From a virus, in the IMG/VR virus record IMGVR_UViG_3300024581_003238, positions 79,988 through 143,987 of that record: a stretch of DNA of 64,000 nucleotides, one strand, 5' to 3'. Numbering within the stretch: position 1 is the stretch's first letter; each line of letters opens with the position of its first letter. A model generated the notes under the pieces. That model was given only the letters and a program-made list of their open reading frames with translations. It had not been told where the DNA came from and made no database searches. A program made the position numbers and the translations under genes. Of this stretch, positions 1 through 64,000 are shown piece by piece.

Positions 1-936
1 CATACTAAAGAGATCAAAGGATTTGAAAAACAGAAAGAAGATTTACATAAAAAAATATCTAAGGTTAAAGAGTCTATTAAAACATCTGAAGAGGAGGAGT
101 TAAAATTTGCATCTTTGAAAAAAGAGTACGATACGTACGAAAAAAACAAATTAATCAATACTCGATATGAACTTGAAATAAGACAAATCGAGATGGATAA
201 AAAGGATAAGAATAACAAACTAGAATTTTTTGAAGCTAATAAAAAGAAACACGAAAGAAATATACAGATTGACAAAGATTTAATTATTTTAAGGACACAG
301 ATAGATACTGCCACATCAACTATAAAACAATGTAATATATTGATCGAAAGATTTAAGAATGACATAAAAAATATTAACGATAAGATTGATACCAATAGAA
401 AACTTATCAAACAAATATTAGTTGAGGAGAAAGTTTTAGAAACATACAAAGTATACTTGACTGTGTTTGGTAAAAATGGAATTTCAAAAACCATATTGAG
501 AGATATGATCCCATTTTTAAATAATGAATTAAGTCATTTATTGGACGATAGTTGTTTATTTAAATTAGAAATCAAAATAAATAGTAATAATGAACTTGAT
601 TTTATCATGATCGACACCGATACAAGAGTTGTAAAACCACTTTATGCGGGTTCGGGGTATGAAAGAACAATTGCGTCATTAGCGTTAAGAAGTGTACTAA
701 CAAAAGTTTCATCACTACCAAAACCAAACATAGTTGTTATGGATGAAGTTTTCGGTAAAATTGCGGATGAAAATTTAGAAATGGTCGGTGAGTTTTTTAT
801 AAAAATAAAAGATTATTTTGAACATATTCTAGTAATATCGCACAATCCTTTAATTAGGACATGGTCAGACAACCTATTAATGATTGAGAAAAATGAAAAT
901 ATATCCTCAATTGAGTCAATAAATACAAAAATTTAG
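1..936 (+). CDS. SbcC/Rad50/T4 gp46-like ABC-ATPase recombination nuclease subunit, C-terminal part (5' end outside window)
   Basis: Frame 1 is open from base 1. Coiled coil, then a signature-like YAGSGYERTIASLALR, Walker B IVVMDEVFG and H-loop ILVISHN. Confidence 0.85.
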   Translation, partial: HTKEIKGFEKQKEDLHKKISKVKESIKTSEEEELKFASLKKEYDTYEKNKLINTRYELEIRQIEMDKKDKNNKLEFFEANKKKHERNIQIDKDLIILRTQIDTATSTIKQCNILIERFKNDIKNINDKIDTNRKLIKQILVEEKVLETYKVYLTVFGKNGISKTILRDMIPFLNNELSHLLDDSCLFKLEIKINSNNELDFIMIDTDTRVVKPLYAGSGYERTIASLALRSVLTKVSSLPKPNIVVMDEVFGKIADENLEMVGEFFIKIKDYFEHILVISHNPLIRTWSDNLLMIEKNENISSIESINTKI

Positions 937-944
937 TAATAAAC

Positions 945-975
945 CTTGTATAAAACACAATTTTGTTTAACTTTG
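945..975 (+). promoter_or_regulatory. Candidate Bacteroidota sigmaA-type promoter upstream of clpP
   Basis: CTTG (945-948), N19, TAACTTTG (968-975). Matches the -33 TTTG / -7 TAnnTTTG consensus with one mismatch and lies 20 nt before the ATG at 996. Confidence 0.45.
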
Positions 976-995
976 AAAAATCAACAAAACACATT

Positions 996-1670
996 ATGAT
1001 ACCAAAAGAATATAAAGATTTCCAACTATACGCAAGAGATAAAAAAGTAAGTAGTTCTAACTTAGACTATTACAATAAACAAATAGAAAATAGTTTAACT
1101 CCCTACATATTAGAAGAAAGACAAATGAACGTAACCGTGATGGATGTTTTCTCCAGATTAATGATGGAGAGGATAATTTGGGTTGCGGGTCCTGTCAATG
1201 ATAATATGTCTACGATTGTTCAAGCTCAGTTGATGTTTTTAGATAGTATTGATAATAATGATATTACTATGCATGTCGATACTCCTGGTGGGTCTGTCAA
1301 GTCGGGACTATCAATGGTTGATGTGATGGATTATATTGAATCTGATATACAAACCATCAATACAGGAATGGCGGCATCGATGGGATCTATTCTTTTAGGT
1401 GCGGGTACTAAAGGTAAGAGAGGTTCTCTATCTTTCTCAAGAACGATGTTACACCAATCAAGTGGTGGATTCAGAGGAAATATCCAAGACGCTGAGATAG
1501 ACATGACAGAGTGGAAAAAATTAAACCAACAATTATTTGATCTTTTGGGTGGTTATTGTGGTAAACCCGCAAAAGAGGTTATGGAGGATGCAACAAGAGA
1601 TATGTGGTTATCTGCGGACGAGGCGGTAAAGTATGGTATAATCGATAAAGTGGTTAAGAAAAAAAAATAG
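996..1670 (+). CDS. clpP: ATP-dependent Clp protease proteolytic subunit, Bacteroidota-like
   Basis: LTPYILEERQMNVTVMDVFSRLMMERII N-terminus, TPGGSV, catalytic Ser (GMAASMG), His (MLHQ) and Asp (TRDMWL). ATG 996 preferred over the track's TTG 963, which overlaps the promoter candidate. Confidence 0.95.
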   Translation: MIPKEYKDFQLYARDKKVSSSNLDYYNKQIENSLTPYILEERQMNVTVMDVFSRLMMERIIWVAGPVNDNMSTIVQAQLMFLDSIDNNDITMHVDTPGGSVKSGLSMVDVMDYIESDIQTINTGMAASMGSILLGAGTKGKRGSLSFSRTMLHQSSGGFRGNIQDAEIDMTEWKKLNQQLFDLLGGYCGKPAKEVMEDATRDMWLSADEAVKYGIIDKVVKKKK

Positions 1671-1672
1671 AA

Positions 1673-1680
1673 TATTTATA
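1673..1680 (+). promoter_or_regulatory. TATTTAT(A/C) motif, candidate phage late promoter element
   Basis: Intergenic TATTTATA 19 nt before the ATG at 1700. The motif recurs before nine other genes (see findings). Confidence 0.45.
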
Positions 1681-1699
1681 GGAATATAACAGAACCATC

Positions 1700-2398
1700 A
1701 TGAAAGTTTTTAAGAAAATGGACATCAAGACAGTAGTAATCATGGGGTTATGTGTATTTCTATTATTAAGAAACTGTTCAAGTGATTCTGAAGAAACCGG
1801 AGAAATAGTAAAAGTCGATGGTAAAAAATACGAATTAATAGAACAAAAGATAGATACCGTAATCATTGAAAAAACTGTAAAAGTCCCAACATACGTACCC
1901 AAGTACATAACAAAAGAAGTAATAAAAGAAGTAGAAATACCTATGGATATAGATTCTTTGGCAGTAATAAAAGATTACTACTCACGAATCACAGTAAAGG
2001 ATACACTACAACTTAATTATGATTTCCCATCAGAAGTTACAGATTCTTTAGGGAACAAACCTTTACCTAATTTGGGATATGGGATACTAACTGATGTAAT
2101 AACACAAAACAGTATTCAATCAAGAAATGTAGATTGGTATTTTAAAATTCCTACGGTATACAATACTAAAATTGTTAAAGATCTACCTAAGACACAATTA
2201 TATTATGGATTTAATTTAGGTTTTAATAAGACGGATATTTTCTCAAGTGCGAGTGGAGGTCTTATTCTAAAAACTAAAAAAGATAGATTATACCAACTAA
2301 ATTTAGGTGTAACTAATCAACCAACCCCAACATCGAGCTTGTCTCCCTATGTAGGTGCGGGTATGTACTGGAAAATTAACCTTAAGAAGAAGAAATAA
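1700..2398 (+). CDS. Hypothetical membrane-anchored or lipoprotein-like protein
   Basis: Basic N-terminus, hydrophobic segment ending LLLRNC (lipobox-like), beta-strand-rich C-terminus ending YWKINLKKKK. Confidence 0.6.
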   Translation: MKVFKKMDIKTVVIMGLCVFLLLRNCSSDSEETGEIVKVDGKKYELIEQKIDTVIIEKTVKVPTYVPKYITKEVIKEVEIPMDIDSLAVIKDYYSRITVKDTLQLNYDFPSEVTDSLGNKPLPNLGYGILTDVITQNSIQSRNVDWYFKIPTVYNTKIVKDLPKTQLYYGFNLGFNKTDIFSSASGGLILKTKKDRLYQLNLGVTNQPTPTSSLSPYVGAGMYWKINLKKKK

Positions 2399-2851
2399 AT
2401 GACAAATAGTTACGTACTTTTTATTTTTGGTATGTTTGAGGACACTGAAGATATAGAGTTCTATTGTAATGAAATCTTATTAGAAAACCCTGCAGTTAAA
2501 TCATTAAAATTTATTGTAGAAAATTCTAAAAATTTAATAATACTATTGGACTCAGATTTCCCACAGAAAAAATTAAGTGAATCTATACACAAAGACCTAT
2601 TGGATCCAAATATTAAATTTTACTTTTTATTTAGGAGAGATGAGATTGTGGCAGCACACATACCAGAAGAGGTAAAAAAATTTATTTACGGGGAAAGTGA
2701 GCAGGAACAAAAATATCTCATGGTCAAGTATTCTAAGGCAAGTAGGGTCGAATCCATTGACTTAGACAAGGTACTTGAAAAGATTAAAACCAATGGAATA
2801 GATAGTTTAACAAAAGACGAAAAAAAGTTCTTGGATGATTTTGAGACATAG
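2399..2851 (+). CDS. Hypothetical protein with a C-terminal DUF6576-like motif
   Basis: C-terminal IDLDKVLEKIKTNGIDSLTKDEKKFL resembles the short domain at the end of Bacteroidota rhomboid-family proteins. Confidence 0.55.
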   Translation: MTNSYVLFIFGMFEDTEDIEFYCNEILLENPAVKSLKFIVENSKNLIILLDSDFPQKKLSESIHKDLLDPNIKFYFLFRRDEIVAAHIPEEVKKFIYGESEQEQKYLMVKYSKASRVESIDLDKVLEKIKTNGIDSLTKDEKKFLDDFET

Positions 2852-2928
2852 ATTTTTTTTCATACATTAGTGGTTCAAGTTCACATTATAACTTAACGAT
2901 AATATTAACCAATAAAATAACACCGTTC

Positions 2929-3741
2929 ATGACCAAAAGCAACAGTTTCCTAAACACCGAAGAGATAAGTTTTTACTTAAAAGACGTAAAAAAAATTCCT
3001 GTAACAACTAATCATAGACTTAAAGAAATAATAAAAGAATTAAAAAGTCCTAACATAACCGAAAAACAAAAAAGAGAATTACAACATGAGTTGGTTCTTG
3101 GAAATTTAAGGTTTGTAATTAGTGTTTCTAAACAATACTTAAACCAAGGTTTGGATCTCCCTGATTTAATTTCCGAAGGTAACATAGGTATGATTCGTGC
3201 GTCGGAGGAATTTAACCCCAATAAAAAGGTTAGATTCATTTCTTATGCTGTATGGTGGATCAGACAGGCAATAATGTCCTCACTTAATGATAACGCTCGA
3301 ACGATAAGATTACCGTCTAACATTATACAAGAATATCAAAAATCCAAAAAACAGGTATTGTCGGAAGACGATCCCGATTTTGCAGAAAAATATGAAAAAC
3401 AGGCTTCACAATTTGTTCCAAAAACCGTAAGTTTAAGTGACCATATCAATGATGAGGGCGACCAACTCATAGATATTGTTGTTAATAAAGACTCTCTTAA
3501 TCCTGAAAGTTATTTGGAAAATGAGAATGAAAGAAAAAAACACGTGAAGAGCGCACTTTCAATATTGAATGATAAGGAAAGGACTATAATTGAAAAATAT
3601 TTCGGTTTAAACGGTGTTCAGTGTAATTTGGAGGATCTTGGTGAAGAATTCGGTTGTACCAAAGAAAGAATCAGACAACTGAAAGAAAAGGCGATGAAAA
3701 AACTAAGAAATGAGAGTTTTACTTTATTAAAATATTTATAA
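2929..3741 (+). CDS. Phage-encoded sigma70-family factor (RpoD/RpoS-like)
   Basis: Region 2 motifs GNLRFVISVSKQY, DLISEGNIGMIRA and RFISYAVWWIRQAI. Region 4 HTH LEDLGEEFGCTKERIRQLKEKAMKKLR. No region 1.1. Confidence 0.92.
   Translation: MTKSNSFLNTEEISFYLKDVKKIPVTTNHRLKEIIKELKSPNITEKQKRELQHELVLGNLRFVISVSKQYLNQGLDLPDLISEGNIGMIRASEEFNPNKKVRFISYAVWWIRQAIMSSLNDNARTIRLPSNIIQEYQKSKKQVLSEDDPDFAEKYEKQASQFVPKTVSLSDHINDEGDQLIDIVVNKDSLNPESYLENENERKKHVKSALSILNDKERTIIEKYFGLNGVQCNLEDLGEEFGCTKERIRQLKEKAMKKLRNESFTLLKYL
3733..3740 (+). promoter_or_regulatory. TATTTATA motif, candidate late promoter element
   Basis: Overlaps the sigma stop codon and sits 19 nt before the ATG at 3760, the same spacing as the 1673 copy. 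Confidence 0.4.
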
Positions 3742-3759
3742 AAGTAAAAAATATAAATT

Positions 3760-4062
3760 ATGAAGAAATTTTTAGAGAAACATTTCGTAACAATAGTTTT
3801 TGTAATCCTAATCTTTACGTTCTTTAGAGGGTGTGGTGACAGTAGAGAAATGTCATCAATCAAAAAGGAAATGAAAGAGTTAAAAGAATTCAATCAAAAC
3901 CGTACGTATACAAAAGAAGAATTAGACCTTAGATTAAAGATTGAAGGTTTAAAGAGTGAACATAGAATGATTCAGGCAACTGATAGAAAAATGTTCGATC
4001 TTAACAGACAAACTCAAATTGAAAAAGAGTTAGAGTCATTAGAAAGTCAACTTGTAAAATAA
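3760..4062 (+). CDS. Hypothetical protein with an N-terminal TM or lipobox-like segment and a coiled coil
   Basis: Hydrophobic FVTIVFVILIFTFFRGC followed by a charged heptad-like region. Confidence 0.6.
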   Translation: MKKFLEKHFVTIVFVILIFTFFRGCGDSREMSSIKKEMKELKEFNQNRTYTKEELDLRLKIEGLKSEHRMIQATDRKMFDLNRQTQIEKELESLESQLVK

Positions 4063-5358
4063 ATGGGTAATTGGTTTCAGAAGAATTTTAGAACCATTAT
4101 TTATATTGCGTTCTTAGTTCCTATTATAACTGTCGCAATCGTTTCCATATCTCACGTAACTGTATGGTATGGAATTTCCAACCCAATGTCATGGGCGTTA
4201 TATCTATCCATAGGTATTGAAATTGCTGCACTATCAGCGTTAGCGGCAATATCAGCACAGATGGGATCTAAAGTGTACGTTCCATTTGGTATTGTTACTT
4301 TAGTTCAGTTTGTTGGTAACATATTTTTCGCGTTTGAATTTATTAAAATTGATGCCGAACAATTTCTTTCATGGGTCGAGTTAACTGGTCCTATTTTAGA
4401 ATATATAGGTATAGAACAATCGGACCTACAATCACACAGAAGATTCTTAGCAATATTTGCGGGTGGAATGTTACCACTAATTTCATTATCATTCTTACAT
4501 ATGTTAGTTAAATTTAATGAAGAAACTGATAATTCGAAAACTGACGATGAGGATGGTGAAGAGACAAAAAAAGTTATAGAGGAAGAGAGTAAAATAAAAC
4601 CATCAGAAGAAGACTTAAATAAATTAGAAGATCTACTATCTAAATTTAAACCTGAAGAAAAACCAACAAAAGGTAAAACAATATTTGAATCACGAACTAA
4701 AGAATGGGACGACGAACTACCACCTGAAGCAAGAGGTTTTGAACCACCTTCAAAAGAAGAAGATGTTTTTGATGAAGAACCACCTGAGTGGTTTACTGAA
4801 CAACCTCCACTAAGTGATGAAGATGAGTGGGATGAAGATCATGAATTAGATATGGTAATGAATGATGTAATTCAAGATTTAACACCTGAAGAAATTTCAA
4901 AGATTGTAGAAGAATCTGAAAAAGAACCAACACCAACCCCAAATTATACTTTTAAGTCTTTCGATGATATTGAAAAAGAGTTAGACGAAAGTTTACTTGA
5001 AATTGATAATACGGATCAAAAACAAACAAAGAAGACCGTTGACAAATACGGTCAGTTAGATGAGTATCTTAACCAAACGAGAAGTTGGGATGATCAGGGT
5101 GCACAATTACCCGATTCAGTTGATACTGCGGAATTAGATCTTGATACGGGAATTATTTCAACACCAACACCTGATGTAAAGGAAATTGATGTGGTATTAG
5201 ACGAGTCAGATTTCATTAGTGATGTTCCTGAATTGGATATTGATGTTAAGGTCGAACCGTCACCAACGGAAACACCTAAACCTAATCCTAACTTTATAGT
5301 AGGTCAACCCAAAGAAAACTTACAGGATCCTATAGACCCTGAAAAAAAAAATCAATAG
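4063..5358 (+). CDS. Multi-pass membrane protein with a long acidic low-complexity C-terminus (short isoform)
   Basis: About four hydrophobic helices in the first ~150 aa, then an E/D/P-rich tail. Ends at an A10 run (gaaaaaaaaaatcaatag). Confidence 0.7.
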   Translation: MGNWFQKNFRTIIYIAFLVPIITVAIVSISHVTVWYGISNPMSWALYLSIGIEIAALSALAAISAQMGSKVYVPFGIVTLVQFVGNIFFAFEFIKIDAEQFLSWVELTGPILEYIGIEQSDLQSHRRFLAIFAGGMLPLISLSFLHMLVKFNEETDNSKTDDEDGEETKKVIEEESKIKPSEEDLNKLEDLLSKFKPEEKPTKGKTIFESRTKEWDDELPPEARGFEPPSKEEDVFDEEPPEWFTEQPPLSDEDEWDEDHELDMVMNDVIQDLTPEEISKIVEESEKEPTPTPNYTFKSFDDIEKELDESLLEIDNTDQKQTKKTVDKYGQLDEYLNQTRSWDDQGAQLPDSVDTAELDLDTGIISTPTPDVKEIDVVLDESDFISDVPELDIDVKVEPSPTETPKPNPNFIVGQPKENLQDPIDPEKKNQ

Positions 5359-5696
5359 ATCCAAAACCTACAGAAGTCCCAATAGTAACATCGACTTCAG
5401 TTCCTACTAATACACCATACCCAACTCAAACCCCCACCCCAACACCAACAACCAGCTCAATTCCTACATCAACACCAACAAACACACCCACGAGTACTCC
5501 AACACCTACCCCAACACCGTCGGTTAGTCCAACACCAACAAACACACCCACGAGTACACCAACACCATCACCCACTATTTTTATAGACAGTCTTTACATG
5601 GAACCCAAACCGGCACCACAAGAACCGTTGTTGAAAGTGGGATCTAAAGTAATTGTAAGAAATGTTGGAAATTCGAGACGTAGAAACAATAGATAA
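5343..5696 (+). other. -1-frame Pro/Thr-rich extension of the 4063 gene, reachable only through the A10 run
   Basis: Frame 3 is open from just after TGA (5340-5342) to TAA (5694-5696). It reads KKKSIDPKPTEVPIVTSTSVPTNTPYPTQTPTPTP...RNVGNSRRRNNR and has no start codon before the Pro/Thr tract. Confidence 0.7.
5470..5557 (+). repeat. 28-nt exact direct repeat with a 60-nt period in the Pro/Thr tract
   Basis: caacaccaacaaacacacccacgagtac at 5470-5497 and 5530-5557. The period is a multiple of 3. Confidence 0.85.
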
Positions 5697-6267
5697 AACT
5701 TCACTTAACTACGTAAAGAAGAAATACAAGAAAAAACAAATTCTTCTCTATGATACAAAAAGACGTATTGATGATTTTGTCAATAAAATTAAATATCGAC
5801 AAAATGGTCAATATGAAGATATACCACATTTCATCGTATCTAAAATGGGGGACGTATATAGTGTTTTGGATGTTGACTATTCCTCAGTTACGTTCGGTAA
5901 TAAATTATTAGATAGGAAACAAATCAAAATTGCGGTTGAAAATCTTGGGTGGTTAACTAAAAATACTATAACGGGGTATTTTAATAATTGGATTGGAGAT
6001 CCTCATAGATCTGAACCTTTTATTAGAAGTTGGAGAGACAAATTCTATTGGGATAGGTACACCGAAACTCAAATTGAGAGTGTTGTCAAGTTGTGTGAAT
6101 ACCTATGTGAGACCCATTATCTAGAAAAAAGAGTGGTTCCGAGTCACGGATACATAGAAAACATAGATAAATTTAATGGAATTGTATGTAAATCCAACTT
6201 TTCAAATATTTATACAGATATAAACCCTTCGTTTAATTTTAAAAAATTTACAAACGATGAAATTTAA
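5662..6267 (+). CDS. N-acetylmuramoyl-L-alanine amidase (Amidase_2)-like protein with degenerate Zn ligands
   Basis: KKQILLYDT, IPHFIVSKMGDVY, IAVENLG, YTETQIESVVKLCEYL and GIVCKSNF..TDINP follow the Amidase_2/PGRP layout, but the usual His ligands are missing. Confidence 0.6.
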   Translation: MLEIRDVETIDKTSLNYVKKKYKKKQILLYDTKRRIDDFVNKIKYRQNGQYEDIPHFIVSKMGDVYSVLDVDYSSVTFGNKLLDRKQIKIAVENLGWLTKNTITGYFNNWIGDPHRSEPFIRSWRDKFYWDRYTETQIESVVKLCEYLCETHYLEKRVVPSHGYIENIDKFNGIVCKSNFSNIYTDINPSFNFKKFTNDEI

Positions 6268-6754
6268 AACACATATGAACTACGATAATACTAAAAAAAT
6301 GTTGAATACTCTCAGGAATCTGACAGAGTCAACACAACAAAAAGAAACTATCTCCGAACAAGAGGAGAAAAAAGAATTAAAAGACAATGTTACTGTCGTA
6401 GCTGGTGTTGAAGTAAGAACAATCTCTTCAACTGAGGAAGATCTTAAGATAGATGACCAACAAAAGAAGACGATCAGTGATGTTATTTCTAATTTCGGTA
6501 CTCAGGTATCGGATTTGGGAGATCTTAGACCTGGTATCACAATACAAAGTAATCAGATAAGGTTAGATGGTGTTTTACCTGATGTTTCATTAGACTTCGT
6601 AATCATTGCGGGGGAAAATAAGGGAACTTACCTTAACACCGCAATGTTAAAGGTGGATTATGATCTATTAGAATCAATACAAAAACTTTTAAAGTTTGAA
6701 GATGTATTTGCGGATGCAATGAATGACCTAATATCTCAAAGAAGAATAGACTAA
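6257..6754 (+). CDS. Hypothetical protein, possibly virion-associated
   Basis: ORF track; tightly coupled to its neighbours; alternative start at 6276. Confidence 0.6.
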   Translation: MKFKTHMNYDNTKKMLNTLRNLTESTQQKETISEQEEKKELKDNVTVVAGVEVRTISSTEEDLKIDDQQKKTISDVISNFGTQVSDLGDLRPGITIQSNQIRLDGVLPDVSLDFVIIAGENKGTYLNTAMLKVDYDLLESIQKLLKFEDVFADAMNDLISQRRID

Positions 6755-6755
6755 C

Positions 6756-6995
6756 ATGGCACTTACAACCACAGATAAAAATCAAATTCAGAGTATAGCT
6801 AAGAAAGAAATAAAAGACTTTCTTAACGGTACACAAGCACATAAAATTGTGGTTGATATGGTGAAAAAAGAGATGGGTACAAGAGATATAAATAAAAAAG
6901 TCGTAGAACTATCAACTAAGGTTGTTGTAGAATTATTTAAACAACTATGGCAACGTAAGTCTTTTTGGGAAGGACCTTTAAAAAATATTAGATAA
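6756..6995 (+). CDS. Hypothetical protein
   Basis: 79-aa ORF coupled to both neighbours. Confidence 0.55.
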   Translation: MALTTTDKNQIQSIAKKEIKDFLNGTQAHKIVVDMVKKEMGTRDINKKVVELSTKVVVELFKQLWQRKSFWEGPLKNIR

Positions 6996-7513
6996 TGGCA
7001 AAAGAAACAAAAGAAGCAACAATGGCGGGTTCATCGGGTTCTTTCGAGGCACCTATGAATTTTATAACTAAAAAAGAGATCTATAAGATTCATAATAGTA
7101 AGAAATATAATGAGGATGAAGTTGAGGAAGGTGAATTTACTGAAGCAATGACATCATCTGTTTCCTCCGCAGGTCAATATGATGCACCTTTTGGTACTGG
7201 TGGTAAGAATCCCCTTAAGATAGATGGACCAAAATCTATTGTCAGTCGTATGAAACACTTGAGAAAAAAGAATTTCCCAATGTGGGGTGGTCCTGATGGT
7301 CAATATGTTAAGGTAAAAGAAAAATGTAAGAAATTTCCATACTGTGAAGAAGGGGATATAAACGCTTTAGAATTTTACGAAAATGAAGAATTGAATGAAG
7401 CGGTTAAAAATGTCTCAAAAAAATACGGTTTACCTTATAAACAGGTAGAGAAATTAGTAATAAATGAGATAAAGGATATATTTATAGAATATGAAAGTTT
7501 CAGAACTAAATAA
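6995..7513 (+). CDS. Hypothetical, probable virion or internal head protein
   Basis: Two copies of an E-A-[TM]...S-[SA]-G-x-[FY]-x-A-P motif and a KCKKFPYC Cys pair. Confidence 0.6.
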   Translation: MAKETKEATMAGSSGSFEAPMNFITKKEIYKIHNSKKYNEDEVEEGEFTEAMTSSVSSAGQYDAPFGTGGKNPLKIDGPKSIVSRMKHLRKKNFPMWGGPDGQYVKVKEKCKKFPYCEEGDINALEFYENEELNEAVKNVSKKYGLPYKQVEKLVINEIKDIFIEYESFRTK

Positions 7514-8696
7514 AATTATTGAAGAAACGATCTCACAAGAGATAAAGGACACCATTCTGAAAGAAGGAAGTGGTGATAAGACCGCATACTGTATTAAGTG
7601 TGAGGGTGAATACATTGAGGTTTGTGACACAAAAGAGGAAGCGGACCAAAAATGTGAAGAATATAATAAAAATAACCCCGACAAAGATTATGTTGTGGAA
7701 ATAGAGACCTACGAATCTAAACAAGACTTATTAGATAAGTTAGATGAGTTAGGTGAACAATTAGACTCAGAAGATATGAAACAAAACGATTCAATCGAAG
7801 AATTAGAACAAGACCAAAATGAATCAGCATTTGTTTTGGCTGCAGATGCGGCTAAAGATGCTGGTAAGGATGAATTTGAATTCCCTGAAGGGAGTGGAAA
7901 GATGCATCCTGTAACAATTAAAACAGACATTGACGAGAAAGAAGAATGTCAAGAGTGTGGTGATAAGATGTATGAAGATGAAGAGGGTGTTGTTGAACCA
8001 ATCGACGAGTCTACATGTGATGACTGTGGTAAACAGTTATGTGAATGTGGAAGTATGGAAGAATCGGAAGGTAAAAAACCTAAAGTACTAAGAGTATCTG
8101 AATCACAATTAGTTGAAATGATAACTAAAATTGTTAATGAGGCGGTTGTACCCGGTTTAGATGCAGTACAAGGAGCTCATAAAATCAGTAATAAAGAAAC
8201 TAAAGAACATATGGCTAACGTAGATAAGAAAATTAAAGATGCATTATCAATTGAAGGTAATGATAACCCTGAATTTCCAAACGCATCGGGAAAAGGTGAG
8301 ATTGACCCTAAAAAGGTGGTACACAATACCGAAGAACAAGACGAGGAAATGTCAATGGAGAGAGGTGAAAACCCATTAGATTTAGATTATGACCACGAAC
8401 CAAGTGATGAGTTTAAAGACAGGGTAAAGAAAGCGTTAGAAGGTGATTCTACTATGGGTAATGCTGACGGTGGAAATACAATCCCTACTGAAACAGGTAA
8501 AAATTTGGCTAAAACGGCTGAGAAAAGAAAAGAGAGGTATGAAAACCAACCTATGTATAAGAAAGATATACAACCTGTTAAAGTTGTTAAAGAAGAGAAA
8601 GAAGAATTAAACGAATCAAAAGAAAAAACAAGCGTTTTAGAAGAAGAGATCAAAAGATTGAAGGATCTTTCAAACTATAACGAAAAGACTCAATAA
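7491..8696 (+). CDS. Acidic hypothetical protein with CxxC clusters, probable virion or internal protein
   Basis: Very Glu/Asp-rich. CIKC, CQECG, CDDCG and CECG motifs. Short amphipathic helices VSESQLVEMITKIVNE and LEEEIKRLKDL. Confidence 0.6.
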   Translation: MKVSELNKIIEETISQEIKDTILKEGSGDKTAYCIKCEGEYIEVCDTKEEADQKCEEYNKNNPDKDYVVEIETYESKQDLLDKLDELGEQLDSEDMKQNDSIEELEQDQNESAFVLAADAAKDAGKDEFEFPEGSGKMHPVTIKTDIDEKEECQECGDKMYEDEEGVVEPIDESTCDDCGKQLCECGSMEESEGKKPKVLRVSESQLVEMITKIVNEAVVPGLDAVQGAHKISNKETKEHMANVDKKIKDALSIEGNDNPEFPNASGKGEIDPKKVVHNTEEQDEEMSMERGENPLDLDYDHEPSDEFKDRVKKALEGDSTMGNADGGNTIPTETGKNLAKTAEKRKERYENQPMYKKDIQPVKVVKEEKEELNESKEKTSVLEEEIKRLKDLSNYNEKTQ

Positions 8697-8701
8697 TAAG
8701 A

Positions 8702-8730
8702 TTGTCTTTGTTTTCTTTTATTCGTATATT
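8702..8730 (+). promoter_or_regulatory. Promoter candidate TTGTCT-N17-TATATT
   Basis: Intergenic, 12 nt before the ATG at 8743. Same architecture as the copies at 9190, 11985, 38453 and 53128. Confidence 0.55.
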
Positions 8731-8742
8731 TTTAATAGAAAT

Positions 8743-9198
8743 ATGGAAAATAAAGACACATATCTTAAATCAATACTTAAAGATCAAGACTATGGATACC
8801 AGGCGGAAGTCTGGTATCGTGCTTATAATATAACCACGGAACGAATTGAGTTATTTTATGACATTGTTAATTCATTATATGTTTTAATTGACAACACCTA
8901 TTTAGGTCCCGACGCGATTATAACGGAGGATGATCAAAAGAATCACTTTACATGGTGTTGGGATAAAACATTGGAAAATTTATCCAAAGAAAAAATTAAT
9001 ATCAATAAAAGGGGTATTCATTATGAATATTTTTGGGATTTCTTTTTAGAATCTTTTTATTATTTAAAGATGGATGGGGAAGAGATAAGAATAAGTCAAT
9101 ACCTCTATAGATTGTTTAATTACAACCACAAGAAAACAAGATCTGAACTTGCGGTACTCACAGAAATTTATAAATTACTAGAAAAGAACTTGACTTAA
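8743..9198 (+). CDS. Hypothetical protein
   Basis: 151-aa ORF with its own promoter candidate. Confidence 0.65.
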   Translation: MENKDTYLKSILKDQDYGYQAEVWYRAYNITTERIELFYDIVNSLYVLIDNTYLGPDAIITEDDQKNHFTWCWDKTLENLSKEKININKRGIHYEYFWDFFLESFYYLKMDGEEIRISQYLYRLFNYNHKKTRSELAVLTEIYKLLEKNLT

Positions 9199-9218
9199 CT
9201 AAAAAAAACCCGTATATT
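9190..9218 (+). promoter_or_regulatory. Promoter candidate TTGACT-N17-TATATT
   Basis: Near-consensus -35/-10 with a 17-nt spacer, upstream of the ATG at 9242. Confidence 0.6.
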
Positions 9219-9241
9219 ACTATCACAAACGGTAATAAAGT

Positions 9242-9424
9242 ATGGAAACGTTAGGAAAAATTAAAGATCTGGTAGAGAAAATGTCGGTAGACACTCAAAA
9301 GGTCTATGAGAAAGGTAATAGATCCGCATCTATAAGAGCACGTAAGTTTGCTCAGGAAGTTAAGAGTTTAATTGCTACTTATCGAAAAGAAATTTTAGAC
9401 GAAATAAAGAGACATGATAAATAA
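9242..9424 (+). CDS. Histone H1-like (Hc1-family) small nucleoid protein
   Basis: 60 aa. EKGNRSASIRARKFAQEVKSL..YRKE matches the KGNKAAGTRARK...RK pattern of Bacteroidota/Chlamydia Hc1-like proteins. Confidence 0.7.
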   Translation: METLGKIKDLVEKMSVDTQKVYEKGNRSASIRARKFAQEVKSLIATYRKEILDEIKRHDK

Positions 9425-9593
9425 TATAGAATTATTTTTATTAGTTATTTCGTCTGTATTCATTCTCAAATTTATATTTGAGTTTATAGTTAAGTTATTC
9501 ATTACAGACGCTAACCCTATTACAATCAACAAGTATGAAAAAGTGATTATCTATTTTGCTATTTCATATATAATAACATATATATTAATTTAA
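9414..9593 (+). CDS. Small two-TM membrane protein (59 aa, not in ORF track)
   Basis: Manual translation MINNIELFLLVISSVFILKFIFEFIVKLF...VIIYFAISYIITYILI*. Fills the gap between 9424 and 9599. Confidence 0.55.
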   Translation: MINNIELFLLVISSVFILKFIFEFIVKLFITDANPITINKYEKVIIYFAISYIITYILI

Positions 9594-9598
9594 TTACA

Positions 9599-10099
9599 GT
9601 GTACGAAATTATAAAATCTTTGAGACCATATTTCTTTTCTTTAAGAGAAATTAAAGGTAATGTTAGTTTAGACCTTAAACTACCAACAAAATGGAAAGTG
9701 GATGAAATTGCGTCTATCTATAAAACTTTAAAAATTAAAGTGCAAGACAAGAATGATAAAGATGTTTTAATATCTTTTATATCTGAAGCAAATCAAGAAG
9801 GTTATGATACTACACTACAATGTGCGAACGAAGTGGTTGAAAAAAATATCGAAGAAGAAAAGAAAAGAGATTTATTCGATAAGAAGGTTAGAGAAATGAG
9901 AGCGCTATTTGAGGAAAGTAAATTAGATGAATTAGAACATTTAAAATTTGAAAGTAATGTCAAAGAACAAGACTCAGAAAGAATTAGATTGGTTAGAGAG
10001 GGAGATTCAGAAGGATCAAAAGGAAGTGGAGACCCACAAGAAACAGATGATTCAACAACTGAAGACGATGAAGAAGGAGGATCTATTCAAAGTCCCTGA
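9599..10099 (+). CDS. Hypothetical protein
   Basis: GTG start. Its acidic tail overlaps the next ORF in another frame. Confidence 0.6.
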   Translation: MYEIIKSLRPYFFSLREIKGNVSLDLKLPTKWKVDEIASIYKTLKIKVQDKNDKDVLISFISEANQEGYDTTLQCANEVVEKNIEEEKKRDLFDKKVREMRALFEESKLDELEHLKFESNVKEQDSERIRLVREGDSEGSKGSGDPQETDDSTTEDDEEGGSIQSP

Positions 10100-10157
10100 A
10101 AAAACTAATAAATTTAAAGACTTACTAAGTAAAGTAAGTAAAATACTCGGAATTTAA
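9957..10157 (+). CDS. Hypothetical small helical protein
   Basis: ATG at 9957 (track gives TTG 9948). Stop at 10157 abuts the next ATG at 10160. Confidence 0.55.
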   Translation: MSKNKTQKELDWLEREIQKDQKEVETHKKQMIQQLKTMKKEDLFKVPEKTNKFKDLLSKVSKILGI

Positions 10158-10159
10158 GG

Positions 10160-10402
10160 ATGTCAAAAGACAAAAAGGGTGAAATATTAAACCAATTAGC
10201 ACTTATTTCAGATTTATTGGAGAAAGTAAATTTAAAATCTGAGAATAGAACGGTATTCTATGAAATGGACGAGGATGAATACGATCGTGTATATGAATAT
10301 ATAAAATCTAAAGGAGATGGCGAGGGTATAGATGAAGATTCTAAGACTTTTACTATATTAATCGGAGATGTGTCTTTTATGTTTAGTAAGAATAATGTCT
10401 AA
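10160..10402 (+). CDS. Hypothetical protein
   Basis: 80-aa ORF convergent with the minus-strand gene 10383-11033. Confidence 0.55.
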   Translation: MSKDKKGEILNQLALISDLLEKVNLKSENRTVFYEMDEDEYDRVYEYIKSKGDGEGIDEDSKTFTILIGDVSFMFSKNNV

Positions 10403-11033
10403 ATAGGTCACTACGTTTGTAACCTTTCTTTTCAAGTAAATTATATAGGGTTTTTCTTTGGTTGGTGGTTATATCCTTCACAAAAATGAAATTACCCTTT
10501 TTTTGATGTTTCAATAGATCTTCTCTAAGTAAATCAAACAACCTATCAGAGTCATTCAAATTTTTATTCCCAAACATCCTAATATTATCTTCAATTTGTA
10601 AAAATATTTTAGTATTCAGTGTAAATATCTGAGCTATCTCATCCACATCATTGAATATCTCCAAAAATTCGTGATATCTAATGTGTTTCTTATTGTCGTG
10701 ATCATAAATTTTCTCCTCTTGCCAGTAAGGTATCATTTCTTTAAGTCTATAACCTTTAGTGTCGACACCCGCTTCATAAACTCTACCATATTCGTCTCTT
10801 TTTACTACAGTTTTCTTTTTAGCCCATCTATTGTCAGGGTATATTAGTGCCAGTTCGTAATTTAATTTTTGGTTTCGTTTACCACCATACTCTTTAGTGT
10901 AACGAGGTTTTTTTTCCGTCCTTAATTCGTACCACATATCACGAATTGAGGGTAGACTGATTGTTTGGTAAAAGAGTTTCTTTCTTTTTTTATTACAGAA
11001 GAGTATTATTTTATATTTCTTCTTTTTTTTCAT
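10383..11033 (-). CDS. Hypothetical basic protein
   Basis: 216-aa ORF in a region with no competing plus-strand ORF; the only substantial minus-strand gene in the window. Confidence 0.65.
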   Translation of the reverse strand: MKKKKKYKIILFCNKKRKKLFYQTISLPSIRDMWYELRTEKKPRYTKEYGGKRNQKLNYELALIYPDNRWAKKKTVVKRDEYGRVYEAGVDTKGYRLKEMIPYWQEEKIYDHDNKKHIRYHEFLEIFNDVDEIAQIFTLNTKIFLQIEDNIRMFGNKNLNDSDRLFDLLREDLLKHQKKGNFIFVKDITTNQRKTLYNLLEKKGYKRSDLFRHYSY

Positions 11034-11034
11034 T

Positions 11035-11199
11035 CTAAAAAAGGAATTTGATTAAAGAATAAAAACCATAAGCACTAAATAATGTAACAATGATGAGAAT
11101 TAACTTAACTTGATTCTCGGTTTGTGTCATTTCGGCATATATTTTTTCTTTCTCTTGTTTCTTTTTACACTTGGTGCAGGGTTTCTTTTTTTCTTTCAT
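11035..11199 (-). CDS. Small protein with CxxC and a C-terminal TM helix (54 aa, not in ORF track)
   Basis: Manual translation MKEKKKPCTKCKKKQEKEKIYAEMTQTENQVKLILIIVTLFSAYGFYSLIKFLF*. The stop lies 1 nt before the ATG of the 11033 gene. Confidence 0.6.
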   Translation of the reverse strand: MKEKKKPCTKCKKKQEKEKIYAEMTQTENQVKLILIIVTLFSAYGFYSLIKFLF

Positions 11200-11235
11200 A
11201 TTAATAATATAAGTATTTTATAAGTATTTATCAAT

Positions 11236-11979
11236 ATGAAATTGATGTCACTTATAGAGGAAGGTTGGTCAGACAAATATAAAAAGTCAATTGACTGTAA
11301 TAACCCAAAAGGGTTTAGTCAGAAAGCACACTGCAATGGTAAAAAGAAAAGAAATCTATCTGAAGAAAACCTTAATGATCTCGAGTTTACTAAATCAATA
11401 AGTGATAAACACCAAAAAGAAATAGATTACAATAGAGAAAAAGGTTTATTTAAGGACTTTGACATATCAGAATATAAAAAAATAGACCCACCTAAAAATA
11501 ACTCTAAAGAAACTAAGGAAGAGATTGAACTATTGTCGTCCTTACCAGAGAACAAAGAGTTTGTTGAAAAATATGACAGGATTTCAAAATCATTTAAACA
11601 ATATTCTAAGGAAAAGGGACATGATATACCCAAGGGTTTAATTAAAGAATTGATAGAAAGTGCTGCGGGTGTTATATACGAATTAAAATACCACTTCAAT
11701 AGACCAAGACCTCAACAAATTGCAGATAAATTAGATATTAAGATGGGGGATATGAATCTTAAGTCAGCAAAATCACCTTCCTACCCATCAGGACATTCCA
11801 CACAATCTAAATTAGTGGGTGAAGTACTATTTGATATTACTAAAGATGAAATGTATAGAACTATTGCAGAAAGGATCTCAATTAGTAGAAATGTAGGTAG
11901 AGTTCATTATCCAAGTGATTCCAAAATGGGAGAAAAATTAGGGATAGACCTCTATGAATATTGGAAAAAGGGGAATTAA
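11236..11979 (+). CDS. Soluble PAP2-superfamily phosphatase (acid phosphatase / vanadium haloperoxidase-like) with an N-terminal Cys/His leader
   Basis: All three PAP2 motifs are present: KYHFNRPRP, YPSGHS and SRNVGRVHYPSD. No TM helices. Confidence 0.8.
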   Translation: MKLMSLIEEGWSDKYKKSIDCNNPKGFSQKAHCNGKKKRNLSEENLNDLEFTKSISDKHQKEIDYNREKGLFKDFDISEYKKIDPPKNNSKETKEEIELLSSLPENKEFVEKYDRISKSFKQYSKEKGHDIPKGLIKELIESAAGVIYELKYHFNRPRPQQIADKLDIKMGDMNLKSAKSPSYPSGHSTQSKLVGEVLFDITKDEMYRTIAERISISRNVGRVHYPSDSKMGEKLGIDLYEYWKKGN

Positions 11980-11984
11980 CTGGG

Positions 11985-12013
11985 TTGACTTCCTCATTCT
12001 TTTTCTGTATATT
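11985..12013 (+). promoter_or_regulatory. Promoter candidate TTGACT-N17-TATATT
   Basis: Intergenic, upstream of the dam ATG at 12044. Both boxes are identical to the 9190 copy. Confidence 0.6.
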
Positions 12014-12043
12014 TTATATAAGTAAACGATAACACCTAATTAC

Positions 12044-12961
12044 ATGATAAGTTACATTGGAGGTAAAGCCAGAATAGGTAAGTGGATTGTTCCCTTCATA
12101 CCAAATGACATTGAAACATACGTAGAACCATTTTCGGGCATGTTTTGGGTGTTCTTTAATATGGATTTGAAAAAATACCCTAAACTTAAAACCGTTGTGT
12201 ATAACGATTTTAATGGGTTGAATGCAAATCTAATGAGATGTTCTTTAGACTATGATAGGTTATGGGAGGAACTGGATAAACATAGTGAATATATCCAAGT
12301 GGTGGGTGAGGAAAATACACCACCTAAATGTAGAGAGTTTTTTGATAAGTGTCAGAAAGAGGTTTTTGACCCTGACTACGAAATAGGTGATTACCCAAAT
12401 TATGATGCGGCTGCAAAGTATGTGTACGTTTTAACTCAGATATTTTCAGGATCTAAACCTGAAACTTCAAATTATACAGATTACAAAGGTAAGTATCGTT
12501 GTAAAGTCTTGATATTTATGGATAAGTTGAAGAATAAAAAATTTAGAGAACACTTCGACAAAATAACTTTTGTGGAAAATATGGATTTCCAAGATGTAAT
12601 TGAGAAGTATGATTCACCTACATCTTATTTCTATACCGATCCACCTTATTGGAAAACTGAGAATTATTATTCTAATCATGATTTCGATAGGTCGGACCAT
12701 GAAAGGTTGGCAGATTGTTTAAAAAATTCTGAGGGAAGGTACAGTTTATCGTATTATGATTTCCCTTTATTACAGAAATGGTTCCCTTATACCGATTATA
12801 AGTGGGAAAAGAAAGGATTTAAGAAATCGGCCGCTGCGAAGAAAGACGGCACTCAAAATACGGGTGTTGAAATTCTGATAATGAATTACGGACAACCGTC
12901 ACATAAAGAAGGTGAACAACTCACTTTATTTGTAGGTGATGAAATGGATCCATATCTGTAA
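12044..12961 (+). CDS. dam: DNA adenine N6-methyltransferase (Dam/D12 class)
   Basis: YIGGKARI, YVEPFSG (SAM-binding motif I), YNDFN and catalytic DPPY. Target specificity cannot be read from sequence. Confidence 0.88.
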   Translation: MISYIGGKARIGKWIVPFIPNDIETYVEPFSGMFWVFFNMDLKKYPKLKTVVYNDFNGLNANLMRCSLDYDRLWEELDKHSEYIQVVGEENTPPKCREFFDKCQKEVFDPDYEIGDYPNYDAAAKYVYVLTQIFSGSKPETSNYTDYKGKYRCKVLIFMDKLKNKKFREHFDKITFVENMDFQDVIEKYDSPTSYFYTDPPYWKTENYYSNHDFDRSDHERLADCLKNSEGRYSLSYYDFPLLQKWFPYTDYKWEKKGFKKSAAAKKDGTQNTGVEILIMNYGQPSHKEGEQLTLFVGDEMDPYL

Positions 12962-12983
12962 TTCATAGTTTTAATAAGTAAAT

Positions 12984-13505
12984 ATGGGTAGTTATTGGTA
13001 CCTGATAAAAGTGTTACCAGGTAAAGAGAAACAGTTAAAAGATAAATTTAACACAGATATTGAATTAGGAAATATTTCAGGAATAAAAGAGTTTGTTTGT
13101 CCATTAGAGAAAGAGTATAAAATGGTTAAAACAAAAAAAGTTATTAGAGAGAGGGTGATATACACGGGTTACCTTTATTTTGAAACAGAACATATTTTGG
13201 ATAAAGATGAACTAATGAACCTTTCTTATTTACCCGACACGATGAAAGTATTAGGGGATAAAAAACCAATTAGACTAAGAGATAGAGAAATACAAAGAGT
13301 CTTAAAAATGGGTCAGCAAGGGGAAGATATCGTAAATGACATACAATACACCATAGGTGAAGTTGTTAAAGTTGTTGATGGACCATTTAACACATTTGAA
13401 GGTGAGATAAGAAGTCTTGATGGTAATAAAGTTAATGTAGATGTAAAAGTATTTGGTAGACCAACTAAAGTCACATTACTTAAAGAACAAATTGACAAGT
13501 TATGA
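12984..13505 (+). CDS. nusG: NusG-family transcription elongation/antitermination factor
   Basis: NGN domain (WYLIKVLPGKE, IYTGYLYFE) and KOW domain (GEVVKVVDGPFNTFEGEI, VKVFGRPTKV). Confidence 0.88.
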   Translation: MGSYWYLIKVLPGKEKQLKDKFNTDIELGNISGIKEFVCPLEKEYKMVKTKKVIRERVIYTGYLYFETEHILDKDELMNLSYLPDTMKVLGDKKPIRLRDREIQRVLKMGQQGEDIVNDIQYTIGEVVKVVDGPFNTFEGEIRSLDGNKVNVDVKVFGRPTKVTLLKEQIDKL

Positions 13506-13828
13506 TAGATGCAGAAGTTTTATTGTACGTAGGTAAGTTGGCAAAATATTTAGATACAAATAAAAATGCGAGAGAACATTTCGTGGGTGATTTAAATAGG
13601 GAAGAGTTTATGGACAACGTTACTTTAGTTGCGATGAAAAACTATTCGGAAAAACAAGACCCGACATTATCCATGGATCAATTTGAGGAAATAAGAATGA
13701 CTATGAGAGAAAAAACTGGGTTAACACCGATAGATGTTATAAAAGAAATTGTTGGGAGAGACGAAAGTTATTATGAACCCATTATTTATATTGATAAGCG
13801 AGGTCTCGAAACAATTAAAATTAAATGA
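13502..13828 (+). CDS. Hypothetical protein
   Basis: ATGA-coupled on both sides. Confidence 0.6.
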   Translation: MIDAEVLLYVGKLAKYLDTNKNAREHFVGDLNREEFMDNVTLVAMKNYSEKQDPTLSMDQFEEIRMTMREKTGLTPIDVIKEIVGRDESYYEPIIYIDKRGLETIKIK

Positions 13829-14907
13829 AAATACCTAAATATTACCCAATATTTGAATCAACTTATAGTGAGGAGATTGCAAGTGAACAAATTTACGTTT
13901 TAAAGTATGATACAATACCGTCAGTAAAAACATTTAGGGTTGGGTTTACTGATAAAGTTGTAAACATCATAGTAAAAGATGGTTTTACTATTTTAAGTAA
14001 ACTTAGTAGTGAGCATCAGACGAATATTAGAAAACTAATAAATCGAACCTCTGAAGAAACATTATTTTATTGTGACGAAAAACAGATTTTAATTAAGACC
14101 AAGAGAAATAAAGGTAGTAAGAATATTAATATGACTTTCTATTACTCGTTTTCTAATGGGGATTTAGATTCACAATACGATTTAAGTAGATTTAAAAAAC
14201 ACTCTATTAAGAAAAAAGGTGGTAACATATCACTAATTAAGTCTCAAGGTGGAGGATATTTAGATTTAGAAGAATACGAAATATCGACACCTAAAACTGA
14301 TTTAAAACTTAACTATGGTGATGAGTTTAAAAAAATACATGAAACCATCGTTAAAAGATTAAACACCCAAAAAGACAAAGGTATTGTACTTTTACATGGT
14401 GATCCTGGTACAGGAAAAACAACCTACATAAAATATCTTGCATCATTAATTAAAGATAAACAGATAATTTTTGTACCACCAATGATGGCGGAGACCCTTA
14501 CAGACCCTTCTATTATACCATTTTTAATGGAATATAAGAATAGTGTATTAATCATCGAAGATGCGGAGAAAGTATTAGGTACTCGAGAAAACTCAACCTC
14601 CATTTCCCAAAGTACATCAAACTTACTTAATTTGACTGATGGTATTTTAGGGGATTGTTTGAATATCCAAATTGTTGCCACCTTTAATACAAAGAGAGAT
14701 AATATAGATGATGCATTTATGAGAAAAGGTAGATTGATTGCGGAACATAAATTTGTCAAATTATCGGTAGATCAAAGTAATAATTTACTAAAATCTTTAG
14801 GTAAAGACTATACAACAGAAAAAGAAATGGCATTATCAGATATCTATAACATTGATGTGGATATTTATAAAACAATAAACCAAAAAGGTAAAATAGGTTT
14901 TAATTAA
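13825..14907 (+). CDS. AAA+ ATPase
   Basis: Walker A GDPGTGKT, Walker B LIIEDAE, sensor ATFN and arginine finger MRKGR. Confidence 0.85.
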   Translation: MKIPKYYPIFESTYSEEIASEQIYVLKYDTIPSVKTFRVGFTDKVVNIIVKDGFTILSKLSSEHQTNIRKLINRTSEETLFYCDEKQILIKTKRNKGSKNINMTFYYSFSNGDLDSQYDLSRFKKHSIKKKGGNISLIKSQGGGYLDLEEYEISTPKTDLKLNYGDEFKKIHETIVKRLNTQKDKGIVLLHGDPGTGKTTYIKYLASLIKDKQIIFVPPMMAETLTDPSIIPFLMEYKNSVLIIEDAEKVLGTRENSTSISQSTSNLLNLTDGILGDCLNIQIVATFNTKRDNIDDAFMRKGRLIAEHKFVKLSVDQSNNLLKSLGKDYTTEKEMALSDIYNIDVDIYKTINQKGKIGFN

Positions 14908-14912
14908 AAATT

Positions 14913-15218
14913 ATGAGAGATATTATAGGTGAGGAAGTCACAACACTACAAAAAGAAGGTAAAAAAGTATTAGTAGATTTATGGGCACCATGGTGTGGAC
15001 CATGTAGAACACTAATCCCAAGATTAGAAGGGTTAGACACTAAATACGATAATGTTGAGTTCGTTAAAGTTAATGTAGACGAAGATCAAGGTTTTGCTCA
15101 GTCATTGGGTATTAGAAGTGTACCTACAGTTTTAATATTTAATGGGGACGAGGAAAAGGCAAGAATTACGGGTGCACAACCAGAATCAAGTTACACAGAA
15201 ATTTTAGACAATTTGTAA
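14913..15218 (+). CDS. Thioredoxin
   Basis: DLWAPWCGPC active site and IRSVPT cis-Pro loop. Confidence 0.93.
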   Translation: MRDIIGEEVTTLQKEGKKVLVDLWAPWCGPCRTLIPRLEGLDTKYDNVEFVKVNVDEDQGFAQSLGIRSVPTVLIFNGDEEKARITGAQPESSYTEILDNL

Positions 15219-15487
15219 TGAAAACAATATGTCTTTTCACTATGAAAGGTTGTCAATATTGTAAAGATTTCAAAGACATTTTAAAAAAAGAAGGTTTGAA
15301 TTATGATGAGTACGATGTTGATGAAAATCCTGATTTATGGAATCAAATTGTACAACAAGTGGATGAGGAAAACCTTCCTACGGTATTCATAAGGGATAAT
15401 AAGGTAAATAGTGGAGTATTTTTTATGTCGGGTTTAAATGTTGAAACACCCGATGAAATGTTGAAAAAAATAAAAGAAAATTTATAA
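15218..15487 (+). CDS. Glutaredoxin/NrdH-like redoxin
   Basis: FTMKGCQYC CxxC motif and LPTVFI cis-Pro. Confidence 0.8.
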   Translation: MKTICLFTMKGCQYCKDFKDILKKEGLNYDEYDVDENPDLWNQIVQQVDEENLPTVFIRDNKVNSGVFFMSGLNVETPDEMLKKIKENL

Positions 15488-15494
15488 TTTAAGT

Positions 15495-15521
15495 GGGGAG
15501 ACAAAAAAGTCTCCCCTTTTT
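15495..15521 (+). terminator. Intrinsic terminator
   Basis: Perfect 8-bp stem GGGGAGAC-AAAAAA-GTCTCCCC followed by TTTTT, directly after the redoxin genes. Confidence 0.85.
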
Positions 15522-15544
15522 GTTTCCAAGATCTATTTGTCAGG

Positions 15545-15552
15545 TATTTATA
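15545..15552 (+). promoter_or_regulatory. TATTTATA motif opening the fibre gene block
   Basis: GTATTTATAATAAAG lies just after the terminator; the identical 15-mer recurs at 22333-22347. Confidence 0.5.
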
Positions 15553-15569
15553 ATAAAGTGAACTTTTAG

Positions 15570-18500
15570 ATGGCATTACAACAAATATATTGGGAACAGA
15601 TCGCAACAGAGGATATAACCTCAGGGATAACCGTCAATTTAGGTAATCCAACTTCGTCATTGGCGAATGTATATGCGGATAATTTCTACATAAATGGGAC
15701 TCAAAGTTTAAATGATTTAGTTGGTGGAGGTGTTGCCGAGGGTCTTGTTGATTTAAATAACTTTACTTCATCTGTATTAGATTCATTAGAATTCTCAGGA
15801 TCTAACTTAACAGTACAGGGTGATTTAAATGTATTAGGGACTTTTACTTCTATAAAATCCGAAACCGTAGTTTTAGATGATAATGTTATAGAATTAAATG
15901 GGAGTGACGAATCTTTCGGTGGTCTATTAATCAAAGACCCAACACAACCTAATTTAGTATCAGGTTCCTTGTTATGGGACACAACTAATGACAGGTGGAT
16001 TGGAGGACCGTTAGGGAGTGAAGAAAATATAGTAATTGAAAGTGAGTTAACGACTCTTTCATCATCATTATCTTCTTCAATAAACGAATTATCACAATCA
16101 GTATCCTCATCGTTTGATCAGGTTAATACCGACTTAACAGATTTATCATCTTCAGTGTCGTCATCGATTAATGATTTATCACAATCAGTGTCGTCGTCGT
16201 TTGATCAAGTCAATACGGATTTAACAGATTTATCCTCATCATTATCATCATCAATAAATGAATTATCTTCATCTGTCGACTCTACGTTTACTCTACATGA
16301 CGGTAGGTTAGTTGACTTAGAGGGTTTTAGTTCTTCATTGGATGCTACATTTGCAACAGATCAACAATTAACAGAATTATCACAATCAATTACCTCATCG
16401 ATAGGTGAACTATCCTCTTCATTAGATGGTAGAGTTGTGAATTTAGAAGACTTTAGTTCTTCATTGGATGCCACATTTGCTACAGATCAACAGTTGACAG
16501 ACTTATCGTCTTCATTGTCAGGTTCAATAAGTGAATTGTCATCTTCATTATCGTCATCAATAAATGAATTATCACAATCAGTTGATACCACATTCACTCT
16601 ACATGACGGTAGGTTAGTTGAATTAGAATCCACAGGGTCCGATCATGAAACGAGGGTTGGTGATTTAGAATTATTTAGTTCTTCTTTAAATGACACTTAC
16701 GCAACAGACCAAGAATTAGAAGACATTTCCGCATCTTTAAGTGATGCCATAGGTAATGCACAATCAGACATTGAAGCGAGTAATATTTTCCAACAAACAG
16801 GTTCATATTATGGTACATCTGAAAATTTACAAATATCAGGTAGTGGTTTAGATTCACCAGATGGTTCTATATCAGGAAAATATGGTGTTATTGTGTCGAA
16901 ATCACTACATGCAGAAAATATTAACGTGGGTCAACCTACCTCAAATGATTGGGGGACTATGAATGGTTCATATTTTAATAATTTTAACGAAAACACAGAC
17001 GTTTCTGAAATTATTAGGTTTATGGCGGGATTATTATCCTCTTCAGCACCCGATGCATCACCAAATACAAAATATTATAACGGATATACTAAAAACACAT
17101 TTAATACATCAACAGATTCAGGAATAAATGGTTATCTCCCTTCAGGAACGACTAATTCTACTCTACTTGAGTTAATCGATGCGGGTTTTGCTAGTATTGG
17201 TGGTACAATTTTAGGTTCGTTTGGAACTTTTTACACAAATAGTAACTATAGACACTCATTCACAAGTAAATCTGCGGGTTCAACAAGTGTTAGGTCGTCA
17301 AATGATAGTAATTTATTTGGTTTAGGTAGATTAAGTAGTGGAACACCCACAACATTTAAAGTTTCGGGATCTTTTACATTCAAAAAATTCGATCACAATA
17401 GAGTCTTATTAGAAGAATCTAGTTCTAATCACTTAATACAACAATCAGGTGCTGGAACTACTAATGGTGTAACCTTAGGTAAAATAGAATCGGCAAATCC
17501 TGAATTAATCCCTGCGGGATACCAAGACGGTAAATACAGTGGGGTATTTAGTCCCACCATATTAAATGCGGGTAACACTATTGATGATATTGGTTATTAC
17601 CATATATCAAGTTCGATATCTATTGCGAGTGGATCAAGTGACTTTACCGAACCAATAGAGGATAATACTGAAATATTATACGGTCCAATCCCTACAATAG
17701 AAAGTGGTATTGGTTCAACTAATTTAGGGGTAACGGCAAATATTGATTCCATGACCCAACTAACAGCAACATCTAGATCTTTAAGTGGGGCACCATACTT
17801 ACAAACTGCAACATTTAATGCTAGTGGTTCTATCGGGGGTACCTTTAACAAACTATACCAAAACGGAACACACGGTTCAATGTCAGGTAATAGTGGTCAG
17901 AGAACTGCAAGTGTCTCTAATGGTAGGATTTCTACAAGTAATGTGTTCTATGATGAATCATTTACAGATTTAAGGTCAAGTGGTACAATACCTTTTATAA
18001 CTGATAAGATAAAATTAAACTCAGGTTTAAGTTGGAGTGCGGGTAATAGTTACGGTACTTCTGCTAATCAGTCAGTTTCAATAACAGGTACTGGTTTTGG
18101 TGGTAGTAATTCGGATTCTGAAAGTAGGTCCGTACACATAGCGGGAACGTTCGGTCAACCAGCGTCAAGTGGTAGTCTACATTACTATGGTAGATCACAA
18201 ACGTATGATGGTTCATCTAACACTTCAGAGAATTTTAGTGGTGAAGGTAGGAGGTTAGAGTTGAATGACAATCTTCTTTCATTTGGTGGGACTAATTGGG
18301 ATAACACCTATAACGAATACGGTATTTTGGGTCCTAAAGATTTACAAGTAAGACCTAACCGTTTAGTAAAACCTGGTGGTAATAACGGTTATTGGTTACC
18401 AAATCCAAGTACTGCGAGTGACTATAAGTACTATGTAAGGAAATTCTCCACATCAGGTACAAAAACAAGTATGAGTATTACTGTAAACGGACCATCTTTA

Positions 18501-18842
18501 GTTTCATGGGATTCCACAAATAATAATTCCGCATCCGTTGCAATATTATTTGAATCTTCAACAACAAATGTATATACAAATGCGAGATTCTATGACCCAA
18601 CAAAGACATTAGAAAACTTTGTGGGAACAATAAGTTCAAATACAGATGGTACTAATCCATTTGGTTTAGACATAGATCTGTATGGTAATACAGGTGGATC
18701 GGGTTCAGGAGGTTCATATTCCTTACCAATGAGAAACTCGGATGGTATGTTCTTGAATTCAACATATAATGAAATTATGGTATTAGTTAGATATAAAGGG
18801 GACCCGACACCCATAACGGCAATAAGTGTAAGTTTTAGTTAA
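15570..18842 (+). CDS. Large Ser-rich fibre or tail-associated structural protein (1090 aa)
   Basis: Shared fibre beta-module, Ser-rich coiled-coil repeats, then a Gly/Ser/Thr-rich beta region. Confidence 0.7.
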   Translation: MALQQIYWEQIATEDITSGITVNLGNPTSSLANVYADNFYINGTQSLNDLVGGGVAEGLVDLNNFTSSVLDSLEFSGSNLTVQGDLNVLGTFTSIKSETVVLDDNVIELNGSDESFGGLLIKDPTQPNLVSGSLLWDTTNDRWIGGPLGSEENIVIESELTTLSSSLSSSINELSQSVSSSFDQVNTDLTDLSSSVSSSINDLSQSVSSSFDQVNTDLTDLSSSLSSSINELSSSVDSTFTLHDGRLVDLEGFSSSLDATFATDQQLTELSQSITSSIGELSSSLDGRVVNLEDFSSSLDATFATDQQLTDLSSSLSGSISELSSSLSSSINELSQSVDTTFTLHDGRLVELESTGSDHETRVGDLELFSSSLNDTYATDQELEDISASLSDAIGNAQSDIEASNIFQQTGSYYGTSENLQISGSGLDSPDGSISGKYGVIVSKSLHAENINVGQPTSNDWGTMNGSYFNNFNENTDVSEIIRFMAGLLSSSAPDASPNTKYYNGYTKNTFNTSTDSGINGYLPSGTTNSTLLELIDAGFASIGGTILGSFGTFYTNSNYRHSFTSKSAGSTSVRSSNDSNLFGLGRLSSGTPTTFKVSGSFTFKKFDHNRVLLEESSSNHLIQQSGAGTTNGVTLGKIESANPELIPAGYQDGKYSGVFSPTILNAGNTIDDIGYYHISSSISIASGSSDFTEPIEDNTEILYGPIPTIESGIGSTNLGVTANIDSMTQLTATSRSLSGAPYLQTATFNASGSIGGTFNKLYQNGTHGSMSGNSGQRTASVSNGRISTSNVFYDESFTDLRSSGTIPFITDKIKLNSGLSWSAGNSYGTSANQSVSITGTGFGGSNSDSESRSVHIAGTFGQPASSGSLHYYGRSQTYDGSSNTSENFSGEGRRLELNDNLLSFGGTNWDNTYNEYGILGPKDLQVRPNRLVKPGGNNGYWLPNPSTASDYKYYVRKFSTSGTKTSMSITVNGPSLVSWDSTNNNSASVAILFESSTTNVYTNARFYDPTKTLENFVGTISSNTDGTNPFGLDIDLYGNTGGSGSGGSYSLPMRNSDGMFLNSTYNEIMVLVRYKGDPTPITAISVSFS
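16055..16770 (+). repeat. In-frame Ser-rich coiled-coil repeats built on 11-aa units
   Basis: LSSSLSSSINE / LSQSVSSSFDQVNTDLTD twice, FTLHDGRLV twice and FSSSLDATFATDQQLT twice. Confidence 0.8.
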
Positions 18843-18847
18843 AAGAC

Positions 18848-20056
18848 ATGGCATACGATAAGAACATAAAATCATCAAGGTTCCTCCAAAGTAAGAGGTA
18901 TACTCACAACAATCTATTAGATTCGCAAGAATCCTTTACATCCGTATTGGATTTAAATAGTAGTGAAATTTATGTTGATCAAAGTCTTATACCTTCATCA
19001 AACTTACCTTTTAACAGTGAATCCGATCACTTATCTGTTTATACTGACAGTGGAAGTAATTTAGATGTATTAAAATATTGGTATAGGCATAAATTAACCA
19101 AGTCGGATTTAAATAATGAGGTTTGGTTCTTTTTAGATCCTGTGGGTCCTAATAACGGTATAGGTGCACAGTTGATTAGTGATGATCAAGAAGTAAATTT
19201 CATTTCACCAAAATACGCCATATCAGGTTTGGCAAACTCAACAGTTGAGGATTCCACACCAGGTTATTTAATTAAACTTTTTGTTTCAACTAATTCTTCC
19301 TCTCCATCAAATAGTGATTTAAGACAACCATCTACCTATTCTTTTGATTATAAAACAGGTGTGGTACAATTTATAAGTGGTACCCCTTCAAGTAATCAGT
19401 ATGTGTACATGAGTGTTTACCAATATGTTGGTAGAACATTAAGTGACCAATTAGGTGGAGGTGGTGCTAGCGCTATACAAGATATATTTAAACCCACAGG
19501 TTCGTTTTATGCCACTACGAATGACATACAGATAAGTGGATCTTTAGATTTAACGGGAGACTTTACTGTACATGGAACTGTAACATCATCATTATCTGAG
19601 ACGGTTATTGTTAATGATAATATTATAGAGTTAAACGGTAACGAATCTAATTTTGGTGGATTAAGTATTAAAGACACTGTAAATCCAAATACCGTATCAG
19701 GTTCTTTATTATGGGACGCTACAAATGATCAATGGATAGCAGGTCAAGAGGGAAGTGAATTACCAATTGCAAGACAAGACGATTTAATATGGGGTAATTC
19801 AGGATCATATTGGTCATCAATAAGTGACCTACAAGTAACAGGTTCAGTTATAATAAAGGGAGATTTAAAGGTTGAAGGACAAACAACATTACAATCACAA
19901 GACATAACTCAAGACTCACTAATTGTGTCAGGTGCGATGAGCATATTAAAGAATCAAATAAACAATCAAATAAGATCGGCATCACTACAAATCGAAAATT
20001 TAGGATCGATAGGTGATATTAATAATAATTCTATCATGGATCTTGGAGGTTTCTAA
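18848..20056 (+). CDS. Tail/fibre-associated structural protein (402 aa)
   Basis: YSFDYKTGVVQF and the shared DNIIELNG...SGSLLWD module. Confidence 0.6.
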   Translation: MAYDKNIKSSRFLQSKRYTHNNLLDSQESFTSVLDLNSSEIYVDQSLIPSSNLPFNSESDHLSVYTDSGSNLDVLKYWYRHKLTKSDLNNEVWFFLDPVGPNNGIGAQLISDDQEVNFISPKYAISGLANSTVEDSTPGYLIKLFVSTNSSSPSNSDLRQPSTYSFDYKTGVVQFISGTPSSNQYVYMSVYQYVGRTLSDQLGGGGASAIQDIFKPTGSFYATTNDIQISGSLDLTGDFTVHGTVTSSLSETVIVNDNIIELNGNESNFGGLSIKDTVNPNTVSGSLLWDATNDQWIAGQEGSELPIARQDDLIWGNSGSYWSSISDLQVTGSVIIKGDLKVEGQTTLQSQDITQDSLIVSGAMSILKNQINNQIRSASLQIENLGSIGDINNNSIMDLGGF

Positions 20057-20114
20057 TATAACTGATATTTATATAATAAATCAAATAAAACACATTAATT
20101 AAAAAAAACAGAAG

Positions 20115-22256
20115 ATGGCTCAAATTATTAAACATAGAAGAGGTTCGATAACCGATGTGAAAGGAACAACCACTAGAAATGGTGAGGTTTTAATTGCTTC
20201 GGGTTCTATTTCAGATTTATCTGGACCTTTTGTATTTATTGGATCGCCAGTATCAACCGATGAGGGAGTTGCGGGGGCGTTTAAACCAACATCTAAAATT
20301 TATTCAGGTACCAGTGCACCTACAATAGGTTCTGGAACTTACGGTTCTATTTTAGATGGAACCCCATTTTATGCGTCTTCAAATGAGTCATTATATATTC
20401 TTAACAACGATAGTACGGGGAATGATAGACTTGATTTGACGGGTAATATTGAGGGCAATACGGTTGCAAATATGACGATAACGTCATTAACAGGTTCTAA
20501 TGCTGACCTAACAAATGTAACTGGTGGTACGGTAACTGTAACAGGAAATCAAACTATCGGTGGAACTTTAGGAGTTACAGGGGCAACAAACCTCGGAGAT
20601 AGTTTAGGGGTTGCTTTAACTGCGACTGTAGGAAAATTAGTTTCCGAAGGAGAAATTACAGGTTCAAATCTTAGACTTACAGGAGATGCGGACATTGAAG
20701 GGAATATAAACTTAGGTGGAAATATTACTGTTGGTGATGCATCAACAGACTTTGTTTCATTTGGTGCGGATATATCATCTTCATTCATACCAGATGTAAA
20801 TGACGCATTTGATTTAGGTTCCACAACTAAAGCATGGAGAGAATTATACGTAAGTGGAACGGCACACATCCAAGACTTAGACCTTGAAGGTGGATTATCT
20901 GTAAATAGTTTGGCTCTACCAGGTGACTTAACGGTATCGGGAACTACAGACTTAAAAGGTAATGTTACTTTAGGTGATGCAAGTTCAGACACAATTACTG
21001 TAAATTCAGGAGATATCGAATTATCAAATATCCCTGATGGAGATACGGCAATCTTTATTGGTTTAGATGGAAACAACAAATTAGTTCAAGACACATTAGA
21101 CGCAAGAGTACAAGGAGAAACATTACTTGATAATAATGGTACACCATTAACTGCTAACAGAATACCTTTCGCACTTGACGGAGATTCATTACAAGACGAC
21201 GCTGATTTAACATACAACTCAACAACTAATGTTATTAGTGTGGGTAGTTCAACAATTGGTAACGACATATCTGCGGCAAGTTCATTAACTTCAGTAGGGA
21301 CTACAGAACTTAAAGGTGCTGTTGGTGTCAACTCAAGTTTAGATGTAACGGGTTCAGTACAATTAAAAGATACTTTAAATGTTGATGGTGAATCTACATT
21401 GGCAAGTGCAATCGTAGAAGATTTAACATCAGGTAGAGTAGTATTAGCAGGTACGGGAGGAGCAATTGAAGACAGTTCAAACTTAACATTTGACGGATCA
21501 ACATTAAACGTAACTGGAGATGTTGAAGCATCAGGTGATTTAGGTGGTGCCACAGCAACCATCACAGGTAATTCTACTATAGGTGGAACACTTGGTGTAA
21601 CAGGTAATACTGAAATTGATGGAACACTTACTGTAGGTAATAATGTTACAATATCAGGTAACTTAGAAATATTAGGTACGGCTACCGAAGTGAATATACA
21701 ATCACAAACAGTTGAAATCGATGACAATATTATTAAATTAAACGCGTATTCACCATTTGAAAGATACGCAGGTTTTGAGGTAATGGATTCGGGTTCAAAT
21801 AATACATCGGCATCTCTATTATGGGATTCTCAAAATGATTATTGGTCATTTGTTGACGCAAGTGCAAACTCAAGTAAAGTAGTTGGTACTGTAGGTGCGG
21901 CTCAGGGTAGTGAATCAAGTTTATCAGCCAATACAATTCCTGTAGCGGCGGGAGATAATCAAATACAAGATTCTCTTTTAACTGATGATGGTTCTGTATT
22001 AGCTTACAACACAAATAAATTTACAGTAGCAACTGACGATGGTGCTACCTTAATTGCGGGTAATGTTACATTATCTGCATCAGGTGGGTCTGACGCAGGA
22101 AGTAACACTTCATCTATAGTATTTAGAAATTCAAGTAACGAACTTGGTTATGTATCTACTACAGAAACTACAGATGTTTTAGATGGGATTTTAGGTTATA
22201 AATCTAGTGATGGTTCATTATCATTTTCTACGGTTATTGACGGAGGAACATACTAA
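20115..22256 (+). CDS. Tail fibre-like protein (713 aa)
   Basis: N-terminal IIKHRRGS resembling fibre attachment (Mtd_N-like) starts. GGTLGVTG beta-repeats, FDLGSTTKAWRELY and C-terminal IDGGTY. Confidence 0.7.
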   Translation: MAQIIKHRRGSITDVKGTTTRNGEVLIASGSISDLSGPFVFIGSPVSTDEGVAGAFKPTSKIYSGTSAPTIGSGTYGSILDGTPFYASSNESLYILNNDSTGNDRLDLTGNIEGNTVANMTITSLTGSNADLTNVTGGTVTVTGNQTIGGTLGVTGATNLGDSLGVALTATVGKLVSEGEITGSNLRLTGDADIEGNINLGGNITVGDASTDFVSFGADISSSFIPDVNDAFDLGSTTKAWRELYVSGTAHIQDLDLEGGLSVNSLALPGDLTVSGTTDLKGNVTLGDASSDTITVNSGDIELSNIPDGDTAIFIGLDGNNKLVQDTLDARVQGETLLDNNGTPLTANRIPFALDGDSLQDDADLTYNSTTNVISVGSSTIGNDISAASSLTSVGTTELKGAVGVNSSLDVTGSVQLKDTLNVDGESTLASAIVEDLTSGRVVLAGTGGAIEDSSNLTFDGSTLNVTGDVEASGDLGGATATITGNSTIGGTLGVTGNTEIDGTLTVGNNVTISGNLEILGTATEVNIQSQTVEIDDNIIKLNAYSPFERYAGFEVMDSGSNNTSASLLWDSQNDYWSFVDASANSSKVVGTVGAAQGSESSLSANTIPVAAGDNQIQDSLLTDDGSVLAYNTNKFTVATDDGATLIAGNVTLSASGGSDAGSNTSSIVFRNSSNELGYVSTTETTDVLDGILGYKSSDGSLSFSTVIDGGTY

Positions 22257-22281
22257 AAATTAAATTAAATGTTTATTACAT

Positions 22282-22314
22282 AAAAATCCCTTGAGAAATC
22301 GAGGGATTTTTTTT
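22282..22314. terminator. Intrinsic terminator, potentially bidirectional
   Basis: AAAAATCCCTTGA-GAAA-TCGAGGGATTTTTTTT: a stem with a GAAA loop, A-tract on the left and T-tract on the right. Confidence 0.8.
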
Positions 22315-22412
22315 ATATATTGATATTAAGTAGTATTTATAATAAAGATCTATATAGGTCATAACAAAAGTGATATATATCACTATAAATACATTTAGAG
22401 AGATCCATATAT

Positions 22413-25400
22413 ATGGGACAGACAGTTAAACTGCGTAGAAGCGCTATATCCGGTAAGATTCCGATTAATTCACAATTACAACTTGGTGAATTATCAATGA
22501 ATACAACCGATGGGAAGATTTTCTTATCAAAATCGGGTTCACAAGGACCTTCCATCGAAGAAGTAATAATCACAAACACACAAAATAACGGTTCCTTAGA
22601 CATTGTTGGGTCAATATCAGGTTCCCATTTCACAGGTTCCTTTATAGGTGATGGTAGTGGACTTTATAATATTCCCGCATCGGGAGTTACGGGTCTTAGT
22701 TTAGACCGAATAGCGAGTTCAACCTCCACAGCATCTATTGACGCGGACGGTTTACATATTAACACGGATACTACAGTAACAGGGTCTCTCACAGCAACAG
22801 AATTTACAGGTAGTGGTTTAGGTTTAACAGACGTGCCAATTAAAATCTCAGGATCAGATGCGTCGTCAACTTCTATCGATTCAACTTTTACAAGAATTAA
22901 ATTTGATGATTCGACAGGTATAAAAATAAGTGGTACTACAGGTGGTGATGCGGTCGTATACCTTTCAGGTGTCGCTGCGGAATCAGAAAGTAGTGAAGGT
23001 AGGACTGCAAAATTAGAAGTTACAGGTGCTACAAGTACATGGACATTAAATCACAATTTAAACGAAAAACACCCCTCTATTGAGGTTTTTGATAGTAATG
23101 ATGAGGTCATTATTCCACAGAAAATAGAAGCAACAAGTGTTAATCAAGTGGTTGTTAGTTTTGCATCACCTCAAACAGGTACTGTAACTGCGACTGTCGG
23201 TGGTGGACTACCATCGATTGAGTCAGGATATACTGATAGAGTTTTATCGGTAGATAGTAATGGTGTTGCAACTTGGAAAACGGGAATACTTAGTGGATCT
23301 GTTGATTTTTCCAGTTTAGTTGATACTGGTTCCTTTAACACATACACATCATCTAATGACGATACAAATGGTACTCAGAATGGTAGATTAAACAGTTTAG
23401 AATCATTTACCTCAAGTATCGATGACACATATGCGACCGATACTGACGTAACAACACTCAGAACCGATTTAAACACATACACATCATCAACTGATGGTAG
23501 GTTAGATTCTTTAGAAACAACAAGTGGGTCAAGTAATCTAAGGTTGGATTATATAGAGTCTGTCACTTCTTCACATAATGGTAGATTAAACAGTTTAGAA
23601 ACAACAAGTGGATCACATGACGGTAGATTAGATAGTATTGAATCAAAAACAGGGAGTTTCCTTGTTTCTAACGACCTTTCGACAATAGAAGGAAAGATTG
23701 GGTCTTTAGAAACAACTTCAGGTTCTCATGAGGGAAAACTAAGTAGTTTAGAAACAATAAGTGCATCTCATGATGGTAGATTAGATTCTTTAGAAACAAC
23801 TTCAGGGTCCCACAATGGAAGATTAACTGATCTTGAAACTTTTGAGACCAAAGTTGATACAGGGTTGGAGTTTACAGGTTCAAACGTAACAATAAAGGGT
23901 AATTTATTAGTTAAAGGGACAGAAACAAGGGTAGATTCAACCACAGTAGATATTGACGATAACATTTTATCACTTAATGGTAGTGGTGCGGCAAATGCGG
24001 GTATAGAAGTAAGAGATACGGAATCACCAGGTGTTTTATCGGGTTCCTTAATATATGATACGGGAGATAACACTTGGAAAGCGGGTATTAAAGGAAGTGA
24101 AGAAAGATTATTAATTAATAGTGATCTTACAACATTAGATGGTAGGTTAGATAGTTTAGAATCTACTAGTGGTTCCCACGAAGATAGACTTGATAGAATT
24201 GAAACATCAACGTCTTCATTAAATTCATTCACAAGTAGTATTAATACTACAATTAAAGATAAATTAAATAATGATGGTGTGATAAGTGGTTCTGTACAGA
24301 TAGACCATGACGCAACCACAAACTATGAAGCAAATGAACATATTGACCATACAACTATAACAATTGGTAGTGGTAAGGGTTTAACTGGTGGAGGTACTAT
24401 TGACACAAGTAGAAGTTTAACACTTAACACAGGGTCAAACCACTTCTTAGATGGTGTAAAATCTAAATTAAATACTGAAACAGTTGTAAGTGGTTCTGAA
24501 CAAATAGATATAACAGGAACTACAAATTATAATTTAGTTGATGGTAGATTAGATAGTATTGAATCTTTCACAAGTAGTATTGATTTAACATATGCCACGG
24601 ATAATGATGTGACAGACTTAAGAAATGATTTAAATAGTTACACATCATCTAATGACGATACAAATGGTACTCAGAATGGTAGATTAAACAGTTTAGAAAC
24701 AACAAGTGGATCACATGATGGGAGACTTGATTCCTTAGAAACAACAAGTGGTTCACACAATTCAAGATTAGATAGTATTGAATCAAATACGGGTAGTTAT
24801 CTAACATCGTATAATGACGAATATACAACAGGGGCAACTTTTAGTACTTCAAATGGTGTTGTGACATTTACAAGAAATGATGGTGATCAGTACACGGTCG
24901 ATCTTGATGGTAGGTACTTAACTTCATTCACGGAAACGGATCCAGTATTTACGGCTCATGCCGCTTATGATATTACTTCTACTCAAATAACTAATTGGGA
25001 CACTGCCTATGGATGGGGTGACCATTCACAAGCGGGATACTTAACATCATATAATAACGAATATACAACAGGGGCAACTTTCAATGGGTCAAATGGTATT
25101 ATTACTTTCACAAGAAATGATGGCGACACTTACACCCTTAATATTAGTAGTACTTTAACAGATATAAATGTCACTGGTGGTACATATGATGACTCAACTC
25201 AAACGTTAACACTTAATAAGTCTAATGGTAGTTCTATTGATGTGACTGGATTTGCGGTAGACACCGTACTTCATACAACAGGTGCAACCTTTAATAGTAG
25301 TAATGGTGTAGTAACTTTTACTAAGAATGGTGGAGATACGTATACTGTAGATTTAGATGGAAGATATTTAACGTCATTTACAGAAACAGATCCAATATTT

Positions 25401-28400
25401 ACAGCCCATGTGGCTTCAGATATTACATCAACCAATATCGAGAATTGGAATGAAGCATATGGATGGGGTGACCATTCACAAGCCGGATACCTTACATCAT
25501 ACAATAATGAATACACGACAGGTGCTACTTTTAATAGTGGTAATGGTGTTGTAACATTTACAAGAAACGATGGGGATCAATTTACTGTTGATCTTGATGG
25601 TAGGTACCTTACATCTTATAATGATGAGTATACGACAGGTGCTACTTTTAATAGTAGTAATGGTGTGATCACCTTTACTCGAAATGATGGTGATACATTC
25701 ACCGTAGATATTGATGGGAGGTTCTTGACTTCATTCACGGAGACTGATCCAATATTTACAGCCCATGCGGCTTCAGATATTACATCAACTCAAATAACTA
25801 ATTGGGATACGGCATACGGTTGGGGGGATCATGGCACTGCCGGATACCTTACATCTTATAATAATGAATATACTACAGGAGCGACATTTAACGGAAGTAA
25901 TGGTATAATTACATTTACAAGAAATGATGGAGATACGTTTACACTTGACATTAGTGCGACTCTTACAGATATAAATGTCACTGGTGGTACGTATGACGAT
26001 TCAACCCAAACATTAACACTAAATAAATCAAACGGTGGATCCATAGATATATCAGGATTTGCGGTAGACACCGTACTTCATACAACAGGGGCAACCTTTG
26101 ACACTAGTGATGGGTTGGTTACTTTTACTAAAAATAATAATACTACGTTTAGTGTTGATCTTGATGGTAGATATTCTCTAAGTAATCACAATCACGATTC
26201 CACTTATTTAAAATTAGCGGGTGGTACACTAACAGGAGGATTAAATGGTACCACAGGTACATTCTCAGGTAAAGGTACGTTTGACAATTTAGAACTTACA
26301 AGTGGAAATAGACATCTTACATTTACTGAGAGTGGTGATGATTGGTCAATAATGAATAACCAACAAAACAATGGTATCATTTTATACAATGGTACGGGTG
26401 GGGTTGAGATTCAATACAGTGGAACTACAATTGCGGAGTTTGAAAACGGAACTATTAAATTCCATGAACAACTTGATATGGGTACTAATATCATTACTGA
26501 CACTAAAGTTGGTCAATGGGATACCGCATATGGATGGGGAGATCACGGAAGTGCTGGTTATTTAACATCTTATAATAATGAATATACGACAGGTGCTACA
26601 TTTAATACAGGAACAGGAGTTATAACATTTACAAGAAATGATGGTGATACATATACTGTCGATATTGACGGTAGATTCTTAACAAGTTTCACAGAATCTG
26701 ATCCTGTATTCACAGCCCATGCAGCATACGGTGTAACTTCAACTAAAATATCAAATTGGGATACCGCATATGGATGGGGAGATCACTCACAAGCGGGATA
26801 CCTCACATCTTATAATAATGAATATACTACAGGTGCAACATTCAATACGGGTAGTGGTGTAATAACCTTTACAAGAAACGATGGTGATACCTATACTGTT
26901 GACATCGATGGTAGATTCCTAACGTCATTTACCGAAACGGATCCTGTATTCACAGCACACGTAGCACATGGAATTACTTCTACTCAAATAACTAATTGGG
27001 ACACTGCCTATGGATGGGGTGACCATTCAACGGCGGGTTATTTAACTTCCTTTAGTGAAGCAGATACTTTAGATAGTGTTGTAAGTAGAGGATCATCAAC
27101 ATCAAGTACAGTTTCTGTTGGTAGACTGAATATTGGCTCTACTGCTGATTCGGATTTCTTAACAGGTAATTCAGAATTATCAGCTAACGGTTATATCATG
27201 ACTAAGGCGATCGTCAATACAAGTGAAACTGGTTCAGGTCCTGCAGCGATCGTATTTGGTAATGGTTCTACATACGGATCTGATGAAATATCTTTTGTTA
27301 CTGTGGGTAACACTCGAATGTATATTGATAGTAATAGTGTTGATATCTCAGTACAATTAAATATGTCCGCTGATATCGACATGGGAACTAATACCATCAC
27401 TGATACTAAAGTCGGACAATGGGACACTGCATACGGTTGGGGCGACCATTCACAAGCAGGTTATTTAACATCCTATAATGACGAATATACTACAGGAGCG
27501 ACATTTAACGGAAGTAATGGTATAATCACATTTACAAGAAACGATGGAGACACATATACAGTAGATATCAGTTCAACACTTACAGATATAAATGTTACTG
27601 GTGGTACATATAATGATTCTAACCAAACATTAACACTTAATAAATCAAATGGTACTAGTGTGGATGTTACGGGGTTTGCGGTCGACACTGTACTTCATAC
27701 AACAGGTGCAACATTTAACAGTAGTAATGGTGTAATAACTTTCACTAAGAATAGTGGAGACACATATACTGTTGATATTGACGGTAGATTCTTGACAAGT
27801 TATACTGAAACAGACACTTTAGATAGTGTAGTATCAAGAGGTGCCACGACAACAAGTAATATTACTACAGGGAATGTCACTATTAGTCAAACAGGACCAA
27901 CACTCACACTCGATGATAATAATAATGCGGGTGGTGGTGGTGCCACGGGTAAAATAATTTTCAAGAATACTGCGGGTAATGCGATTGGTATCGGATATAC
28001 CGCAGATGACACAGCATCATCAGATTTAATTATTTCTACAAATGCGGGTAGTACGTATGGTGGTTATTTAGGTTTAGATGCGGGAGGAATATCAGACGCA
28101 CAAGCGGATATTATATTAGATCCTAAAACGAAAGTTCAGGTTAAAGGTGATATCGACATGGGAACAAACGATATTACTGATACAAAAGTTGGTCAATGGG
28201 ATACCGCATATGGATGGGGAGATCACTCACAAGAGGGATACCTTACTAGTGAGACTTACACTTCCCACGAAGATACATCTACACTGAATGGTCTTTATGG
28301 TGGTGCTAATAATGGTGTTGTTGTTGAAGACATCACCGTGGATTCTAACGGACACGTAACCGCAGTAGGAACAAGAGATTTAGATGGTAGGTTCATGACT

Positions 28401-30431
28401 CAAGGGTTAACCTACACTACCTCACCCAATACAATTAATAACGGTGGTAATAGATACGACCCAAGTACTGACAGTCCGACAAATGAGCATTACGCAATAA
28501 TCACATATGGTAATGGGGGTAATGTAACGGGTCAGTTGGCAACACACTTCCAAACGGGTAAACTTTACTCAAGAGGACATAATAACTCTTGGAGTGGGTG
28601 GAGAACTTATTGGTCCGATAGTGACTTTACATCAACAGATGTATCTAATTGGGATACCGCATATGGATGGGGTGACCATTCAACAGCGGGTTATTTAACT
28701 TCCTTTAGTGAAGCAGATACGTTGGCTACGGTCACCGCAAGAGGTGCAGTCACATCAGACAACATTACAACAGGACATCATATAATTTTATCAGGAGCTC
28801 ACAATAAACAGAGTCAACACTTGTTATATATTGGTGGAGATGGTTTAGCGTCGGCAGATGCGTCTATATACATTGGTAATGATGGTGCTGGTGGTGGATA
28901 TGGTTGGGAATTATTCTATGAGGGTTCTGGTAGTGGTAATGCGAATGCATTTATACTGAGAGCCGAAAATTTAGGTACATCTGTCGATACAATGAAGGTA
29001 CTACAAGATGGTACTGTCACTTTTGTAAATAATATAACCACATCAGGTACAATAACCGCTTCGGGAGGTAATTCAGGTAATTGGAATACAGCGTATGGAT
29101 GGGGAGATCATAGTACGGCAGGTTATTTAACATCAAGTTCAACACAGAGTAAATACCTAAGAAGTGATACCAATGATACCTTTACTGGTACGATCACAAT
29201 GGGTACTCAAAAGGCATTGGTTGCTAACAACTACGGTCGAGGTGTTTATGGATTATATTCAGCGACTAGATACCAACACGTATGGTCTATGGGTACGAGT
29301 TATAGTCTCACAGATGATGGTACAGGTACAGGTAATTTATATGGATTAGCGTTTACACATACGAATGTTGGAGGACAATCCAAATCAGGTTTAGCACACC
29401 AATTACTGATAATGGATAATGGTGTTACTAAATCCGCGATAGGTAGAGGTATTTGGACCGATGGTACTATTACAACTACGAGTCATGGTGATTCATCACA
29501 ATGGAATACCGCATATGGTTGGGGTGACCACGCAAGTGCTGGTTACGCATCTTCATCACACACACACTCGACGAGTGATATTACAAGTGGTACATTTGCG
29601 GCGGCGAGATTCAATCAGTCGATTAGATACAACATAGGTATTATTGCTGGATACAGTAGTCAAAGTAGAGATAAACTTAGAGTTTGGGATTCAGGAACAT
29701 ACTCAATTGGTATGAAAAGTGGGTATGATTACGGTCATATAGGATCGGGTGAGTACGCAATGTCTTTCCAAATGAGTGACACCGCCGGTAGAGGTTGGTG
29801 GTGGGGAGATACTTCACATAGTGATGACCAAGGTGCCGCTTCACTTACCACTGAAGGTAAAATGGTTATTGCAAAATCACTATCAATCGGTCAGGGTGAA
29901 GACGTAACTACACCAAGTGATACACCATTATACGTTGAAGGTACAACTGCGGGTGATACTGTATTTGAAGTACAAGGCACAAGTGGTCAATTATTCTCAA
30001 TAACGGATAGTTTAATAGGTGATATATTTGAAGTATCTGATATCTCAGGTATACCAATCTTAACTGTTAATTCTTCAGGTGTGGTAACTGTAGATGATAC
30101 TTTACATGTAACGGGAGATGTTATTGCATACTACGCATCCGATAAGAGATTGAAAGATAATATTAAACCTATTGAAAATGCAATTGATAAGATAAAAATG
30201 ATTGGTGGTTATGAGTTTGATTGGAATATAAACTCAAGAAACAATGAGGGTCATGATGTTGGTGTTATTGCACAAGAAATAGAAGAAGTTTTACCTGAAC
30301 TTGTTGGAACAAGAAGTGATGGTTATAAAGGTGTTAAGTATGAAAAACTAACAGCACTATTAATACAATCAAATAAAGAATTAATTCAACGAGTAGAAGA
30401 GTTGGAAGAAAAACTAAATAAAAGTGAGTAA
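22413..30431 (+). CDS. Giant long tail fibre (2672 aa) with an Mtd_N-like N-terminus and a C-terminal peptidase S74-type intramolecular chaperone
   Basis: N-terminal VKLRRSAISGKIP..LQLGELSMNTTDGKIFL and a repeat shaft. C-terminal SDKRLKDNIKPI...DVGVIAQEIEEVLPELV...VKYEKLTALLIQSNKEL from about 30138. Confidence 0.85.
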   Translation: MGQTVKLRRSAISGKIPINSQLQLGELSMNTTDGKIFLSKSGSQGPSIEEVIITNTQNNGSLDIVGSISGSHFTGSFIGDGSGLYNIPASGVTGLSLDRIASSTSTASIDADGLHINTDTTVTGSLTATEFTGSGLGLTDVPIKISGSDASSTSIDSTFTRIKFDDSTGIKISGTTGGDAVVYLSGVAAESESSEGRTAKLEVTGATSTWTLNHNLNEKHPSIEVFDSNDEVIIPQKIEATSVNQVVVSFASPQTGTVTATVGGGLPSIESGYTDRVLSVDSNGVATWKTGILSGSVDFSSLVDTGSFNTYTSSNDDTNGTQNGRLNSLESFTSSIDDTYATDTDVTTLRTDLNTYTSSTDGRLDSLETTSGSSNLRLDYIESVTSSHNGRLNSLETTSGSHDGRLDSIESKTGSFLVSNDLSTIEGKIGSLETTSGSHEGKLSSLETISASHDGRLDSLETTSGSHNGRLTDLETFETKVDTGLEFTGSNVTIKGNLLVKGTETRVDSTTVDIDDNILSLNGSGAANAGIEVRDTESPGVLSGSLIYDTGDNTWKAGIKGSEERLLINSDLTTLDGRLDSLESTSGSHEDRLDRIETSTSSLNSFTSSINTTIKDKLNNDGVISGSVQIDHDATTNYEANEHIDHTTITIGSGKGLTGGGTIDTSRSLTLNTGSNHFLDGVKSKLNTETVVSGSEQIDITGTTNYNLVDGRLDSIESFTSSIDLTYATDNDVTDLRNDLNSYTSSNDDTNGTQNGRLNSLETTSGSHDGRLDSLETTSGSHNSRLDSIESNTGSYLTSYNDEYTTGATFSTSNGVVTFTRNDGDQYTVDLDGRYLTSFTETDPVFTAHAAYDITSTQITNWDTAYGWGDHSQAGYLTSYNNEYTTGATFNGSNGIITFTRNDGDTYTLNISSTLTDINVTGGTYDDSTQTLTLNKSNGSSIDVTGFAVDTVLHTTGATFNSSNGVVTFTKNGGDTYTVDLDGRYLTSFTETDPIFTAHVASDITSTNIENWNEAYGWGDHSQAGYLTSYNNEYTTGATFNSGNGVVTFTRNDGDQFTVDLDGRYLTSYNDEYTTGATFNSSNGVITFTRNDGDTFTVDIDGRFLTSFTETDPIFTAHAASDITSTQITNWDTAYGWGDHGTAGYLTSYNNEYTTGATFNGSNGIITFTRNDGDTFTLDISATLTDINVTGGTYDDSTQTLTLNKSNGGSIDISGFAVDTVLHTTGATFDTSDGLVTFTKNNNTTFSVDLDGRYSLSNHNHDSTYLKLAGGTLTGGLNGTTGTFSGKGTFDNLELTSGNRHLTFTESGDDWSIMNNQQNNGIILYNGTGGVEIQYSGTTIAEFENGTIKFHEQLDMGTNIITDTKVGQWDTAYGWGDHGSAGYLTSYNNEYTTGATFNTGTGVITFTRNDGDTYTVDIDGRFLTSFTESDPVFTAHAAYGVTSTKISNWDTAYGWGDHSQAGYLTSYNNEYTTGATFNTGSGVITFTRNDGDTYTVDIDGRFLTSFTETDPVFTAHVAHGITSTQITNWDTAYGWGDHSTAGYLTSFSEADTLDSVVSRGSSTSSTVSVGRLNIGSTADSDFLTGNSELSANGYIMTKAIVNTSETGSGPAAIVFGNGSTYGSDEISFVTVGNTRMYIDSNSVDISVQLNMSADIDMGTNTITDTKVGQWDTAYGWGDHSQAGYLTSYNDEYTTGATFNGSNGIITFTRNDGDTYTVDISSTLTDINVTGGTYNDSNQTLTLNKSNGTSVDVTGFAVDTVLHTTGATFNSSNGVITFTKNSGDTYTVDIDGRFLTSYTETDTLDSVVSRGATTTSNITTGNVTISQTGPTLTLDDNNNAGGGGATGKIIFKNTAGNAIGIGYTADDTASSDLIISTNAGSTYGGYLGLDAGGISDAQADIILDPKTKVQVKGDIDMGTNDITDTKVGQWDTAYGWGDHSQEGYLTSETYTSHEDTSTLNGLYGGANNGVVVEDITVDSNGHVTAVGTRDLDGRFMTQGLTYTTSPNTINNGGNRYDPSTDSPTNEHYAIITYGNGGNVTGQLATHFQTGKLYSRGHNNSWSGWRTYWSDSDFTSTDVSNWDTAYGWGDHSTAGYLTSFSEADTLATVTARGAVTSDNITTGHHIILSGAHNKQSQHLLYIGGDGLASADASIYIGNDGAGGGYGWELFYEGSGSGNANAFILRAENLGTSVDTMKVLQDGTVTFVNNITTSGTITASGGNSGNWNTAYGWGDHSTAGYLTSSSTQSKYLRSDTNDTFTGTITMGTQKALVANNYGRGVYGLYSATRYQHVWSMGTSYSLTDDGTGTGNLYGLAFTHTNVGGQSKSGLAHQLLIMDNGVTKSAIGRGIWTDGTITTTSHGDSSQWNTAYGWGDHASAGYASSSHTHSTSDITSGTFAAARFNQSIRYNIGIIAGYSSQSRDKLRVWDSGTYSIGMKSGYDYGHIGSGEYAMSFQMSDTAGRGWWWGDTSHSDDQGAASLTTEGKMVIAKSLSIGQGEDVTTPSDTPLYVEGTTAGDTVFEVQGTSGQLFSITDSLIGDIFEVSDISGIPILTVNSSGVVTVDDTLHVTGDVIAYYASDKRLKDNIKPIENAIDKIKMIGGYEFDWNINSRNNEGHDVGVIAQEIEEVLPELVGTRSDGYKGVKYEKLTALLIQSNKELIQRVEELEEKLNKSE
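23330..24800 (+). repeat. GRL(D/N)SLETTSGSH-type coiled-coil repeats of the fibre shaft, including an exact 60-nt duplication
   Basis: Many DGRLDSLE(T/S)xSGSH units. 23343-23402 is identical to 24639-24698. Confidence 0.85.
24790..29540 (+). repeat. Mosaic in-frame repeat array of the fibre shaft
   Basis: By my count 11 TTGATF-containing units (e.g. YTTGATFN..NGVITFTRNDGDT.TVD.DGR), 11 (T/E)AYGWGDH units and 3 TLTDINVTGGTY..QTLTLNKSNG units. Exact 57-nt repeat at 24972-25028 and 26973-27029. Confidence 0.9.
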
Positions 30432-31111
30432 TGTCAATAAAAAGAGGACCTAGAATCATAAAAGGAGGTTTAGTACTTGCTTTGGATGCCAGTAATGACA
30501 GATCGTGGGTTAATGGTAACTCATATTGGTATGACATTTCAGGTAATGGTAATAATGCTCTTGTTTCGGGATCACCTACTATGCAGGACGCTAACACACC
30601 TCTAAGAAATCTGTATTTGGATGGTAATGATTATTTTACTGTTACTGCCAATCAGACAAGTCTCGACTTTAAAAATGGTCAGACTGTAGGTATTCTTATG
30701 TATACTACATATACCTCAGGTAGGAGAAATCCATGGGATCAGGCGTATGGTGGATATGGTACTTGGACACATGAACAGGGTGATAATATAAATTATTATC
30801 ACGGAACTCACGGTGGTAACGCATCACCCTATAATAGTAGGAATTCAGGAGATACCCCACAGGGTAATTGGTTATACATGGTTTGTTCGAGAGACACTTC
30901 AAATGTGACATGGTATAAAAATGGTGTACAAACCTCACAAAGTTCTTCGTATGGAACATTAACTAATGATACCACTAATAACATTAGAATTGGTACAGGT
31001 TATGCTGGTGGATGGATAGGTAATATGTGTTTAGTGCATTGTTACAATAGAGGGTTAACCTCCGAGGAGGTTTTACATAATTATAATTCAATAAAAGCAA
31101 GATTTATTTAA
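30431..31111 (+). CDS. LamG/concanavalin A-like protein, no insert
   Basis: GLVLALDAS, WYDISGNGNNA, LDGNDY, WYKNG, IRIGTGY and EEVLHNYNSIKARF. Confidence 0.8.
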   Translation: MSIKRGPRIIKGGLVLALDASNDRSWVNGNSYWYDISGNGNNALVSGSPTMQDANTPLRNLYLDGNDYFTVTANQTSLDFKNGQTVGILMYTTYTSGRRNPWDQAYGGYGTWTHEQGDNINYYHGTHGGNASPYNSRNSGDTPQGNWLYMVCSRDTSNVTWYKNGVQTSQSSSYGTLTNDTTNNIRIGTGYAGGWIGNMCLVHCYNRGLTSEEVLHNYNSIKARFI

Positions 31112-31112
31112 T

Positions 31113-31445
31113 ATGTACGAAAATAGAAGATGGTTGGTAATTCCAACGGATATAGTAGAAACTATAGACTTCAATGAAGTTATGGAGAGGGACATAAACA
31201 CCCTTAGATATTCAATTGATGGGTCAAAAACATTTGTTAAATATAATGTAAATGTTGTTGATGAAGAATACGTGGAAGAATATTATGACGCAGAAGATCC
31301 GTCAATAGTATATACCAACACTTTTGCGGTTGGAGTTTATGGACGACCGTCATTCTATTCCGAGGAATACCAAGAATATAACCACGAGGAAATCTTAGAA
31401 TTATTAAGGTCTCCTGAGTGGAGTCCAAGTAATGATATTCAATAA
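31113..31445 (+). CDS. Hypothetical acidic protein, possibly a fibre accessory
   Basis: 110-aa ORF coupled within the LamG array. Confidence 0.6.
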   Translation: MYENRRWLVIPTDIVETIDFNEVMERDINTLRYSIDGSKTFVKYNVNVVDEEYVEEYYDAEDPSIVYTNTFAVGVYGRPSFYSEEYQEYNHEEILELLRSPEWSPSNDIQ

Positions 31446-31447
31446 AG

Positions 31448-32680
31448 ATGGGTGTATCGTCAGGTCCTAAAATAAAGAGAGATGGGTTGGTAATTTCCTT
31501 AGACTCGGGAAGTTCAATACGAGGGTTCACACCTAACGGCACATATTTTGCGGATAACATTATTAAAAATTTAATTGATAAGAGTGAATACCCAAGTACC
31601 TTCTCTCCACACTTAACTGATGCACAATATTATACTTTATACGCTATAACTTACCCTGAAGGTAACTATAGTCCCGCAAATAGAGATGGTGTCACGCCAG
31701 GTCATAATGTACAGTTCGGAACTATGACTTACGGTGCTAGTAGGTCACTCAATTATTATGTACATGATGGGGTTAATTGGGTACCTGATTCCTATTTCAG
31801 AGGAATGAGGATAAATGGTCATTGTTACGATTTATATTCATCCACGGATTATGTTAGTGAGTCAAATAAATTTTTAGATGATTATGAGATAATCAAATCA
31901 AATTTTCCTGATGCTACTCACGTAATAATCGCAAGTCATGCAAATGATAGATATGATGTTACGGGAATTAGAGAAACTTTGGTGGATTTGGGGGCACCTA
32001 AGGAAGTTTTAACATGGGCAAATGCAAGGAGAGAATTTGTTTTAGTTGGTAGACCTGGTTTAGGGGCAGGAAATGCATTTGGATGGGGATATGAGAACGA
32101 ACAGGGAGGTGCGGTTGCACATTTAAATAGTGTGATACCCTATGAAACCCCTACAGCGAATTTTACTTTTGATGGAACTAATGAGTATATTGATTTCGGG
32201 AGTGATATAATGTTATCACCAAATAATAAAGGATGGACAGCCGAATATGTTTTTTACACTCATAGTGCATCCACTTTACAACATTTTAACTCTGCGGAAG
32301 CGGACGATTTTAATGCCAATTGGTTAGCGATATATAATTCTAAATTGGCGGTATGGGATCACGGACAGGGAGTTTGGAAATACGGTGACACGGTATTTAA
32401 TAGTAACACTTGGTACCATGTTGCGTTTGTCCAAAAATCAGGAACTAGTATGCAATACTATGTTAATGGTGAACCTGAGGGTGGTGACCACACGTCGTTT
32501 TCCTTTTCATCAAGTTTTAGTGCTTTGAAAACAAGATACGTTGGTAGGTATGAATATAGTGGTGCTTATTCAAGATATTTTGACGGTGAGATGCCAGTAA
32601 TCAAACTATACAAACAACCTTTAGATGATAACCAAATTAAAAGAAATTTTAATTCTTATAAAAGAAGATTCAACATATAA
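31448..32680 (+). CDS. LamG-like protein with a ~210-aa insert that includes an ILEI/PANDER-like segment
   Basis: N-terminal GPKIKRDGLVISLDS; insert containing LVDLGAP...RREFVLVGRPG; core resumes at FTFDGTNEYI; ends QIKRNFNSYKRRF. Confidence 0.72.
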   Translation: MGVSSGPKIKRDGLVISLDSGSSIRGFTPNGTYFADNIIKNLIDKSEYPSTFSPHLTDAQYYTLYAITYPEGNYSPANRDGVTPGHNVQFGTMTYGASRSLNYYVHDGVNWVPDSYFRGMRINGHCYDLYSSTDYVSESNKFLDDYEIIKSNFPDATHVIIASHANDRYDVTGIRETLVDLGAPKEVLTWANARREFVLVGRPGLGAGNAFGWGYENEQGGAVAHLNSVIPYETPTANFTFDGTNEYIDFGSDIMLSPNNKGWTAEYVFYTHSASTLQHFNSAEADDFNANWLAIYNSKLAVWDHGQGVWKYGDTVFNSNTWYHVAFVQKSGTSMQYYVNGEPEGGDHTSFSFSSSFSALKTRYVGRYEYSGAYSRYFDGEMPVIKLYKQPLDDNQIKRNFNSYKRRFNI

Positions 32681-34059
32681 TGAATATAGGACCAAAAATA
32701 CATACAGACGACTTAGTATTGTCAGTGGATGCACAAAGTACAAGATCGACATTAAGGAATTTACAAACAAGTAACATTCTTCCAGATCCAGGGTTTTGGC
32801 AAACAGGTACGGGAGGGTCTACAGGGTATGCCGCTAATGGAAGTTCCACCGAACAATTAAGGGCGGTAATTTCTGATGATCCTTGGGGTAGACAATCGGT
32901 TATTTGGAGAACAACACCCGACGCAACTTCAGGTCCTGATGGTGGTTGGAATAGTACTTATTATCCTGTTGATGTACAATACACTTACAGGTATTCTGTT
33001 TGGGTTAGACGACATACTTCAGGAACGGGAGGTACCTTTTACATGGGGATGAATCCAAACCCAATAAGAAATGATAACGGATCCTCTCAAAGTAATCCAT
33101 ATTTTACATACCCATCAATTTCAAGTTTAACACATAATCAATGGTATTTGGTGATTGCTCACGTATTTTATGCGGGTTATAGTGGTGGTAGACATCCTAA
33201 ATCGGGGTGGTATGAAAATGGGACTAAAATAAGTGATAAAAGTTATGGTAATTGTGGTGATCAAGACACCAGATGGAATGAATCAACCGTAACGGCACGA
33301 CACAGAGCTTATCATTATTATACAACAAACACGTCATCGGGGATTGAATTTGCATATCCAAGAATCGACAAAATTGACGGTAATGAACCAACAATTGAAC
33401 AATTATTATTTAGGGGGGAGTCAAGTTTTAAAAGTTTAGGATCAGACAAACAATATATGACACCTAATAACTCGGGAGAGTTTTCAACTATGGTGGATGC
33501 TTATAGACAATTAAACTATTTTGATATGGACGGTACTGATGATTATATTTCGGTGGATCCAATTACATATTCACCGTCAGAAAGTTGGACTGTGGAGGTG
33601 GTATTTAACCCTTGGGATGTTAATGATGGTAGTTGGTCTGGTATATTCGGAGGAGACTTAGGTAATGGTGGATATTGGATGTTTCATAGTAATCAATTGA
33701 CATACTATGAAGGTTACAATGGTAGTTCCCAAATAAAATACACTGGTTGGACTAAGGCGGAGGTTTTCCCTCAAGGTAGATTCTATCATCTAACCATTGT
33801 TTATGAATCTACAGGATCTAATCAAGGAACATTTACATTATATAAGAATGGTAATGAAAAAACAACATCGTTTGGTTGGACGTTCACTCATGGAGAAAGT
33901 CTAGGTTTACATTCTTTGGGGAGAGGGTCAACGAATAGACCAGGTAGTAATCATATTTTATCATTTAGGTTGTGGAATAAAAATTTAAGTTCAGATCAAG
34001 TTCAAGAGAACTATGATGCACAAAAAAATAAAATTGACATGGGTACTTACCCAGTTTAA
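32680..34059 (+). CDS. LamG-like protein with an inserted carbohydrate-binding-module-like domain
   Basis: GPKIHTDDLVLSVDA; insert with YTYRYSVWVRR and QWYLVIAHV; core FDMDGTDDYI; ends QVQENYDAQK. Confidence 0.72.
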   Translation: MNIGPKIHTDDLVLSVDAQSTRSTLRNLQTSNILPDPGFWQTGTGGSTGYAANGSSTEQLRAVISDDPWGRQSVIWRTTPDATSGPDGGWNSTYYPVDVQYTYRYSVWVRRHTSGTGGTFYMGMNPNPIRNDNGSSQSNPYFTYPSISSLTHNQWYLVIAHVFYAGYSGGRHPKSGWYENGTKISDKSYGNCGDQDTRWNESTVTARHRAYHYYTTNTSSGIEFAYPRIDKIDGNEPTIEQLLFRGESSFKSLGSDKQYMTPNNSGEFSTMVDAYRQLNYFDMDGTDDYISVDPITYSPSESWTVEVVFNPWDVNDGSWSGIFGGDLGNGGYWMFHSNQLTYYEGYNGSSQIKYTGWTKAEVFPQGRFYHLTIVYESTGSNQGTFTLYKNGNEKTTSFGWTFTHGESLGLHSLGRGSTNRPGSNHILSFRLWNKNLSSDQVQENYDAQKNKIDMGTYPV

Positions 34060-34072
34060 AAATTAAAATAAA

Positions 34073-34300
34073 ATGGGAGTAATACCGGCAACAGGATCAG
34101 AAGTAAGTATGGGTAGAATATCTAGAGCGTTGGGTACTACTTCGGCATATCCACCACCCGCCAACAACAGTATTGCTCTTAATGGTACTTTAGGTATTAA
34201 TAGAAGTAATGCAGTCACTAATATTAGTGATATTGTGTCAGGTTCTCGAACAGAAGAATCAGGTGATTTCGGGGGATTGGATACACCAAATAATTATTAA
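34073..34300 (+). CDS. Small Gly/Ser-rich probable virion protein
   Basis: 75 aa, MGVIPATGSEVSMGRI...DFGG, resembling short proteins found beside phage fibre genes. Confidence 0.5.
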   Translation: MGVIPATGSEVSMGRISRALGTTSAYPPPANNSIALNGTLGINRSNAVTNISDIVSGSRTEESGDFGGLDTPNNY

Positions 34301-34348
34301 CCTTTAAAAACTAAGTTATTTTTTTTATATTAAAACATATATATAAAA

Positions 34349-34795
34349 ATGAAACTTAGATTCAAAAATAAACTTTCAAGGTACGAGACACTTTACATCA
34401 AATGGGAAGGTGTACAATACGATCGTAAAATTCTAAAAAAATTTGTTATTCGTTTTAGGTGGGTAAAATTCCTATCAAAATTTATTACAAAATATAAAAG
34501 AGAGTTAGATTTTATGGTACAAATAATAGATCATTATGGTAGGTCAAAAATATTTAACTTACTTAATAACGATGAAGAAACTTCAAGACTATCCCACATA
34601 GAAAGGTTATCAAGAAATGGATCTATCGAAATACTCACCTCGGGAGTATACAAATCGGATACATATAAACAAATCAGTAATCTCCCAAAAAGAGATTTTG
34701 ATTTAGTTACAAAAAGAGTACAAGAACTCATAAAAATCGGTCAATCAGTATACGTACAAAATGACGGATTAGGGGAAAATTTACCGGGAGATTGA
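34349..34795 (+). CDS. Hypothetical protein
   Basis: 148-aa basic ORF coupled to the following glycosyltransferase. Confidence 0.6.
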   Translation: MKLRFKNKLSRYETLYIKWEGVQYDRKILKKFVIRFRWVKFLSKFITKYKRELDFMVQIIDHYGRSKIFNLLNNDEETSRLSHIERLSRNGSIEILTSGVYKSDTYKQISNLPKRDFDLVTKRVQELIKIGQSVYVQNDGLGENLPGD

Positions 34796-35439
34796 AATCA
34801 AAAAATAACTCATCGATATGGGTAAACCAACCCAAAAAAATTTCCATAGTGGTACCTACAAGGGATATGGTACACAGTGGTTTTGCGTTTTCACTAACAC
34901 AATTAATAAAGTACTCTGAAAGTGCGGGAATTGAGACCTTCCTATTCTTTAATTCGGGTTCTGTTTTATTAAATCAAAGAGAAAAATTGATAAAATCATC
35001 AATGGAGGTCGAATCTGACTATACATTATGGTTAGACAGTGACATGACATTCCCATCAACCACATTATTAAGACTATTATCACATGATAAAGAGATAGTG
35101 GGGTGTAATTACAAAAAAAGATCTAACCCACAGACACCTGTCGCATATAAAGAAATTGGTGATTGGGATAGTTGGGTTTCTTTAGACGAAGAAAAGGATC
35201 TTGTTGAAGTTGAGGGTGTTGGTATGGGTTGTATATTAATAAAGACAGACTTATTCAAAGAAATTAACAAACCTTACTTTGAATTCACATATAATAAGGA
35301 AACCGATGATTGGTTAGGTGAAGATTTTAACTTATTCACTAAGTTTAGAAATATTGGTAAAAATATATACATAGATACCAATTTGAGTAGGGAAATAGGT
35401 CACTTAGGAATTTACAAATTTGGTTCATCAAACCAATAG
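34792..35439 (+). CDS. GT-A fold (GT2-like) glycosyltransferase
   Basis: ISIVVPTRD, DxD in WLDSDM, GMGCILIK, GEDFNLF and a C-terminal GH. Confidence 0.8.
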   Translation: MKSKNNSSIWVNQPKKISIVVPTRDMVHSGFAFSLTQLIKYSESAGIETFLFFNSGSVLLNQREKLIKSSMEVESDYTLWLDSDMTFPSTTLLRLLSHDKEIVGCNYKKRSNPQTPVAYKEIGDWDSWVSLDEEKDLVEVEGVGMGCILIKTDLFKEINKPYFEFTYNKETDDWLGEDFNLFTKFRNIGKNIYIDTNLSREIGHLGIYKFGSSNQ

Positions 35440-35456
35440 ATTAGATATTTATAATT

Positions 35457-36131
35457 ATGGGAATATTCAGAGGTGCACACACAAATAGTGTTCAAGCAAA
35501 TTTAATTTTAGACGCTGCATCACAAAGATCATATCCGGGTAGTGGTAATATTTGGTACGATTTGAGTGGTAATGGTCACAATGCGGATATTTTCGGTTCC
35601 CCAACTCATGGGGAATTAGGTGGGGCTAAATGTTTCATATTAGATGCGGTAGGAAAACGATTTAATGCAAATACCGATAATAATACAACTACAAATGACC
35701 TAACATTGGAAGCGTGGATATATCCTCAAGACGAAGTAAGTACAGGAGATAGGGGTGCGGTAATTCAGGGATATTGTTATCTAAGTTGGAATAAGTCAAA
35801 TAGAAGATTAAGTAATTATTGGTACTCCGCGAGTCCAAGGGGTTACCATGAACCAACAACTCAAATGGATCGAAATAGGTGGCATCATTTAATGTCGGTA
35901 TGGGATTCTTCAACAGGAGAACTTTATCAGTATATAAATGGTGTTTTAGAAAATACTGTAACAACATCCACAACTACGGGGTCATACTATTCTGATCTTA
36001 ATATTGGTTGGGAGGGTGATAGTAGACAATTTTCGGGAGGGATATCAGTGATTAAGGTTTATAATAACGTTGTAAGTGGAGATCAAGTTCTACAAAATTA
36101 TAACGCACAAAAATCGAGATTTGGATTATGA
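35457..36131 (+). CDS. LamG/ConA-like protein, no insert
   Basis: NLILDAASQRSYPGSGNIWYDLSGNGHNA, TLEAWIYP, YINGV and QVLQNYNAQKSRFGL. Confidence 0.8.
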   Translation: MGIFRGAHTNSVQANLILDAASQRSYPGSGNIWYDLSGNGHNADIFGSPTHGELGGAKCFILDAVGKRFNANTDNNTTTNDLTLEAWIYPQDEVSTGDRGAVIQGYCYLSWNKSNRRLSNYWYSASPRGYHEPTTQMDRNRWHHLMSVWDSSTGELYQYINGVLENTVTTSTTTGSYYSDLNIGWEGDSRQFSGGISVIKVYNNVVSGDQVLQNYNAQKSRFGL

Positions 36132-36244
36132 AAATAATAGAAGAAGGTATAAATAAAGATGGTGTACAGTGTTGGTTTGTCTTGGAAGATGCAAACTTAG
36201 TTGGTGTATACGAAACATTAGAAGAGGCAGAACAGAATTTATAA
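36128..36244 (+). CDS. 38-aa acidic microprotein (not in ORF track)
   Basis: MKIIEEGINKDGVQCWFVLEDANLVGVYETLEEAEQNL*. ATGA overlap upstream and TAATG overlap downstream. Confidence 0.55.
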   Translation: MKIIEEGINKDGVQCWFVLEDANLVGVYETLEEAEQNL

Positions 36245-36951
36245 TGGCAATACACTTAGGACCAAACATACCTAAAGAAGGTTTAATTTTTTCAGTAGAT
36301 CCTGCGAGTACAAAATCGTGGGATGGTCTTAATTATAGGAATACCGCACATTTAGATGATAGTACGACCATTACAGGAACAATTACACACGTAACCGATG
36401 GTGGAGGGACATTTACCTTTGGTGCAAATGGTAGTTATTTTAATTACGGAACAACAAGTCCCCTACGAAATCTATACGATGTCTCATTAGTTGGTTGGGT
36501 TAAACAGGGAAGTACTGGATCTCCACACCAAACCGTGATAGGAACTTCAAGTAGTTATTTATACGGTCTTAAATTAATGAGTAGATATCACGGAGCGGCT
36601 GCGGCTTGGATGGGTGATGGTGGTGGAGCATCTCATTTATTAAGTTCGAATGTAGATATAACAGGTGATGGTGAATATCATTTATTGGCTTGTACACGAA
36701 ATGGTGGTACGGGTGACATCAAAATTTATGTTGACGGTGTTTTAAAAAATACTGTTGGATTTACGAATACAAACGGAAATTTTAGAGGAGGGGTTAATGA
36801 TAGTGGTAACACATTACTTGGTGCTGATTACCACTCCGTAGGTTATTATCATACGGGTAATATAGGTCAGGTTTATGGGTACAATATTACATTGTCTGAT
36901 GATGAAATTTTACAAATATATAATAACGGTAAAGAAAGGTACGGATTATGA
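36244..36951 (+). CDS. LamG/ConA-like protein, no insert
   Basis: Start corrected to ATG 36244 (MAIHLGPNIPKEGLIFSVD). IYVDGV and EILQIYNNGKERYGL. Confidence 0.8.
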   Translation: MAIHLGPNIPKEGLIFSVDPASTKSWDGLNYRNTAHLDDSTTITGTITHVTDGGGTFTFGANGSYFNYGTTSPLRNLYDVSLVGWVKQGSTGSPHQTVIGTSSSYLYGLKLMSRYHGAAAAWMGDGGGASHLLSSNVDITGDGEYHLLACTRNGGTGDIKIYVDGVLKNTVGFTNTNGNFRGGVNDSGNTLLGADYHSVGYYHTGNIGQVYGYNITLSDDEILQIYNNGKERYGL

Positions 36952-38450
36952 AAATAGGTGGTGGTCTAAATAATGAAAATTTGGTTTTTGGTTATGATTC
37001 CCAAGGTTTCTCCTTTGGTGGTGAACCAACAACTAATTTAGTACCCTCACCTCAACATAATAGTAATTTCACCATTCAAAATGGTTGGAGTACCTACAAC
37101 ACCAATCAATATAATAGTAACACTTATTTTTCAATAGGTACTATTGGTTCTGTGACAAATAATATTGTTACACTTAGTAGTGTGGATAGGACCATACGTA
37201 GTTTTGATGTTCTGAAACCACAAACAAGTGGTGGTGGGGTAACCGCAGGTACTAATTACGTTATTAAAAAAATAAACGATACTGATTCATTCAGTTTACA
37301 TGAATATAATTCATCTCAAAATGGTTCTCAAGGATATATAAATCCCGACACGGGATTCTTTAAAGTTCATGATGCATATGCAAATGACACGAGAATATCA
37401 ATAAATGCGACTAACTTCCCAACGATGTGGTGGGGAGGACCACACCTTCCAAATTCGGGATTAATTAAGGAGATAGTACCAAACGAAGGAAGAAGACATG
37501 GTACAAATGCAATGAGATTACATGCGTATAGACCCGATGGTGTAGTTGATGGTATGGCTTATGGTGTTAACACACCTGTAACTCAAGGTGATGTGGTCAC
37601 TGTAAGTGTATGGTTAAAATTAGCGGACGGAAGAGGTGAAGGTAAATCTTTGGGGTATTCGACGTATTTTGGTTCAGGGTTTTCAGGTAGTTCAACTTCA
37701 TTTGGGCCACTTACAACACAATGGAAGAAATATGAATATAGTTGGACGGCATCAAATACCTATTCCTTTATATCATATTGGTGGCCAAACTCACCAACTC
37801 AACCATACGCAATTGATATGTGTGACTTCCAAGTGGAGGTTAATAAAGATGAGGCAACTAAATTTGTTATAGGGACAAGATCAAATACTGAATCACTAAT
37901 TGACCTTAAGGGTAACCAAACATTAGACACAACAAATATTTCTTGGACATCTGAGGGTTATCCTGAATTTAATGGTAGTTCTAATTATATTGATATAGAA
38001 AGTGTTACCTTAGGTAATGGTAGTTGGACTATAGAAGTTATTGTGAACGCACATGGTTCCAGTTATTCAATATTATCTAATAATTCGGGAGGTCCTGTTA
38101 CAAATGCATTTGGGGTATATGGTAATAAGATGCACTATAGGAATTATGATGGATCTTGGAAAAATCACGACAGTAATACCACCGTAAACTATAATGAATA
38201 CTATCACTTAGTATGGGTAAATAGAGGGTACAACTCCTCAATGGACCTTTACATAAACGGTGTCAAAGACAGTACCTCAGGATTTAATAGTTATACAACA
38301 AATGGTGGTCCTGTAAATAGTGTAGGTAAAAGTTGGAATGCTTACTTTGATGGTGTTATTCCCGTATTTAGAAGATATGATGATGAATTAACAGATGATG
38401 AGGTATATCAAAATTATATGTCATTTAAAACACCATTTGGTTTAAGTTAG
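36948..38450 (+). CDS. LamG-like protein with a ~290-aa insert including a CBM-like domain
   Basis: NLVFGYDS; insert with VTVSVWLK and LTTQWKKYEYSW; core EFNGSSNYI and YINGV; ends EVYQNYMSFKTPFGL. Confidence 0.72.
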   Translation: MKIGGGLNNENLVFGYDSQGFSFGGEPTTNLVPSPQHNSNFTIQNGWSTYNTNQYNSNTYFSIGTIGSVTNNIVTLSSVDRTIRSFDVLKPQTSGGGVTAGTNYVIKKINDTDSFSLHEYNSSQNGSQGYINPDTGFFKVHDAYANDTRISINATNFPTMWWGGPHLPNSGLIKEIVPNEGRRHGTNAMRLHAYRPDGVVDGMAYGVNTPVTQGDVVTVSVWLKLADGRGEGKSLGYSTYFGSGFSGSSTSFGPLTTQWKKYEYSWTASNTYSFISYWWPNSPTQPYAIDMCDFQVEVNKDEATKFVIGTRSNTESLIDLKGNQTLDTTNISWTSEGYPEFNGSSNYIDIESVTLGNGSWTIEVIVNAHGSSYSILSNNSGGPVTNAFGVYGNKMHYRNYDGSWKNHDSNTTVNYNEYYHLVWVNRGYNSSMDLYINGVKDSTSGFNSYTTNGGPVNSVGKSWNAYFDGVIPVFRRYDDELTDDEVYQNYMSFKTPFGLS

Positions 38451-38452
38451 AC

Positions 38453-38481
38453 TTGTTTTTTTAGTATATTTTCTTTATATT
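38453..38481 (+). promoter_or_regulatory. Promoter candidate TTGTTT-N17-TATATT at the head of the glycan cluster
   Basis: Intergenic, 7 nt before the ATG at 38489. Confidence 0.5.
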
Positions 38482-38488
38482 ATTACCT

Positions 38489-39223
38489 ATGGAGAACATA
38501 GGTTTCGGAATTATGTGCTTCGGTGATGATAAATACTTCAAAGGAGCTACGAATATATTAACTAATCTTATTGATCAGGGTCATCGTTGTTATGTATTAA
38601 CAGATAACGAAGAATATTTCTTCAAAAGATATTGGGGTAGGGTGGAAATTATACCTTATAAAAGAATTTATAAATCTTTTTATGATAAAATATCTTTAGT
38701 AAAGACCATTCATCAAAAACACGATATCTGTATATTATTAGATGCGGATCTCTATATTAAAGATTACGACCTATTTAACAAACTTATAAATTTTGATTTT
38801 AAAAAGGGGGTTTCTTACATAGACACCCTTTGGAACCATTCGGCAAAATTCAAAACAGTCGGGGATATACCAATGGAAGGAGATGAGTGGTCAGAATTTA
38901 AAAAATACTCCCAATCAATCTATAAAGACTTTAATAATTTAGAAACGTTATGGGAATATTTCATTGTTTTCAATAAAGATGGTTTCGATACTCATAGATT
39001 TTTTAAAACTTATGAAAAATTACAAATAGTTAAGGAATTCTGTGATCTAAAATATAATAAAAAGGTATCGGGTGCAGGTGAAGGTGTTGCCGTAACATTA
39101 TCATGTAAAATTAATGACATACCAATATCTAAAGACCTTAGATTAGAAACTTTAACTATTAATACACTTAAACCGATCACTAGACATACACCACCTAAAG
39201 AAGTACCTAACCATTTAAAATGA
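38489..39223 (+). CDS. Putative GT-A fold glycosyltransferase-like protein
   Basis: YVLTD, DKISLV and DxD in ILLDADL, a pattern seen in GT6/GT8-like enzymes. Confidence 0.5.
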   Translation: MENIGFGIMCFGDDKYFKGATNILTNLIDQGHRCYVLTDNEEYFFKRYWGRVEIIPYKRIYKSFYDKISLVKTIHQKHDICILLDADLYIKDYDLFNKLINFDFKKGVSYIDTLWNHSAKFKTVGDIPMEGDEWSEFKKYSQSIYKDFNNLETLWEYFIVFNKDGFDTHRFFKTYEKLQIVKEFCDLKYNKKVSGAGEGVAVTLSCKINDIPISKDLRLETLTINTLKPITRHTPPKEVPNHLK

Positions 39224-39945
39224 TAACCAATCAAGAATACATTGAGAATTTTATAACATCAGACAATGGTGAAAAATTACCATTTCTATGGACTCATGGT
39301 GCAACTAAACAACATTTGGGTGATGGGATTATAGTATATTCATTGATACAACACATGAGATATAAAAGTTGTGTATGTATTGGGACTGGTGGTGGATATA
39401 TACCAAGAATAATGACCCAAGCAAGAATAGATTTACACAAACAAGGTATTTTTAGTGGGGACCCAACCTATAGTTGGGGAGATATCGGGACTACTTATGT
39501 TGTTGACCCTTGTAATGGGGTTGGTGGGGATAGTAACATATCTGATATGGAAGGTTTTTACCAAAAAACTTTTTTCCCGAGATTCATAAAAGAAACATCT
39601 GAAAAGGCATACTATGATTTCTTTGTTAGAGAAGATATTATGATTGACCTACTTTTCATAGATGGTGACCATTCATACGAAGGTGTGAAGAAAGATTTCG
39701 ATCTGTACTCAAAAAGACTCAATCCAAATGGTTTGATAATGGTACATGATACTGACTCTTCATATTCCGAAACTTTAATTACTAGTGAAGATGCTAAGAA
39801 AGATTTCTTCCCCTTCAATGGTCCGTCTAAATTAATTAACGAAATAAAAAATGATTCTGATTGGGTCGTTATGGATTTATTTAATTTAGGTAATATTAAA
39901 GATAAACCCTCTTCGACGGGTATAACAATAATTAAGAGAAGATGA
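39220..39945 (+). CDS. Class I SAM-dependent methyltransferase (Methyltransf_24-like)
   Basis: CIGTGGG, VVDP and DLLFIDGDHSYEGVKKDFDLYSKRLNPNGLIMVHD. Confidence 0.85.
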   Translation: MITNQEYIENFITSDNGEKLPFLWTHGATKQHLGDGIIVYSLIQHMRYKSCVCIGTGGGYIPRIMTQARIDLHKQGIFSGDPTYSWGDIGTTYVVDPCNGVGGDSNISDMEGFYQKTFFPRFIKETSEKAYYDFFVREDIMIDLLFIDGDHSYEGVKKDFDLYSKRLNPNGLIMVHDTDSSYSETLITSEDAKKDFFPFNGPSKLINEIKNDSDWVVMDLFNLGNIKDKPSSTGITIIKRR

Positions 39946-40796
39946 TAAGATTATTATGTGTTTTGGGTCACGGACATGAGTTACTACCCCATTTTATTGA
40001 ACATTATAGTAAACATGTGGATGAAATACAATTCGTGATTTATGAATCTGCGGCGTCCCCAAGAATATTAAGTAGATCAAAACCAATAATACGAAAATAT
40101 GATAACTGTAAGATAGTAAAGGTGGTGAGAGATCGTGTTTTTGATTGGGAAAAAGTTACCATTCTATATAATATGATTAAATCAAAGAAAAAGAATGACT
40201 GGTGGGTTATTGCGGACATTGACGAATTCCACGTATATCCTTACAGTAACTTACGTGATATGGTTAAAGAATGTGATGAAAATTTATGGTCCGTGGTTAG
40301 AGGTGGTTTTATAGATAGAGTCGGACCTAAGGGTGTATTTCCTAAATTAGAAGATTCAACACCCATATTTGAACAATTCCCATATGCGGGGTTTTTTAGG
40401 TATCCTATGAGTAATGCCTGTCCTAATAAAATATGTCTGGTGAAAGGTAATATTGAAATAACCAATGGTCAACATTACGCAAATATTGATGGTCACACCA
40501 CTTGGAGATGGCAAGGATGGTCACATCCGATGATTGCCCCATATAAAGATTATTCCATACAAGTACATCATTTTAAATGGGACGAAACCTGTAAGAGTCG
40601 TATTAAAAAAGTGGTAGATGTTAATGAACCGTACGCGTATTCTAAAGAATATCTAAAATTATATGATGAGTTAAGAAAAACAGATTTTGTTGTTGACTTA
40701 AAAAATAAAGATTACATGTTCCTTAAAAGTGCGAAACCAATCTACAGTTCATATAAACATTGGGATAAATTAATAAGAAAAATAATAAGTATATAA
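39942..40796 (+). CDS. GT2-like glycosyltransferase (Glyco_tranf_2_4/GT92-like)
   Basis: LLPHFIEHY, WWVIADIDEF, NKICLVK and VHHFKW. Confidence 0.7.
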   Translation: MIRLLCVLGHGHELLPHFIEHYSKHVDEIQFVIYESAASPRILSRSKPIIRKYDNCKIVKVVRDRVFDWEKVTILYNMIKSKKKNDWWVIADIDEFHVYPYSNLRDMVKECDENLWSVVRGGFIDRVGPKGVFPKLEDSTPIFEQFPYAGFFRYPMSNACPNKICLVKGNIEITNGQHYANIDGHTTWRWQGWSHPMIAPYKDYSIQVHHFKWDETCKSRIKKVVDVNEPYAYSKEYLKLYDELRKTDFVVDLKNKDYMFLKSAKPIYSSYKHWDKLIRKIISI

Positions 40797-40798
40797 TC

Positions 40799-41020
40799 AT
40801 GGCAAAAAAACAAATAAAAACAAATACGTCTTTTGAAGAAGAAAAATTAATCTTAGAAGAAAGAAAAGTTAAATCGTTAGAAAAAATTGCAAATACTTTG
40901 GATGCACTAACAATATGGTTTGAAGAAATAGACAAATCAGGTTGGGATGAAAGAATCCAATATTATATGCACGAATGGCATAAACACACTATCCAAGATA
41001 ATGACGAAGAAGAAAAATAA
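40799..41020 (+). CDS. Hypothetical small protein
   Basis: 73-aa ORF overlapping the next start. Confidence 0.55.
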   Translation: MAKKQIKTNTSFEEEKLILEERKVKSLEKIANTLDALTIWFEEIDKSGWDERIQYYMHEWHKHTIQDNDEEEK

Positions 41021-42419
41021 ATTAGCGGTTATTGTACCCTATCGAAATAGGTACAAACAACTATTAAAGTTTAAAAAAGAGATTAGTAAATATCTAGATA
41101 AAAAAGATATTGAACATGTCTTAATAGTTGTAGAACAGGATGATGCTAAATTATTTAATAGAGGTAAGTTATTAAATATAGGATATGAACACGCAGTAAA
41201 GTTAAATTGTAACTATGTTGTTTTTCATGATATAGATATGATACCACTGAAAGTTGATTATTCATATTCAGACATACCAGTACACTTAGCTACTGATTTT
41301 CTAATTGACGATACCACCTTTAAAAGAGAAATGTTTGATCAATATTTTGGGGGAGTCACACTATTCCCAATAGAATCATTTCAATTAATCAACGGATATT
41401 CTAATGAGTATTGGGGTTGGGGTTTTGAAGACGATGATCTTTTTAAAAGATGTATCGACAAGGGGATTCCGTACGATTTAAAATATCTAAACACACAAGG
41501 GGGTCCTAATTCCGCGATTAAGTTCAATGGTGTGGATGCATATTCCGAAGGGTATATAGATATCGATACAAGTGAAGATGATTTAACTATTATGATTACA
41601 ATCGATCCTGATGGAATTATATGTGATACTGAACAATCATATGATAAGTACACCGCTCTTTCTATCCCTAAATTAGATTTAACCATTAGTTATGATTCTT
41701 TTAGAAGATATAAGGTTTTAATGAAAGACCGTAGTGATTGGTGTTATGTTGACAGTAAAATTGAAACTAATAGAAAAACAACTTTAGTTGTGGTACTCAA
41801 TATAAAAAGGAAGACTCTAACTATGTATCAGGATTCTAAAAAAGTTGGATCTATGAGTTTTTCAAAGAACATACCTAAATGTAGTAAAGTAGAGTTATAT
41901 GTTGGATCAACTAATAAAGAAAAAGATTTATTTAAAGGTATCATATCACAGGTTGCAATCTATAATAAAATATTAAAGTTGAAAGAAATAGAAGAAATAT
42001 CAACCAACGAAAAGTACTCACTAACAATGGATTTTGGTGAGTATGAGTCCTCACATAGTTTAAGACACTACTTTGATATGAAGTATATAAGTGAGTACAG
42101 AGTTATGGATTTGGTTGATAGAGAAAATTTCTTAAGATTAGAAAAATGTGAATTAGTACATTATCGATATGATAATGAACATAAAATAAAGGTACCATTT
42201 AGGAGAAGATGTTATTTTGAGATGTTACCCCATGAGACCACTGGATATAAAAATGGTGTGTGGTCAGATATTAACATACGTTACAACCAACTCAGGTTTC
42301 ATAATGAAATGGAAAAGGGATACAGAGATCCTAATAAAGACGGTCTTTCTAATCTTGAATATAAGATATGGGATTCAACCACTAAAAATAATCAAACACA
42401 TATAACTGTTAAAATATGA
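41001..42419 (+). CDS. GT7 (beta-1,4-galactosyltransferase-like) enzyme with an internal LamG-like insert
   Basis: KLAVIVPYRNR, FNRGKLLNIG, FHDID, YFGGV, NGYSNEYWGWGFEDDDL; ~240-aa insert; then FEMLPH...DGLSNLEY...HITVKI. Start corrected to ATG 41001. Confidence 0.85.
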   Translation: MTKKKNKLAVIVPYRNRYKQLLKFKKEISKYLDKKDIEHVLIVVEQDDAKLFNRGKLLNIGYEHAVKLNCNYVVFHDIDMIPLKVDYSYSDIPVHLATDFLIDDTTFKREMFDQYFGGVTLFPIESFQLINGYSNEYWGWGFEDDDLFKRCIDKGIPYDLKYLNTQGGPNSAIKFNGVDAYSEGYIDIDTSEDDLTIMITIDPDGIICDTEQSYDKYTALSIPKLDLTISYDSFRRYKVLMKDRSDWCYVDSKIETNRKTTLVVVLNIKRKTLTMYQDSKKVGSMSFSKNIPKCSKVELYVGSTNKEKDLFKGIISQVAIYNKILKLKEIEEISTNEKYSLTMDFGEYESSHSLRHYFDMKYISEYRVMDLVDRENFLRLEKCELVHYRYDNEHKIKVPFRRRCYFEMLPHETTGYKNGVWSDINIRYNQLRFHNEMEKGYRDPNKDGLSNLEYKIWDSTTKNNQTHITVKI

Positions 42420-43801
42420 GTCATAAATTAGGAATATGTATACCATATAGAAATAGGGAGGCACACTTAAACGAGTTATTACCTAAACTAGAAAAACATT
42501 TAAACAAACAAGGTATAGAATATGGGGTCTATGTTGGACACCAAGTAGACGATAAACTATTCAACAGAGGTGCAATGAAGAATATTGCCGCAGTTAAAGC
42601 AATGGAAGATGGTTGTGATTATGTTGCATTTCATGATGTAGATATGTTACCTCATGATGAGACATGTGACTATTCATATCCCTATGATACTCCGATACAT
42701 ATTGCGACAAAATTATCAAAATACTCATGGTCTATGGGTTATGAACAATATTTTGGAGGTGTCGTACTTTTCAATAAAGAACATTTAGTACAAACAAATG
42801 GGTATTCTAACAACTATTGGGATTGGGGGCAAGAGGATGATGATTTATTTTGGAGGTGTTTCTATGAAGGACATTCTGATAGAAAAATATATGAAACTAT
42901 TGAAGATAAAGAAGTACATCTATTTAATGGTAAAACATCATCATTAACTTTTAAATCACATAGAGGTTTAAGTACACCTTTGTTTAGGGATCATACCATC
43001 TCTATATTAGTTTCACCTGAACAACAACCTGAAGTTGTACCAATATGGTTAGTGGGTGATAAAGAAAGAAAATTTATAGAATATCCCATACTAAGAAAAG
43101 ATGGAAGTTGGACTTGGGGGATATCGTTTAACAATTCAAGAGCATTATCGATACTGAATTTCGATAAGACAAACAATCCGTTATATCACTGGTCAAAGGC
43201 GGTAGAGAATAAATGGACATGGTTCACCGTTTCATATAAACATGATGAACAAAAGTTGTACATATTTTCAAATAATAAATTAGTTTCTAATAATGGAGAT
43301 GTTCTTAAATCTAAACCTATTGATTTACCGGATAAAATAAAGTCTCACCCACTAATGGGTGATTTTCATATTGGTAGATGTAATCACCAAAATACCAATT
43401 TTAAGGGTAAGGTTGCAGAATTAAAAATATACGATAGATTCTTCGACACATTTGATGAGTGTAAATTAAATAATGAAAATATTATATACGATATGAACAA
43501 TGATCAAGGTAGTATAAAAAATGATGTAGAATTACAGAAAGAGACTATCGAAATTGACGAAAGTATTTTACCATATAGACGAGAAGGTAAATTTTATTGT
43601 TTACCACATTTAGATGAAGGTTTAGTGAATGGAAGGTGGGCTAAAGGTGAAACCACCGCAAGAAATGAGAAAAGATTTGTTACTGAAATGCAACAAGGTA
43701 AATTAGATTATAAAACTGATGGTATTAATAGTTTAAAATATGAACTAGTTGAAACCATCCAACATACAGAAAAATGTAAAATTTTTAATGTTAGGTTATG
43801 A
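42416..43801 (+). CDS. Second GT7 enzyme with an internal LamG-like insert
   Basis: KLGICIPYRNR, FNRGAMKNIA, FHDVD, YFGGV, NGYSNNYWDWGQEDDDL; ~230-aa insert; then YCLPH...DGINSLKY. Confidence 0.85.
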   Translation: MSHKLGICIPYRNREAHLNELLPKLEKHLNKQGIEYGVYVGHQVDDKLFNRGAMKNIAAVKAMEDGCDYVAFHDVDMLPHDETCDYSYPYDTPIHIATKLSKYSWSMGYEQYFGGVVLFNKEHLVQTNGYSNNYWDWGQEDDDLFWRCFYEGHSDRKIYETIEDKEVHLFNGKTSSLTFKSHRGLSTPLFRDHTISILVSPEQQPEVVPIWLVGDKERKFIEYPILRKDGSWTWGISFNNSRALSILNFDKTNNPLYHWSKAVENKWTWFTVSYKHDEQKLYIFSNNKLVSNNGDVLKSKPIDLPDKIKSHPLMGDFHIGRCNHQNTNFKGKVAELKIYDRFFDTFDECKLNNENIIYDMNNDQGSIKNDVELQKETIEIDESILPYRREGKFYCLPHLDEGLVNGRWAKGETTARNEKRFVTEMQQGKLDYKTDGINSLKYELVETIQHTEKCKIFNVRL

Positions 43802-45174
43802 GTGAGTTACTATCCAACATAAAGAAACAACTAGACCAAAAGGGTAGGGGTTTTTGTGCTGCAAAGTGGACACAAGTAACTATACATTTAGGTACGGGAT
43901 TAACACATTCATGTCACCACCCCAACCCACATAAAATTGGTTTAGCCGAATTAAGAAATAACCCATCTGCACTACACAACACACAACACAAAAAGAGGGC
44001 TCGTAAACAAATGTTGGAAGGTGAAAGACCTAGTGAGTGTGATTATTGTTGGAAGATCGAGGACAACTCAAACTCATTCTCAGACAGGGTATTTAAATCT
44101 TCAGAATCATGGTCAGCACCATACATAGAAGAAATTAAAGAATACGGATGGAGAGGTAACTATAATCCAAAATATGTTGAGGTTTCTTTCTCAAACGTAT
44201 GTAATTTTAAATGTGCCTATTGTGGACCACAATTCTCATCTAAATGGGTAAACGAGATAAATAAGAATGGTGCTTATAAATTATCGTATGATTATAATGA
44301 TACGGAACATCTAAAAAAGAAAAATGAAATGCCAATTCATCATAATGATTTTAATCCATATGTTGAGGCGTTTTGGAAATGGTTTCCTGATTTGTATCCT
44401 GACCTACACACATTTAGAGTGACGGGAGGTGAACCACTACTATCATCAGACACTTTTAAGTTATTGGAATATATACAAAATAACCACGAAGTAAATCCTA
44501 ACCTATCGTTAGCCATAAACACAAATTTAGGTGTGAGTGATGATATCATTGATAGGTTTGTTAACATCATAGAAGATTTAACAGAAAACAATAAGGTAAA
44601 GGAGTTTATTGTCTTTACATCAATCGAAGCGACCAAGTCACAGGCAGAATATTTGAGATATGGGTTAGACACTAGTAAATTTTGGACTAATGTTGAAAAA
44701 ATACTTAGTAAGTTACCAAAAGTGACTATTAATATAATGTCAACGTACAATGCGTTGTCTGTATTCACATACGATGATTTAATTGATAGAGTATTTGATC
44801 TGAAAAGAAAATACCAAAATAATGAAAGGTATTGGGTATCCGCAATACAGTTAGACACTTCATACATACGACACCCTAAACACCTGTCAGTTAAAATTTT
44901 AGAGGATGACCATAAAGAATTGATTTTACAATCAGCCAAAAAAATGTTATATTATGGTATGAAGGAATTCACTCATGATAACTATGGGTTTTCTACCGTA
45001 GAAATACAAAAATTAAAACGAACATATGATTACGCAATTAGTGCGGACGACTTTGACGTTGAAACCAACAGGAAGGACTTCGTTAAATTCGTTGATCAGT
45101 ACGATAAAAGACGAAAATTAAATTTTTTGGATACATTTCCACAACTAAAAGAGTTCTATGTTAAAAATCAATAA
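43798..45174 (+). CDS. Radical SAM enzyme with an N-terminal twitch/SPASM domain
   Basis: FCAAKW...SCHH...ECDYCW, then CNFKCAYC (CxxxCxxC) and TGGEP. Confidence 0.88.
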   Translation: MSELLSNIKKQLDQKGRGFCAAKWTQVTIHLGTGLTHSCHHPNPHKIGLAELRNNPSALHNTQHKKRARKQMLEGERPSECDYCWKIEDNSNSFSDRVFKSSESWSAPYIEEIKEYGWRGNYNPKYVEVSFSNVCNFKCAYCGPQFSSKWVNEINKNGAYKLSYDYNDTEHLKKKNEMPIHHNDFNPYVEAFWKWFPDLYPDLHTFRVTGGEPLLSSDTFKLLEYIQNNHEVNPNLSLAINTNLGVSDDIIDRFVNIIEDLTENNKVKEFIVFTSIEATKSQAEYLRYGLDTSKFWTNVEKILSKLPKVTINIMSTYNALSVFTYDDLIDRVFDLKRKYQNNERYWVSAIQLDTSYIRHPKHLSVKILEDDHKELILQSAKKMLYYGMKEFTHDNYGFSTVEIQKLKRTYDYAISADDFDVETNRKDFVKFVDQYDKRRKLNFLDTFPQLKEFYVKNQ

Positions 45175-45742
45175 AGGGGAACCTTGGATATTTTGGCCCA
45201 ATAGTATTTGTGAAACATTTCCTGAAGATGCGGGAAACAAAATACTATCCAATAAATTAAATTACACCTTAGAAGTTGATATCGTATTAACAGATGAGAG
45301 TGATTTGGAGAAAACTCTATTTGCGTTAGTACCAAGGTATATGGGTTTAAATATTAATCCTACCAATATCTCATTTACAATCACTTTTCAAGATGATGTG
45401 GAATATTATACCTTAGAACATATAGTGGTTCCTAATCAATTAACTAATATTAAATTAAATCACATTTATAAAGATAGGTTTGAATTGTTTTTAAATGGTG
45501 AAGTAATATTAAATGTTGATTTGAGTGAAAGGGAATTAGGGTTAGACAACTCACCTCATATAATTTTTGGTGCGGGTAACTTCCCTAAGAATAAAACGAA
45601 TACAAATTATACTGAATTTGAGTTTCATAAGTTTAAACTAATTTCAGATGGGGAATTAATCTCTGAACATACATTTGACGAATTTATACATAACAAATCA
45701 GTAGATGTTTCAGGTAATTGTAATTTCCTACATAAAATTTAA
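45158..45742 (+). CDS. Stand-alone ConA/LamG-like beta-sandwich protein
   Basis: FELFLNGEV, HIIFGAG and C-terminal VDVSGNCN, similar in character to the GT7 inserts. Confidence 0.45.
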   Translation: MLKINKGEPWIFWPNSICETFPEDAGNKILSNKLNYTLEVDIVLTDESDLEKTLFALVPRYMGLNINPTNISFTITFQDDVEYYTLEHIVVPNQLTNIKLNHIYKDRFELFLNGEVILNVDLSERELGLDNSPHIIFGAGNFPKNKTNTNYTEFEFHKFKLISDGELISEHTFDEFIHNKSVDVSGNCNFLHKI

Positions 45743-45759
45743 AATTATAATATAAAATA

Positions 45760-47331
45760 ATGAGTATAGATGCAAGAAAACCCGGTGAAACATTTCTCGA
45801 ATATCGAGATCGGGTAATTAACAAAATTTCACCTTCATTTTGTGGTGCTAAATGGTATAATGCGACGATATGGTTAGGTAATGGAGCAACGACAAGTTGT
45901 CATCACCCACCGTCACATAAGATACCACTAACAGATCTTGAAAAATCGTATAAGGCAATCCATAATACCACATATAAGAAGGCGGTACGTAAACAAATGT
46001 TAGAGGGTGTACGTCCAAAAGAATGTGATTACTGTTGGAGAATAGAGGATTTGGGGAAAGATATGATTTCTGATAGAACACATAAGTCAGTCATTTATAC
46101 TGATAAAGAATTGATTGACGCTAAGGAGAAGTTAGGTGCAAGTGAAGATGTGGACTTAAGGACTTTAGAAATTTCGTTCGACCCTGTATGTAACTTTGCT
46201 TGTTCCTATTGTAACTCATCGTTTTCTACAACATGGCAAAAAGATATTAATAAAAATGGTCCATACCAAAATTTGGTAAGTGATGGTGCGGGTGCATTTC
46301 AACACAACGGAGACCACGCAATGCCTTACGGGAAATTAAATTTAAAAAACCCTTATGTCGATGCATTTTGGAAATGGTGGGAGGGTGAATTACAACACTC
46401 ATTACGAGAGTTAAGAGTCACAGGTGGTGAACCATCAATGTCTCGTAATTTTTGGAAATTAATGAAATGGTGGGAAACAAATAAAAACTCGGATATCGAC
46501 TTTGCGATAAATTCCAATTTAGGTATAAGTGATAAAATAATGGATTCACTTATTGAGTATAGTCATAATATTAAATCATTTCACATATACACTAGTTGTG
46601 AATCATACGGGACACATGCGGAATACATTAGAGATGGTTTAAATTGGAGAAAGTGGTTAAAAAACGTAGATAGAATATTATCTGAAGGAAATATTAAGTC
46701 ACTTAATATGATGTTAACAATAAACTCATTATGTCTTTTTAGTTTACCCGAATTCATGGATGAAATGATGAGAATTAAAAGAAGACATAAATCCTCATCA
46801 CCTGTATGTTCTTTTAACATTCTAAGATTCCCGTCATTCCAATCAATTGTGACATTACCGATGCAAATGAGGTTAGAAAGAGCGGACGCACTTGAAAAAT
46901 GGATTGAGGACAACTACACAGATGGTTCTAATTATTTTATGGATTGGGAGCGTGATGGTATGGTTCGATTAATCAATTATTTAAGAAATACTGAGGAAGG
47001 TCACGACCATACATCATCTATAGAGACTAGAGAACGGGATTTTAAATCATTTTACAAACAATATGATAAACGTAGAGGTAAAAATTTCTTAGAAACGTTC
47101 CCTATGTTAAAAAAGTGGTGGGATTTAATTCCCGACACAAATATTAAAGAGTTATCATCGACATTAAATGGTGATGACACTAAACACAATAAATACGTAA
47201 ATGAAGTACTCACTATAGCAAAAAAAGAGGGTTGGGTGTTAGAACCTCAATGGGCTAACCCTGGTGCTCAGGATTATGTCGAATCTGATGAGGAGTTAGA
47301 CATGATCGAGTACATAAAAAAGTTAAAATGA
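45760..47331 (+). CDS. Radical SAM enzyme with an N-terminal twitch domain
   Basis: FCGAKW...SCHH...ECDYCW, CNFACSYC and TGGEP. Confidence 0.88.
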   Translation: MSIDARKPGETFLEYRDRVINKISPSFCGAKWYNATIWLGNGATTSCHHPPSHKIPLTDLEKSYKAIHNTTYKKAVRKQMLEGVRPKECDYCWRIEDLGKDMISDRTHKSVIYTDKELIDAKEKLGASEDVDLRTLEISFDPVCNFACSYCNSSFSTTWQKDINKNGPYQNLVSDGAGAFQHNGDHAMPYGKLNLKNPYVDAFWKWWEGELQHSLRELRVTGGEPSMSRNFWKLMKWWETNKNSDIDFAINSNLGISDKIMDSLIEYSHNIKSFHIYTSCESYGTHAEYIRDGLNWRKWLKNVDRILSEGNIKSLNMMLTINSLCLFSLPEFMDEMMRIKRRHKSSSPVCSFNILRFPSFQSIVTLPMQMRLERADALEKWIEDNYTDGSNYFMDWERDGMVRLINYLRNTEEGHDHTSSIETRERDFKSFYKQYDKRRGKNFLETFPMLKKWWDLIPDTNIKELSSTLNGDDTKHNKYVNEVLTIAKKEGWVLEPQWANPGAQDYVESDEELDMIEYIKKLK

Positions 47332-48668
47332 AGAAAAAAAGAATAAAACCTTCGGAAGGTAATAAAACATTTTGTGTTGTACCGTGGACACACACTTATA
47401 TCTCACCTCAGAGTGAAAGGAGAATGTGTTGTGCGAGTAGAGAGAAGGCGTCTTGGGCTACACAATATATCGATGGTGATGTGGCAGATGTAAATTCCGA
47501 TTATTCACCAATTACATTGGAAGAACATTGGAATAGTGATTATATGAACGACATCAGAAAACGATTAATGGCGGGTGAAGAAATATCTCAATGTGATGTG
47601 TGTAATAATAAATTATTGAATATCCATGTTTACCGTGATTACTTCACCAAGACATTATTTCCTCACAAAATTGATGAGATTTTTGAAAATACCGATGATG
47701 AAGGAAAAACAACACTAAAACCAATATCCTATGATTACAGGATAAACAACCTATGTAACTTTAAATGTAGAATGTGTGGGGATCAACTATCCTCGCAATG
47801 GGAAAAAGAAAATAGAGAATTAGGTTACTATGATAACGGTGTAGACGCATGGGCAAGTGATTTATATAAACCACTTATAGGTGAATTTCAAAAAACGGTC
47901 GTTGAAAAAGAGTTATGGGATGCTGTTTACGAAAAGAGAATTGAAGAGATATATTGGGTTGGTGGGGAACCACTAATGTGGGATATACATTGGGACATAA
48001 TGTCATATTTGGTTGAAAACGACCAAGCTAAAGATGTGGTTGTTAGATATAACACCAATCTAAGTATGGTTGAAAGGAGAAAAGTAAAGTTATATGATTT
48101 ATTACAACACTTTAAGAGGGTTCAAATATGTGCGAGTATAGATGGTGTAGGAAAAATAGGTGAATACATTAGGACAGGATTAAGATGGAATAGTTGGATA
48201 AATAATTTTAAAAAAGGTTTATTCTTGAATGAGAAATACGGTGATTACGGGATCTCTTTTGACCTTACCGTCACTTCACCAGGTTTATTCTCAATAAAAG
48301 ACATGATAGATGTGACAATGGAGTTGGATGTCCATACATTAATTAAGACTACATTTTCATTCGATAGTACAATTATAATGTCTCCAATGATGATACCGAG
48401 ACACATCTTAGACCCTATTTTAGATGATATAATAGATTATGCCACCGAGAAAGCGAAGGTAAATTCAAAAATACAAAATTACGTAGATTGTTTTTTAGAT
48501 ATAAAAAGTAAAAAGACATTTGAAGAGGAGTATGATGATTGGGAAGAGGGAATCCGTAATGGGAAAAAACAAATGGAAAGAACAGATATGTATAGAAATA
48601 ACCCCGATACTTTGAATGAAATTTTTTCAGAAAATGAGGAATTGATAAAGTGGTGGAAATCAATTTAA
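47328..48668 (+). CDS. Radical SAM enzyme with an N-terminal twitch domain
   Basis: FCVVPW...RMCC...QCDVC, CNFKCRMC and VGGEP. Confidence 0.88.
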   Translation: MKKKRIKPSEGNKTFCVVPWTHTYISPQSERRMCCASREKASWATQYIDGDVADVNSDYSPITLEEHWNSDYMNDIRKRLMAGEEISQCDVCNNKLLNIHVYRDYFTKTLFPHKIDEIFENTDDEGKTTLKPISYDYRINNLCNFKCRMCGDQLSSQWEKENRELGYYDNGVDAWASDLYKPLIGEFQKTVVEKELWDAVYEKRIEEIYWVGGEPLMWDIHWDIMSYLVENDQAKDVVVRYNTNLSMVERRKVKLYDLLQHFKRVQICASIDGVGKIGEYIRTGLRWNSWINNFKKGLFLNEKYGDYGISFDLTVTSPGLFSIKDMIDVTMELDVHTLIKTTFSFDSTIIMSPMMIPRHILDPILDDIIDYATEKAKVNSKIQNYVDCFLDIKSKKTFEEEYDDWEEGIRNGKKQMERTDMYRNNPDTLNEIFSENEELIKWWKSI

Positions 48669-48672
48669 AACT

Positions 48673-49866
48673 ATGGAAGAAAAAAAAGGTTTTTGTGTCT
48701 TACCATTCATACACTTAGCAACACACCCAATAGGAACAGTAACACCTTGTTGTATCACTGAGATGAAAGATGATGTGAGTAGTGCTATAGATGGTGACAG
48801 AAAGTTATTTTTAGAAACCGATCCTCTAACAGATATTGCTAATTCGGAAAGATTCTCATCCATGAGATCTCAAATGTTAAAAGGGGAATACCCAAAAGTA
48901 TGTAGGATTTGTCAACACCATGATGAAAATGGTATTTACAGTAAACGTAGGGAAAGTAACGAAAAATTCAAACATTTGATTGACGATGCGGTACTGAACA
49001 CTAAAGAGAATGGTGACCTCATTAATGTTAATTACAAATACATTGAGTTAAGGTTGGGTACTGTGTGTAATTTAAAATGTATAACATGTAACCCGTTTAG
49101 TAGTAATAGGTGGAATGAAGATGTTAAAATATTTAAAGGGACCGAGTTCGAGAAACAATATTTCAAAAACAACGATAAAACAGAATGGTATCGAAGTACC
49201 GAGTTTTATGATGATTTGATAAAACACACACCTGAACTCGAAGAAGTTTGGATTAATGGTGGGGAACCGACATTAATAAAAGAACATTCTTATTTTCTCC
49301 AAAAGTTAATTGATAATGGTGTTGCTAAAAACGTAAACTTACATTACAGTATAAATTTAACAAGGATACCTGATACGTTTATCGAAATATGGAAACAATT
49401 TAAAAAAGTTAGGTTGTCATTATCGATCGACGATTTGGGTGATCGTAACGATTATATTAGGACTGGTTCTATGTGGTCAGTGATATATAAAAATTTTAAA
49501 AAGATATTGAATTATAGAGACACGTTTTCAATTGAGGTTTGTCAAACAGTGAGTATGTTGAATGTGTATGAATTAAACGAATTTAAGAAATTTACGCAGG
49601 AACATAGAGTAGTACTGTCTCATAACTATGTTAACTACCCTTCATTTCTTCATGTATCTAACATCCCTGAAGAAATGAAACAAGAAATTCTAAAAAGGAT
49701 ACCAAATTTACATGTTGAGGAGGTTGAACGATTGACTGAAGAACTATATAAAAATAAAACATCTGAGTTTGAAAAATTCTATAAATATATTAATATGTTG
49801 GACCTAAAAAGAAATGTTAGTATTTCTGAAAGTCTGAATGAATGGGAAAAATATTTTACAAAATGA
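48673..49866 (+). CDS. Radical SAM enzyme with an N-terminal twitch domain
   Basis: FCVLPF...TPCC...VCRIC, CNLKCITC and NGGEP. Confidence 0.88.
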   Translation: MEEKKGFCVLPFIHLATHPIGTVTPCCITEMKDDVSSAIDGDRKLFLETDPLTDIANSERFSSMRSQMLKGEYPKVCRICQHHDENGIYSKRRESNEKFKHLIDDAVLNTKENGDLINVNYKYIELRLGTVCNLKCITCNPFSSNRWNEDVKIFKGTEFEKQYFKNNDKTEWYRSTEFYDDLIKHTPELEEVWINGGEPTLIKEHSYFLQKLIDNGVAKNVNLHYSINLTRIPDTFIEIWKQFKKVRLSLSIDDLGDRNDYIRTGSMWSVIYKNFKKILNYRDTFSIEVCQTVSMLNVYELNEFKKFTQEHRVVLSHNYVNYPSFLHVSNIPEEMKQEILKRIPNLHVEEVERLTEELYKNKTSEFEKFYKYINMLDLKRNVSISESLNEWEKYFTK

Positions 49867-50642
49867 TTAATGGTAAAAAAGTATTATTAGCAAGTGGGTG
49901 TAGTTTTACTTTTGAAGATTGGAATTGGCCGGGATTTTTGTCTAAAAAACTAAATTTAGATCTACTTAATAGGGGAATGGCATCACAAGGTAACGGATTA
50001 ATTTCTCGTAAAGTTATTTCAGGTTTAGACGAACTACTAAAAGATTATAAAAAAGAGGAAATATTGGTAGGTATAATGTGGTCAGGAGTTAATAGACATG
50101 AATATTATACAGACTCCCCAAAAGATGTTAAAGATTGGGGTTTCTTCGGAACACAAGATACCCATATAAAAAACCCAACAGACGTTATTAAAGGTAGATA
50201 TAATTGGAGGATATTGAATATTAATTGGTCTCAGGAAAAAGAAGTCAGAACATATTATGAAATGTATCATAACGATGTTTCATCTATGGTTTATACTTTA
50301 GAACATATATTAAGAATACAGTGGTACTTAGATGGTTTAGGTATTGATTATTTCATGTCAACTTTTATGGATATATTTAATTGGGGACATCTCAAAAACA
50401 ACCCTGAAATAGAACTACTATATTCAAAAATAAATTTTGATAAGTTTTTACCTGTCAAAGGTTGTATGGAATGGGTGTGTGAAAATTATAATGAGAAAGG
50501 GATGCCACCTCCACATGATGAACATGGTAATAGGGGTAGTCATCCAGAACCTTACGGTCATGAAAAATTTACTGAAGAAGTAATCATACCACACTTAAAT
50601 TTAACACCTAACCCAATACCTCGCAAGAAAAAACTTATTTAA
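49863..50642 (+). CDS. SGNH/GDSL-like hydrolase or acyltransferase
   Basis: LASGCSFT (block I), GMASQGN (block II), C-terminal GSHPEPYGHEKF (block V). Start corrected to ATG 49863 (ATGA overlap). Confidence 0.6.
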   Translation: MINGKKVLLASGCSFTFEDWNWPGFLSKKLNLDLLNRGMASQGNGLISRKVISGLDELLKDYKKEEILVGIMWSGVNRHEYYTDSPKDVKDWGFFGTQDTHIKNPTDVIKGRYNWRILNINWSQEKEVRTYYEMYHNDVSSMVYTLEHILRIQWYLDGLGIDYFMSTFMDIFNWGHLKNNPEIELLYSKINFDKFLPVKGCMEWVCENYNEKGMPPPHDEHGNRGSHPEPYGHEKFTEEVIIPHLNLTPNPIPRKKKLI

Positions 50643-51631
50643 TGATAATAAATGATATAGTTTACTTCTTTTCATACTCACATTCACCTCTATTAAGTTT
50701 TTTAAAATTCCCAAACGAAACAAAAAAAATAGATGAATGTGAGACAATTGTGCTTTCACAATATTCAATTAATAGTAGTTTTATCTCAACCCTATCAAAA
50801 TATATTCATAATGGATATAAGATTATTATAGACAATTCTGCGGAAATACTAGGAATAAATTCCATTGAATTTATTTTAAGTGTCAGTAAACCCGAAAATG
50901 TTACCGTATACGCGAACACTTATGAGACATCTATGGAAAGTAATGTCCAAAAAATTATAGATTACGGAGCAAACGTCATAATAGAACCATTTTTCATAAG
51001 TTGTATAAATTATTACCAACCCACATACACTAATGAGATCATCAATAAAAAAGAGTTTTTACTTCTTTGTGGAAAAAGTAAACCTACCAGAACTTCTATG
51101 GTTGGGTTGCTATCTTACTATGATCTAATCAAGTACGGACATGTTAGTTTTTTTGGTGATGGGGTTATTAATAACAAGTCTAATTTCTTTAGGGATAAAA
51201 AATCAGATTATTTTGATAAAACTAATTCACCTGATGATCAAAAAAATAAAGTTAGGTTAGGGTTATCTAAATTACCATCTAAAATGATATTAGATGTGCA
51301 AGACCTAACTCATTCAATATCACATGGAAGGAAATATAATGGTGATTATTACGATTCAGTCAATTTTGTGATTGTGGTTGAAAGTGACATTAGAGAAGGT
51401 ATGTTCTTCATAACCGAGAAAACAATGAAATGTGTCCAACAGAATAAAAAATTCATATTATTTGCAAGTTCAGGTTCATTATCTTTTATAAAAAACAAAG
51501 TCAAATTATATTTAAATAAAGACATCACACATCTAACAGACTGGTGTGACACATCATATGATAATATCAAAGATAAATGGGAACGATTAGACAAAATCGT
51601 AAATATCGTAAAAGATAATATAGGGGCGTAA
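50642..51631 (+). CDS. Putative GT-B-like glycosyltransferase (GT10/GT47-like C-terminal motif)
   Basis: FLLLCGKSKPTR and FVIVVES...FFITEKTMK..Q.KKFIL. Paralogous pattern to the next gene. Confidence 0.4.
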   Translation: MIINDIVYFFSYSHSPLLSFLKFPNETKKIDECETIVLSQYSINSSFISTLSKYIHNGYKIIIDNSAEILGINSIEFILSVSKPENVTVYANTYETSMESNVQKIIDYGANVIIEPFFISCINYYQPTYTNEIINKKEFLLLCGKSKPTRTSMVGLLSYYDLIKYGHVSFFGDGVINNKSNFFRDKKSDYFDKTNSPDDQKNKVRLGLSKLPSKMILDVQDLTHSISHGRKYNGDYYDSVNFVIVVESDIREGMFFITEKTMKCVQQNKKFILFASSGSLSFIKNKVKLYLNKDITHLTDWCDTSYDNIKDKWERLDKIVNIVKDNIGA

Positions 51632-51632
51632 T

Positions 51633-53102
51633 ATGAATATAGTATATAATAAAATTTTAGTGTACGATCCACAGGGTCGACCAGAACTTGTAAGTTCAAA
51701 TATACCCAAGTATAATATTCACCCTTGGCACACACACCCCATAATAAAAGATGGTGATGGTAATTACGAGTTTATTGATGAGTTAAGTAATAAATTGGGT
51801 ATCTCTTTCCCATACCGAAGAACCGGTAATGAGTCTAGAGAAATGATGGATACCCTAATTAAATTGAAGAGTCAAAGTTTTGAGGTTTTCTTAGATCATG
51901 AAATCCATAAACATAATATTTTGTTATTGGATGAAGTGGTGGATAAAAATATTAAATATGTGTACCCCATTATCACATATAACAATGCATTGTTTGATAC
52001 TTATCGTTCAGTTGAGATAGATCATAGAGTGATTAGTGATGCTAAAGATGGTAAATGTAAAATATGTTTTATACAACCTACGGAAGGTTTCTTTGGTCAG
52101 GATGATGACAATTATAGATGGTTTGATGATTTATCTAAAAAGTATGGATTGGATGAGACCAACCTATATATGATAACAACTAATTTTATCGCAAAGACAC
52201 GTAAAGGGGAATTAGTTTCACAAGGTGTTATAAATGATAAAACATATACAATACTTGACTATGCATATTTTGGAACAAACTTATGGTTCCATGATCCGGG
52301 TCGTGTAAGTAACCCCGAAAGTAAAAAAGTTGGTAGACAAAAATTATCAAGATTTATAAAATGGTCACTAACCGAAAAAAAAGAACTTCACTTTCTTAAC
52401 TTTAATAGGGTTCCTAAATTACACAGATTACTCCTTTATGGGTTTTTAAATAGTAATGATACCTTCAAAGGTAAATTTATATCATCATTAGGTGGTATGA
52501 ATACACAAAACCAACTTTATTATTACGATTGGGTTAGGAATAGTGTACCTTCTGAATTCAATGATAAGTGGAAAAATAGAATTATGGATTACTATCGTAC
52601 ACATAATTCTACAGAACACTATTGGTATGATGAACCTGATTTGGAAAATAATAAGGCCAATAATCTAAACACGGAGGCACATAAAAAATCATTTGTGAAT
52701 ATTGTTTCTGAATCTTTGACACATCAAACAACCGTGTTTTTTTCGGAAAAAATATATAAACCAATATTCGTTGCACAACCATTCATATTAATGGGTAATC
52801 CAAAATCCTTGGAAGTACTACAAAATCAAGGTTATAAAACATTTTCTAAGTGGTGGGATGAAAGTTATGATCAAGAACTTGATTTCTATAAAAGGATGGA
52901 TAAGATCTTCACATTAATGGAAGAGATATCGTCTTGGGATTTAGATAAATGTTTTGAAATAACTCAGGAAATGTTACCTACTCTAATTCACAACTTTAAC
53001 ATTTTGATGAAGGGTGAGACGTTACAAAATATGTTTAAGGAATTAGGTGCACATGAAGAATTACCAACGGAAGAAAAGGGACCAACTAAAAGACTAATTT
53101 AA
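51633..53102 (+). CDS. Putative GT-B-like glycosyltransferase (GT10/GT47-like C-terminal motif)
   Basis: FLNFNRVPKLHR and FVNIVSES...FFSEKIYKPIFVAQPFILMG. Confidence 0.45.
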   Translation: MNIVYNKILVYDPQGRPELVSSNIPKYNIHPWHTHPIIKDGDGNYEFIDELSNKLGISFPYRRTGNESREMMDTLIKLKSQSFEVFLDHEIHKHNILLLDEVVDKNIKYVYPIITYNNALFDTYRSVEIDHRVISDAKDGKCKICFIQPTEGFFGQDDDNYRWFDDLSKKYGLDETNLYMITTNFIAKTRKGELVSQGVINDKTYTILDYAYFGTNLWFHDPGRVSNPESKKVGRQKLSRFIKWSLTEKKELHFLNFNRVPKLHRLLLYGFLNSNDTFKGKFISSLGGMNTQNQLYYYDWVRNSVPSEFNDKWKNRIMDYYRTHNSTEHYWYDEPDLENNKANNLNTEAHKKSFVNIVSESLTHQTTVFFSEKIYKPIFVAQPFILMGNPKSLEVLQNQGYKTFSKWWDESYDQELDFYKRMDKIFTLMEEISSWDLDKCFEITQEMLPTLIHNFNILMKGETLQNMFKELGAHEELPTEEKGPTKRLI

Positions 53103-53127
53103 CTACGTCTTAAAAACCGAGAAACCC

Positions 53128-53156
53128 TTTACTTAAACGTCATTTTAATTTATCTT
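53128..53156 (+). promoter_or_regulatory. Promoter candidate TTTACT-N17-TATCTT
   Basis: In the 96-nt gap before the dehydrogenase gene; same spacing as the other four candidates, with a weaker match. Confidence 0.35.
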
Positions 53157-53198
53157 TTTAATAATTAAAATAAATATAATTATATATAAAAGTAAGAT

Positions 53199-54368
53199 AT
53201 GAAGGTAGGTTTCATAGGCGTTGGAAAACTAGGTAAAGACGCGGCTGAAGTTATGGCCGAAAAACATAATGTAATTGGTTACGACGTAACCTCGGTGGAA
53301 CCTGAAAACTTTAAAATGGTACCAACGATCGAAGAAGTATGTAAAGATCGTGAACTCATTTTTATCGCGGTACCGACACCTCACCATCCAGACTATGATG
53401 GTAGATACCCAACATCACATTTAGAGAATAAAGATTTTAATTATGACATTGTAAAGGAGGTCTTAGTTGAGGTAAACAAATACGTATCTAAGGAACAACT
53501 CATTGTACTTATATCAACAGTACTACCTGGTACTATCAGGAGAGAATTTATCGATTTAATTCCTAATGGTAGATTCATTTATAACCCATACTTAATTGCC
53601 ATGGGTACTGTGAAGTGGGATATGGTAAACCCTGAAATGATTATTATTGGAACTGAGGATGGTTCAAAGACAGGAGATGCGAAACTACTCTTAGATTTCT
53701 ATGGAACGTTTATTACGGAAGGTACTAGGTATGAGCTCGGTACATGGGATGAGGCGGAAGGTATTAAAATATTTTATAACACATTCATTTCAACCAAAGT
53801 TGCGTTAGTTAATATGATTCAAGATGTTGCGGAGAAGTCAGGTAACATAAATACCGACGTTATAACAGGAGCACTCGAAAGATCAACGTATAGAATTTTA
53901 GGACCTGCATATATGAAGGCGGGTATGGGAGATGGTGGAGGTTGTCACCCAAGAGACAACATTGCGTTAAGATATATGGCGGATAATTTAGGTTTGGGTT
54001 ACGACCTATTTGACTCAATTATGTTAGCGAGAGAAGTGCAATCCAAGAATATGGCAAACAGGTTAGTTGAGTTATCTAAAGAAAACAATTTACCTATAGT
54101 AATATTAGGTAAATCCTATAAACCCGATGTTGAATATGTCGACGGATCATCATCAATATTAGTGGGACACTATATTGAGGAACAAGGTTTATCGGTTCAG
54201 TTTGATTTAGAAACCCCGTTGGTTGGGGTATACCTGTTAGCTCACATGGGTAAACATCATGATTATAATTTCCCTGAAGGTTCGATTGTGTTAGATCCGT
54301 GGAGGTCGTTTAAGACTGATAAGGGGGTAAAAGTTATACATTATGGTGATACGAGGACAAGAAATTAA
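53199..54368 (+). CDS. ugd: UDP-glucose/GDP-mannose 6-dehydrogenase family enzyme
   Basis: Rossmann GFIGVGKLG, FIAVPTP, ISTVLPGT, AEGIKIFYN, catalytic Cys in GDGGGCHPRD and LGKSYKPD. Exact nucleotide-sugar substrate uncertain. Confidence 0.85.
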   Translation: MKVGFIGVGKLGKDAAEVMAEKHNVIGYDVTSVEPENFKMVPTIEEVCKDRELIFIAVPTPHHPDYDGRYPTSHLENKDFNYDIVKEVLVEVNKYVSKEQLIVLISTVLPGTIRREFIDLIPNGRFIYNPYLIAMGTVKWDMVNPEMIIIGTEDGSKTGDAKLLLDFYGTFITEGTRYELGTWDEAEGIKIFYNTFISTKVALVNMIQDVAEKSGNINTDVITGALERSTYRILGPAYMKAGMGDGGGCHPRDNIALRYMADNLGLGYDLFDSIMLAREVQSKNMANRLVELSKENNLPIVILGKSYKPDVEYVDGSSSILVGHYIEEQGLSVQFDLETPLVGVYLLAHMGKHHDYNFPEGSIVLDPWRSFKTDKGVKVIHYGDTRTRN

Positions 54369-55032
54369 AAATTTAATTGTTGCTGGATGTTCATATTCTT
54401 CATATACTGAGGTAGACTCAAACTACTCAACCTTCCTTTCCAATAATTTAAAACTTAATAACATTGATGGTTACAACGCGGGATGCGGTAGTAATCAGAG
54501 AATATGGAGAAAGATTATAACTGATATTAGAAGTGGTAAAATCAACTCATCAGATCTTTTAGTTATACAATATACCGAGAACACGAGGAAGGAAATTTGG
54601 TCCAAACACCACTTTAGTACATATAATGTCGGAAACGTTGTTAAAGGTACACCAATGAGGGAACAATATGGAGACGGACAATTAATAAAATTTAAATTAG
54701 GGTTCGAAGGTGACCACAAGGAAGAGGAGGAACTATTTAGATTATTAGAAAATAATTTTATAGATGAAGAATATGAAAAAGAGATATTTGAAAATACTCA
54801 CTTCACTTTAATTAAAACTATAGACTCACTTAAAATACGTACCCTTTTTTTAAAGACTAGATATAAATGGGATATAGATTTATACGATTCTAAATTTTGT
54901 CATAGTGTTGATGTGAAGGATTTGTTAAATGACGAGAGTATCTGTTTATCCGATAATGATTGTCATCATTTAAATGAAAGAGGTCATGAAAAGGTTGCGG
55001 GAATAATAGAAAAATATCTTAAAGAAATATGA
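54343..55032 (+). CDS. SGNH/GDSL-like protein
   Basis: LIVAGCSYS, GCGSNQRIWR and C-terminal DCHHLNERGHEKVA. Confidence 0.6.
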   Translation: MVIRGQEIKNLIVAGCSYSSYTEVDSNYSTFLSNNLKLNNIDGYNAGCGSNQRIWRKIITDIRSGKINSSDLLVIQYTENTRKEIWSKHHFSTYNVGNVVKGTPMREQYGDGQLIKFKLGFEGDHKEEEELFRLLENNFIDEEYEKEIFENTHFTLIKTIDSLKIRTLFLKTRYKWDIDLYDSKFCHSVDVKDLLNDESICLSDNDCHHLNERGHEKVAGIIEKYLKEI

Positions 55033-55730
55033 AAAATACTATTTGGTTCTTTGGTGATAGTTTTACCGCTGGTGATGGATGTATTAAAGATAGACCGATT
55101 GACGGACAGTACTTAAAAGAATATCCAAAGGGAATATTATGGACTCAAGGTGTTGCCGACCATTTCCGTATGAATATAAAAAATATGTCAACTGGCGGGG
55201 CATCTAACGATTGGATAATTAATTCACTAATAAATGAATTACCAAATATACAACCTAACGATATTGTTGTTTTCCAATTATCATTTCCCGAAAGATTTCA
55301 ATTAATTGACAAATATGATAAAAATTATACCAATTTTATACCTACTGATTTTGTTGAACTTGATAACCCAAACAATATAACCTTAGATAAAGACGATAAG
55401 AAATACAACCAAGAGTTATATGAAGCATTAAGGGTTTATTTGATAGAATATAGAATACAACATCATGATATATTGATAGATTATCAACGTAATCAGGCTC
55501 AGAAATTACTAAAAAAAATAGAAGAGTCTGGTGTACAAACACTATTGTGGGATATTTCTAATAGACCCTCACTTGAAACGATTGATGATGTGATTGGGAA
55601 CGGGGATAAACACTGGTCATGGGGAGGACATAAAACTTGGATGAATATATGTATATCATTATTGGAAAATGATGTAGTAGAATATAAACCTTATCCACAT
55701 CCTAAAGGTAGTTCAGTAAAAATAGTATAA
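55029..55730 (+). CDS. SGNH/GDSL-like protein
   Basis: IWFFGDSFTAG, GGASNDWI and C-terminal GDKHWSWGGH. Confidence 0.65.
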   Translation: MKNTIWFFGDSFTAGDGCIKDRPIDGQYLKEYPKGILWTQGVADHFRMNIKNMSTGGASNDWIINSLINELPNIQPNDIVVFQLSFPERFQLIDKYDKNYTNFIPTDFVELDNPNNITLDKDDKKYNQELYEALRVYLIEYRIQHHDILIDYQRNQAQKLLKKIEESGVQTLLWDISNRPSLETIDDVIGNGDKHWSWGGHKTWMNICISLLENDVVEYKPYPHPKGSSVKIV

Positions 55731-55733
55731 AAT

Positions 55734-57395
55734 ATGTATTCAATCGGAATTTCGTGTTACTATCATGATTCATCACTATGTGTATTTAAAGATGGTAAAT
55801 TAATATTTGCATGTGAAGAAGAGAAGTTCACAGGTATAAAACATGATAAAAGTTTTCCCAAAAAAACACTAGAGTATGTAACTGAGAAATTCAAACTTAA
55901 TAAAGATAATACGGATGTTGTATGTTTTTATGAAGATCCCATAATAAAGAGAAAAAGAGTTATCGAGTTTTCTAAAAAACAATTCTTTAAAAATCCATTC
56001 TATTCATTAAGAAACTATTTTAATTTTTTAAAAAACAATAGGGAATTAAAGAAATTATTACCCACTATATCGGATAATATTTTTTATTCTAAACATCATC
56101 ACTCACATTTATATTATTCCTCCTTTAGTTCACCGTACAAAAGTGCGACTGCCATATCAATAGATGGTGTTGGTGAGTATGATACAACAACAATTTCAAA
56201 ATATGATGGGGGTGTGTTAGATGTTCAAACTATATCTTCTTACCCACATTCTTTAGGATTATTTTATTCTGCAATGACTTCCTTTTTAGGTTTTAGACCT
56301 AATGAAGGAGAATATAAAGTCATGGGGTTATCGTCCTACGGTAAAAAAACTAAGATGATTGAGAAGGTTAGTAAATTGATAACTTTTGAAAACGGAGAGA
56401 TCAAATGTAATTTGAAATATTTTAATTGGCATAAATCGGATAAGATTATGTACAATTATGAGTTATCAGAATTATTGGGAATTTTACCAAGACTACCTGA
56501 AGAAAAAATACTCATTAAACATAAGGATTTAGCGTTTGCGGTTCAATATGTTTATGAATATGTCTTTTTTCAATTATTGTCATATTTCGGGGAAGAACAT
56601 CAAAATAAAAATCTATGTTTAGGTGGTGGTTGTGCATATAATGGGTTGGCAAACGGTAAGATATATTATAAAACCGGATTTAGAAATGTATGGGTACCTC
56701 CCGCACCTTCTGATGCGGGATCATCAATAGGTTCGGTTATAAACTATCATGTAAATAAAGGTAATGAAGTTGAAATACCTGAAACACCTTTTTTAGGACC
56801 ATCGTATAATTTAACAAAAAGTATAAAAGAACATTTGAAGGGTAGGAGGTCTTTTTTTGTGGGTCATGATAATATATATAGAGTCGTCGCTAAAGAAATA
56901 AAAAAAGGTAAAGTTGTTGGTTGGTTTAGAGGGAGTATCGAATTTGGTGCAAGGGCTTTAGGTAACAGATCTATTTTAGCTGATCCCACCAACCCCAAAA
57001 TGAAAGACAGAATAAATAAAATGGTTAAGAGAAGAGAAGGTTTTAGACCTTTCGCACCTATGGTGACTAAAGAGAGACAAACTGAATACTTCCAATTAAG
57101 AAATGATTTACCTTATATGAACCAAGTAGTCAGAGTTAAAGAAAAGTATAGAGATACTTTGACCTCAACCACACACGTCGATGGGACTGCGAGAGTACAA
57201 ACGGTATATCGAAATAACGACATACATAATTTATTACGTGAATTTGAAAAAATAACCTCTCACCCCGTTTTACTAAACACTTCTTTTAATATTAAAGATA
57301 AAACAATGGTTTTAACACCTGAAGACGCAATTAATACTTTTGATGAAACAGATATAGATGTTTTAGTCTTAGGTAATTACATAATTTTTAAATGA
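55734..57395 (+). CDS. O-carbamoyltransferase (NodU/CmcH/TobZ family)
   Basis: YHDSS, EEEKFTGIKH, HHHSH, SIDGVGE, HSLGLFY, GEYKVMGL, GGCAYN, EFGARALGNRSILADP, HVDGTARVQTV and LLNTSFN. Confidence 0.93.
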   Translation: MYSIGISCYYHDSSLCVFKDGKLIFACEEEKFTGIKHDKSFPKKTLEYVTEKFKLNKDNTDVVCFYEDPIIKRKRVIEFSKKQFFKNPFYSLRNYFNFLKNNRELKKLLPTISDNIFYSKHHHSHLYYSSFSSPYKSATAISIDGVGEYDTTTISKYDGGVLDVQTISSYPHSLGLFYSAMTSFLGFRPNEGEYKVMGLSSYGKKTKMIEKVSKLITFENGEIKCNLKYFNWHKSDKIMYNYELSELLGILPRLPEEKILIKHKDLAFAVQYVYEYVFFQLLSYFGEEHQNKNLCLGGGCAYNGLANGKIYYKTGFRNVWVPPAPSDAGSSIGSVINYHVNKGNEVEIPETPFLGPSYNLTKSIKEHLKGRRSFFVGHDNIYRVVAKEIKKGKVVGWFRGSIEFGARALGNRSILADPTNPKMKDRINKMVKRREGFRPFAPMVTKERQTEYFQLRNDLPYMNQVVRVKEKYRDTLTSTTHVDGTARVQTVYRNNDIHNLLREFEKITSHPVLLNTSFNIKDKTMVLTPEDAINTFDETDIDVLVLGNYIIFK

Positions 57396-57514
57396 TGATA
57401 AAAAAAATAATTCAATGGTTTAAAGACCGAAAAGAAAAAAAGGAGAGAGAAAAAAGGTATAAGGAAAAAATAGAGAGGTTGAAAAAACAAGACCCATTTA
57501 CTTATAAACATTAA
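57392..57514 (+). CDS. 40-aa basic microprotein (not in ORF track)
   Basis: MMIKKIIQWFKDRKEKKEREKRYKEKIERLKKQDPFTYKH*. Overlaps the carbamoyltransferase stop and ends 1 nt before the next ATG. Confidence 0.55.
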   Translation: MMIKKIIQWFKDRKEKKEREKRYKEKIERLKKQDPFTYKH

Positions 57515-57515
57515 T

Positions 57516-58784
57516 ATGAAGGTAGTTCATACATATATAGATAGACAGAACTTAATATGGAAAGAGTTATTATACACTCAGTACTTAAGTGCGATTCTTG
57601 CAAAAAAACATTATGGAAATATTAGTTTTTATGGTGATGAATTCTCATGTAAACAAGTTAAAGATTTAGGTCTACCGTATGATGAGATAAACCAAGACAT
57701 ACTCAATACTAAGGACTGTGAGACATGGAGTGTACCTAAAATAAAAGTATTCGAATCAATTAAAGAACCTTTTCTTCATATTGACACAGATACATTACTT
57801 TTCAGTAAGATATTATTTGATAGATATGATAGTGATTATCTCTTTAGTCATAGGGACATGTATATTGGCGGTAAGGGAGACACACTTAAAAATCTATTCA
57901 CTTATTGGTTTTGTAATTTAGATGATAGAGAAATGGATAAAAATAAATATCCGTTCAGGTCCTTAGTTAAAGATAGTAATGGGAAAATACCAAAGATACT
58001 ATTAGAAACCACCTCAAAAAACATGGACTACCCACACGTCAATAGGACTTACAGTAAATTATTTTTTGATCTAATGGAAAGTATGTCAGATAAGGTTTTT
58101 GACAGTGCCCATTTCGAATCAATACCGAATATGAATATAACATACATAAGAAATCATGAAACTTTTAGTAAGGTATGTAGAGAAACTTTAGATCATTACA
58201 ATTTAAATAAATTAAGAATAGATGATGAGGTTTATGGTTCTTGTTACATAGAACAACTTATGTTACATACCAACTTGAGGTTATATGATAAAAAATATAG
58301 AAAGTCGAGTAAAAAAGGTAAGAACTTTATATTTCACGACATCCCAACAACAACCACAGATGCACATAATAATGTACCTAAAATTGATGATGTTAAATTC
58401 CCTTTTAAGTTGAATATAAATAATGATAATCATTTTAAATTATCTGACCCAAACGAAATTATAATCTCCCCACTATCTATAACTCAACCAAAACCAAATG
58501 ATTTTTATGAATTATCAATCAATGATATTCAGGACATTAAAAATTATTTTGATCATGAATTTAATGGGTTTTTTCATACTACTTACATGAAATGGTTCGA
58601 TATAATACAAGCAATCATTATTCATAAGTTAAGGAAAGAGATAGGTGACGATGAAATAAGGAAAATACACGGGTACTTTAAGACAAGATATCCTATTAGG
58701 AAATTACCCACTATTTCGGGTGGAGAAAGTCTATATACTAAACTTACTGGTTTCAAATTCTCGATTACCACGTCTGTAATTTAA
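57516..58784 (+). CDS. DUF6734-like protein, putative GT-A glycosyltransferase
   Basis: MKVVHTY, YGNISFYGD, LGLPYD and WSVPKIKVFESIKEPFLHIDTD (DxD). Confidence 0.6.
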   Translation: MKVVHTYIDRQNLIWKELLYTQYLSAILAKKHYGNISFYGDEFSCKQVKDLGLPYDEINQDILNTKDCETWSVPKIKVFESIKEPFLHIDTDTLLFSKILFDRYDSDYLFSHRDMYIGGKGDTLKNLFTYWFCNLDDREMDKNKYPFRSLVKDSNGKIPKILLETTSKNMDYPHVNRTYSKLFFDLMESMSDKVFDSAHFESIPNMNITYIRNHETFSKVCRETLDHYNLNKLRIDDEVYGSCYIEQLMLHTNLRLYDKKYRKSSKKGKNFIFHDIPTTTTDAHNNVPKIDDVKFPFKLNINNDNHFKLSDPNEIIISPLSITQPKPNDFYELSINDIQDIKNYFDHEFNGFFHTTYMKWFDIIQAIIIHKLRKEIGDDEIRKIHGYFKTRYPIRKLPTISGGESLYTKLTGFKFSITTSVI

Positions 58785-58844
58785 AAAAAAACAATTTGGT
58801 TCTTATAAATCTTACCAAAACTAAATTACTATTGAATTATAAAG

Positions 58845-58852
58845 TATTTATC
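58845..58852 (+). promoter_or_regulatory. TATTTATC motif reopening fibre genes
   Basis: Intergenic, 23 nt before the ATG at 58876. Confidence 0.45.
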
Positions 58853-58875
58853 TAATAAGAAAAACGTTTTTATAG

Positions 58876-61800
58876 ATGAATATATTTGATCCACACATTA
58901 CGGGATCCCTTTCCGTATCAGCATCTGCCGAGATACAAGGGGATTTGATAGTATCGGGGACTATTTTCGGTACAGCACAAATTAACGGAACTGTTGATGA
59001 TGCCATAAGTGCATCACATGCGGCTTCTTACCTACTCACATCAAGTTTTAACGACTACAAAGATACTGCGGCTACTACGGGTAGTAACGTGTTTATTGGG
59101 GATCAAACAATTAGTGGATCATTGTTACCCCAAGGAACACTTACTCATGATTTAGGTAGTGACACTCAAAGATGGAATGACATATATTTAGCGGGAAGTA
59201 CTATAGATTTAGGTGGTACAAAAATAACTAAGAATAGTGATGGTGATGTACAACTTCAGGATAGTAGTAACACCTTAAAAAGATTAATTGCGTCTGAGAT
59301 TGAGTTAGGTCACGGATCGAACAAGAAAGTTCTTAAAGTGAATAACGGTCGTTTAAAGTTAATGGCCACTAACGATAGTGACGAAGAATTGGCACAATTA
59401 TCGGGTTCGTTCACTGGATCCTTTAGGGGAGATGGTAGTGCTTTGATTAATGTTCCCGCAAGTGGAGTTACAGGTTTAAGTTTAGATAGGATTGTAAGTA
59501 CGTCAGCTACCGCATCCATATCAAGTGATGGGTTAATAACCAATGTATCTATTATACCTGACATTACAAATACAATAGATTTAGGTGCACCCGACAAAGA
59601 ATGGAGAGACCTTTATCTATCGTCAGGTTCATTATATATAAACGGACAACAAGTACTTTCAACTACAGGTACCGAATTAAGAGTCACTACAGATGGTGGT
59701 GAGTCAATAAAAATATTAGAAACAGGTTCCGACACTATTACATTACAGACTGCGGATGGTGATATTACCTTAAGTTCTTCGGGGACAGGTAATATAGAGT
59801 TGGATGCACCTGTACAAATAACCGCAGGTAATAAAATAATATCTTCAGACGGGAATTCAATTGTTTTCGGCAATGGATTGATTATTACTGGTAGTATTGG
59901 ATTAACAGGTACTGTTGATGGTGTTGATGTGTCAAGTCTTAAATCAAGTGTCGACGCCATTTTAGATTCATCTGAAGCCGATAAAGATTCGTTTGCCGAA
60001 ATCGTAGGATTAATCAATAGTGTTGATACTGCGAATGACCAAGCATTTGCAGCACATTACACCGCAAGTAATAATAGACTTAGTTCATTAGAAACAACTA
60101 GTGGTTCACACGATGGAAGATTAAGTTCATTAGAAACGACTAGTGGTTCACACTCATCTAAATTAAACTCTTTAGAATTAGCGTCAGGTTCTATAATTGA
60201 GAGGTTGGGGGAGATCGAGTTTATTACAGGATCACATGACGGTAGATTAGATCAATTAGAAACATTTACTAGTAGTGTGGACGGTACCATGAGGTCTGAC
60301 TTTAATAGTTATACCTCATCTAACGACTCAACTAATACAACTCAAAATAGTAGATTAGGTAGTTTAGAAACAAAAAGTGGTTCTTTAAATACCGATATTA
60401 AATCAAAACTAAATACGGAAAATGTTGTTTCAGGTTCTGAGTTTATTTTAAATTCGACCTCACCAATAACACAATATGTTGATGTTACCGTAACCGCAAG
60501 TGGTGGTGTATATTATATAGATGGTGTAGAACAACAAATTGTCTCATTAGCGAAAGGACTAGTTTATAGGTTTGATGTGTCAGACTCTTCAAATTCAGGA
60601 CATCCATTTAGATTCTCAACGACAGATAACAATCAATACACAGATGGTGTAACTGTAAATGGTACTGAAGGTTCATCAGGTGCATACGTTCAAATTATTG
60701 TAAATCAAGACACACCACAAACACTATTATACTATTGTACCAATCATAATGGTATGGGTAATAAAGTTTTCGTCGGTGGAGCTGGTGACACGGACTCAAT
60801 TACAGAAGGATCAACTAACCTTTACTATACGGATGCTAGAGTTAAATCCAAATTAAATACGGAAACTGTTATTAGTGGTTCTGAACAAGTTGATATAACA
60901 AATACTACAAATTATAATTTAGTTACCAATAGAATTGGTTATTTAGAATCATTCACTGCAAGTATTGATGATACTTACGCTACCGATACAGACGTAACTA
61001 CGTTAAGAAATGATTTAAATACATATACATCATCCAATGATTCAACTAACACATCACAAAACAATAGGTTAGGTTCGTTAGAAACTAAGACTGGTAGTTT
61101 AGATAGTGATATAAGTGATCTAAGGGGTGATTTAAATACCTACACGTCTTCAAACGAAACAGATAAACAAAACTTAAGTGGTAGGATAGATTCTTTAGAG
61201 ACTAAAACAGGGAGTTTAACAACCGATATTACTACTTTAGATGGTAGGGTTGATTCTATAGAGTCGTTTACTGCAAGTCTTGATGATACTTATGCTACTG
61301 ACACAGATGTAACTAACCTAACCAACAGAGTTGATAGTTTAGAAACCAAAAGTGGTTCATTAGAAACTACGAATACTACTCAGAATAATAGATTAAGTTC
61401 TTTAGAAACTAAGACTGGTAGTTTAGAAACCACCAATACCAATCAAGATGGTAGATTAGATTCAATAGAATCATTCACTGCAAGTATTGATGACACATAT
61501 GCAAGCGATACAGATGTTACTACTTTAAGAAATGATTTAAATACTTATACCTCATCTAACAACACAACTAACCAAAACCAAGATATTAGATTAACTAGTT
61601 TAGAAACTGAAAGTGGTAGTGTTAGAAGTGATTTTAATACATACACATCATCTAACGATTCAACTAATACGTCACAAAACAATAGACTGGGGTCACTTGA
61701 AACAACTTCAGGTTCTCATGACGGAAGGTTAGATTCAATAGAAACCAAGACGGGTAGTTTAGATGGTGACATTACAGGTTTAGATGGTAGGTTAGATACA

Positions 61801-64000
61801 ATAGAAGGTGGTTTAGAATTTACAGGTTCTAACGTAACTATCAAAGGTGATCTTTTAGTTAAGGGAACAGAAACAAGAGTGAATTCAACAACTGTTGAGG
61901 TGGGTGATAACATCATATCTTTAAATGGTAGTGGAGCACAAAATGCGGGTATAGAAGTTAGAGACAATACTTCTCCTGATTTATTATCGGGTTCATTATT
62001 ATGGGACGGACAAAACAACTATTGGAAGGGTGGTCAAAAAGGATCTGAAGAAAGATTATTAGATAATACTGATTTAACCACTTTAGATAGTAGATTAGAT
62101 GGTATTGAAGCAGAAACAGGAAGTTATCTTACAGATTATAATGATGAATACACAACAGGTGCGACATTCAATACAGGTAATGGGATACTTACATTTACAA
62201 GAAATGACGGAGATACTTATACTGTAGATATTGATGGTAGATATTTAAACACGAGAGCACAAGTACATAGTAAATTATATAGTACATCTGGTGACGCTAA
62301 TGATTATACCGAATTTGGTATATATAGAAATTATAATTCTAATGGACCTGTCAATGGTCACAACACAATACTACATGTATCTCAAACAGATGGTAATTAT
62401 GGTTTCCAATTAGGTAGTTCAACGGTAGCTAATGGAGACGGGTTATACTTCAGAAATTTCGCGGGTACTGATTCAATAACAGGTTCAACGTGGCTTCAGA
62501 TCGCAACAAGAGATTGGGTTGGTGATCAAAATTACCTAACAGACTATAACGATGAATACACGACAGGGGCTACTTTCAATACAGGTAACGGTGTAATTAC
62601 ATTTACAAGAAATGATGGGGACACATTTACTGTTGATATTGATGGAAGATTCTTAACTAGTTATTCTGAGACAGACACCTTAGACAGTGTTGCGGATAGA
62701 GGATCAACAACTGATCAAACACTAACGATGGGAGGAATCGTTGTTACAGGAGCATCCGCAACCGCAACAAGTATTAAATTTAATGAGTCAGGTACGGATG
62801 TTTTAGGTATAAGATATAGTGGTAATGTTAGTGGTAACCCATTAGACATATATAATTTCCAAAGTAGTTCTCTCCTAATGAGAATAATGGAGACAGGTGT
62901 AACCACTTTTAGTAATTCAGTCACTGCATCTTCATTTATTAAAAATGGGGGTACATCATCAGAATTCTTAAAGGCGGATGGTAGTGTCGATTCAAATACG
63001 TACTTAACACAACACCCAGCAATTGCGTCACCGGCATCATCTAATAACAGTGGTAGAACTTATATACAAGATATTTTATTAGATGGTAATGGTCACGTTA
63101 CAGGACTAACCACAGCCACTGAAACTGTCGTCAATACAGACACAAATGATATAGATTACATAAGTGGAGCAACCTTTAATACAGGTACAGGTGTTATCAC
63201 AGGTACTGGTACAGGTAACGCAGGATTCACTGTAGATATTGATGGTAGGTACGTTGAGTTAGGTGGAGGTACGATGACAGGTGGTTTAATTACAACAAAT
63301 TTACAAGTTCATGGAGGTTCCTCACAAATAGTTTTAAAAGACACTACGGACGATGACGACCATTCTATATTATTTAGAAATAACGCCGACGGTGATGATT
63401 ACAAGATAACAACCAAAGACTTTACGTCAGCGGATACGGGAGACGGATTCTACCTTGGTTCAACAGGGGGTGACAACGTTGCATTAGTAACAAACAATAC
63501 AACCGCATTAAATATTGATACTTCTCAGAATTCGGTCTTTTCAGGGAATGTCACTGCATCTTCATTTATTAAAAGTGGAGGTACTTCATCTCAATTCTTG
63601 AAAGCAGACGGTAGTGTTGATAGTAATACCTATTTAACACAACACCCAAATATATCTGCATCACCTTCGTCTAACAATAGTGGTAGAACTTACATACAAG
63701 ACATATTACTTGATAGTAATGGTCATGTTACAGGTTTAACAACTGCAAGTGAGACTGTAACTAATACAGACGAATTTACAACAGGTGCAACATTTAATAC
63801 AGGTAATGGTATTATCACATTCACAAGAAATGACGGAGATACTTATACTGTAGATATTGATGGTAGGTATTTAACGTCATTCACAGAAACCGATCCAATA
63901 TTTACGGGTCACGTAGCTTATAATATCACATCGACTCAAATAACTAATTGGGATACTGCATATGGTTGGGGAGATCATGCAGATGAAAATTACCTAACAC
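58876..64000 (+). CDS. Second giant tail fibre, at least 1708 aa, 3' end outside window (absent from ORF track)
   Basis: Frame 1 from ATG 58876 (MNIFDPHITGSLSVSASAEIQGDL...) reads open at every point I checked through to the last base (..TAYGWGDHADENYLT). It shares several modules with the 22413 gene. Confidence 0.85.
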   Translation, partial: MNIFDPHITGSLSVSASAEIQGDLIVSGTIFGTAQINGTVDDAISASHAASYLLTSSFNDYKDTAATTGSNVFIGDQTISGSLLPQGTLTHDLGSDTQRWNDIYLAGSTIDLGGTKITKNSDGDVQLQDSSNTLKRLIASEIELGHGSNKKVLKVNNGRLKLMATNDSDEELAQLSGSFTGSFRGDGSALINVPASGVTGLSLDRIVSTSATASISSDGLITNVSIIPDITNTIDLGAPDKEWRDLYLSSGSLYINGQQVLSTTGTELRVTTDGGESIKILETGSDTITLQTADGDITLSSSGTGNIELDAPVQITAGNKIISSDGNSIVFGNGLIITGSIGLTGTVDGVDVSSLKSSVDAILDSSEADKDSFAEIVGLINSVDTANDQAFAAHYTASNNRLSSLETTSGSHDGRLSSLETTSGSHSSKLNSLELASGSIIERLGEIEFITGSHDGRLDQLETFTSSVDGTMRSDFNSYTSSNDSTNTTQNSRLGSLETKSGSLNTDIKSKLNTENVVSGSEFILNSTSPITQYVDVTVTASGGVYYIDGVEQQIVSLAKGLVYRFDVSDSSNSGHPFRFSTTDNNQYTDGVTVNGTEGSSGAYVQIIVNQDTPQTLLYYCTNHNGMGNKVFVGGAGDTDSITEGSTNLYYTDARVKSKLNTETVISGSEQVDITNTTNYNLVTNRIGYLESFTASIDDTYATDTDVTTLRNDLNTYTSSNDSTNTSQNNRLGSLETKTGSLDSDISDLRGDLNTYTSSNETDKQNLSGRIDSLETKTGSLTTDITTLDGRVDSIESFTASLDDTYATDTDVTNLTNRVDSLETKSGSLETTNTTQNNRLSSLETKTGSLETTNTNQDGRLDSIESFTASIDDTYASDTDVTTLRNDLNTYTSSNNTTNQNQDIRLTSLETESGSVRSDFNTYTSSNDSTNTSQNNRLGSLETTSGSHDGRLDSIETKTGSLDGDITGLDGRLDTIEGGLEFTGSNVTIKGDLLVKGTETRVNSTTVEVGDNIISLNGSGAQNAGIEVRDNTSPDLLSGSLLWDGQNNYWKGGQKGSEERLLDNTDLTTLDSRLDGIEAETGSYLTDYNDEYTTGATFNTGNGILTFTRNDGDTYTVDIDGRYLNTRAQVHSKLYSTSGDANDYTEFGIYRNYNSNGPVNGHNTILHVSQTDGNYGFQLGSSTVANGDGLYFRNFAGTDSITGSTWLQIATRDWVGDQNYLTDYNDEYTTGATFNTGNGVITFTRNDGDTFTVDIDGRFLTSYSETDTLDSVADRGSTTDQTLTMGGIVVTGASATATSIKFNESGTDVLGIRYSGNVSGNPLDIYNFQSSSLLMRIMETGVTTFSNSVTASSFIKNGGTSSEFLKADGSVDSNTYLTQHPAIASPASSNNSGRTYIQDILLDGNGHVTGLTTATETVVNTDTNDIDYISGATFNTGTGVITGTGTGNAGFTVDIDGRYVELGGGTMTGGLITTNLQVHGGSSQIVLKDTTDDDDHSILFRNNADGDDYKITTKDFTSADTGDGFYLGSTGGDNVALVTNNTTALNIDTSQNSVFSGNVTASSFIKSGGTSSQFLKADGSVDSNTYLTQHPNISASPSSNNSGRTYIQDILLDSNGHVTGLTTASETVTNTDEFTTGATFNTGNGIITFTRNDGDTYTVDIDGRYLTSFTETDPIFTGHVAYNITSTQITNWDTAYGWGDHADENYLT
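62920..63759 (+). repeat. Two copies of a ~70-aa fibre module
   Basis: VTASSFIKxGGTSSxFLKADGSVDSNTYLTQHP...SSNNSGRTYIQDILLDxNGHVTGLTTAxETV at about 62920-63129 and 63550-63759. Confidence 0.85.

Follow-up and report, generated by a model that had tools for sequence, protein, structure and literature searches.

Among the closest described systems are the tssM1 gene of Citrobacter rodentium and tssM of Yersinia pseudotuberculosis, in which RNA polymerase adds A's at an A11 run and mRNAs with 10–15 A's were detected (PMC4256274). Two length variants result, with about 20% of the product full length, and the authors found that both forms and their ratio are required for function (PMC4256274). In Shigella spa13/spa32, slippage extends 25–30% of the product by 112 aa at the C-terminus; the coding end of the spa13 extension overlaps the spa32 start, and slippage is reported to affect spa32 expression strongly (PMC5009743). 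The same source describes a Roseiflexus IS630-family element with a heteropolymeric T5C5 motif, where slippage deletes one base and depends strictly on a GC-rich stem, and Thermus thermophilus dnaX, where a 9-nt homopolymer lets one gene yield two products at a set ratio by programmed slippage, the long form being unslipped and slippage truncating it. Another conserved phage recoding covered there, that of the tail assembly chaperones G/GT, yields a minor C-terminally extended product. In those accounts the RNA:DNA hybrid measures 9–10 bp and nine consecutive A's or T's are enough for efficient slippage in vivo (PMC5009743), and A runs must be longer than T runs for the Escherichia coli RNA polymerase, as stated in PMC6260861.

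The locus described here lies in the window (the whole 64,000-nt stretch of viral DNA that we analysed), part of a 145.7-kb record that is about 44% complete by IMG/VR, has about 32% G+C, and carries nearly all of its genes on one strand. As in tssM, the reading frame of a membrane protein stops shortly after a poly-A run, with no ribosomal frameshift stimulator nearby. The locus differs from tssM in being a phage gene rather than a bacterial secretion-system gene and in having a 5' hairpin, a feature not described for tssM (PMC4256274). The tssM mechanism was shown experimentally (PMC4256274), whereas that of the phage site is inferred here from comparative sequence evidence. The features of the locus are the following.

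2929–3741: sigma-70-family factor (Pfam/PHROG searches).
3760–4062: 100-aa protein with a membrane helix and a coiled coil.
4063–5358, plus strand: frame-0 ORF encoding the short isoform, 431 aa (ORF, membrane-helix prediction, homologues).
5323–5341, plus strand: small predicted hairpin abutting the run, in which CAGG (5323–5326) pairs with CCUG (5338–5341) and two inner pairs form (predicted -4.5 kcal/mol).
5342–5351, plus strand: A10 run, the putative recoding site (sequence; A9, A10, or A11 kept in 59 distinct sites).
5343–5696, plus strand: tail of KKK plus 114 residues, then TAA, in the open -1 frame; the predicted long isoform has 544 aa.
5356–5358, plus strand: frame-0 stop TAG (sequence; 0–12 nt after the run in relatives).
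5439–5574, plus strand: codon-periodic tandem repeat with periods of 30 and 60 nt, encoding a PTNTPTSTPTP-type linker.
5662–6267, plus strand: Amidase_2/PGRP-fold protein, 201 aa (Pfam PF01510, AlphaFold model, Foldseek).

Of all homopolymers in the window, the A10 run is the longest. Base composition alone would give about 1.8 runs of at least ten A's per 64 kb, so a single A10 is unremarkable and the site draws its significance from the conservation of the run in relatives, not from A10 itself. Frame 0 crosses the run as GAA AAA AAA AAT CAA TAG, with the stop 4 nt 3' of the last A. The -1 frame has a TGA at 5340–5342, followed by 117 sense codons (5343–5693) and a TAA at 5694–5696, and the sequence bears out this layout as it was given in an earlier note on this DNA. 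The claim in that note that the -1 frame can be entered only within the A run also holds, as this frame contains no ATG, GTG, or TTG ahead of the Pro/Thr tract, the first such codon, at 5598, encoding the Met of LYMEP. Reading would enter the tail frame, with the predicted junction ...DPEKKKSIDPK..., whether the mRNA gained one A or the ribosome slipped by -1, and the heptamer A_AAA_AAA (5343–5349) stands in the frame-0 phase appropriate for a ribosomal slip.

We evaluated the conservation of this arrangement among IMG/VR loci collected in two samples, one anchored on the membrane protein (L001–L080) and one on the amidase (L090–L169). The two samples pooled gave 59 distinct sites, which comprised 2 A9, 47 A10, and 10 A11 runs; none was shorter, none was interrupted, and the frame-0 stop lay 0–12 nt 3' of the run. 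Where both shifted frames were scored (60 loci), the tail always lay in the -1 frame. Homologues therefore keep both the A run and the open -1 frame, a check that had been proposed and that was clearly positive over these 59 sites. Nor are they simple in-frame fusions lacking the run: 76 of the 80 amidase-anchored loci were of the slip type, three were in-frame read-throughs, and one had an ORF reaching the amidase without a shift. The A11 sites read GAA AAA AAA AAA TAA, so that the frame-0 stop is kept and one more A is still required. Because these sites still require a shift, what is conserved is the frame relation and not a particular run length.

In a tree of the N-terminal domain, the slip type occupied two well-supported clades, that of the window with 6 rows (support 100/100) and a large clade with 27 slip forms (support 99/94). 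Three long in-frame forms each sat singly within the large slip clade and are therefore derived. The products of the in-frame loci L014, L015, and L021 resemble dnaX, where the unslipped form is the long one and slippage truncates it; the window does not (PMC5009743). Short members of the family (223–264 aa) have no run, end in K-x-L-x-Y-x-x-R-[DN]-[AG], and have a stop that overlaps the amidase ATG. In every arrangement seen, one frame of the membrane gene extends up to the amidase start; in all 80 amidase-anchored loci some upstream ORF ended between about 25 nt before and 35 nt after the amidase ATG. Searches of cultured-phage records by blastn and tblastn found no cultured relative, and the one weak match (31.6% identity) was itself an uncultured phage record. 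Our literature searches, incomplete in coverage, turned up no account of the gene family or the site.

The tail frame is coding, judging from its signatures of purifying selection. Between the run and the amidase ATG of the relatives, stops occupied 3 of 2,534 codons in the -1 frame, compared with 217 of 2,543 and 224 of 2,508 in the other two frames, and all three tail-frame stops fell in two lineages whose tail ends just 5' of the amidase ATG. The tail differs from that of a 99%-identical strain by 14 substitutions, 10 of them at third positions in the tail frame and 8 of them synonymous (binomial p 0.004). The internal repeat was found as described earlier, and its periods are multiples of three. 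A profile search with the tail against 1.84 billion cluster representatives retrieved 51 proteins, of which 47 were short stand-alone ORF calls and four were in-frame read-throughs of the lysine run; the N-terminal membrane domain of one of these, P0147, is different.

The 117-residue tail of the window contains 26 Pro and 27 Thr and consists of the Pro/Thr-rich linker, the motif DSLYME, ...IFIDSLYMEPKP...KVGSKVIVRNVGNSRRRNNR, and the end NSRRRNNR. Conserved motifs of the tail among relatives are [DE]LY[WML]E, K-x-[VI]-x-x-RNV 5' of the amidase start, and, in many clades, NPNQ[VI]IYDLENN. The composition of the linker varies by clade. The Pro/Thr-rich, mucin-like linker pointed out earlier is present in the clade of the window, whereas the linkers of other clades are acidic or Asn-rich, and with Pro/Thr richness confined to one clade, a glycosylated mucin-like linker is not a conserved function of the tail. 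The basic RRRNNR end is present in the window and missing in several lineages where the tail stops before the amidase ATG. Because the tip overlaps the conserved amidase N-terminus (MLEI..VE..D), part of its conservation reflects dual coding.

The 431-aa protein has four predicted membrane helices (approximately residues 11–29, 45–63, 73–91, and 131–149), all within the first 150 residues, which are the most conserved part of the protein and include many invariant columns. They are followed by an acidic region of 282 aa (86 Asp+Glu) that is probably disordered, and the protein ends ...DPEKKNQ. The positive-inside rule hints that both ends of the protein might be cytoplasmic. More than 3,000 metagenomic homologues were found in a protein cluster database. 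Among the best 120 cluster representatives, 108 end in KK[N/K] plus 0–3 residues, and one (P0105) continues into the tail. No family was matched in Pfam and PHROG searches with the membrane protein, and its Atlas neighbours were viral hypothetical proteins and nothing else. A role as a holin is possible: two features typical of holins, membrane helices and adjacency to an amidase gene, are present, whereas 431 aa is far above the typical holin size and no holin family was matched in Pfam or PHROG.

We also searched the sequences flanking the run for structures that could stimulate slippage. The earlier note had seen no clear stimulatory hairpin, which holds for the downstream side: no stimulatory structure was found in the 60 nt 3' of the run (mean z -0.68), and L007 had no structure at all. 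A candidate does exist upstream, at 5323–5341, weak in the window, strong in many relatives such as L053 and L047, and missing in L007. The window hairpin ranks in the top 5.4% of control positions and gives p 0.25 against synonymous shuffles. Across the relatives, hairpins of -4 kcal/mol or lower abutted the run at 44 of 59 sites, compared with 6.2% of the 18,990 positions taken as controls within these genes, and those of -6 kcal/mol or lower at 27 of 59 sites, compared with 2.1% of controls. The mean abutting energy was -5.3 kcal/mol as opposed to -0.69 kcal/mol at control positions (Mann–Whitney p 1e-38, which overstates independence because the loci are related). When the 11 codons before the run were shuffled synonymously, the observed -5.2 kcal/mol compared with -1.3 kcal/mol for the shuffled sequences (Fisher p 3e-11 over related, partly redundant loci).

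In most lineages the hairpin ends 0–2 nt 5' of the first A. Its stems vary in sequence and in the peptide that they encode, from CAGG/CCUG in the window to CUUCC/GGAAG, CAUCAUC/GAUGAUG, and CAAUUAACUC/GAGUUAGUUG. RNAalifold, run on 26 sites aligned without gaps, yielded no consensus structure, since the register of the stem differs among sites; we replaced it with the register-free energy tests given above and with a same-register subset. This subset of 12 distinct sequences was preselected as predicted to fold, and within that selection 98.8% of cells pair, a value reached by 0 of 500 shuffles, with compensatory double changes at 4 of the 7 base pairs. At 11 of the 59 sites the run lacks an abutting hairpin, which makes an absolute dependence of slippage on the hairpin unlikely. 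The in-frame lineages retain A9 or A10 runs and are without strong abutting hairpins.

The placement of this hairpin resembles that of the Roseiflexus IS630-family element, where a terminator-like stem-loop lies directly 5' of the slip motif and is described as an enabling stimulator (PMC5009743). Unlike that heteropolymeric motif, the phage A homopolymer could slip unaided and needs a +1 insertion, and the phage stems are short and AU-rich (PMC5009743).

We consider it probable that programmed transcriptional slippage, adding one A at the A10 run with the aid of the hairpin, produces isoforms of 431 and 544 aa. The default product would stop just 3' of the run at 431 aa. In a fraction of transcripts, RNA polymerase would slip on the ten A's and add one non-templated A; the enzyme would probably be that of the host, under the direction of a phage sigma factor whose gene lies about 300 nt upstream, and no RNA polymerase gene (PF00940, PF00562) was found in the 146-kb record, itself about 44% complete. 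At the moment of slipping, the whole 9–10-bp hybrid would be rA:dT, and a nascent-RNA hairpin ending exactly at the first A would form at its upstream edge in a terminator-like geometry and assist the slip. Normal translation of the resulting A11 mRNA would then give 544 aa, with a variable linker, an LY[WM]E-type motif, and the basic tip. The long frame runs to the amidase start codon, and slipped transcripts may also bring ribosomes there. We infer that the slip occurs at transcription; in reported analogues its frequency is about 20–30%. The earlier proposal that the phage makes two isoforms thus stands at the comparative level, given the conserved run and the constant position of the tail in the -1 frame.

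A translational shift is an unlikely alternative but the strongest of those considered. Ribosomes reading the unedited A10 mRNA would shift by -1 at A_AAA_AAA or slide along the lysine codons of the A run, and the product would be the same 544-aa protein, so the comparative data fit both mechanisms. The heptamer is in the right phase at every site, so that translation may contribute to the shift, and ribosome sliding on A runs has been reported (PMC5009743). We found neither of the elements expected to stimulate -1 frameshifting, namely a downstream structure or an upstream Shine–Dalgarno-like element: no hairpin or pseudoknot is conserved downstream, and Shine–Dalgarno usage is nearly absent in genes here, with such a sequence upstream of 6 of 48. 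The conserved structure is instead 5' of the site, a position at which a stem-loop is reported to attenuate -1 ribosomal frameshifting (PMC5009743), and a hairpin abutting the run on this side favours transcriptional slippage over a ribosomal shift. The length of the run also argues for RNA polymerase. A heptamer is enough for -1 frameshifting, which allows heteropolymeric heptamers and shorter runs, yet no lineage has either; the run always comprises at least 9 pure A's, which fits the length of the RNA:DNA hybrid and the reported requirement for slippage. The G/GT chaperones of phage tails are alike in being a conserved phage recoding with an extended minor product, but the shift there is ribosomal, uses varied heptamers, and concerns another gene class (PMC5009743).

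Phase variation of the DNA, in which replication slippage would toggle A10 and A11 so that each genome makes either the short or the long form, appears quite improbable. A10 tracts are mutable, and one near-identical pair of another lineage consists of an A10 contig (L089) and an A11 contig (L088) in which the frames are fused. L088, from which the fused protein P0105 derives, is a natural example of the fusion that the earlier note had predicted for A11, and in-frame read-through occurs in 4 of the 51 tail-bearing clusters. Set against this, all seven contigs 97–99% identical to the window, from at least six samples, have A10 and the same layout; they are consensus sequences, in which low-level variation is possible. 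The out-of-frame state is likewise the consensus in 76 of 80 loci, A11 lineages have a repositioned stop and thus still require a shift, and a conserved RNA hairpin would have no role in a DNA switch. Toggling as the main mode, which had been offered as an option, is therefore unsupported by the seven A10 assemblies and by the 47 of 51 tail clusters that are stand-alone.

The agreement of these seven independent assemblies of near-identical phages also answers the concern about homopolymer error raised with the original observation and indicates that A10 is not an assembly error. Metatranscriptome contigs aligned to 4195–4417, 4492–4674, 4941–5107, and 5470–5627 (X19) and to 4554–4708 (X20), all outside the A10 run, and two runs of raw DNA reads placed 0 to 3 reads, none within 5173–5468. 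That the layout is an artefact or a product of decay, either an A10 miscall of an in-frame fusion or a dying, unexpressed tail, is hardly credible: homopolymers are prone to errors and L088 was assembled as a fusion, but the frame layout is identical with A9, A10, and A11 over dozens of lineages from many studies, the tail frame is held open with signatures of purifying selection, and a systematic miscount would break the lineages that are naturally in frame with A10.

The gene next to the tail encodes a 201-aa protein that matched PF01510 (E 3e-8, 34.5 bits against a cut-off of 26 bits). Its AlphaFold model (mean pLDDT 83) gave Foldseek matches (E 2e-5) to phage and bacterial MurNAc-L-Ala amidases and PGRPs, the structure matches including LysC, AmpDh2, AmiE, PlyL, PGRPs, and AmpD/AmiD. 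In this amidase family, Q-I-L-L-Y-D-T stands at what we take to be the place expected for the first His motif. Neither a single-sequence nor a profile search of PDB sequences with the amidase gave a significant match. The amidase ATG (5662) lies inside the tail codons for R-N-V, which agrees with the 35-nt overlap between the tail and the next gene noted earlier. A predicted complex between the last 48 tail residues and the amidase scored 0.01 (mark 0.32), a value that speaks neither for nor against direct binding.

The genes in this region are, in order, a ClpP-like gene, two unknown genes (one with DUF6576), the sigma-70-family factor, the 100-aa protein, the membrane protein, and the Amidase_2 protein. 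The ClpP-like ORF ends at a second run, A9 at 1659–1667, and we looked for a frame continuing past this run and found none. The scarcity of Shine–Dalgarno-like sequences suggests a Bacteroidota-like host.

The tail and the amidase have the same overlap architecture as spa13/spa32, although the latter is part of a type III secretion operon whose run differs and whose proteins are unrelated (PMC5009743). As in that system, amidase translation may be coupled to the frequency of slippage, because the long frame ends at the amidase start and slipped transcripts could deliver ribosomes to it; for the phage this coupling is a hypothesis.

Taken on comparative sequence grounds, the site is a conserved recoding site that belongs with programmed transcriptional slippage. 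Gene callers assign nothing to the tail stretch of about 300 nt or place spurious small ORFs there, so that a conserved predicted protein isoform is absent from the annotation of a large group of uncultured aquatic phages. The relatives also form a natural replicate series of hairpin and homopolymer cassettes, with many stems, three run lengths, and in-frame forms without the hairpin, which is suited to testing how nascent RNA structure tunes polymerase slippage. The terminator-like design of hairpin plus A10 and the link to the amidase make it a good experimental system.

A more tentative and rather speculative extension is that the hairpin and the A10 run act as a valve that doses the cell-wall amidase. 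Ribosomes would reach the amidase start on slipped transcripts only, and the frequency of slippage would then fix how much amidase is made relative to membrane protein. The two isoforms, one bearing the LYWE motif and basic C-terminus and the other lacking them, might be antagonistic in the manner of holin and antiholin, and lysis control based on slippage could be widespread in uncultured phages of hosts without Shine–Dalgarno sequences, probably Bacteroidota. If the arrival of ribosomes at the amidase start does depend on the slipped frame, this family would provide a new example of recoding used to dose a cell-wall hydrolase.

Gene calling passed over the tail, the −1-frame extension that follows the A10 run of the membrane-protein gene, either leaving the region empty or placing in it a spurious 49-aa ORF whose GV-rich sequence mirrors the Pro/Thr repeat. 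The features needed here are as follows.

Window 3760-4062: 100-aa protein that has a membrane helix at its N-terminus, plus a coiled coil
Window 5426-5575, minus strand: the spurious 49-aa ORF
L081 (a related IMG/VR locus) 3864-4013: second instance of this treatment of the tail region
L014 (a long in-frame relative), 0-based offsets 3766 and 4045: its two A runs

In several lineages (L056, L065, L095, L098, L108, L109, L120, and L141) the tail ends approximately 4-25 nt 5' of the amidase ATG and lacks the basic RNVGN..RR tip. On this sequence comparison the tip is dispensable, since these early-stopping tails retain the conserved LYWE and NPNQVIYDLE motifs. The amidase N-terminus, MLEI..VE..D, is kept even at loci with no overlapping tail. 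Within the Amidase_2/PGRP-fold protein itself (window 5662-6267), an invariant Q-I-L-L-Y-D-T occupies the site expected for the family's first His-containing zinc motif, and the protein may be atypical of the family or lack catalytic activity.

The 100-aa protein, whose stop adjoins the membrane-protein start (TAA ATG) and which has a weak match to DivIC under the Pfam cut-off, could belong to a lysis or envelope module as a partner protein. Farther upstream, an A9 run (1659-1667) lies immediately 5' of the stop of a ClpP-like ORF (963-1670) with the C-terminus ...KKKK. Fusion across this run is impossible because the frame of the following gene is open only from 1682 onward; the run is probably a mere lysine tail. 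Only six of the 48 gene starts in the window have a Shine-Dalgarno-like sequence, and A/T-rich regions lie upstream of gene starts, a pattern consistent with a Bacteroidota-like host.

The long in-frame relatives (L014, L015, and L021) carry two A9 or A10 runs within a single continuous ORF, in the contexts EEKKNLIPEPT... and ...MEEKKNFEIL..., without strong upstream hairpins. Slippage at these runs would shorten the product instead of adding an extension. In the protein P0147 (locus L148), the combination of linker, lysine run, and tail module recurs, in frame, behind an N-terminal membrane domain of another kind (two helices, then a coiled coil and one helix). This difference suggests that the C-terminal module passes from one membrane anchor to another and remains adjacent to the amidase.

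Follow-up and report, generated by a model that had tools for sequence, protein, structure and literature searches.

A tandem pair of phage GT7 glycosyltransferases with a LamG-like domain inserted in the catalytic fold

The GT7 pair and its gene cluster

Two genes for glycosyltransferases of family GT7, referred to as GT7a and GT7b, are aligned in tandem within the window, the whole stretch of 64,000 nucleotides analysed here, which belongs to a genome record of 145 kb that is about 44% complete, so that parts of the pathway may be missing. The source is an uncultured aquatic jumbo phage, a myovirus whose sheath protein shows at most 30% identity to any isolate (Microcystis phage Mel-JY01), and its membership in the 'moraphage' lineage (PMC12619734) is plausible on account of genome size and a hint of Bacteroidota; Flavobacteriaceae are candidate hosts. 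The features of the locus are listed in Table 1. For GT7a, an alternative in-frame ATG at 40947 would give a protein of 490 aa; the form listed has the same length as a 97%-identical homologue.

Table 1. Positions of the GT7 genes, their inserts and the neighbouring genes within the window
Feature	Position	Strand	Remarks
Methyltransf_24 methyltransferase	39220-39945	+	Pfam; upstream of the pair
GT2_4-like GT-A enzyme	39942-40796	+	Pfam; upstream of the pair
GT7a, first GT7-LamG glycosyltransferase	41001..42419	+	472 aa
LamG-like insert of GT7a	41472..42194	+	241 aa between N-core and C-core HMM matches
GT7b, second GT7-LamG glycosyltransferase	42416..43801	+	461 aa; 4-nt overlap with GT7a
LamG-like insert of GT7b	42881..43570	+	230 aa between N-core and C-core HMM matches
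C-terminal His (H398) and lengthened lid loop of GT7b	43607..43663	+	G..NG.W motif
Radical SAM enzyme	43798..45174	+	Pfam PF04055; directly downstream, 4-nt overlap with GT7b
Free-standing LamG-like protein	45158..45742	+	194 aa; strand order as in the insert; two genes downstream of the pair

Six genes for LamG_3 proteins and a fibre-like ORF longer than 1700 aa flank the cluster; candidate virion proteins are encoded at 30431-38450 and the fibre from 58876 onwards. The cluster also encodes several GT-A enzymes, UDP-glucose 6-dehydrogenase, carbamoyltransferase and SGNH-like proteins, and four radical SAM enzymes whose Cys clusters are SPASM/twitch-like, with an aminotransferase upstream. A membrane-like segment was found in none of the 23 predicted cluster proteins (highest 19-residue hydropathy, 1.27), and Pfam gave no match in the cluster to a flippase, a polymerase, a priming phosphoglycosyltransferase or an ABC exporter. 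A scan for promoters and terminators between 36000 and 46000 gave 51 promoter-like sites, where 58 would be expected by chance. The tandem GT7 pair, with its 4-nt overlap and the same neighbours, is kept down to 36-46% identity (loci L011-L014). The upstream order of methyltransferase and GT2_4-like gene is also found in L007-L010 and L012, all of which carry the radical SAM gene at the same position, and in L013 the place after the methyltransferase is taken by an ORF of the same size without Pfam match.

The preliminary description of this DNA had noted two ORFs at 41001-43801 with the motif order of beta4GalT, and all the motifs are present in both translations, including PYRNR, FNRG, FHD(I/V)DM, YFGGV and NGYSN.YW.WG.EDDD as well as FNG, FKG...IY, LPH and DG(L/I)..L.Y. 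GT7a and GT7b share 30% identity over the full length, insert included (E 6e-49). By Pfam, both proteins belong to CAZy family GT7, with both halves above the curated cut-offs, i.e. Glyco_transf_7N at E 6e-20 (71.7 bits) in GT7a and E 2e-21 (76.2 bits) in GT7b (cut-off 27), and Glyco_transf_7C at E 7e-17 (61.4 bits) and E 4e-18 (65.1 bits), respectively (cut-off 23). The Glyco_transf_7C alignment ends at model position 60 of 78 because the LamG insert interrupts it. Between the two halves, Laminin_G_3 was matched at 37.3 bits in GT7a, above the cut-off of 27.6, and at 25.3 bits in GT7b, just below it (27.7 bits when scanned with neighbouring pieces). The previously noted interruption of the catalytic fold by a LamG-like domain was thus recovered in both proteins, with a borderline score in GT7b, and the HMM boundaries of N-core and C-core agree with the earlier insert coordinates within a few codons. 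Both proteins start 3-7 residues ahead of the PYRNR strand, contain no hydrophobic segment (highest 19-residue hydropathy, 0.75 and 0.87) and have none of the N-terminal cytoplasmic tail, membrane anchor and stem of the animal type. The label 'animal-type' given earlier is therefore appropriate as a family name, but it does not fit the absence of animal stem and membrane anchor or the existence of insert-less GT7 homologues in bacteria and giant viruses.

Fold, active site and strand order of the inserted domain

The insert is a LamG/pentraxin-like beta-sandwich located between the xED helix and the strand with the metal-binding His. A profile search of PDB matched GT7 enzymes with E 2e-44. 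In the AF2 models of the two proteins (pLDDT 85 and 91; pTM 0.84 and 0.86), the GT-A fold is superposable on solved GT7 enzymes across both halves, and the insert forms a beta-sandwich that superposes on solved structures of LamG, pentraxin or LNS domains. The predicted structures therefore agree with the GT7 continuity and the insert fold proposed at the outset, the two halves still assembling in the models into a single fold. The closest folds to the insert include pentraxins and the PAPP-A LamG-like domain, and one top match is 4dqa, a putative carbohydrate-binding protein of Bacteroides ovatus. From the LamG-like domain of PAPP-A, PTX3, SAP/CRP, neurexin LNS, BACOVA_03559 and the LamG_3 virion proteins of phages, the insert differs in being nested within an enzyme. 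One loop of the GT7b insert (20 residues, 202-221) is near-invariant among orthologues and was modelled with low confidence.

By alignment, both GT7a and GT7b have kept the residues for donor binding, metal binding and catalysis. Among 60 insert-bearing relatives, the DxD motif (D74 and D76) is kept in all, W137 in 58, and the xED residues E140 and D141 in 58 and 60, respectively; we take these pairs to be the equivalents of D252/D254 and of the catalytic base E317/D318 in bovine beta4GalT1. At the position of Tyr289 (bovine beta4GalT1 numbering), Tyr is present in 50 of the 60. The C-terminal His is found in 54 of the 60 and in 41 of 44 insert-less relatives, H398 being invariant among GT7b orthologues, and alignment together with superposition spanning both halves identifies it as the equivalent of bovine H347, a putative metal ligand. 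Three residues before this His, at the position of Met344, GT7a carries Met (M-L-P-H) and GT7b carries Cys (C-L-P-H). The lid loop that follows exceeds that of beta4GalT1 by about 10 aa; this longer form with G..NG.W occurs mainly in insert-bearing members, and residues 401-410 of GT7b were modelled with pLDDT of about 50, in line with a flexible lid. Both enzymes are predicted from these residues to use a UDP-hexose, most likely UDP-Gal since Tyr occupies the Tyr289-equivalent position and the Asp and Glu that bind Gal are retained.

The enzymes of family GT7 are textbook animal Golgi enzymes, in which a flexible lid tunes acceptor choice and, in lactose synthase, a separate partner takes part. 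Animal beta4GalT1 and beta4GalT7 (1TVY, 1NF5, 2AE7, 4IRQ and 3LW6) show 31-40% N-core identity to the phage proteins and the same order of motifs, i.e. DxD, YFGG with the Tyr289-equivalent, W.WG.EDDD, the C-terminal His and DG.N.L.Y. In contrast to the animal enzymes, a LamG domain of 230-241 aa replaces the linker of about 10 residues between xED helix and His strand in the phage proteins, the lid loop after the His is longer by about 10 residues, the stem and membrane anchor are absent and the gene is tandemly duplicated. The insert-less GT7-like proteins of bacteria (e.g. Parachlamydiaceae, Steroidobacter and Vibrio) and of giant viruses (e.g. Mimivirus LCMiAC01 and Aureococcus anophagefferens virus) share with the phage proteins the compact soluble core and the catalytic residues (37-50% N-core identity), but their cores are joined by 0-11 residues and most are without the G..NG.W lid elaboration.

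The strand order of the insert differs from that of the free LamG_3 proteins of this phage: the strands with 'GLVL..D' and 'SGNGNN' come first in the free proteins and last in the insert. The first 60 aa of free LamG proteins were moved to the C-terminal end and the products were rescored against the insert HMM, with 30 shuffles as control. The score of one protein increased from 45.3 to 57.2 bits (maximum of shuffles, 51.2) and that of another from 12.0 to 21.3 bits (maximum, 15.3), a gain of 9-12 bits with the alignment reaching HMM position 221-222, against gains of at most 3-6 bits for the shuffled controls. A third free LamG protein showed no gain on permutation. As judged at the sequence level from this strand order and rescoring, the insert and the free LamG proteins of this phage are related by circular permutation. 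The ORF starting at 45158 was aligned with the insert collinearly over 179 columns by hhalign (probability 90%, E 1.6e-6), using an insert alignment that also contained two free-standing LamG-like ORFs. This ORF is kept at the same position in related loci L007-L011, and LamG-like ORFs occupy the corresponding place in L012 and L014; a plain sequence search gave no link between the latter and the 45158 ORF, which were connected by profile comparison alone. The permuted insert, the free copy in insert order and the conserved module of 23 ORFs without membrane segment are new here.

Distribution and descent of the GT7-LamG architecture

The GT7-LamG architecture was found in 58 of the best 150 representatives of 50%-identity clusters and in thousands of metagenomic proteins, the Atlas clusters being labelled 100% viral; one AlphaFold DB cluster representative also has it. 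Laminin_G_3 was matched in 54 of the 65 proteins scanned (the two window proteins and 63 representatives). The gap between N-core and C-core is bimodal, either 0-11 aa or 212-303 aa, and except for one excluded oddity (P0166) all inserts match one LamG HMM. No match was detected in cultured phages by megablast and tblastn against 50,697 phage records, PHROGs gave marginal matches only, and the viral proteins among the top 50 of BFVD were LamG-only or GT7-only, without a full-length match. No description of the architecture was found in the literature on GT7, LamG and phages, as far as this was covered. The earlier statement that the architecture is undescribed thus stands in so far as no paper was found and the proteins are uncharacterised, but the architecture is common, occurring in dozens of 50%-identity clusters.

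The insertion point is identical in GT7a, GT7b and every insert-bearing relative, which extends the previously noted agreement between the two genes to the family. In a tree of the cores only, 57 of the 60 rows with an insert group on one side; GT7a falls in a well-supported (starred) clade of size 27 and GT7b in a second one of size 16. GT7a and GT7b are ancient paralogues within a single phage family of soluble GT7 (inverting GT-A) enzymes. The location of the two genes in separate, well-supported insert-bearing subfamilies is consistent with an insertion that preceded the duplication, in agreement with the order of events suggested in the preliminary description. Three insert-bearing clusters and one insert-less cluster are located on the opposite side of the tree, and later loss or regain of the insert is therefore possible.

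Possible acceptors and the role of the insert

We consider there to be roughly an even chance that GT7a and GT7b are UDP-hexose enzymes of a cytoplasmic glycan pathway in which the LamG insert docks the acceptor, virion proteins being the likely acceptors. The two enzymes would add two successive beta-linked sugars within a phage-encoded pathway that runs through the methyltransferase, the GT2-like enzyme, GT7a, GT7b, the radical SAM enzyme and the free LamG protein to further tailoring enzymes. A cytoplasmic location is proposed because the 23 ORFs contain no membrane-like segment and no flippase, polymerase or priming transferase by Pfam. The insert would be a built-in module holding a glycan or protein acceptor beside the lid loop. 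Judging from gene position, the likeliest acceptors would be proteins of the virion surface, namely LamG-rich fibre or decoration proteins whose genes adjoin the cluster. A precedent is known from mycobacteriophages, whose virion proteins have been described as glycosylated by enzymes of the phage (Freeman et al. 2023, cited in PMC12619734); as presented there, the role is the same as that proposed here, but the enzyme families and the host group differ. With respect to a beta4GalT7-like Xyl-Ser proteoglycan linker, no epimerase/dehydratase-family gene (possible UDP-xylose synthase) was found in the record of 145 kb, about 44% complete.

The docking role is modelled by analogy on two known systems. 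In lactose synthase (1NF5 and 4L41), alpha-lactalbumin bound beside the acceptor site and lid loop re-aims beta4GalT1. Alpha-lactalbumin is a separate protein of lysozyme fold, while the phage LamG domain is covalently nested, and the likeness is a possible analogy. In the ppGalNAc-transferases of family GT27, a ricin-type lectin domain guides acceptor choice. This lectin is a C-terminal beta-trefoil appendage, while the LamG domain is nested inside the catalytic fold, and GT27 enzymes are retaining, unlike the inverting phage family. In the GT-A tree (PMC7185993), GT27 and GT7 are sister families.

The cluster could also build or remodel an envelope polysaccharide of the host (capsule, O-antigen or S-layer glycan), for superinfection block or surface change, the LamG domain binding the growing polymer; we hold this to be a serious but rather improbable alternative. 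Its GT-A enzymes, UDP-glucose 6-dehydrogenase, carbamoyltransferase, methyltransferase and SGNH-like proteins have the look of a polysaccharide locus, insert-less GT7 homologues occur in bacterial chromosomes, and 'predicted glycosyltransferase involved in capsule biosynthesis' is the automatic JGI name of one homologue. The lack of membrane-like segments and of the detected functions for priming, polymerization and export argues against it, although such functions might come from the host and part of the genome is missing, as does the 100% viral labelling of the family. That the insert is a scaffold for oligomerisation or for docking on a phage protein (the free LamG protein or the assembly machinery), setting where the enzyme acts and not on what, appears unlikely. 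The pentraxins and the PAPP-A domain act in protein assemblies, the second gene downstream encodes a conserved free copy of the insert, and the combination of near-invariance and low model confidence in loop 202-221 of GT7b is expected of a partner-binding loop. However, LamG_3/ConA-like domains are most often carbohydrate-binding modules, as the top match 4dqa illustrates, and no partner was identified.

Tailoring enzymes such as the four radical SAM proteins, the carbamoyltransferase, the methyltransferase and the upstream aminotransferase, the solubility of all cluster proteins and the translational coupling of a radical SAM gene to GT7b would also suit a soluble product, either a tailored oligosaccharide or a glycosylated small molecule or peptide bound by the LamG domain. 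We regard such a product as quite unlikely, since a precursor peptide or recognisable scaffold gene was not identified, genes of structural type (fibre and LamG) surround the cluster, and two of the four radical SAM genes are absent from close relatives that keep the GT7 pair. Glycosylation of phage DNA (hypermodified bases) against restriction is highly improbable: the DNA glycosyltransferases described so far are not known to include GT7 enzymes, the cluster is located among virion genes and not replication genes, and a lectin-like domain with tailoring enzymes suits a glycan product better. Phage glycosyltransferases that hypermodify DNA are, however, well known and diverse (bioRxiv 10.1101/2023.12.21.572611, as cited in PMC12619734).

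Returning to acceptor docking in a cytoplasmic glycan pathway, we tentatively raise a more specific form of it, in which the permuted LamG domain would be a built-in specificity subunit in contact with the lengthened lid loop, offering a protein-linked acceptor to the active site, and a large lineage of aquatic jumbo phages would use such enzymes in pairs or triplets to assemble a defined glycan on their own fibre or decoration proteins. If true, this would amount to the alpha-lactalbumin/beta4GalT1 principle in covalent form, and virions would be glycosylated by a new route. Since the family is soluble, compact and abundant, it should be easy to test in vitro, and may serve as a source of new beta-galactosyltransferase specificities in glycan synthesis. 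In this large and so far unstudied phage family, a lectin-type domain was placed at one fixed site of the catalytic fold, and then duplicated and diversified with it. If the insert aims the enzyme, the family would be a natural case of a GT-A enzyme whose specificity was engineered through the insertion of a domain, and would give a handle on the glycans of uncultured aquatic jumbo phages and on their placement.

Domain organization of GT7a and GT7b

The two neighbouring GT7-LamG glycosyltransferase genes, GT7a and GT7b, are co-oriented and overlap by 4 nt. The preliminary description reported that a LamG-like domain splits the catalytic fold of each protein: all the motifs quoted there were found in both translations, and its insert coordinates were essentially reproduced by HMMs of the N-core and C-core, the two GT7 pieces between which the insert is nested. 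Glyco_transf_7N and Glyco_transf_7C of Pfam matched both proteins far over the cut-offs, the latter alignment ending at model position 60 of 78 in each, followed by Laminin_G_3 (37.3 bits in GT7a and 25.3 bits, just below the cut-off, in GT7b). Against PDB, a profile of GT7b orthologues matched beta4GalT1 and beta4GalT7 at residues 3-157 (E 2e-44), and matched again, through the DG.NSL.Y tail, at residues 419-452. GT7a and GT7b are 30% identical end to end, and stem and membrane anchor are absent from both.

Features of the GT7-LamG locus (window nucleotides) and conserved GT7 positions (GT7b residue numbering)
Feature	Position	Strand	Remark
GT7a	41001-42419	+	472 aa; 490 aa if started at the upstream in-frame ATG (40947)
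GT7b	42416-43801	+	461 aa
LamG insert of GT7a	41472-42194	+	241 aa from N-core to C-core (core HMMs)
LamG insert of GT7b	42881-43570	+	230 aa from N-core to C-core (core HMMs)
Free LamG_3 protein	30431-31111		used in comparison
Free LamG_3 protein	35457-36131		used in comparison
Free-standing ORF	45158-45742	+	194 aa; two genes downstream of GT7b
DxD	D74, D76		kept in 60/60 insert-bearing relatives
Trp	W137		kept in 58/60
Glu	E140		kept in 58/60
Asp	D141		kept in 60/60
C-terminal His			kept in 54/60
Tyr at Tyr289-equivalent			kept in 50/60

AlphaFold2 models made from orthologue alignments were confident for both GT7a (pLDDT 90.7, pTM 0.86) and GT7b (pLDDT 85, pTM 0.84). The insert is placed between the xED-base helix and the strand running towards the C-terminal His; relative to the C-terminal hypervariable region in PMC7185993, this site would be adjacent and not internal. 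The structural part of the earlier interpretation holds, and the observation of a GT7 fold split by a nested LamG domain is real and well supported.

The Met344 position is occupied by Met in GT7a and by Cys in GT7b. In bovine beta4GalT1, Tyr289 limits the donor to Gal over GalNAc. Compared with beta4GalT1, the phage GT7 proteins have about 10 extra residues in the loop following the His, which in beta4GalT1 is the flexible lid; this loop carries a G..NG.W motif, absent from most insert-less relatives, and is the lowest-confidence part of the GT7b model (pLDDT ~50). Within the LamG insert, a 20-residue loop of GT7b (residues 202-221, window 43019-43078), modelled at low confidence (pLDDT 56-72), is near-invariant among GT7b orthologues at Q203, Q204, P209-D215 and F220, and is a candidate binding loop.

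Permutation and history of the insert

Two free LamG_3 proteins of the phage (30431-31111 and 35457-36131) start with the 'GLVL..D' and 'SGNGNN' strands, while the inserts start at the 'FNG..SY' strand and finish with 'YYDF...DLSGN.N.G'. When the first 60 residues of each free protein were appended to its own C-terminus, the scores against the insert HMM, 45.3 and 12.0 bits beforehand, rose to 57.2 and 21.3 bits, with the alignment lengthened to HMM position 221-222; with 30 shuffles of the appended piece they did not exceed 51.2 and 15.3 bits. In a third free LamG protein the same treatment brought no gain. The sequences thus suggest, as a new observation, that the insert is circularly permuted relative to the phage's own free LamG_3 proteins, which would bring the chain ends side by side, as a nested domain requires. 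By hhalign, the 194-aa ORF aligns collinearly with the insert (probability 90%, E 1.6e-6, 179 columns), a signal to which two free-standing LamG-like ORFs in the target alignment may contribute; LamG-like ORFs occupy its position in two relatives' contigs, L012 and L014.

In a tree built from core columns only, the insert excluded, 57 of the 60 insert-bearing rows fall on one side, and the insert label requires 3 changes, 1 forced by well-supported branches (~34 for shuffled labels). GT7a and GT7b belong to separate clades (27 clusters, support 100, and 16 clusters, support 99), and their inserts match the same HMM with the same strand order. The tree and the shared HMM and strand order support the earlier proposal of a single insertion before duplication; occasional insert loss or transfer is possible. 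The tandem pair with its 4-nt overlap is retained in L011-L014, the proteins being just 36-62% identical; in other contigs there is a single copy or a separated pair. P0166, a 450-aa representative, was excluded from the tree; with two matches to the N-core (near residues 2-151 and 226-375), one C-core and no LamG match, it seems to have part of the GT7 core duplicated in tandem and not a LamG insert.

Distribution of the architecture

Searches at E <= 0.001 gave 1815 (GT7b) and 3424 (GT7a) clusters of 90% identity. Nearly all of the best 120 per query are 450-490 aa long, most named ones being labelled 'hypothetical protein'; the full precomputed Pfam trio is present in 120/120 for GT7a and about half for GT7b, the rest missing the weak Laminin_G_3 call only. 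Among the 150 best 50%-identity representatives, exactly the same site is occupied by a segment of 212-303 aa in 58, and in 44 the core pieces lie 0-11 residues apart, with no well-scoring intermediate. Laminin_G_3 matched 54 of 65 proteins scanned (the two window proteins and 63 representatives). The rarity suggested by the preliminary description, which knew of no account of this architecture, therefore does not stand: it is common, and present in public databases. Our literature search found no description of it.

ESM Atlas clusters with the GT7N/GT7C/LamG set are labelled 100% viral, and the best AlphaFold DB cluster representative, A0A2E0BNI5 (474 aa), aligns at full length (TM 0.80). BFVD gave no full-length match among the top 50, and the cultured phages searched held nothing similar. 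In species-representative prokaryotes, full-length copies lie on MAG contigs only, one of 248 kb binned with a Flavobacteriaceae MAG; GT7 homologues without insert are located in genuine bacterial genomes. A Bacillota family of ~605 aa (ESM Atlas) contains both Glycos_transf_2 and Laminin_G_3, so GT-A and LamG combinations exist beyond phages too.

The source is an uncultured aquatic jumbo myovirus, since its 145.7-kb IMG/VR record (completeness estimate ~44%) encodes, outside the window, tail sheath, baseplate wedge protein, family-B DNA polymerase, DnaB-like helicase and UvsX-like recombinase, and the contigs of close relatives measure 200-304 kb. No isolate has a sheath protein more than 30% identical to the one encoded here. 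The 248-kb contig from the Flavobacteriaceae bin, L011 (CBFHJJ010000001.1), is of jumbo-phage size and shares the MT-GT2-GT7a-GT7b-rSAM-LamG module at 62% identity; the binning is either a host hint or an artefact, and size and host would fit the 'moraphage' lineage of PMC12619734.

Gene cluster and proposed function

The conserved module (methyltransferase, GT2_4-like GT-A, small ORF, GT7a, GT7b, radical SAM enzyme, free LamG protein) lies within a glycan gene cluster of ~20 kb (38489-58784), which also encodes UDP-glucose 6-dehydrogenase, carbamoyltransferase, SGNH-like proteins and more radical SAM enzymes. Genes for six LamG_3 proteins and a >1700-aa fibre-like ORF border the cluster. Translational coupling is suggested by the 1-26-nt overlaps of most adjacent genes. 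The small ORF (40799-41020, 73 aa) follows the GT2-like gene, shares 20 nt with the start of GT7a and matches no family; its counterpart in L007-L010 (~85% identical relatives) is 75 aa at the same position. The window holds four radical SAM genes; of these, L007-L010 have just the pair that comes first, of the 43798 and 45760 types, directly followed by a DUF6071 gene; the two SPASM-type genes (47328-49866), missing there, thus form a variable cassette.

No membrane-like hydrophobic segment was detected in any of the 23 cluster ORFs (highest 19-residue hydropathy 1.27), nor, by Pfam, any flippase, polymerase or priming transferase. The favoured reading is thus a cytoplasmic pathway whose soluble acceptors would most likely be virion proteins. 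Remodelling of envelope glycans by the same enzymes is unlikely, a soluble tailored glycoside as the pathway product is very unlikely, and DNA glycosylation would be extremely improbable.

In the favoured cytoplasmic pathway, GT7a and GT7b would add successive beta-linked hexoses while the LamG insert holds the acceptor; a purely scaffolding insert is quite unlikely. As working models, the nearest parallels are the lectin domain of the ppGalNAc-transferases of GT27, a sister family of GT7 (PMC7185993), and alpha-lactalbumin acting on beta4GalT1. The role in acceptor selection or holding first proposed for the insert is plausible. GT7 itself is known; its variant with a nested, apparently permuted LamG domain is uncharacterised, abundant in uncultured aquatic phages, present in public databases and readily amenable to bench work.
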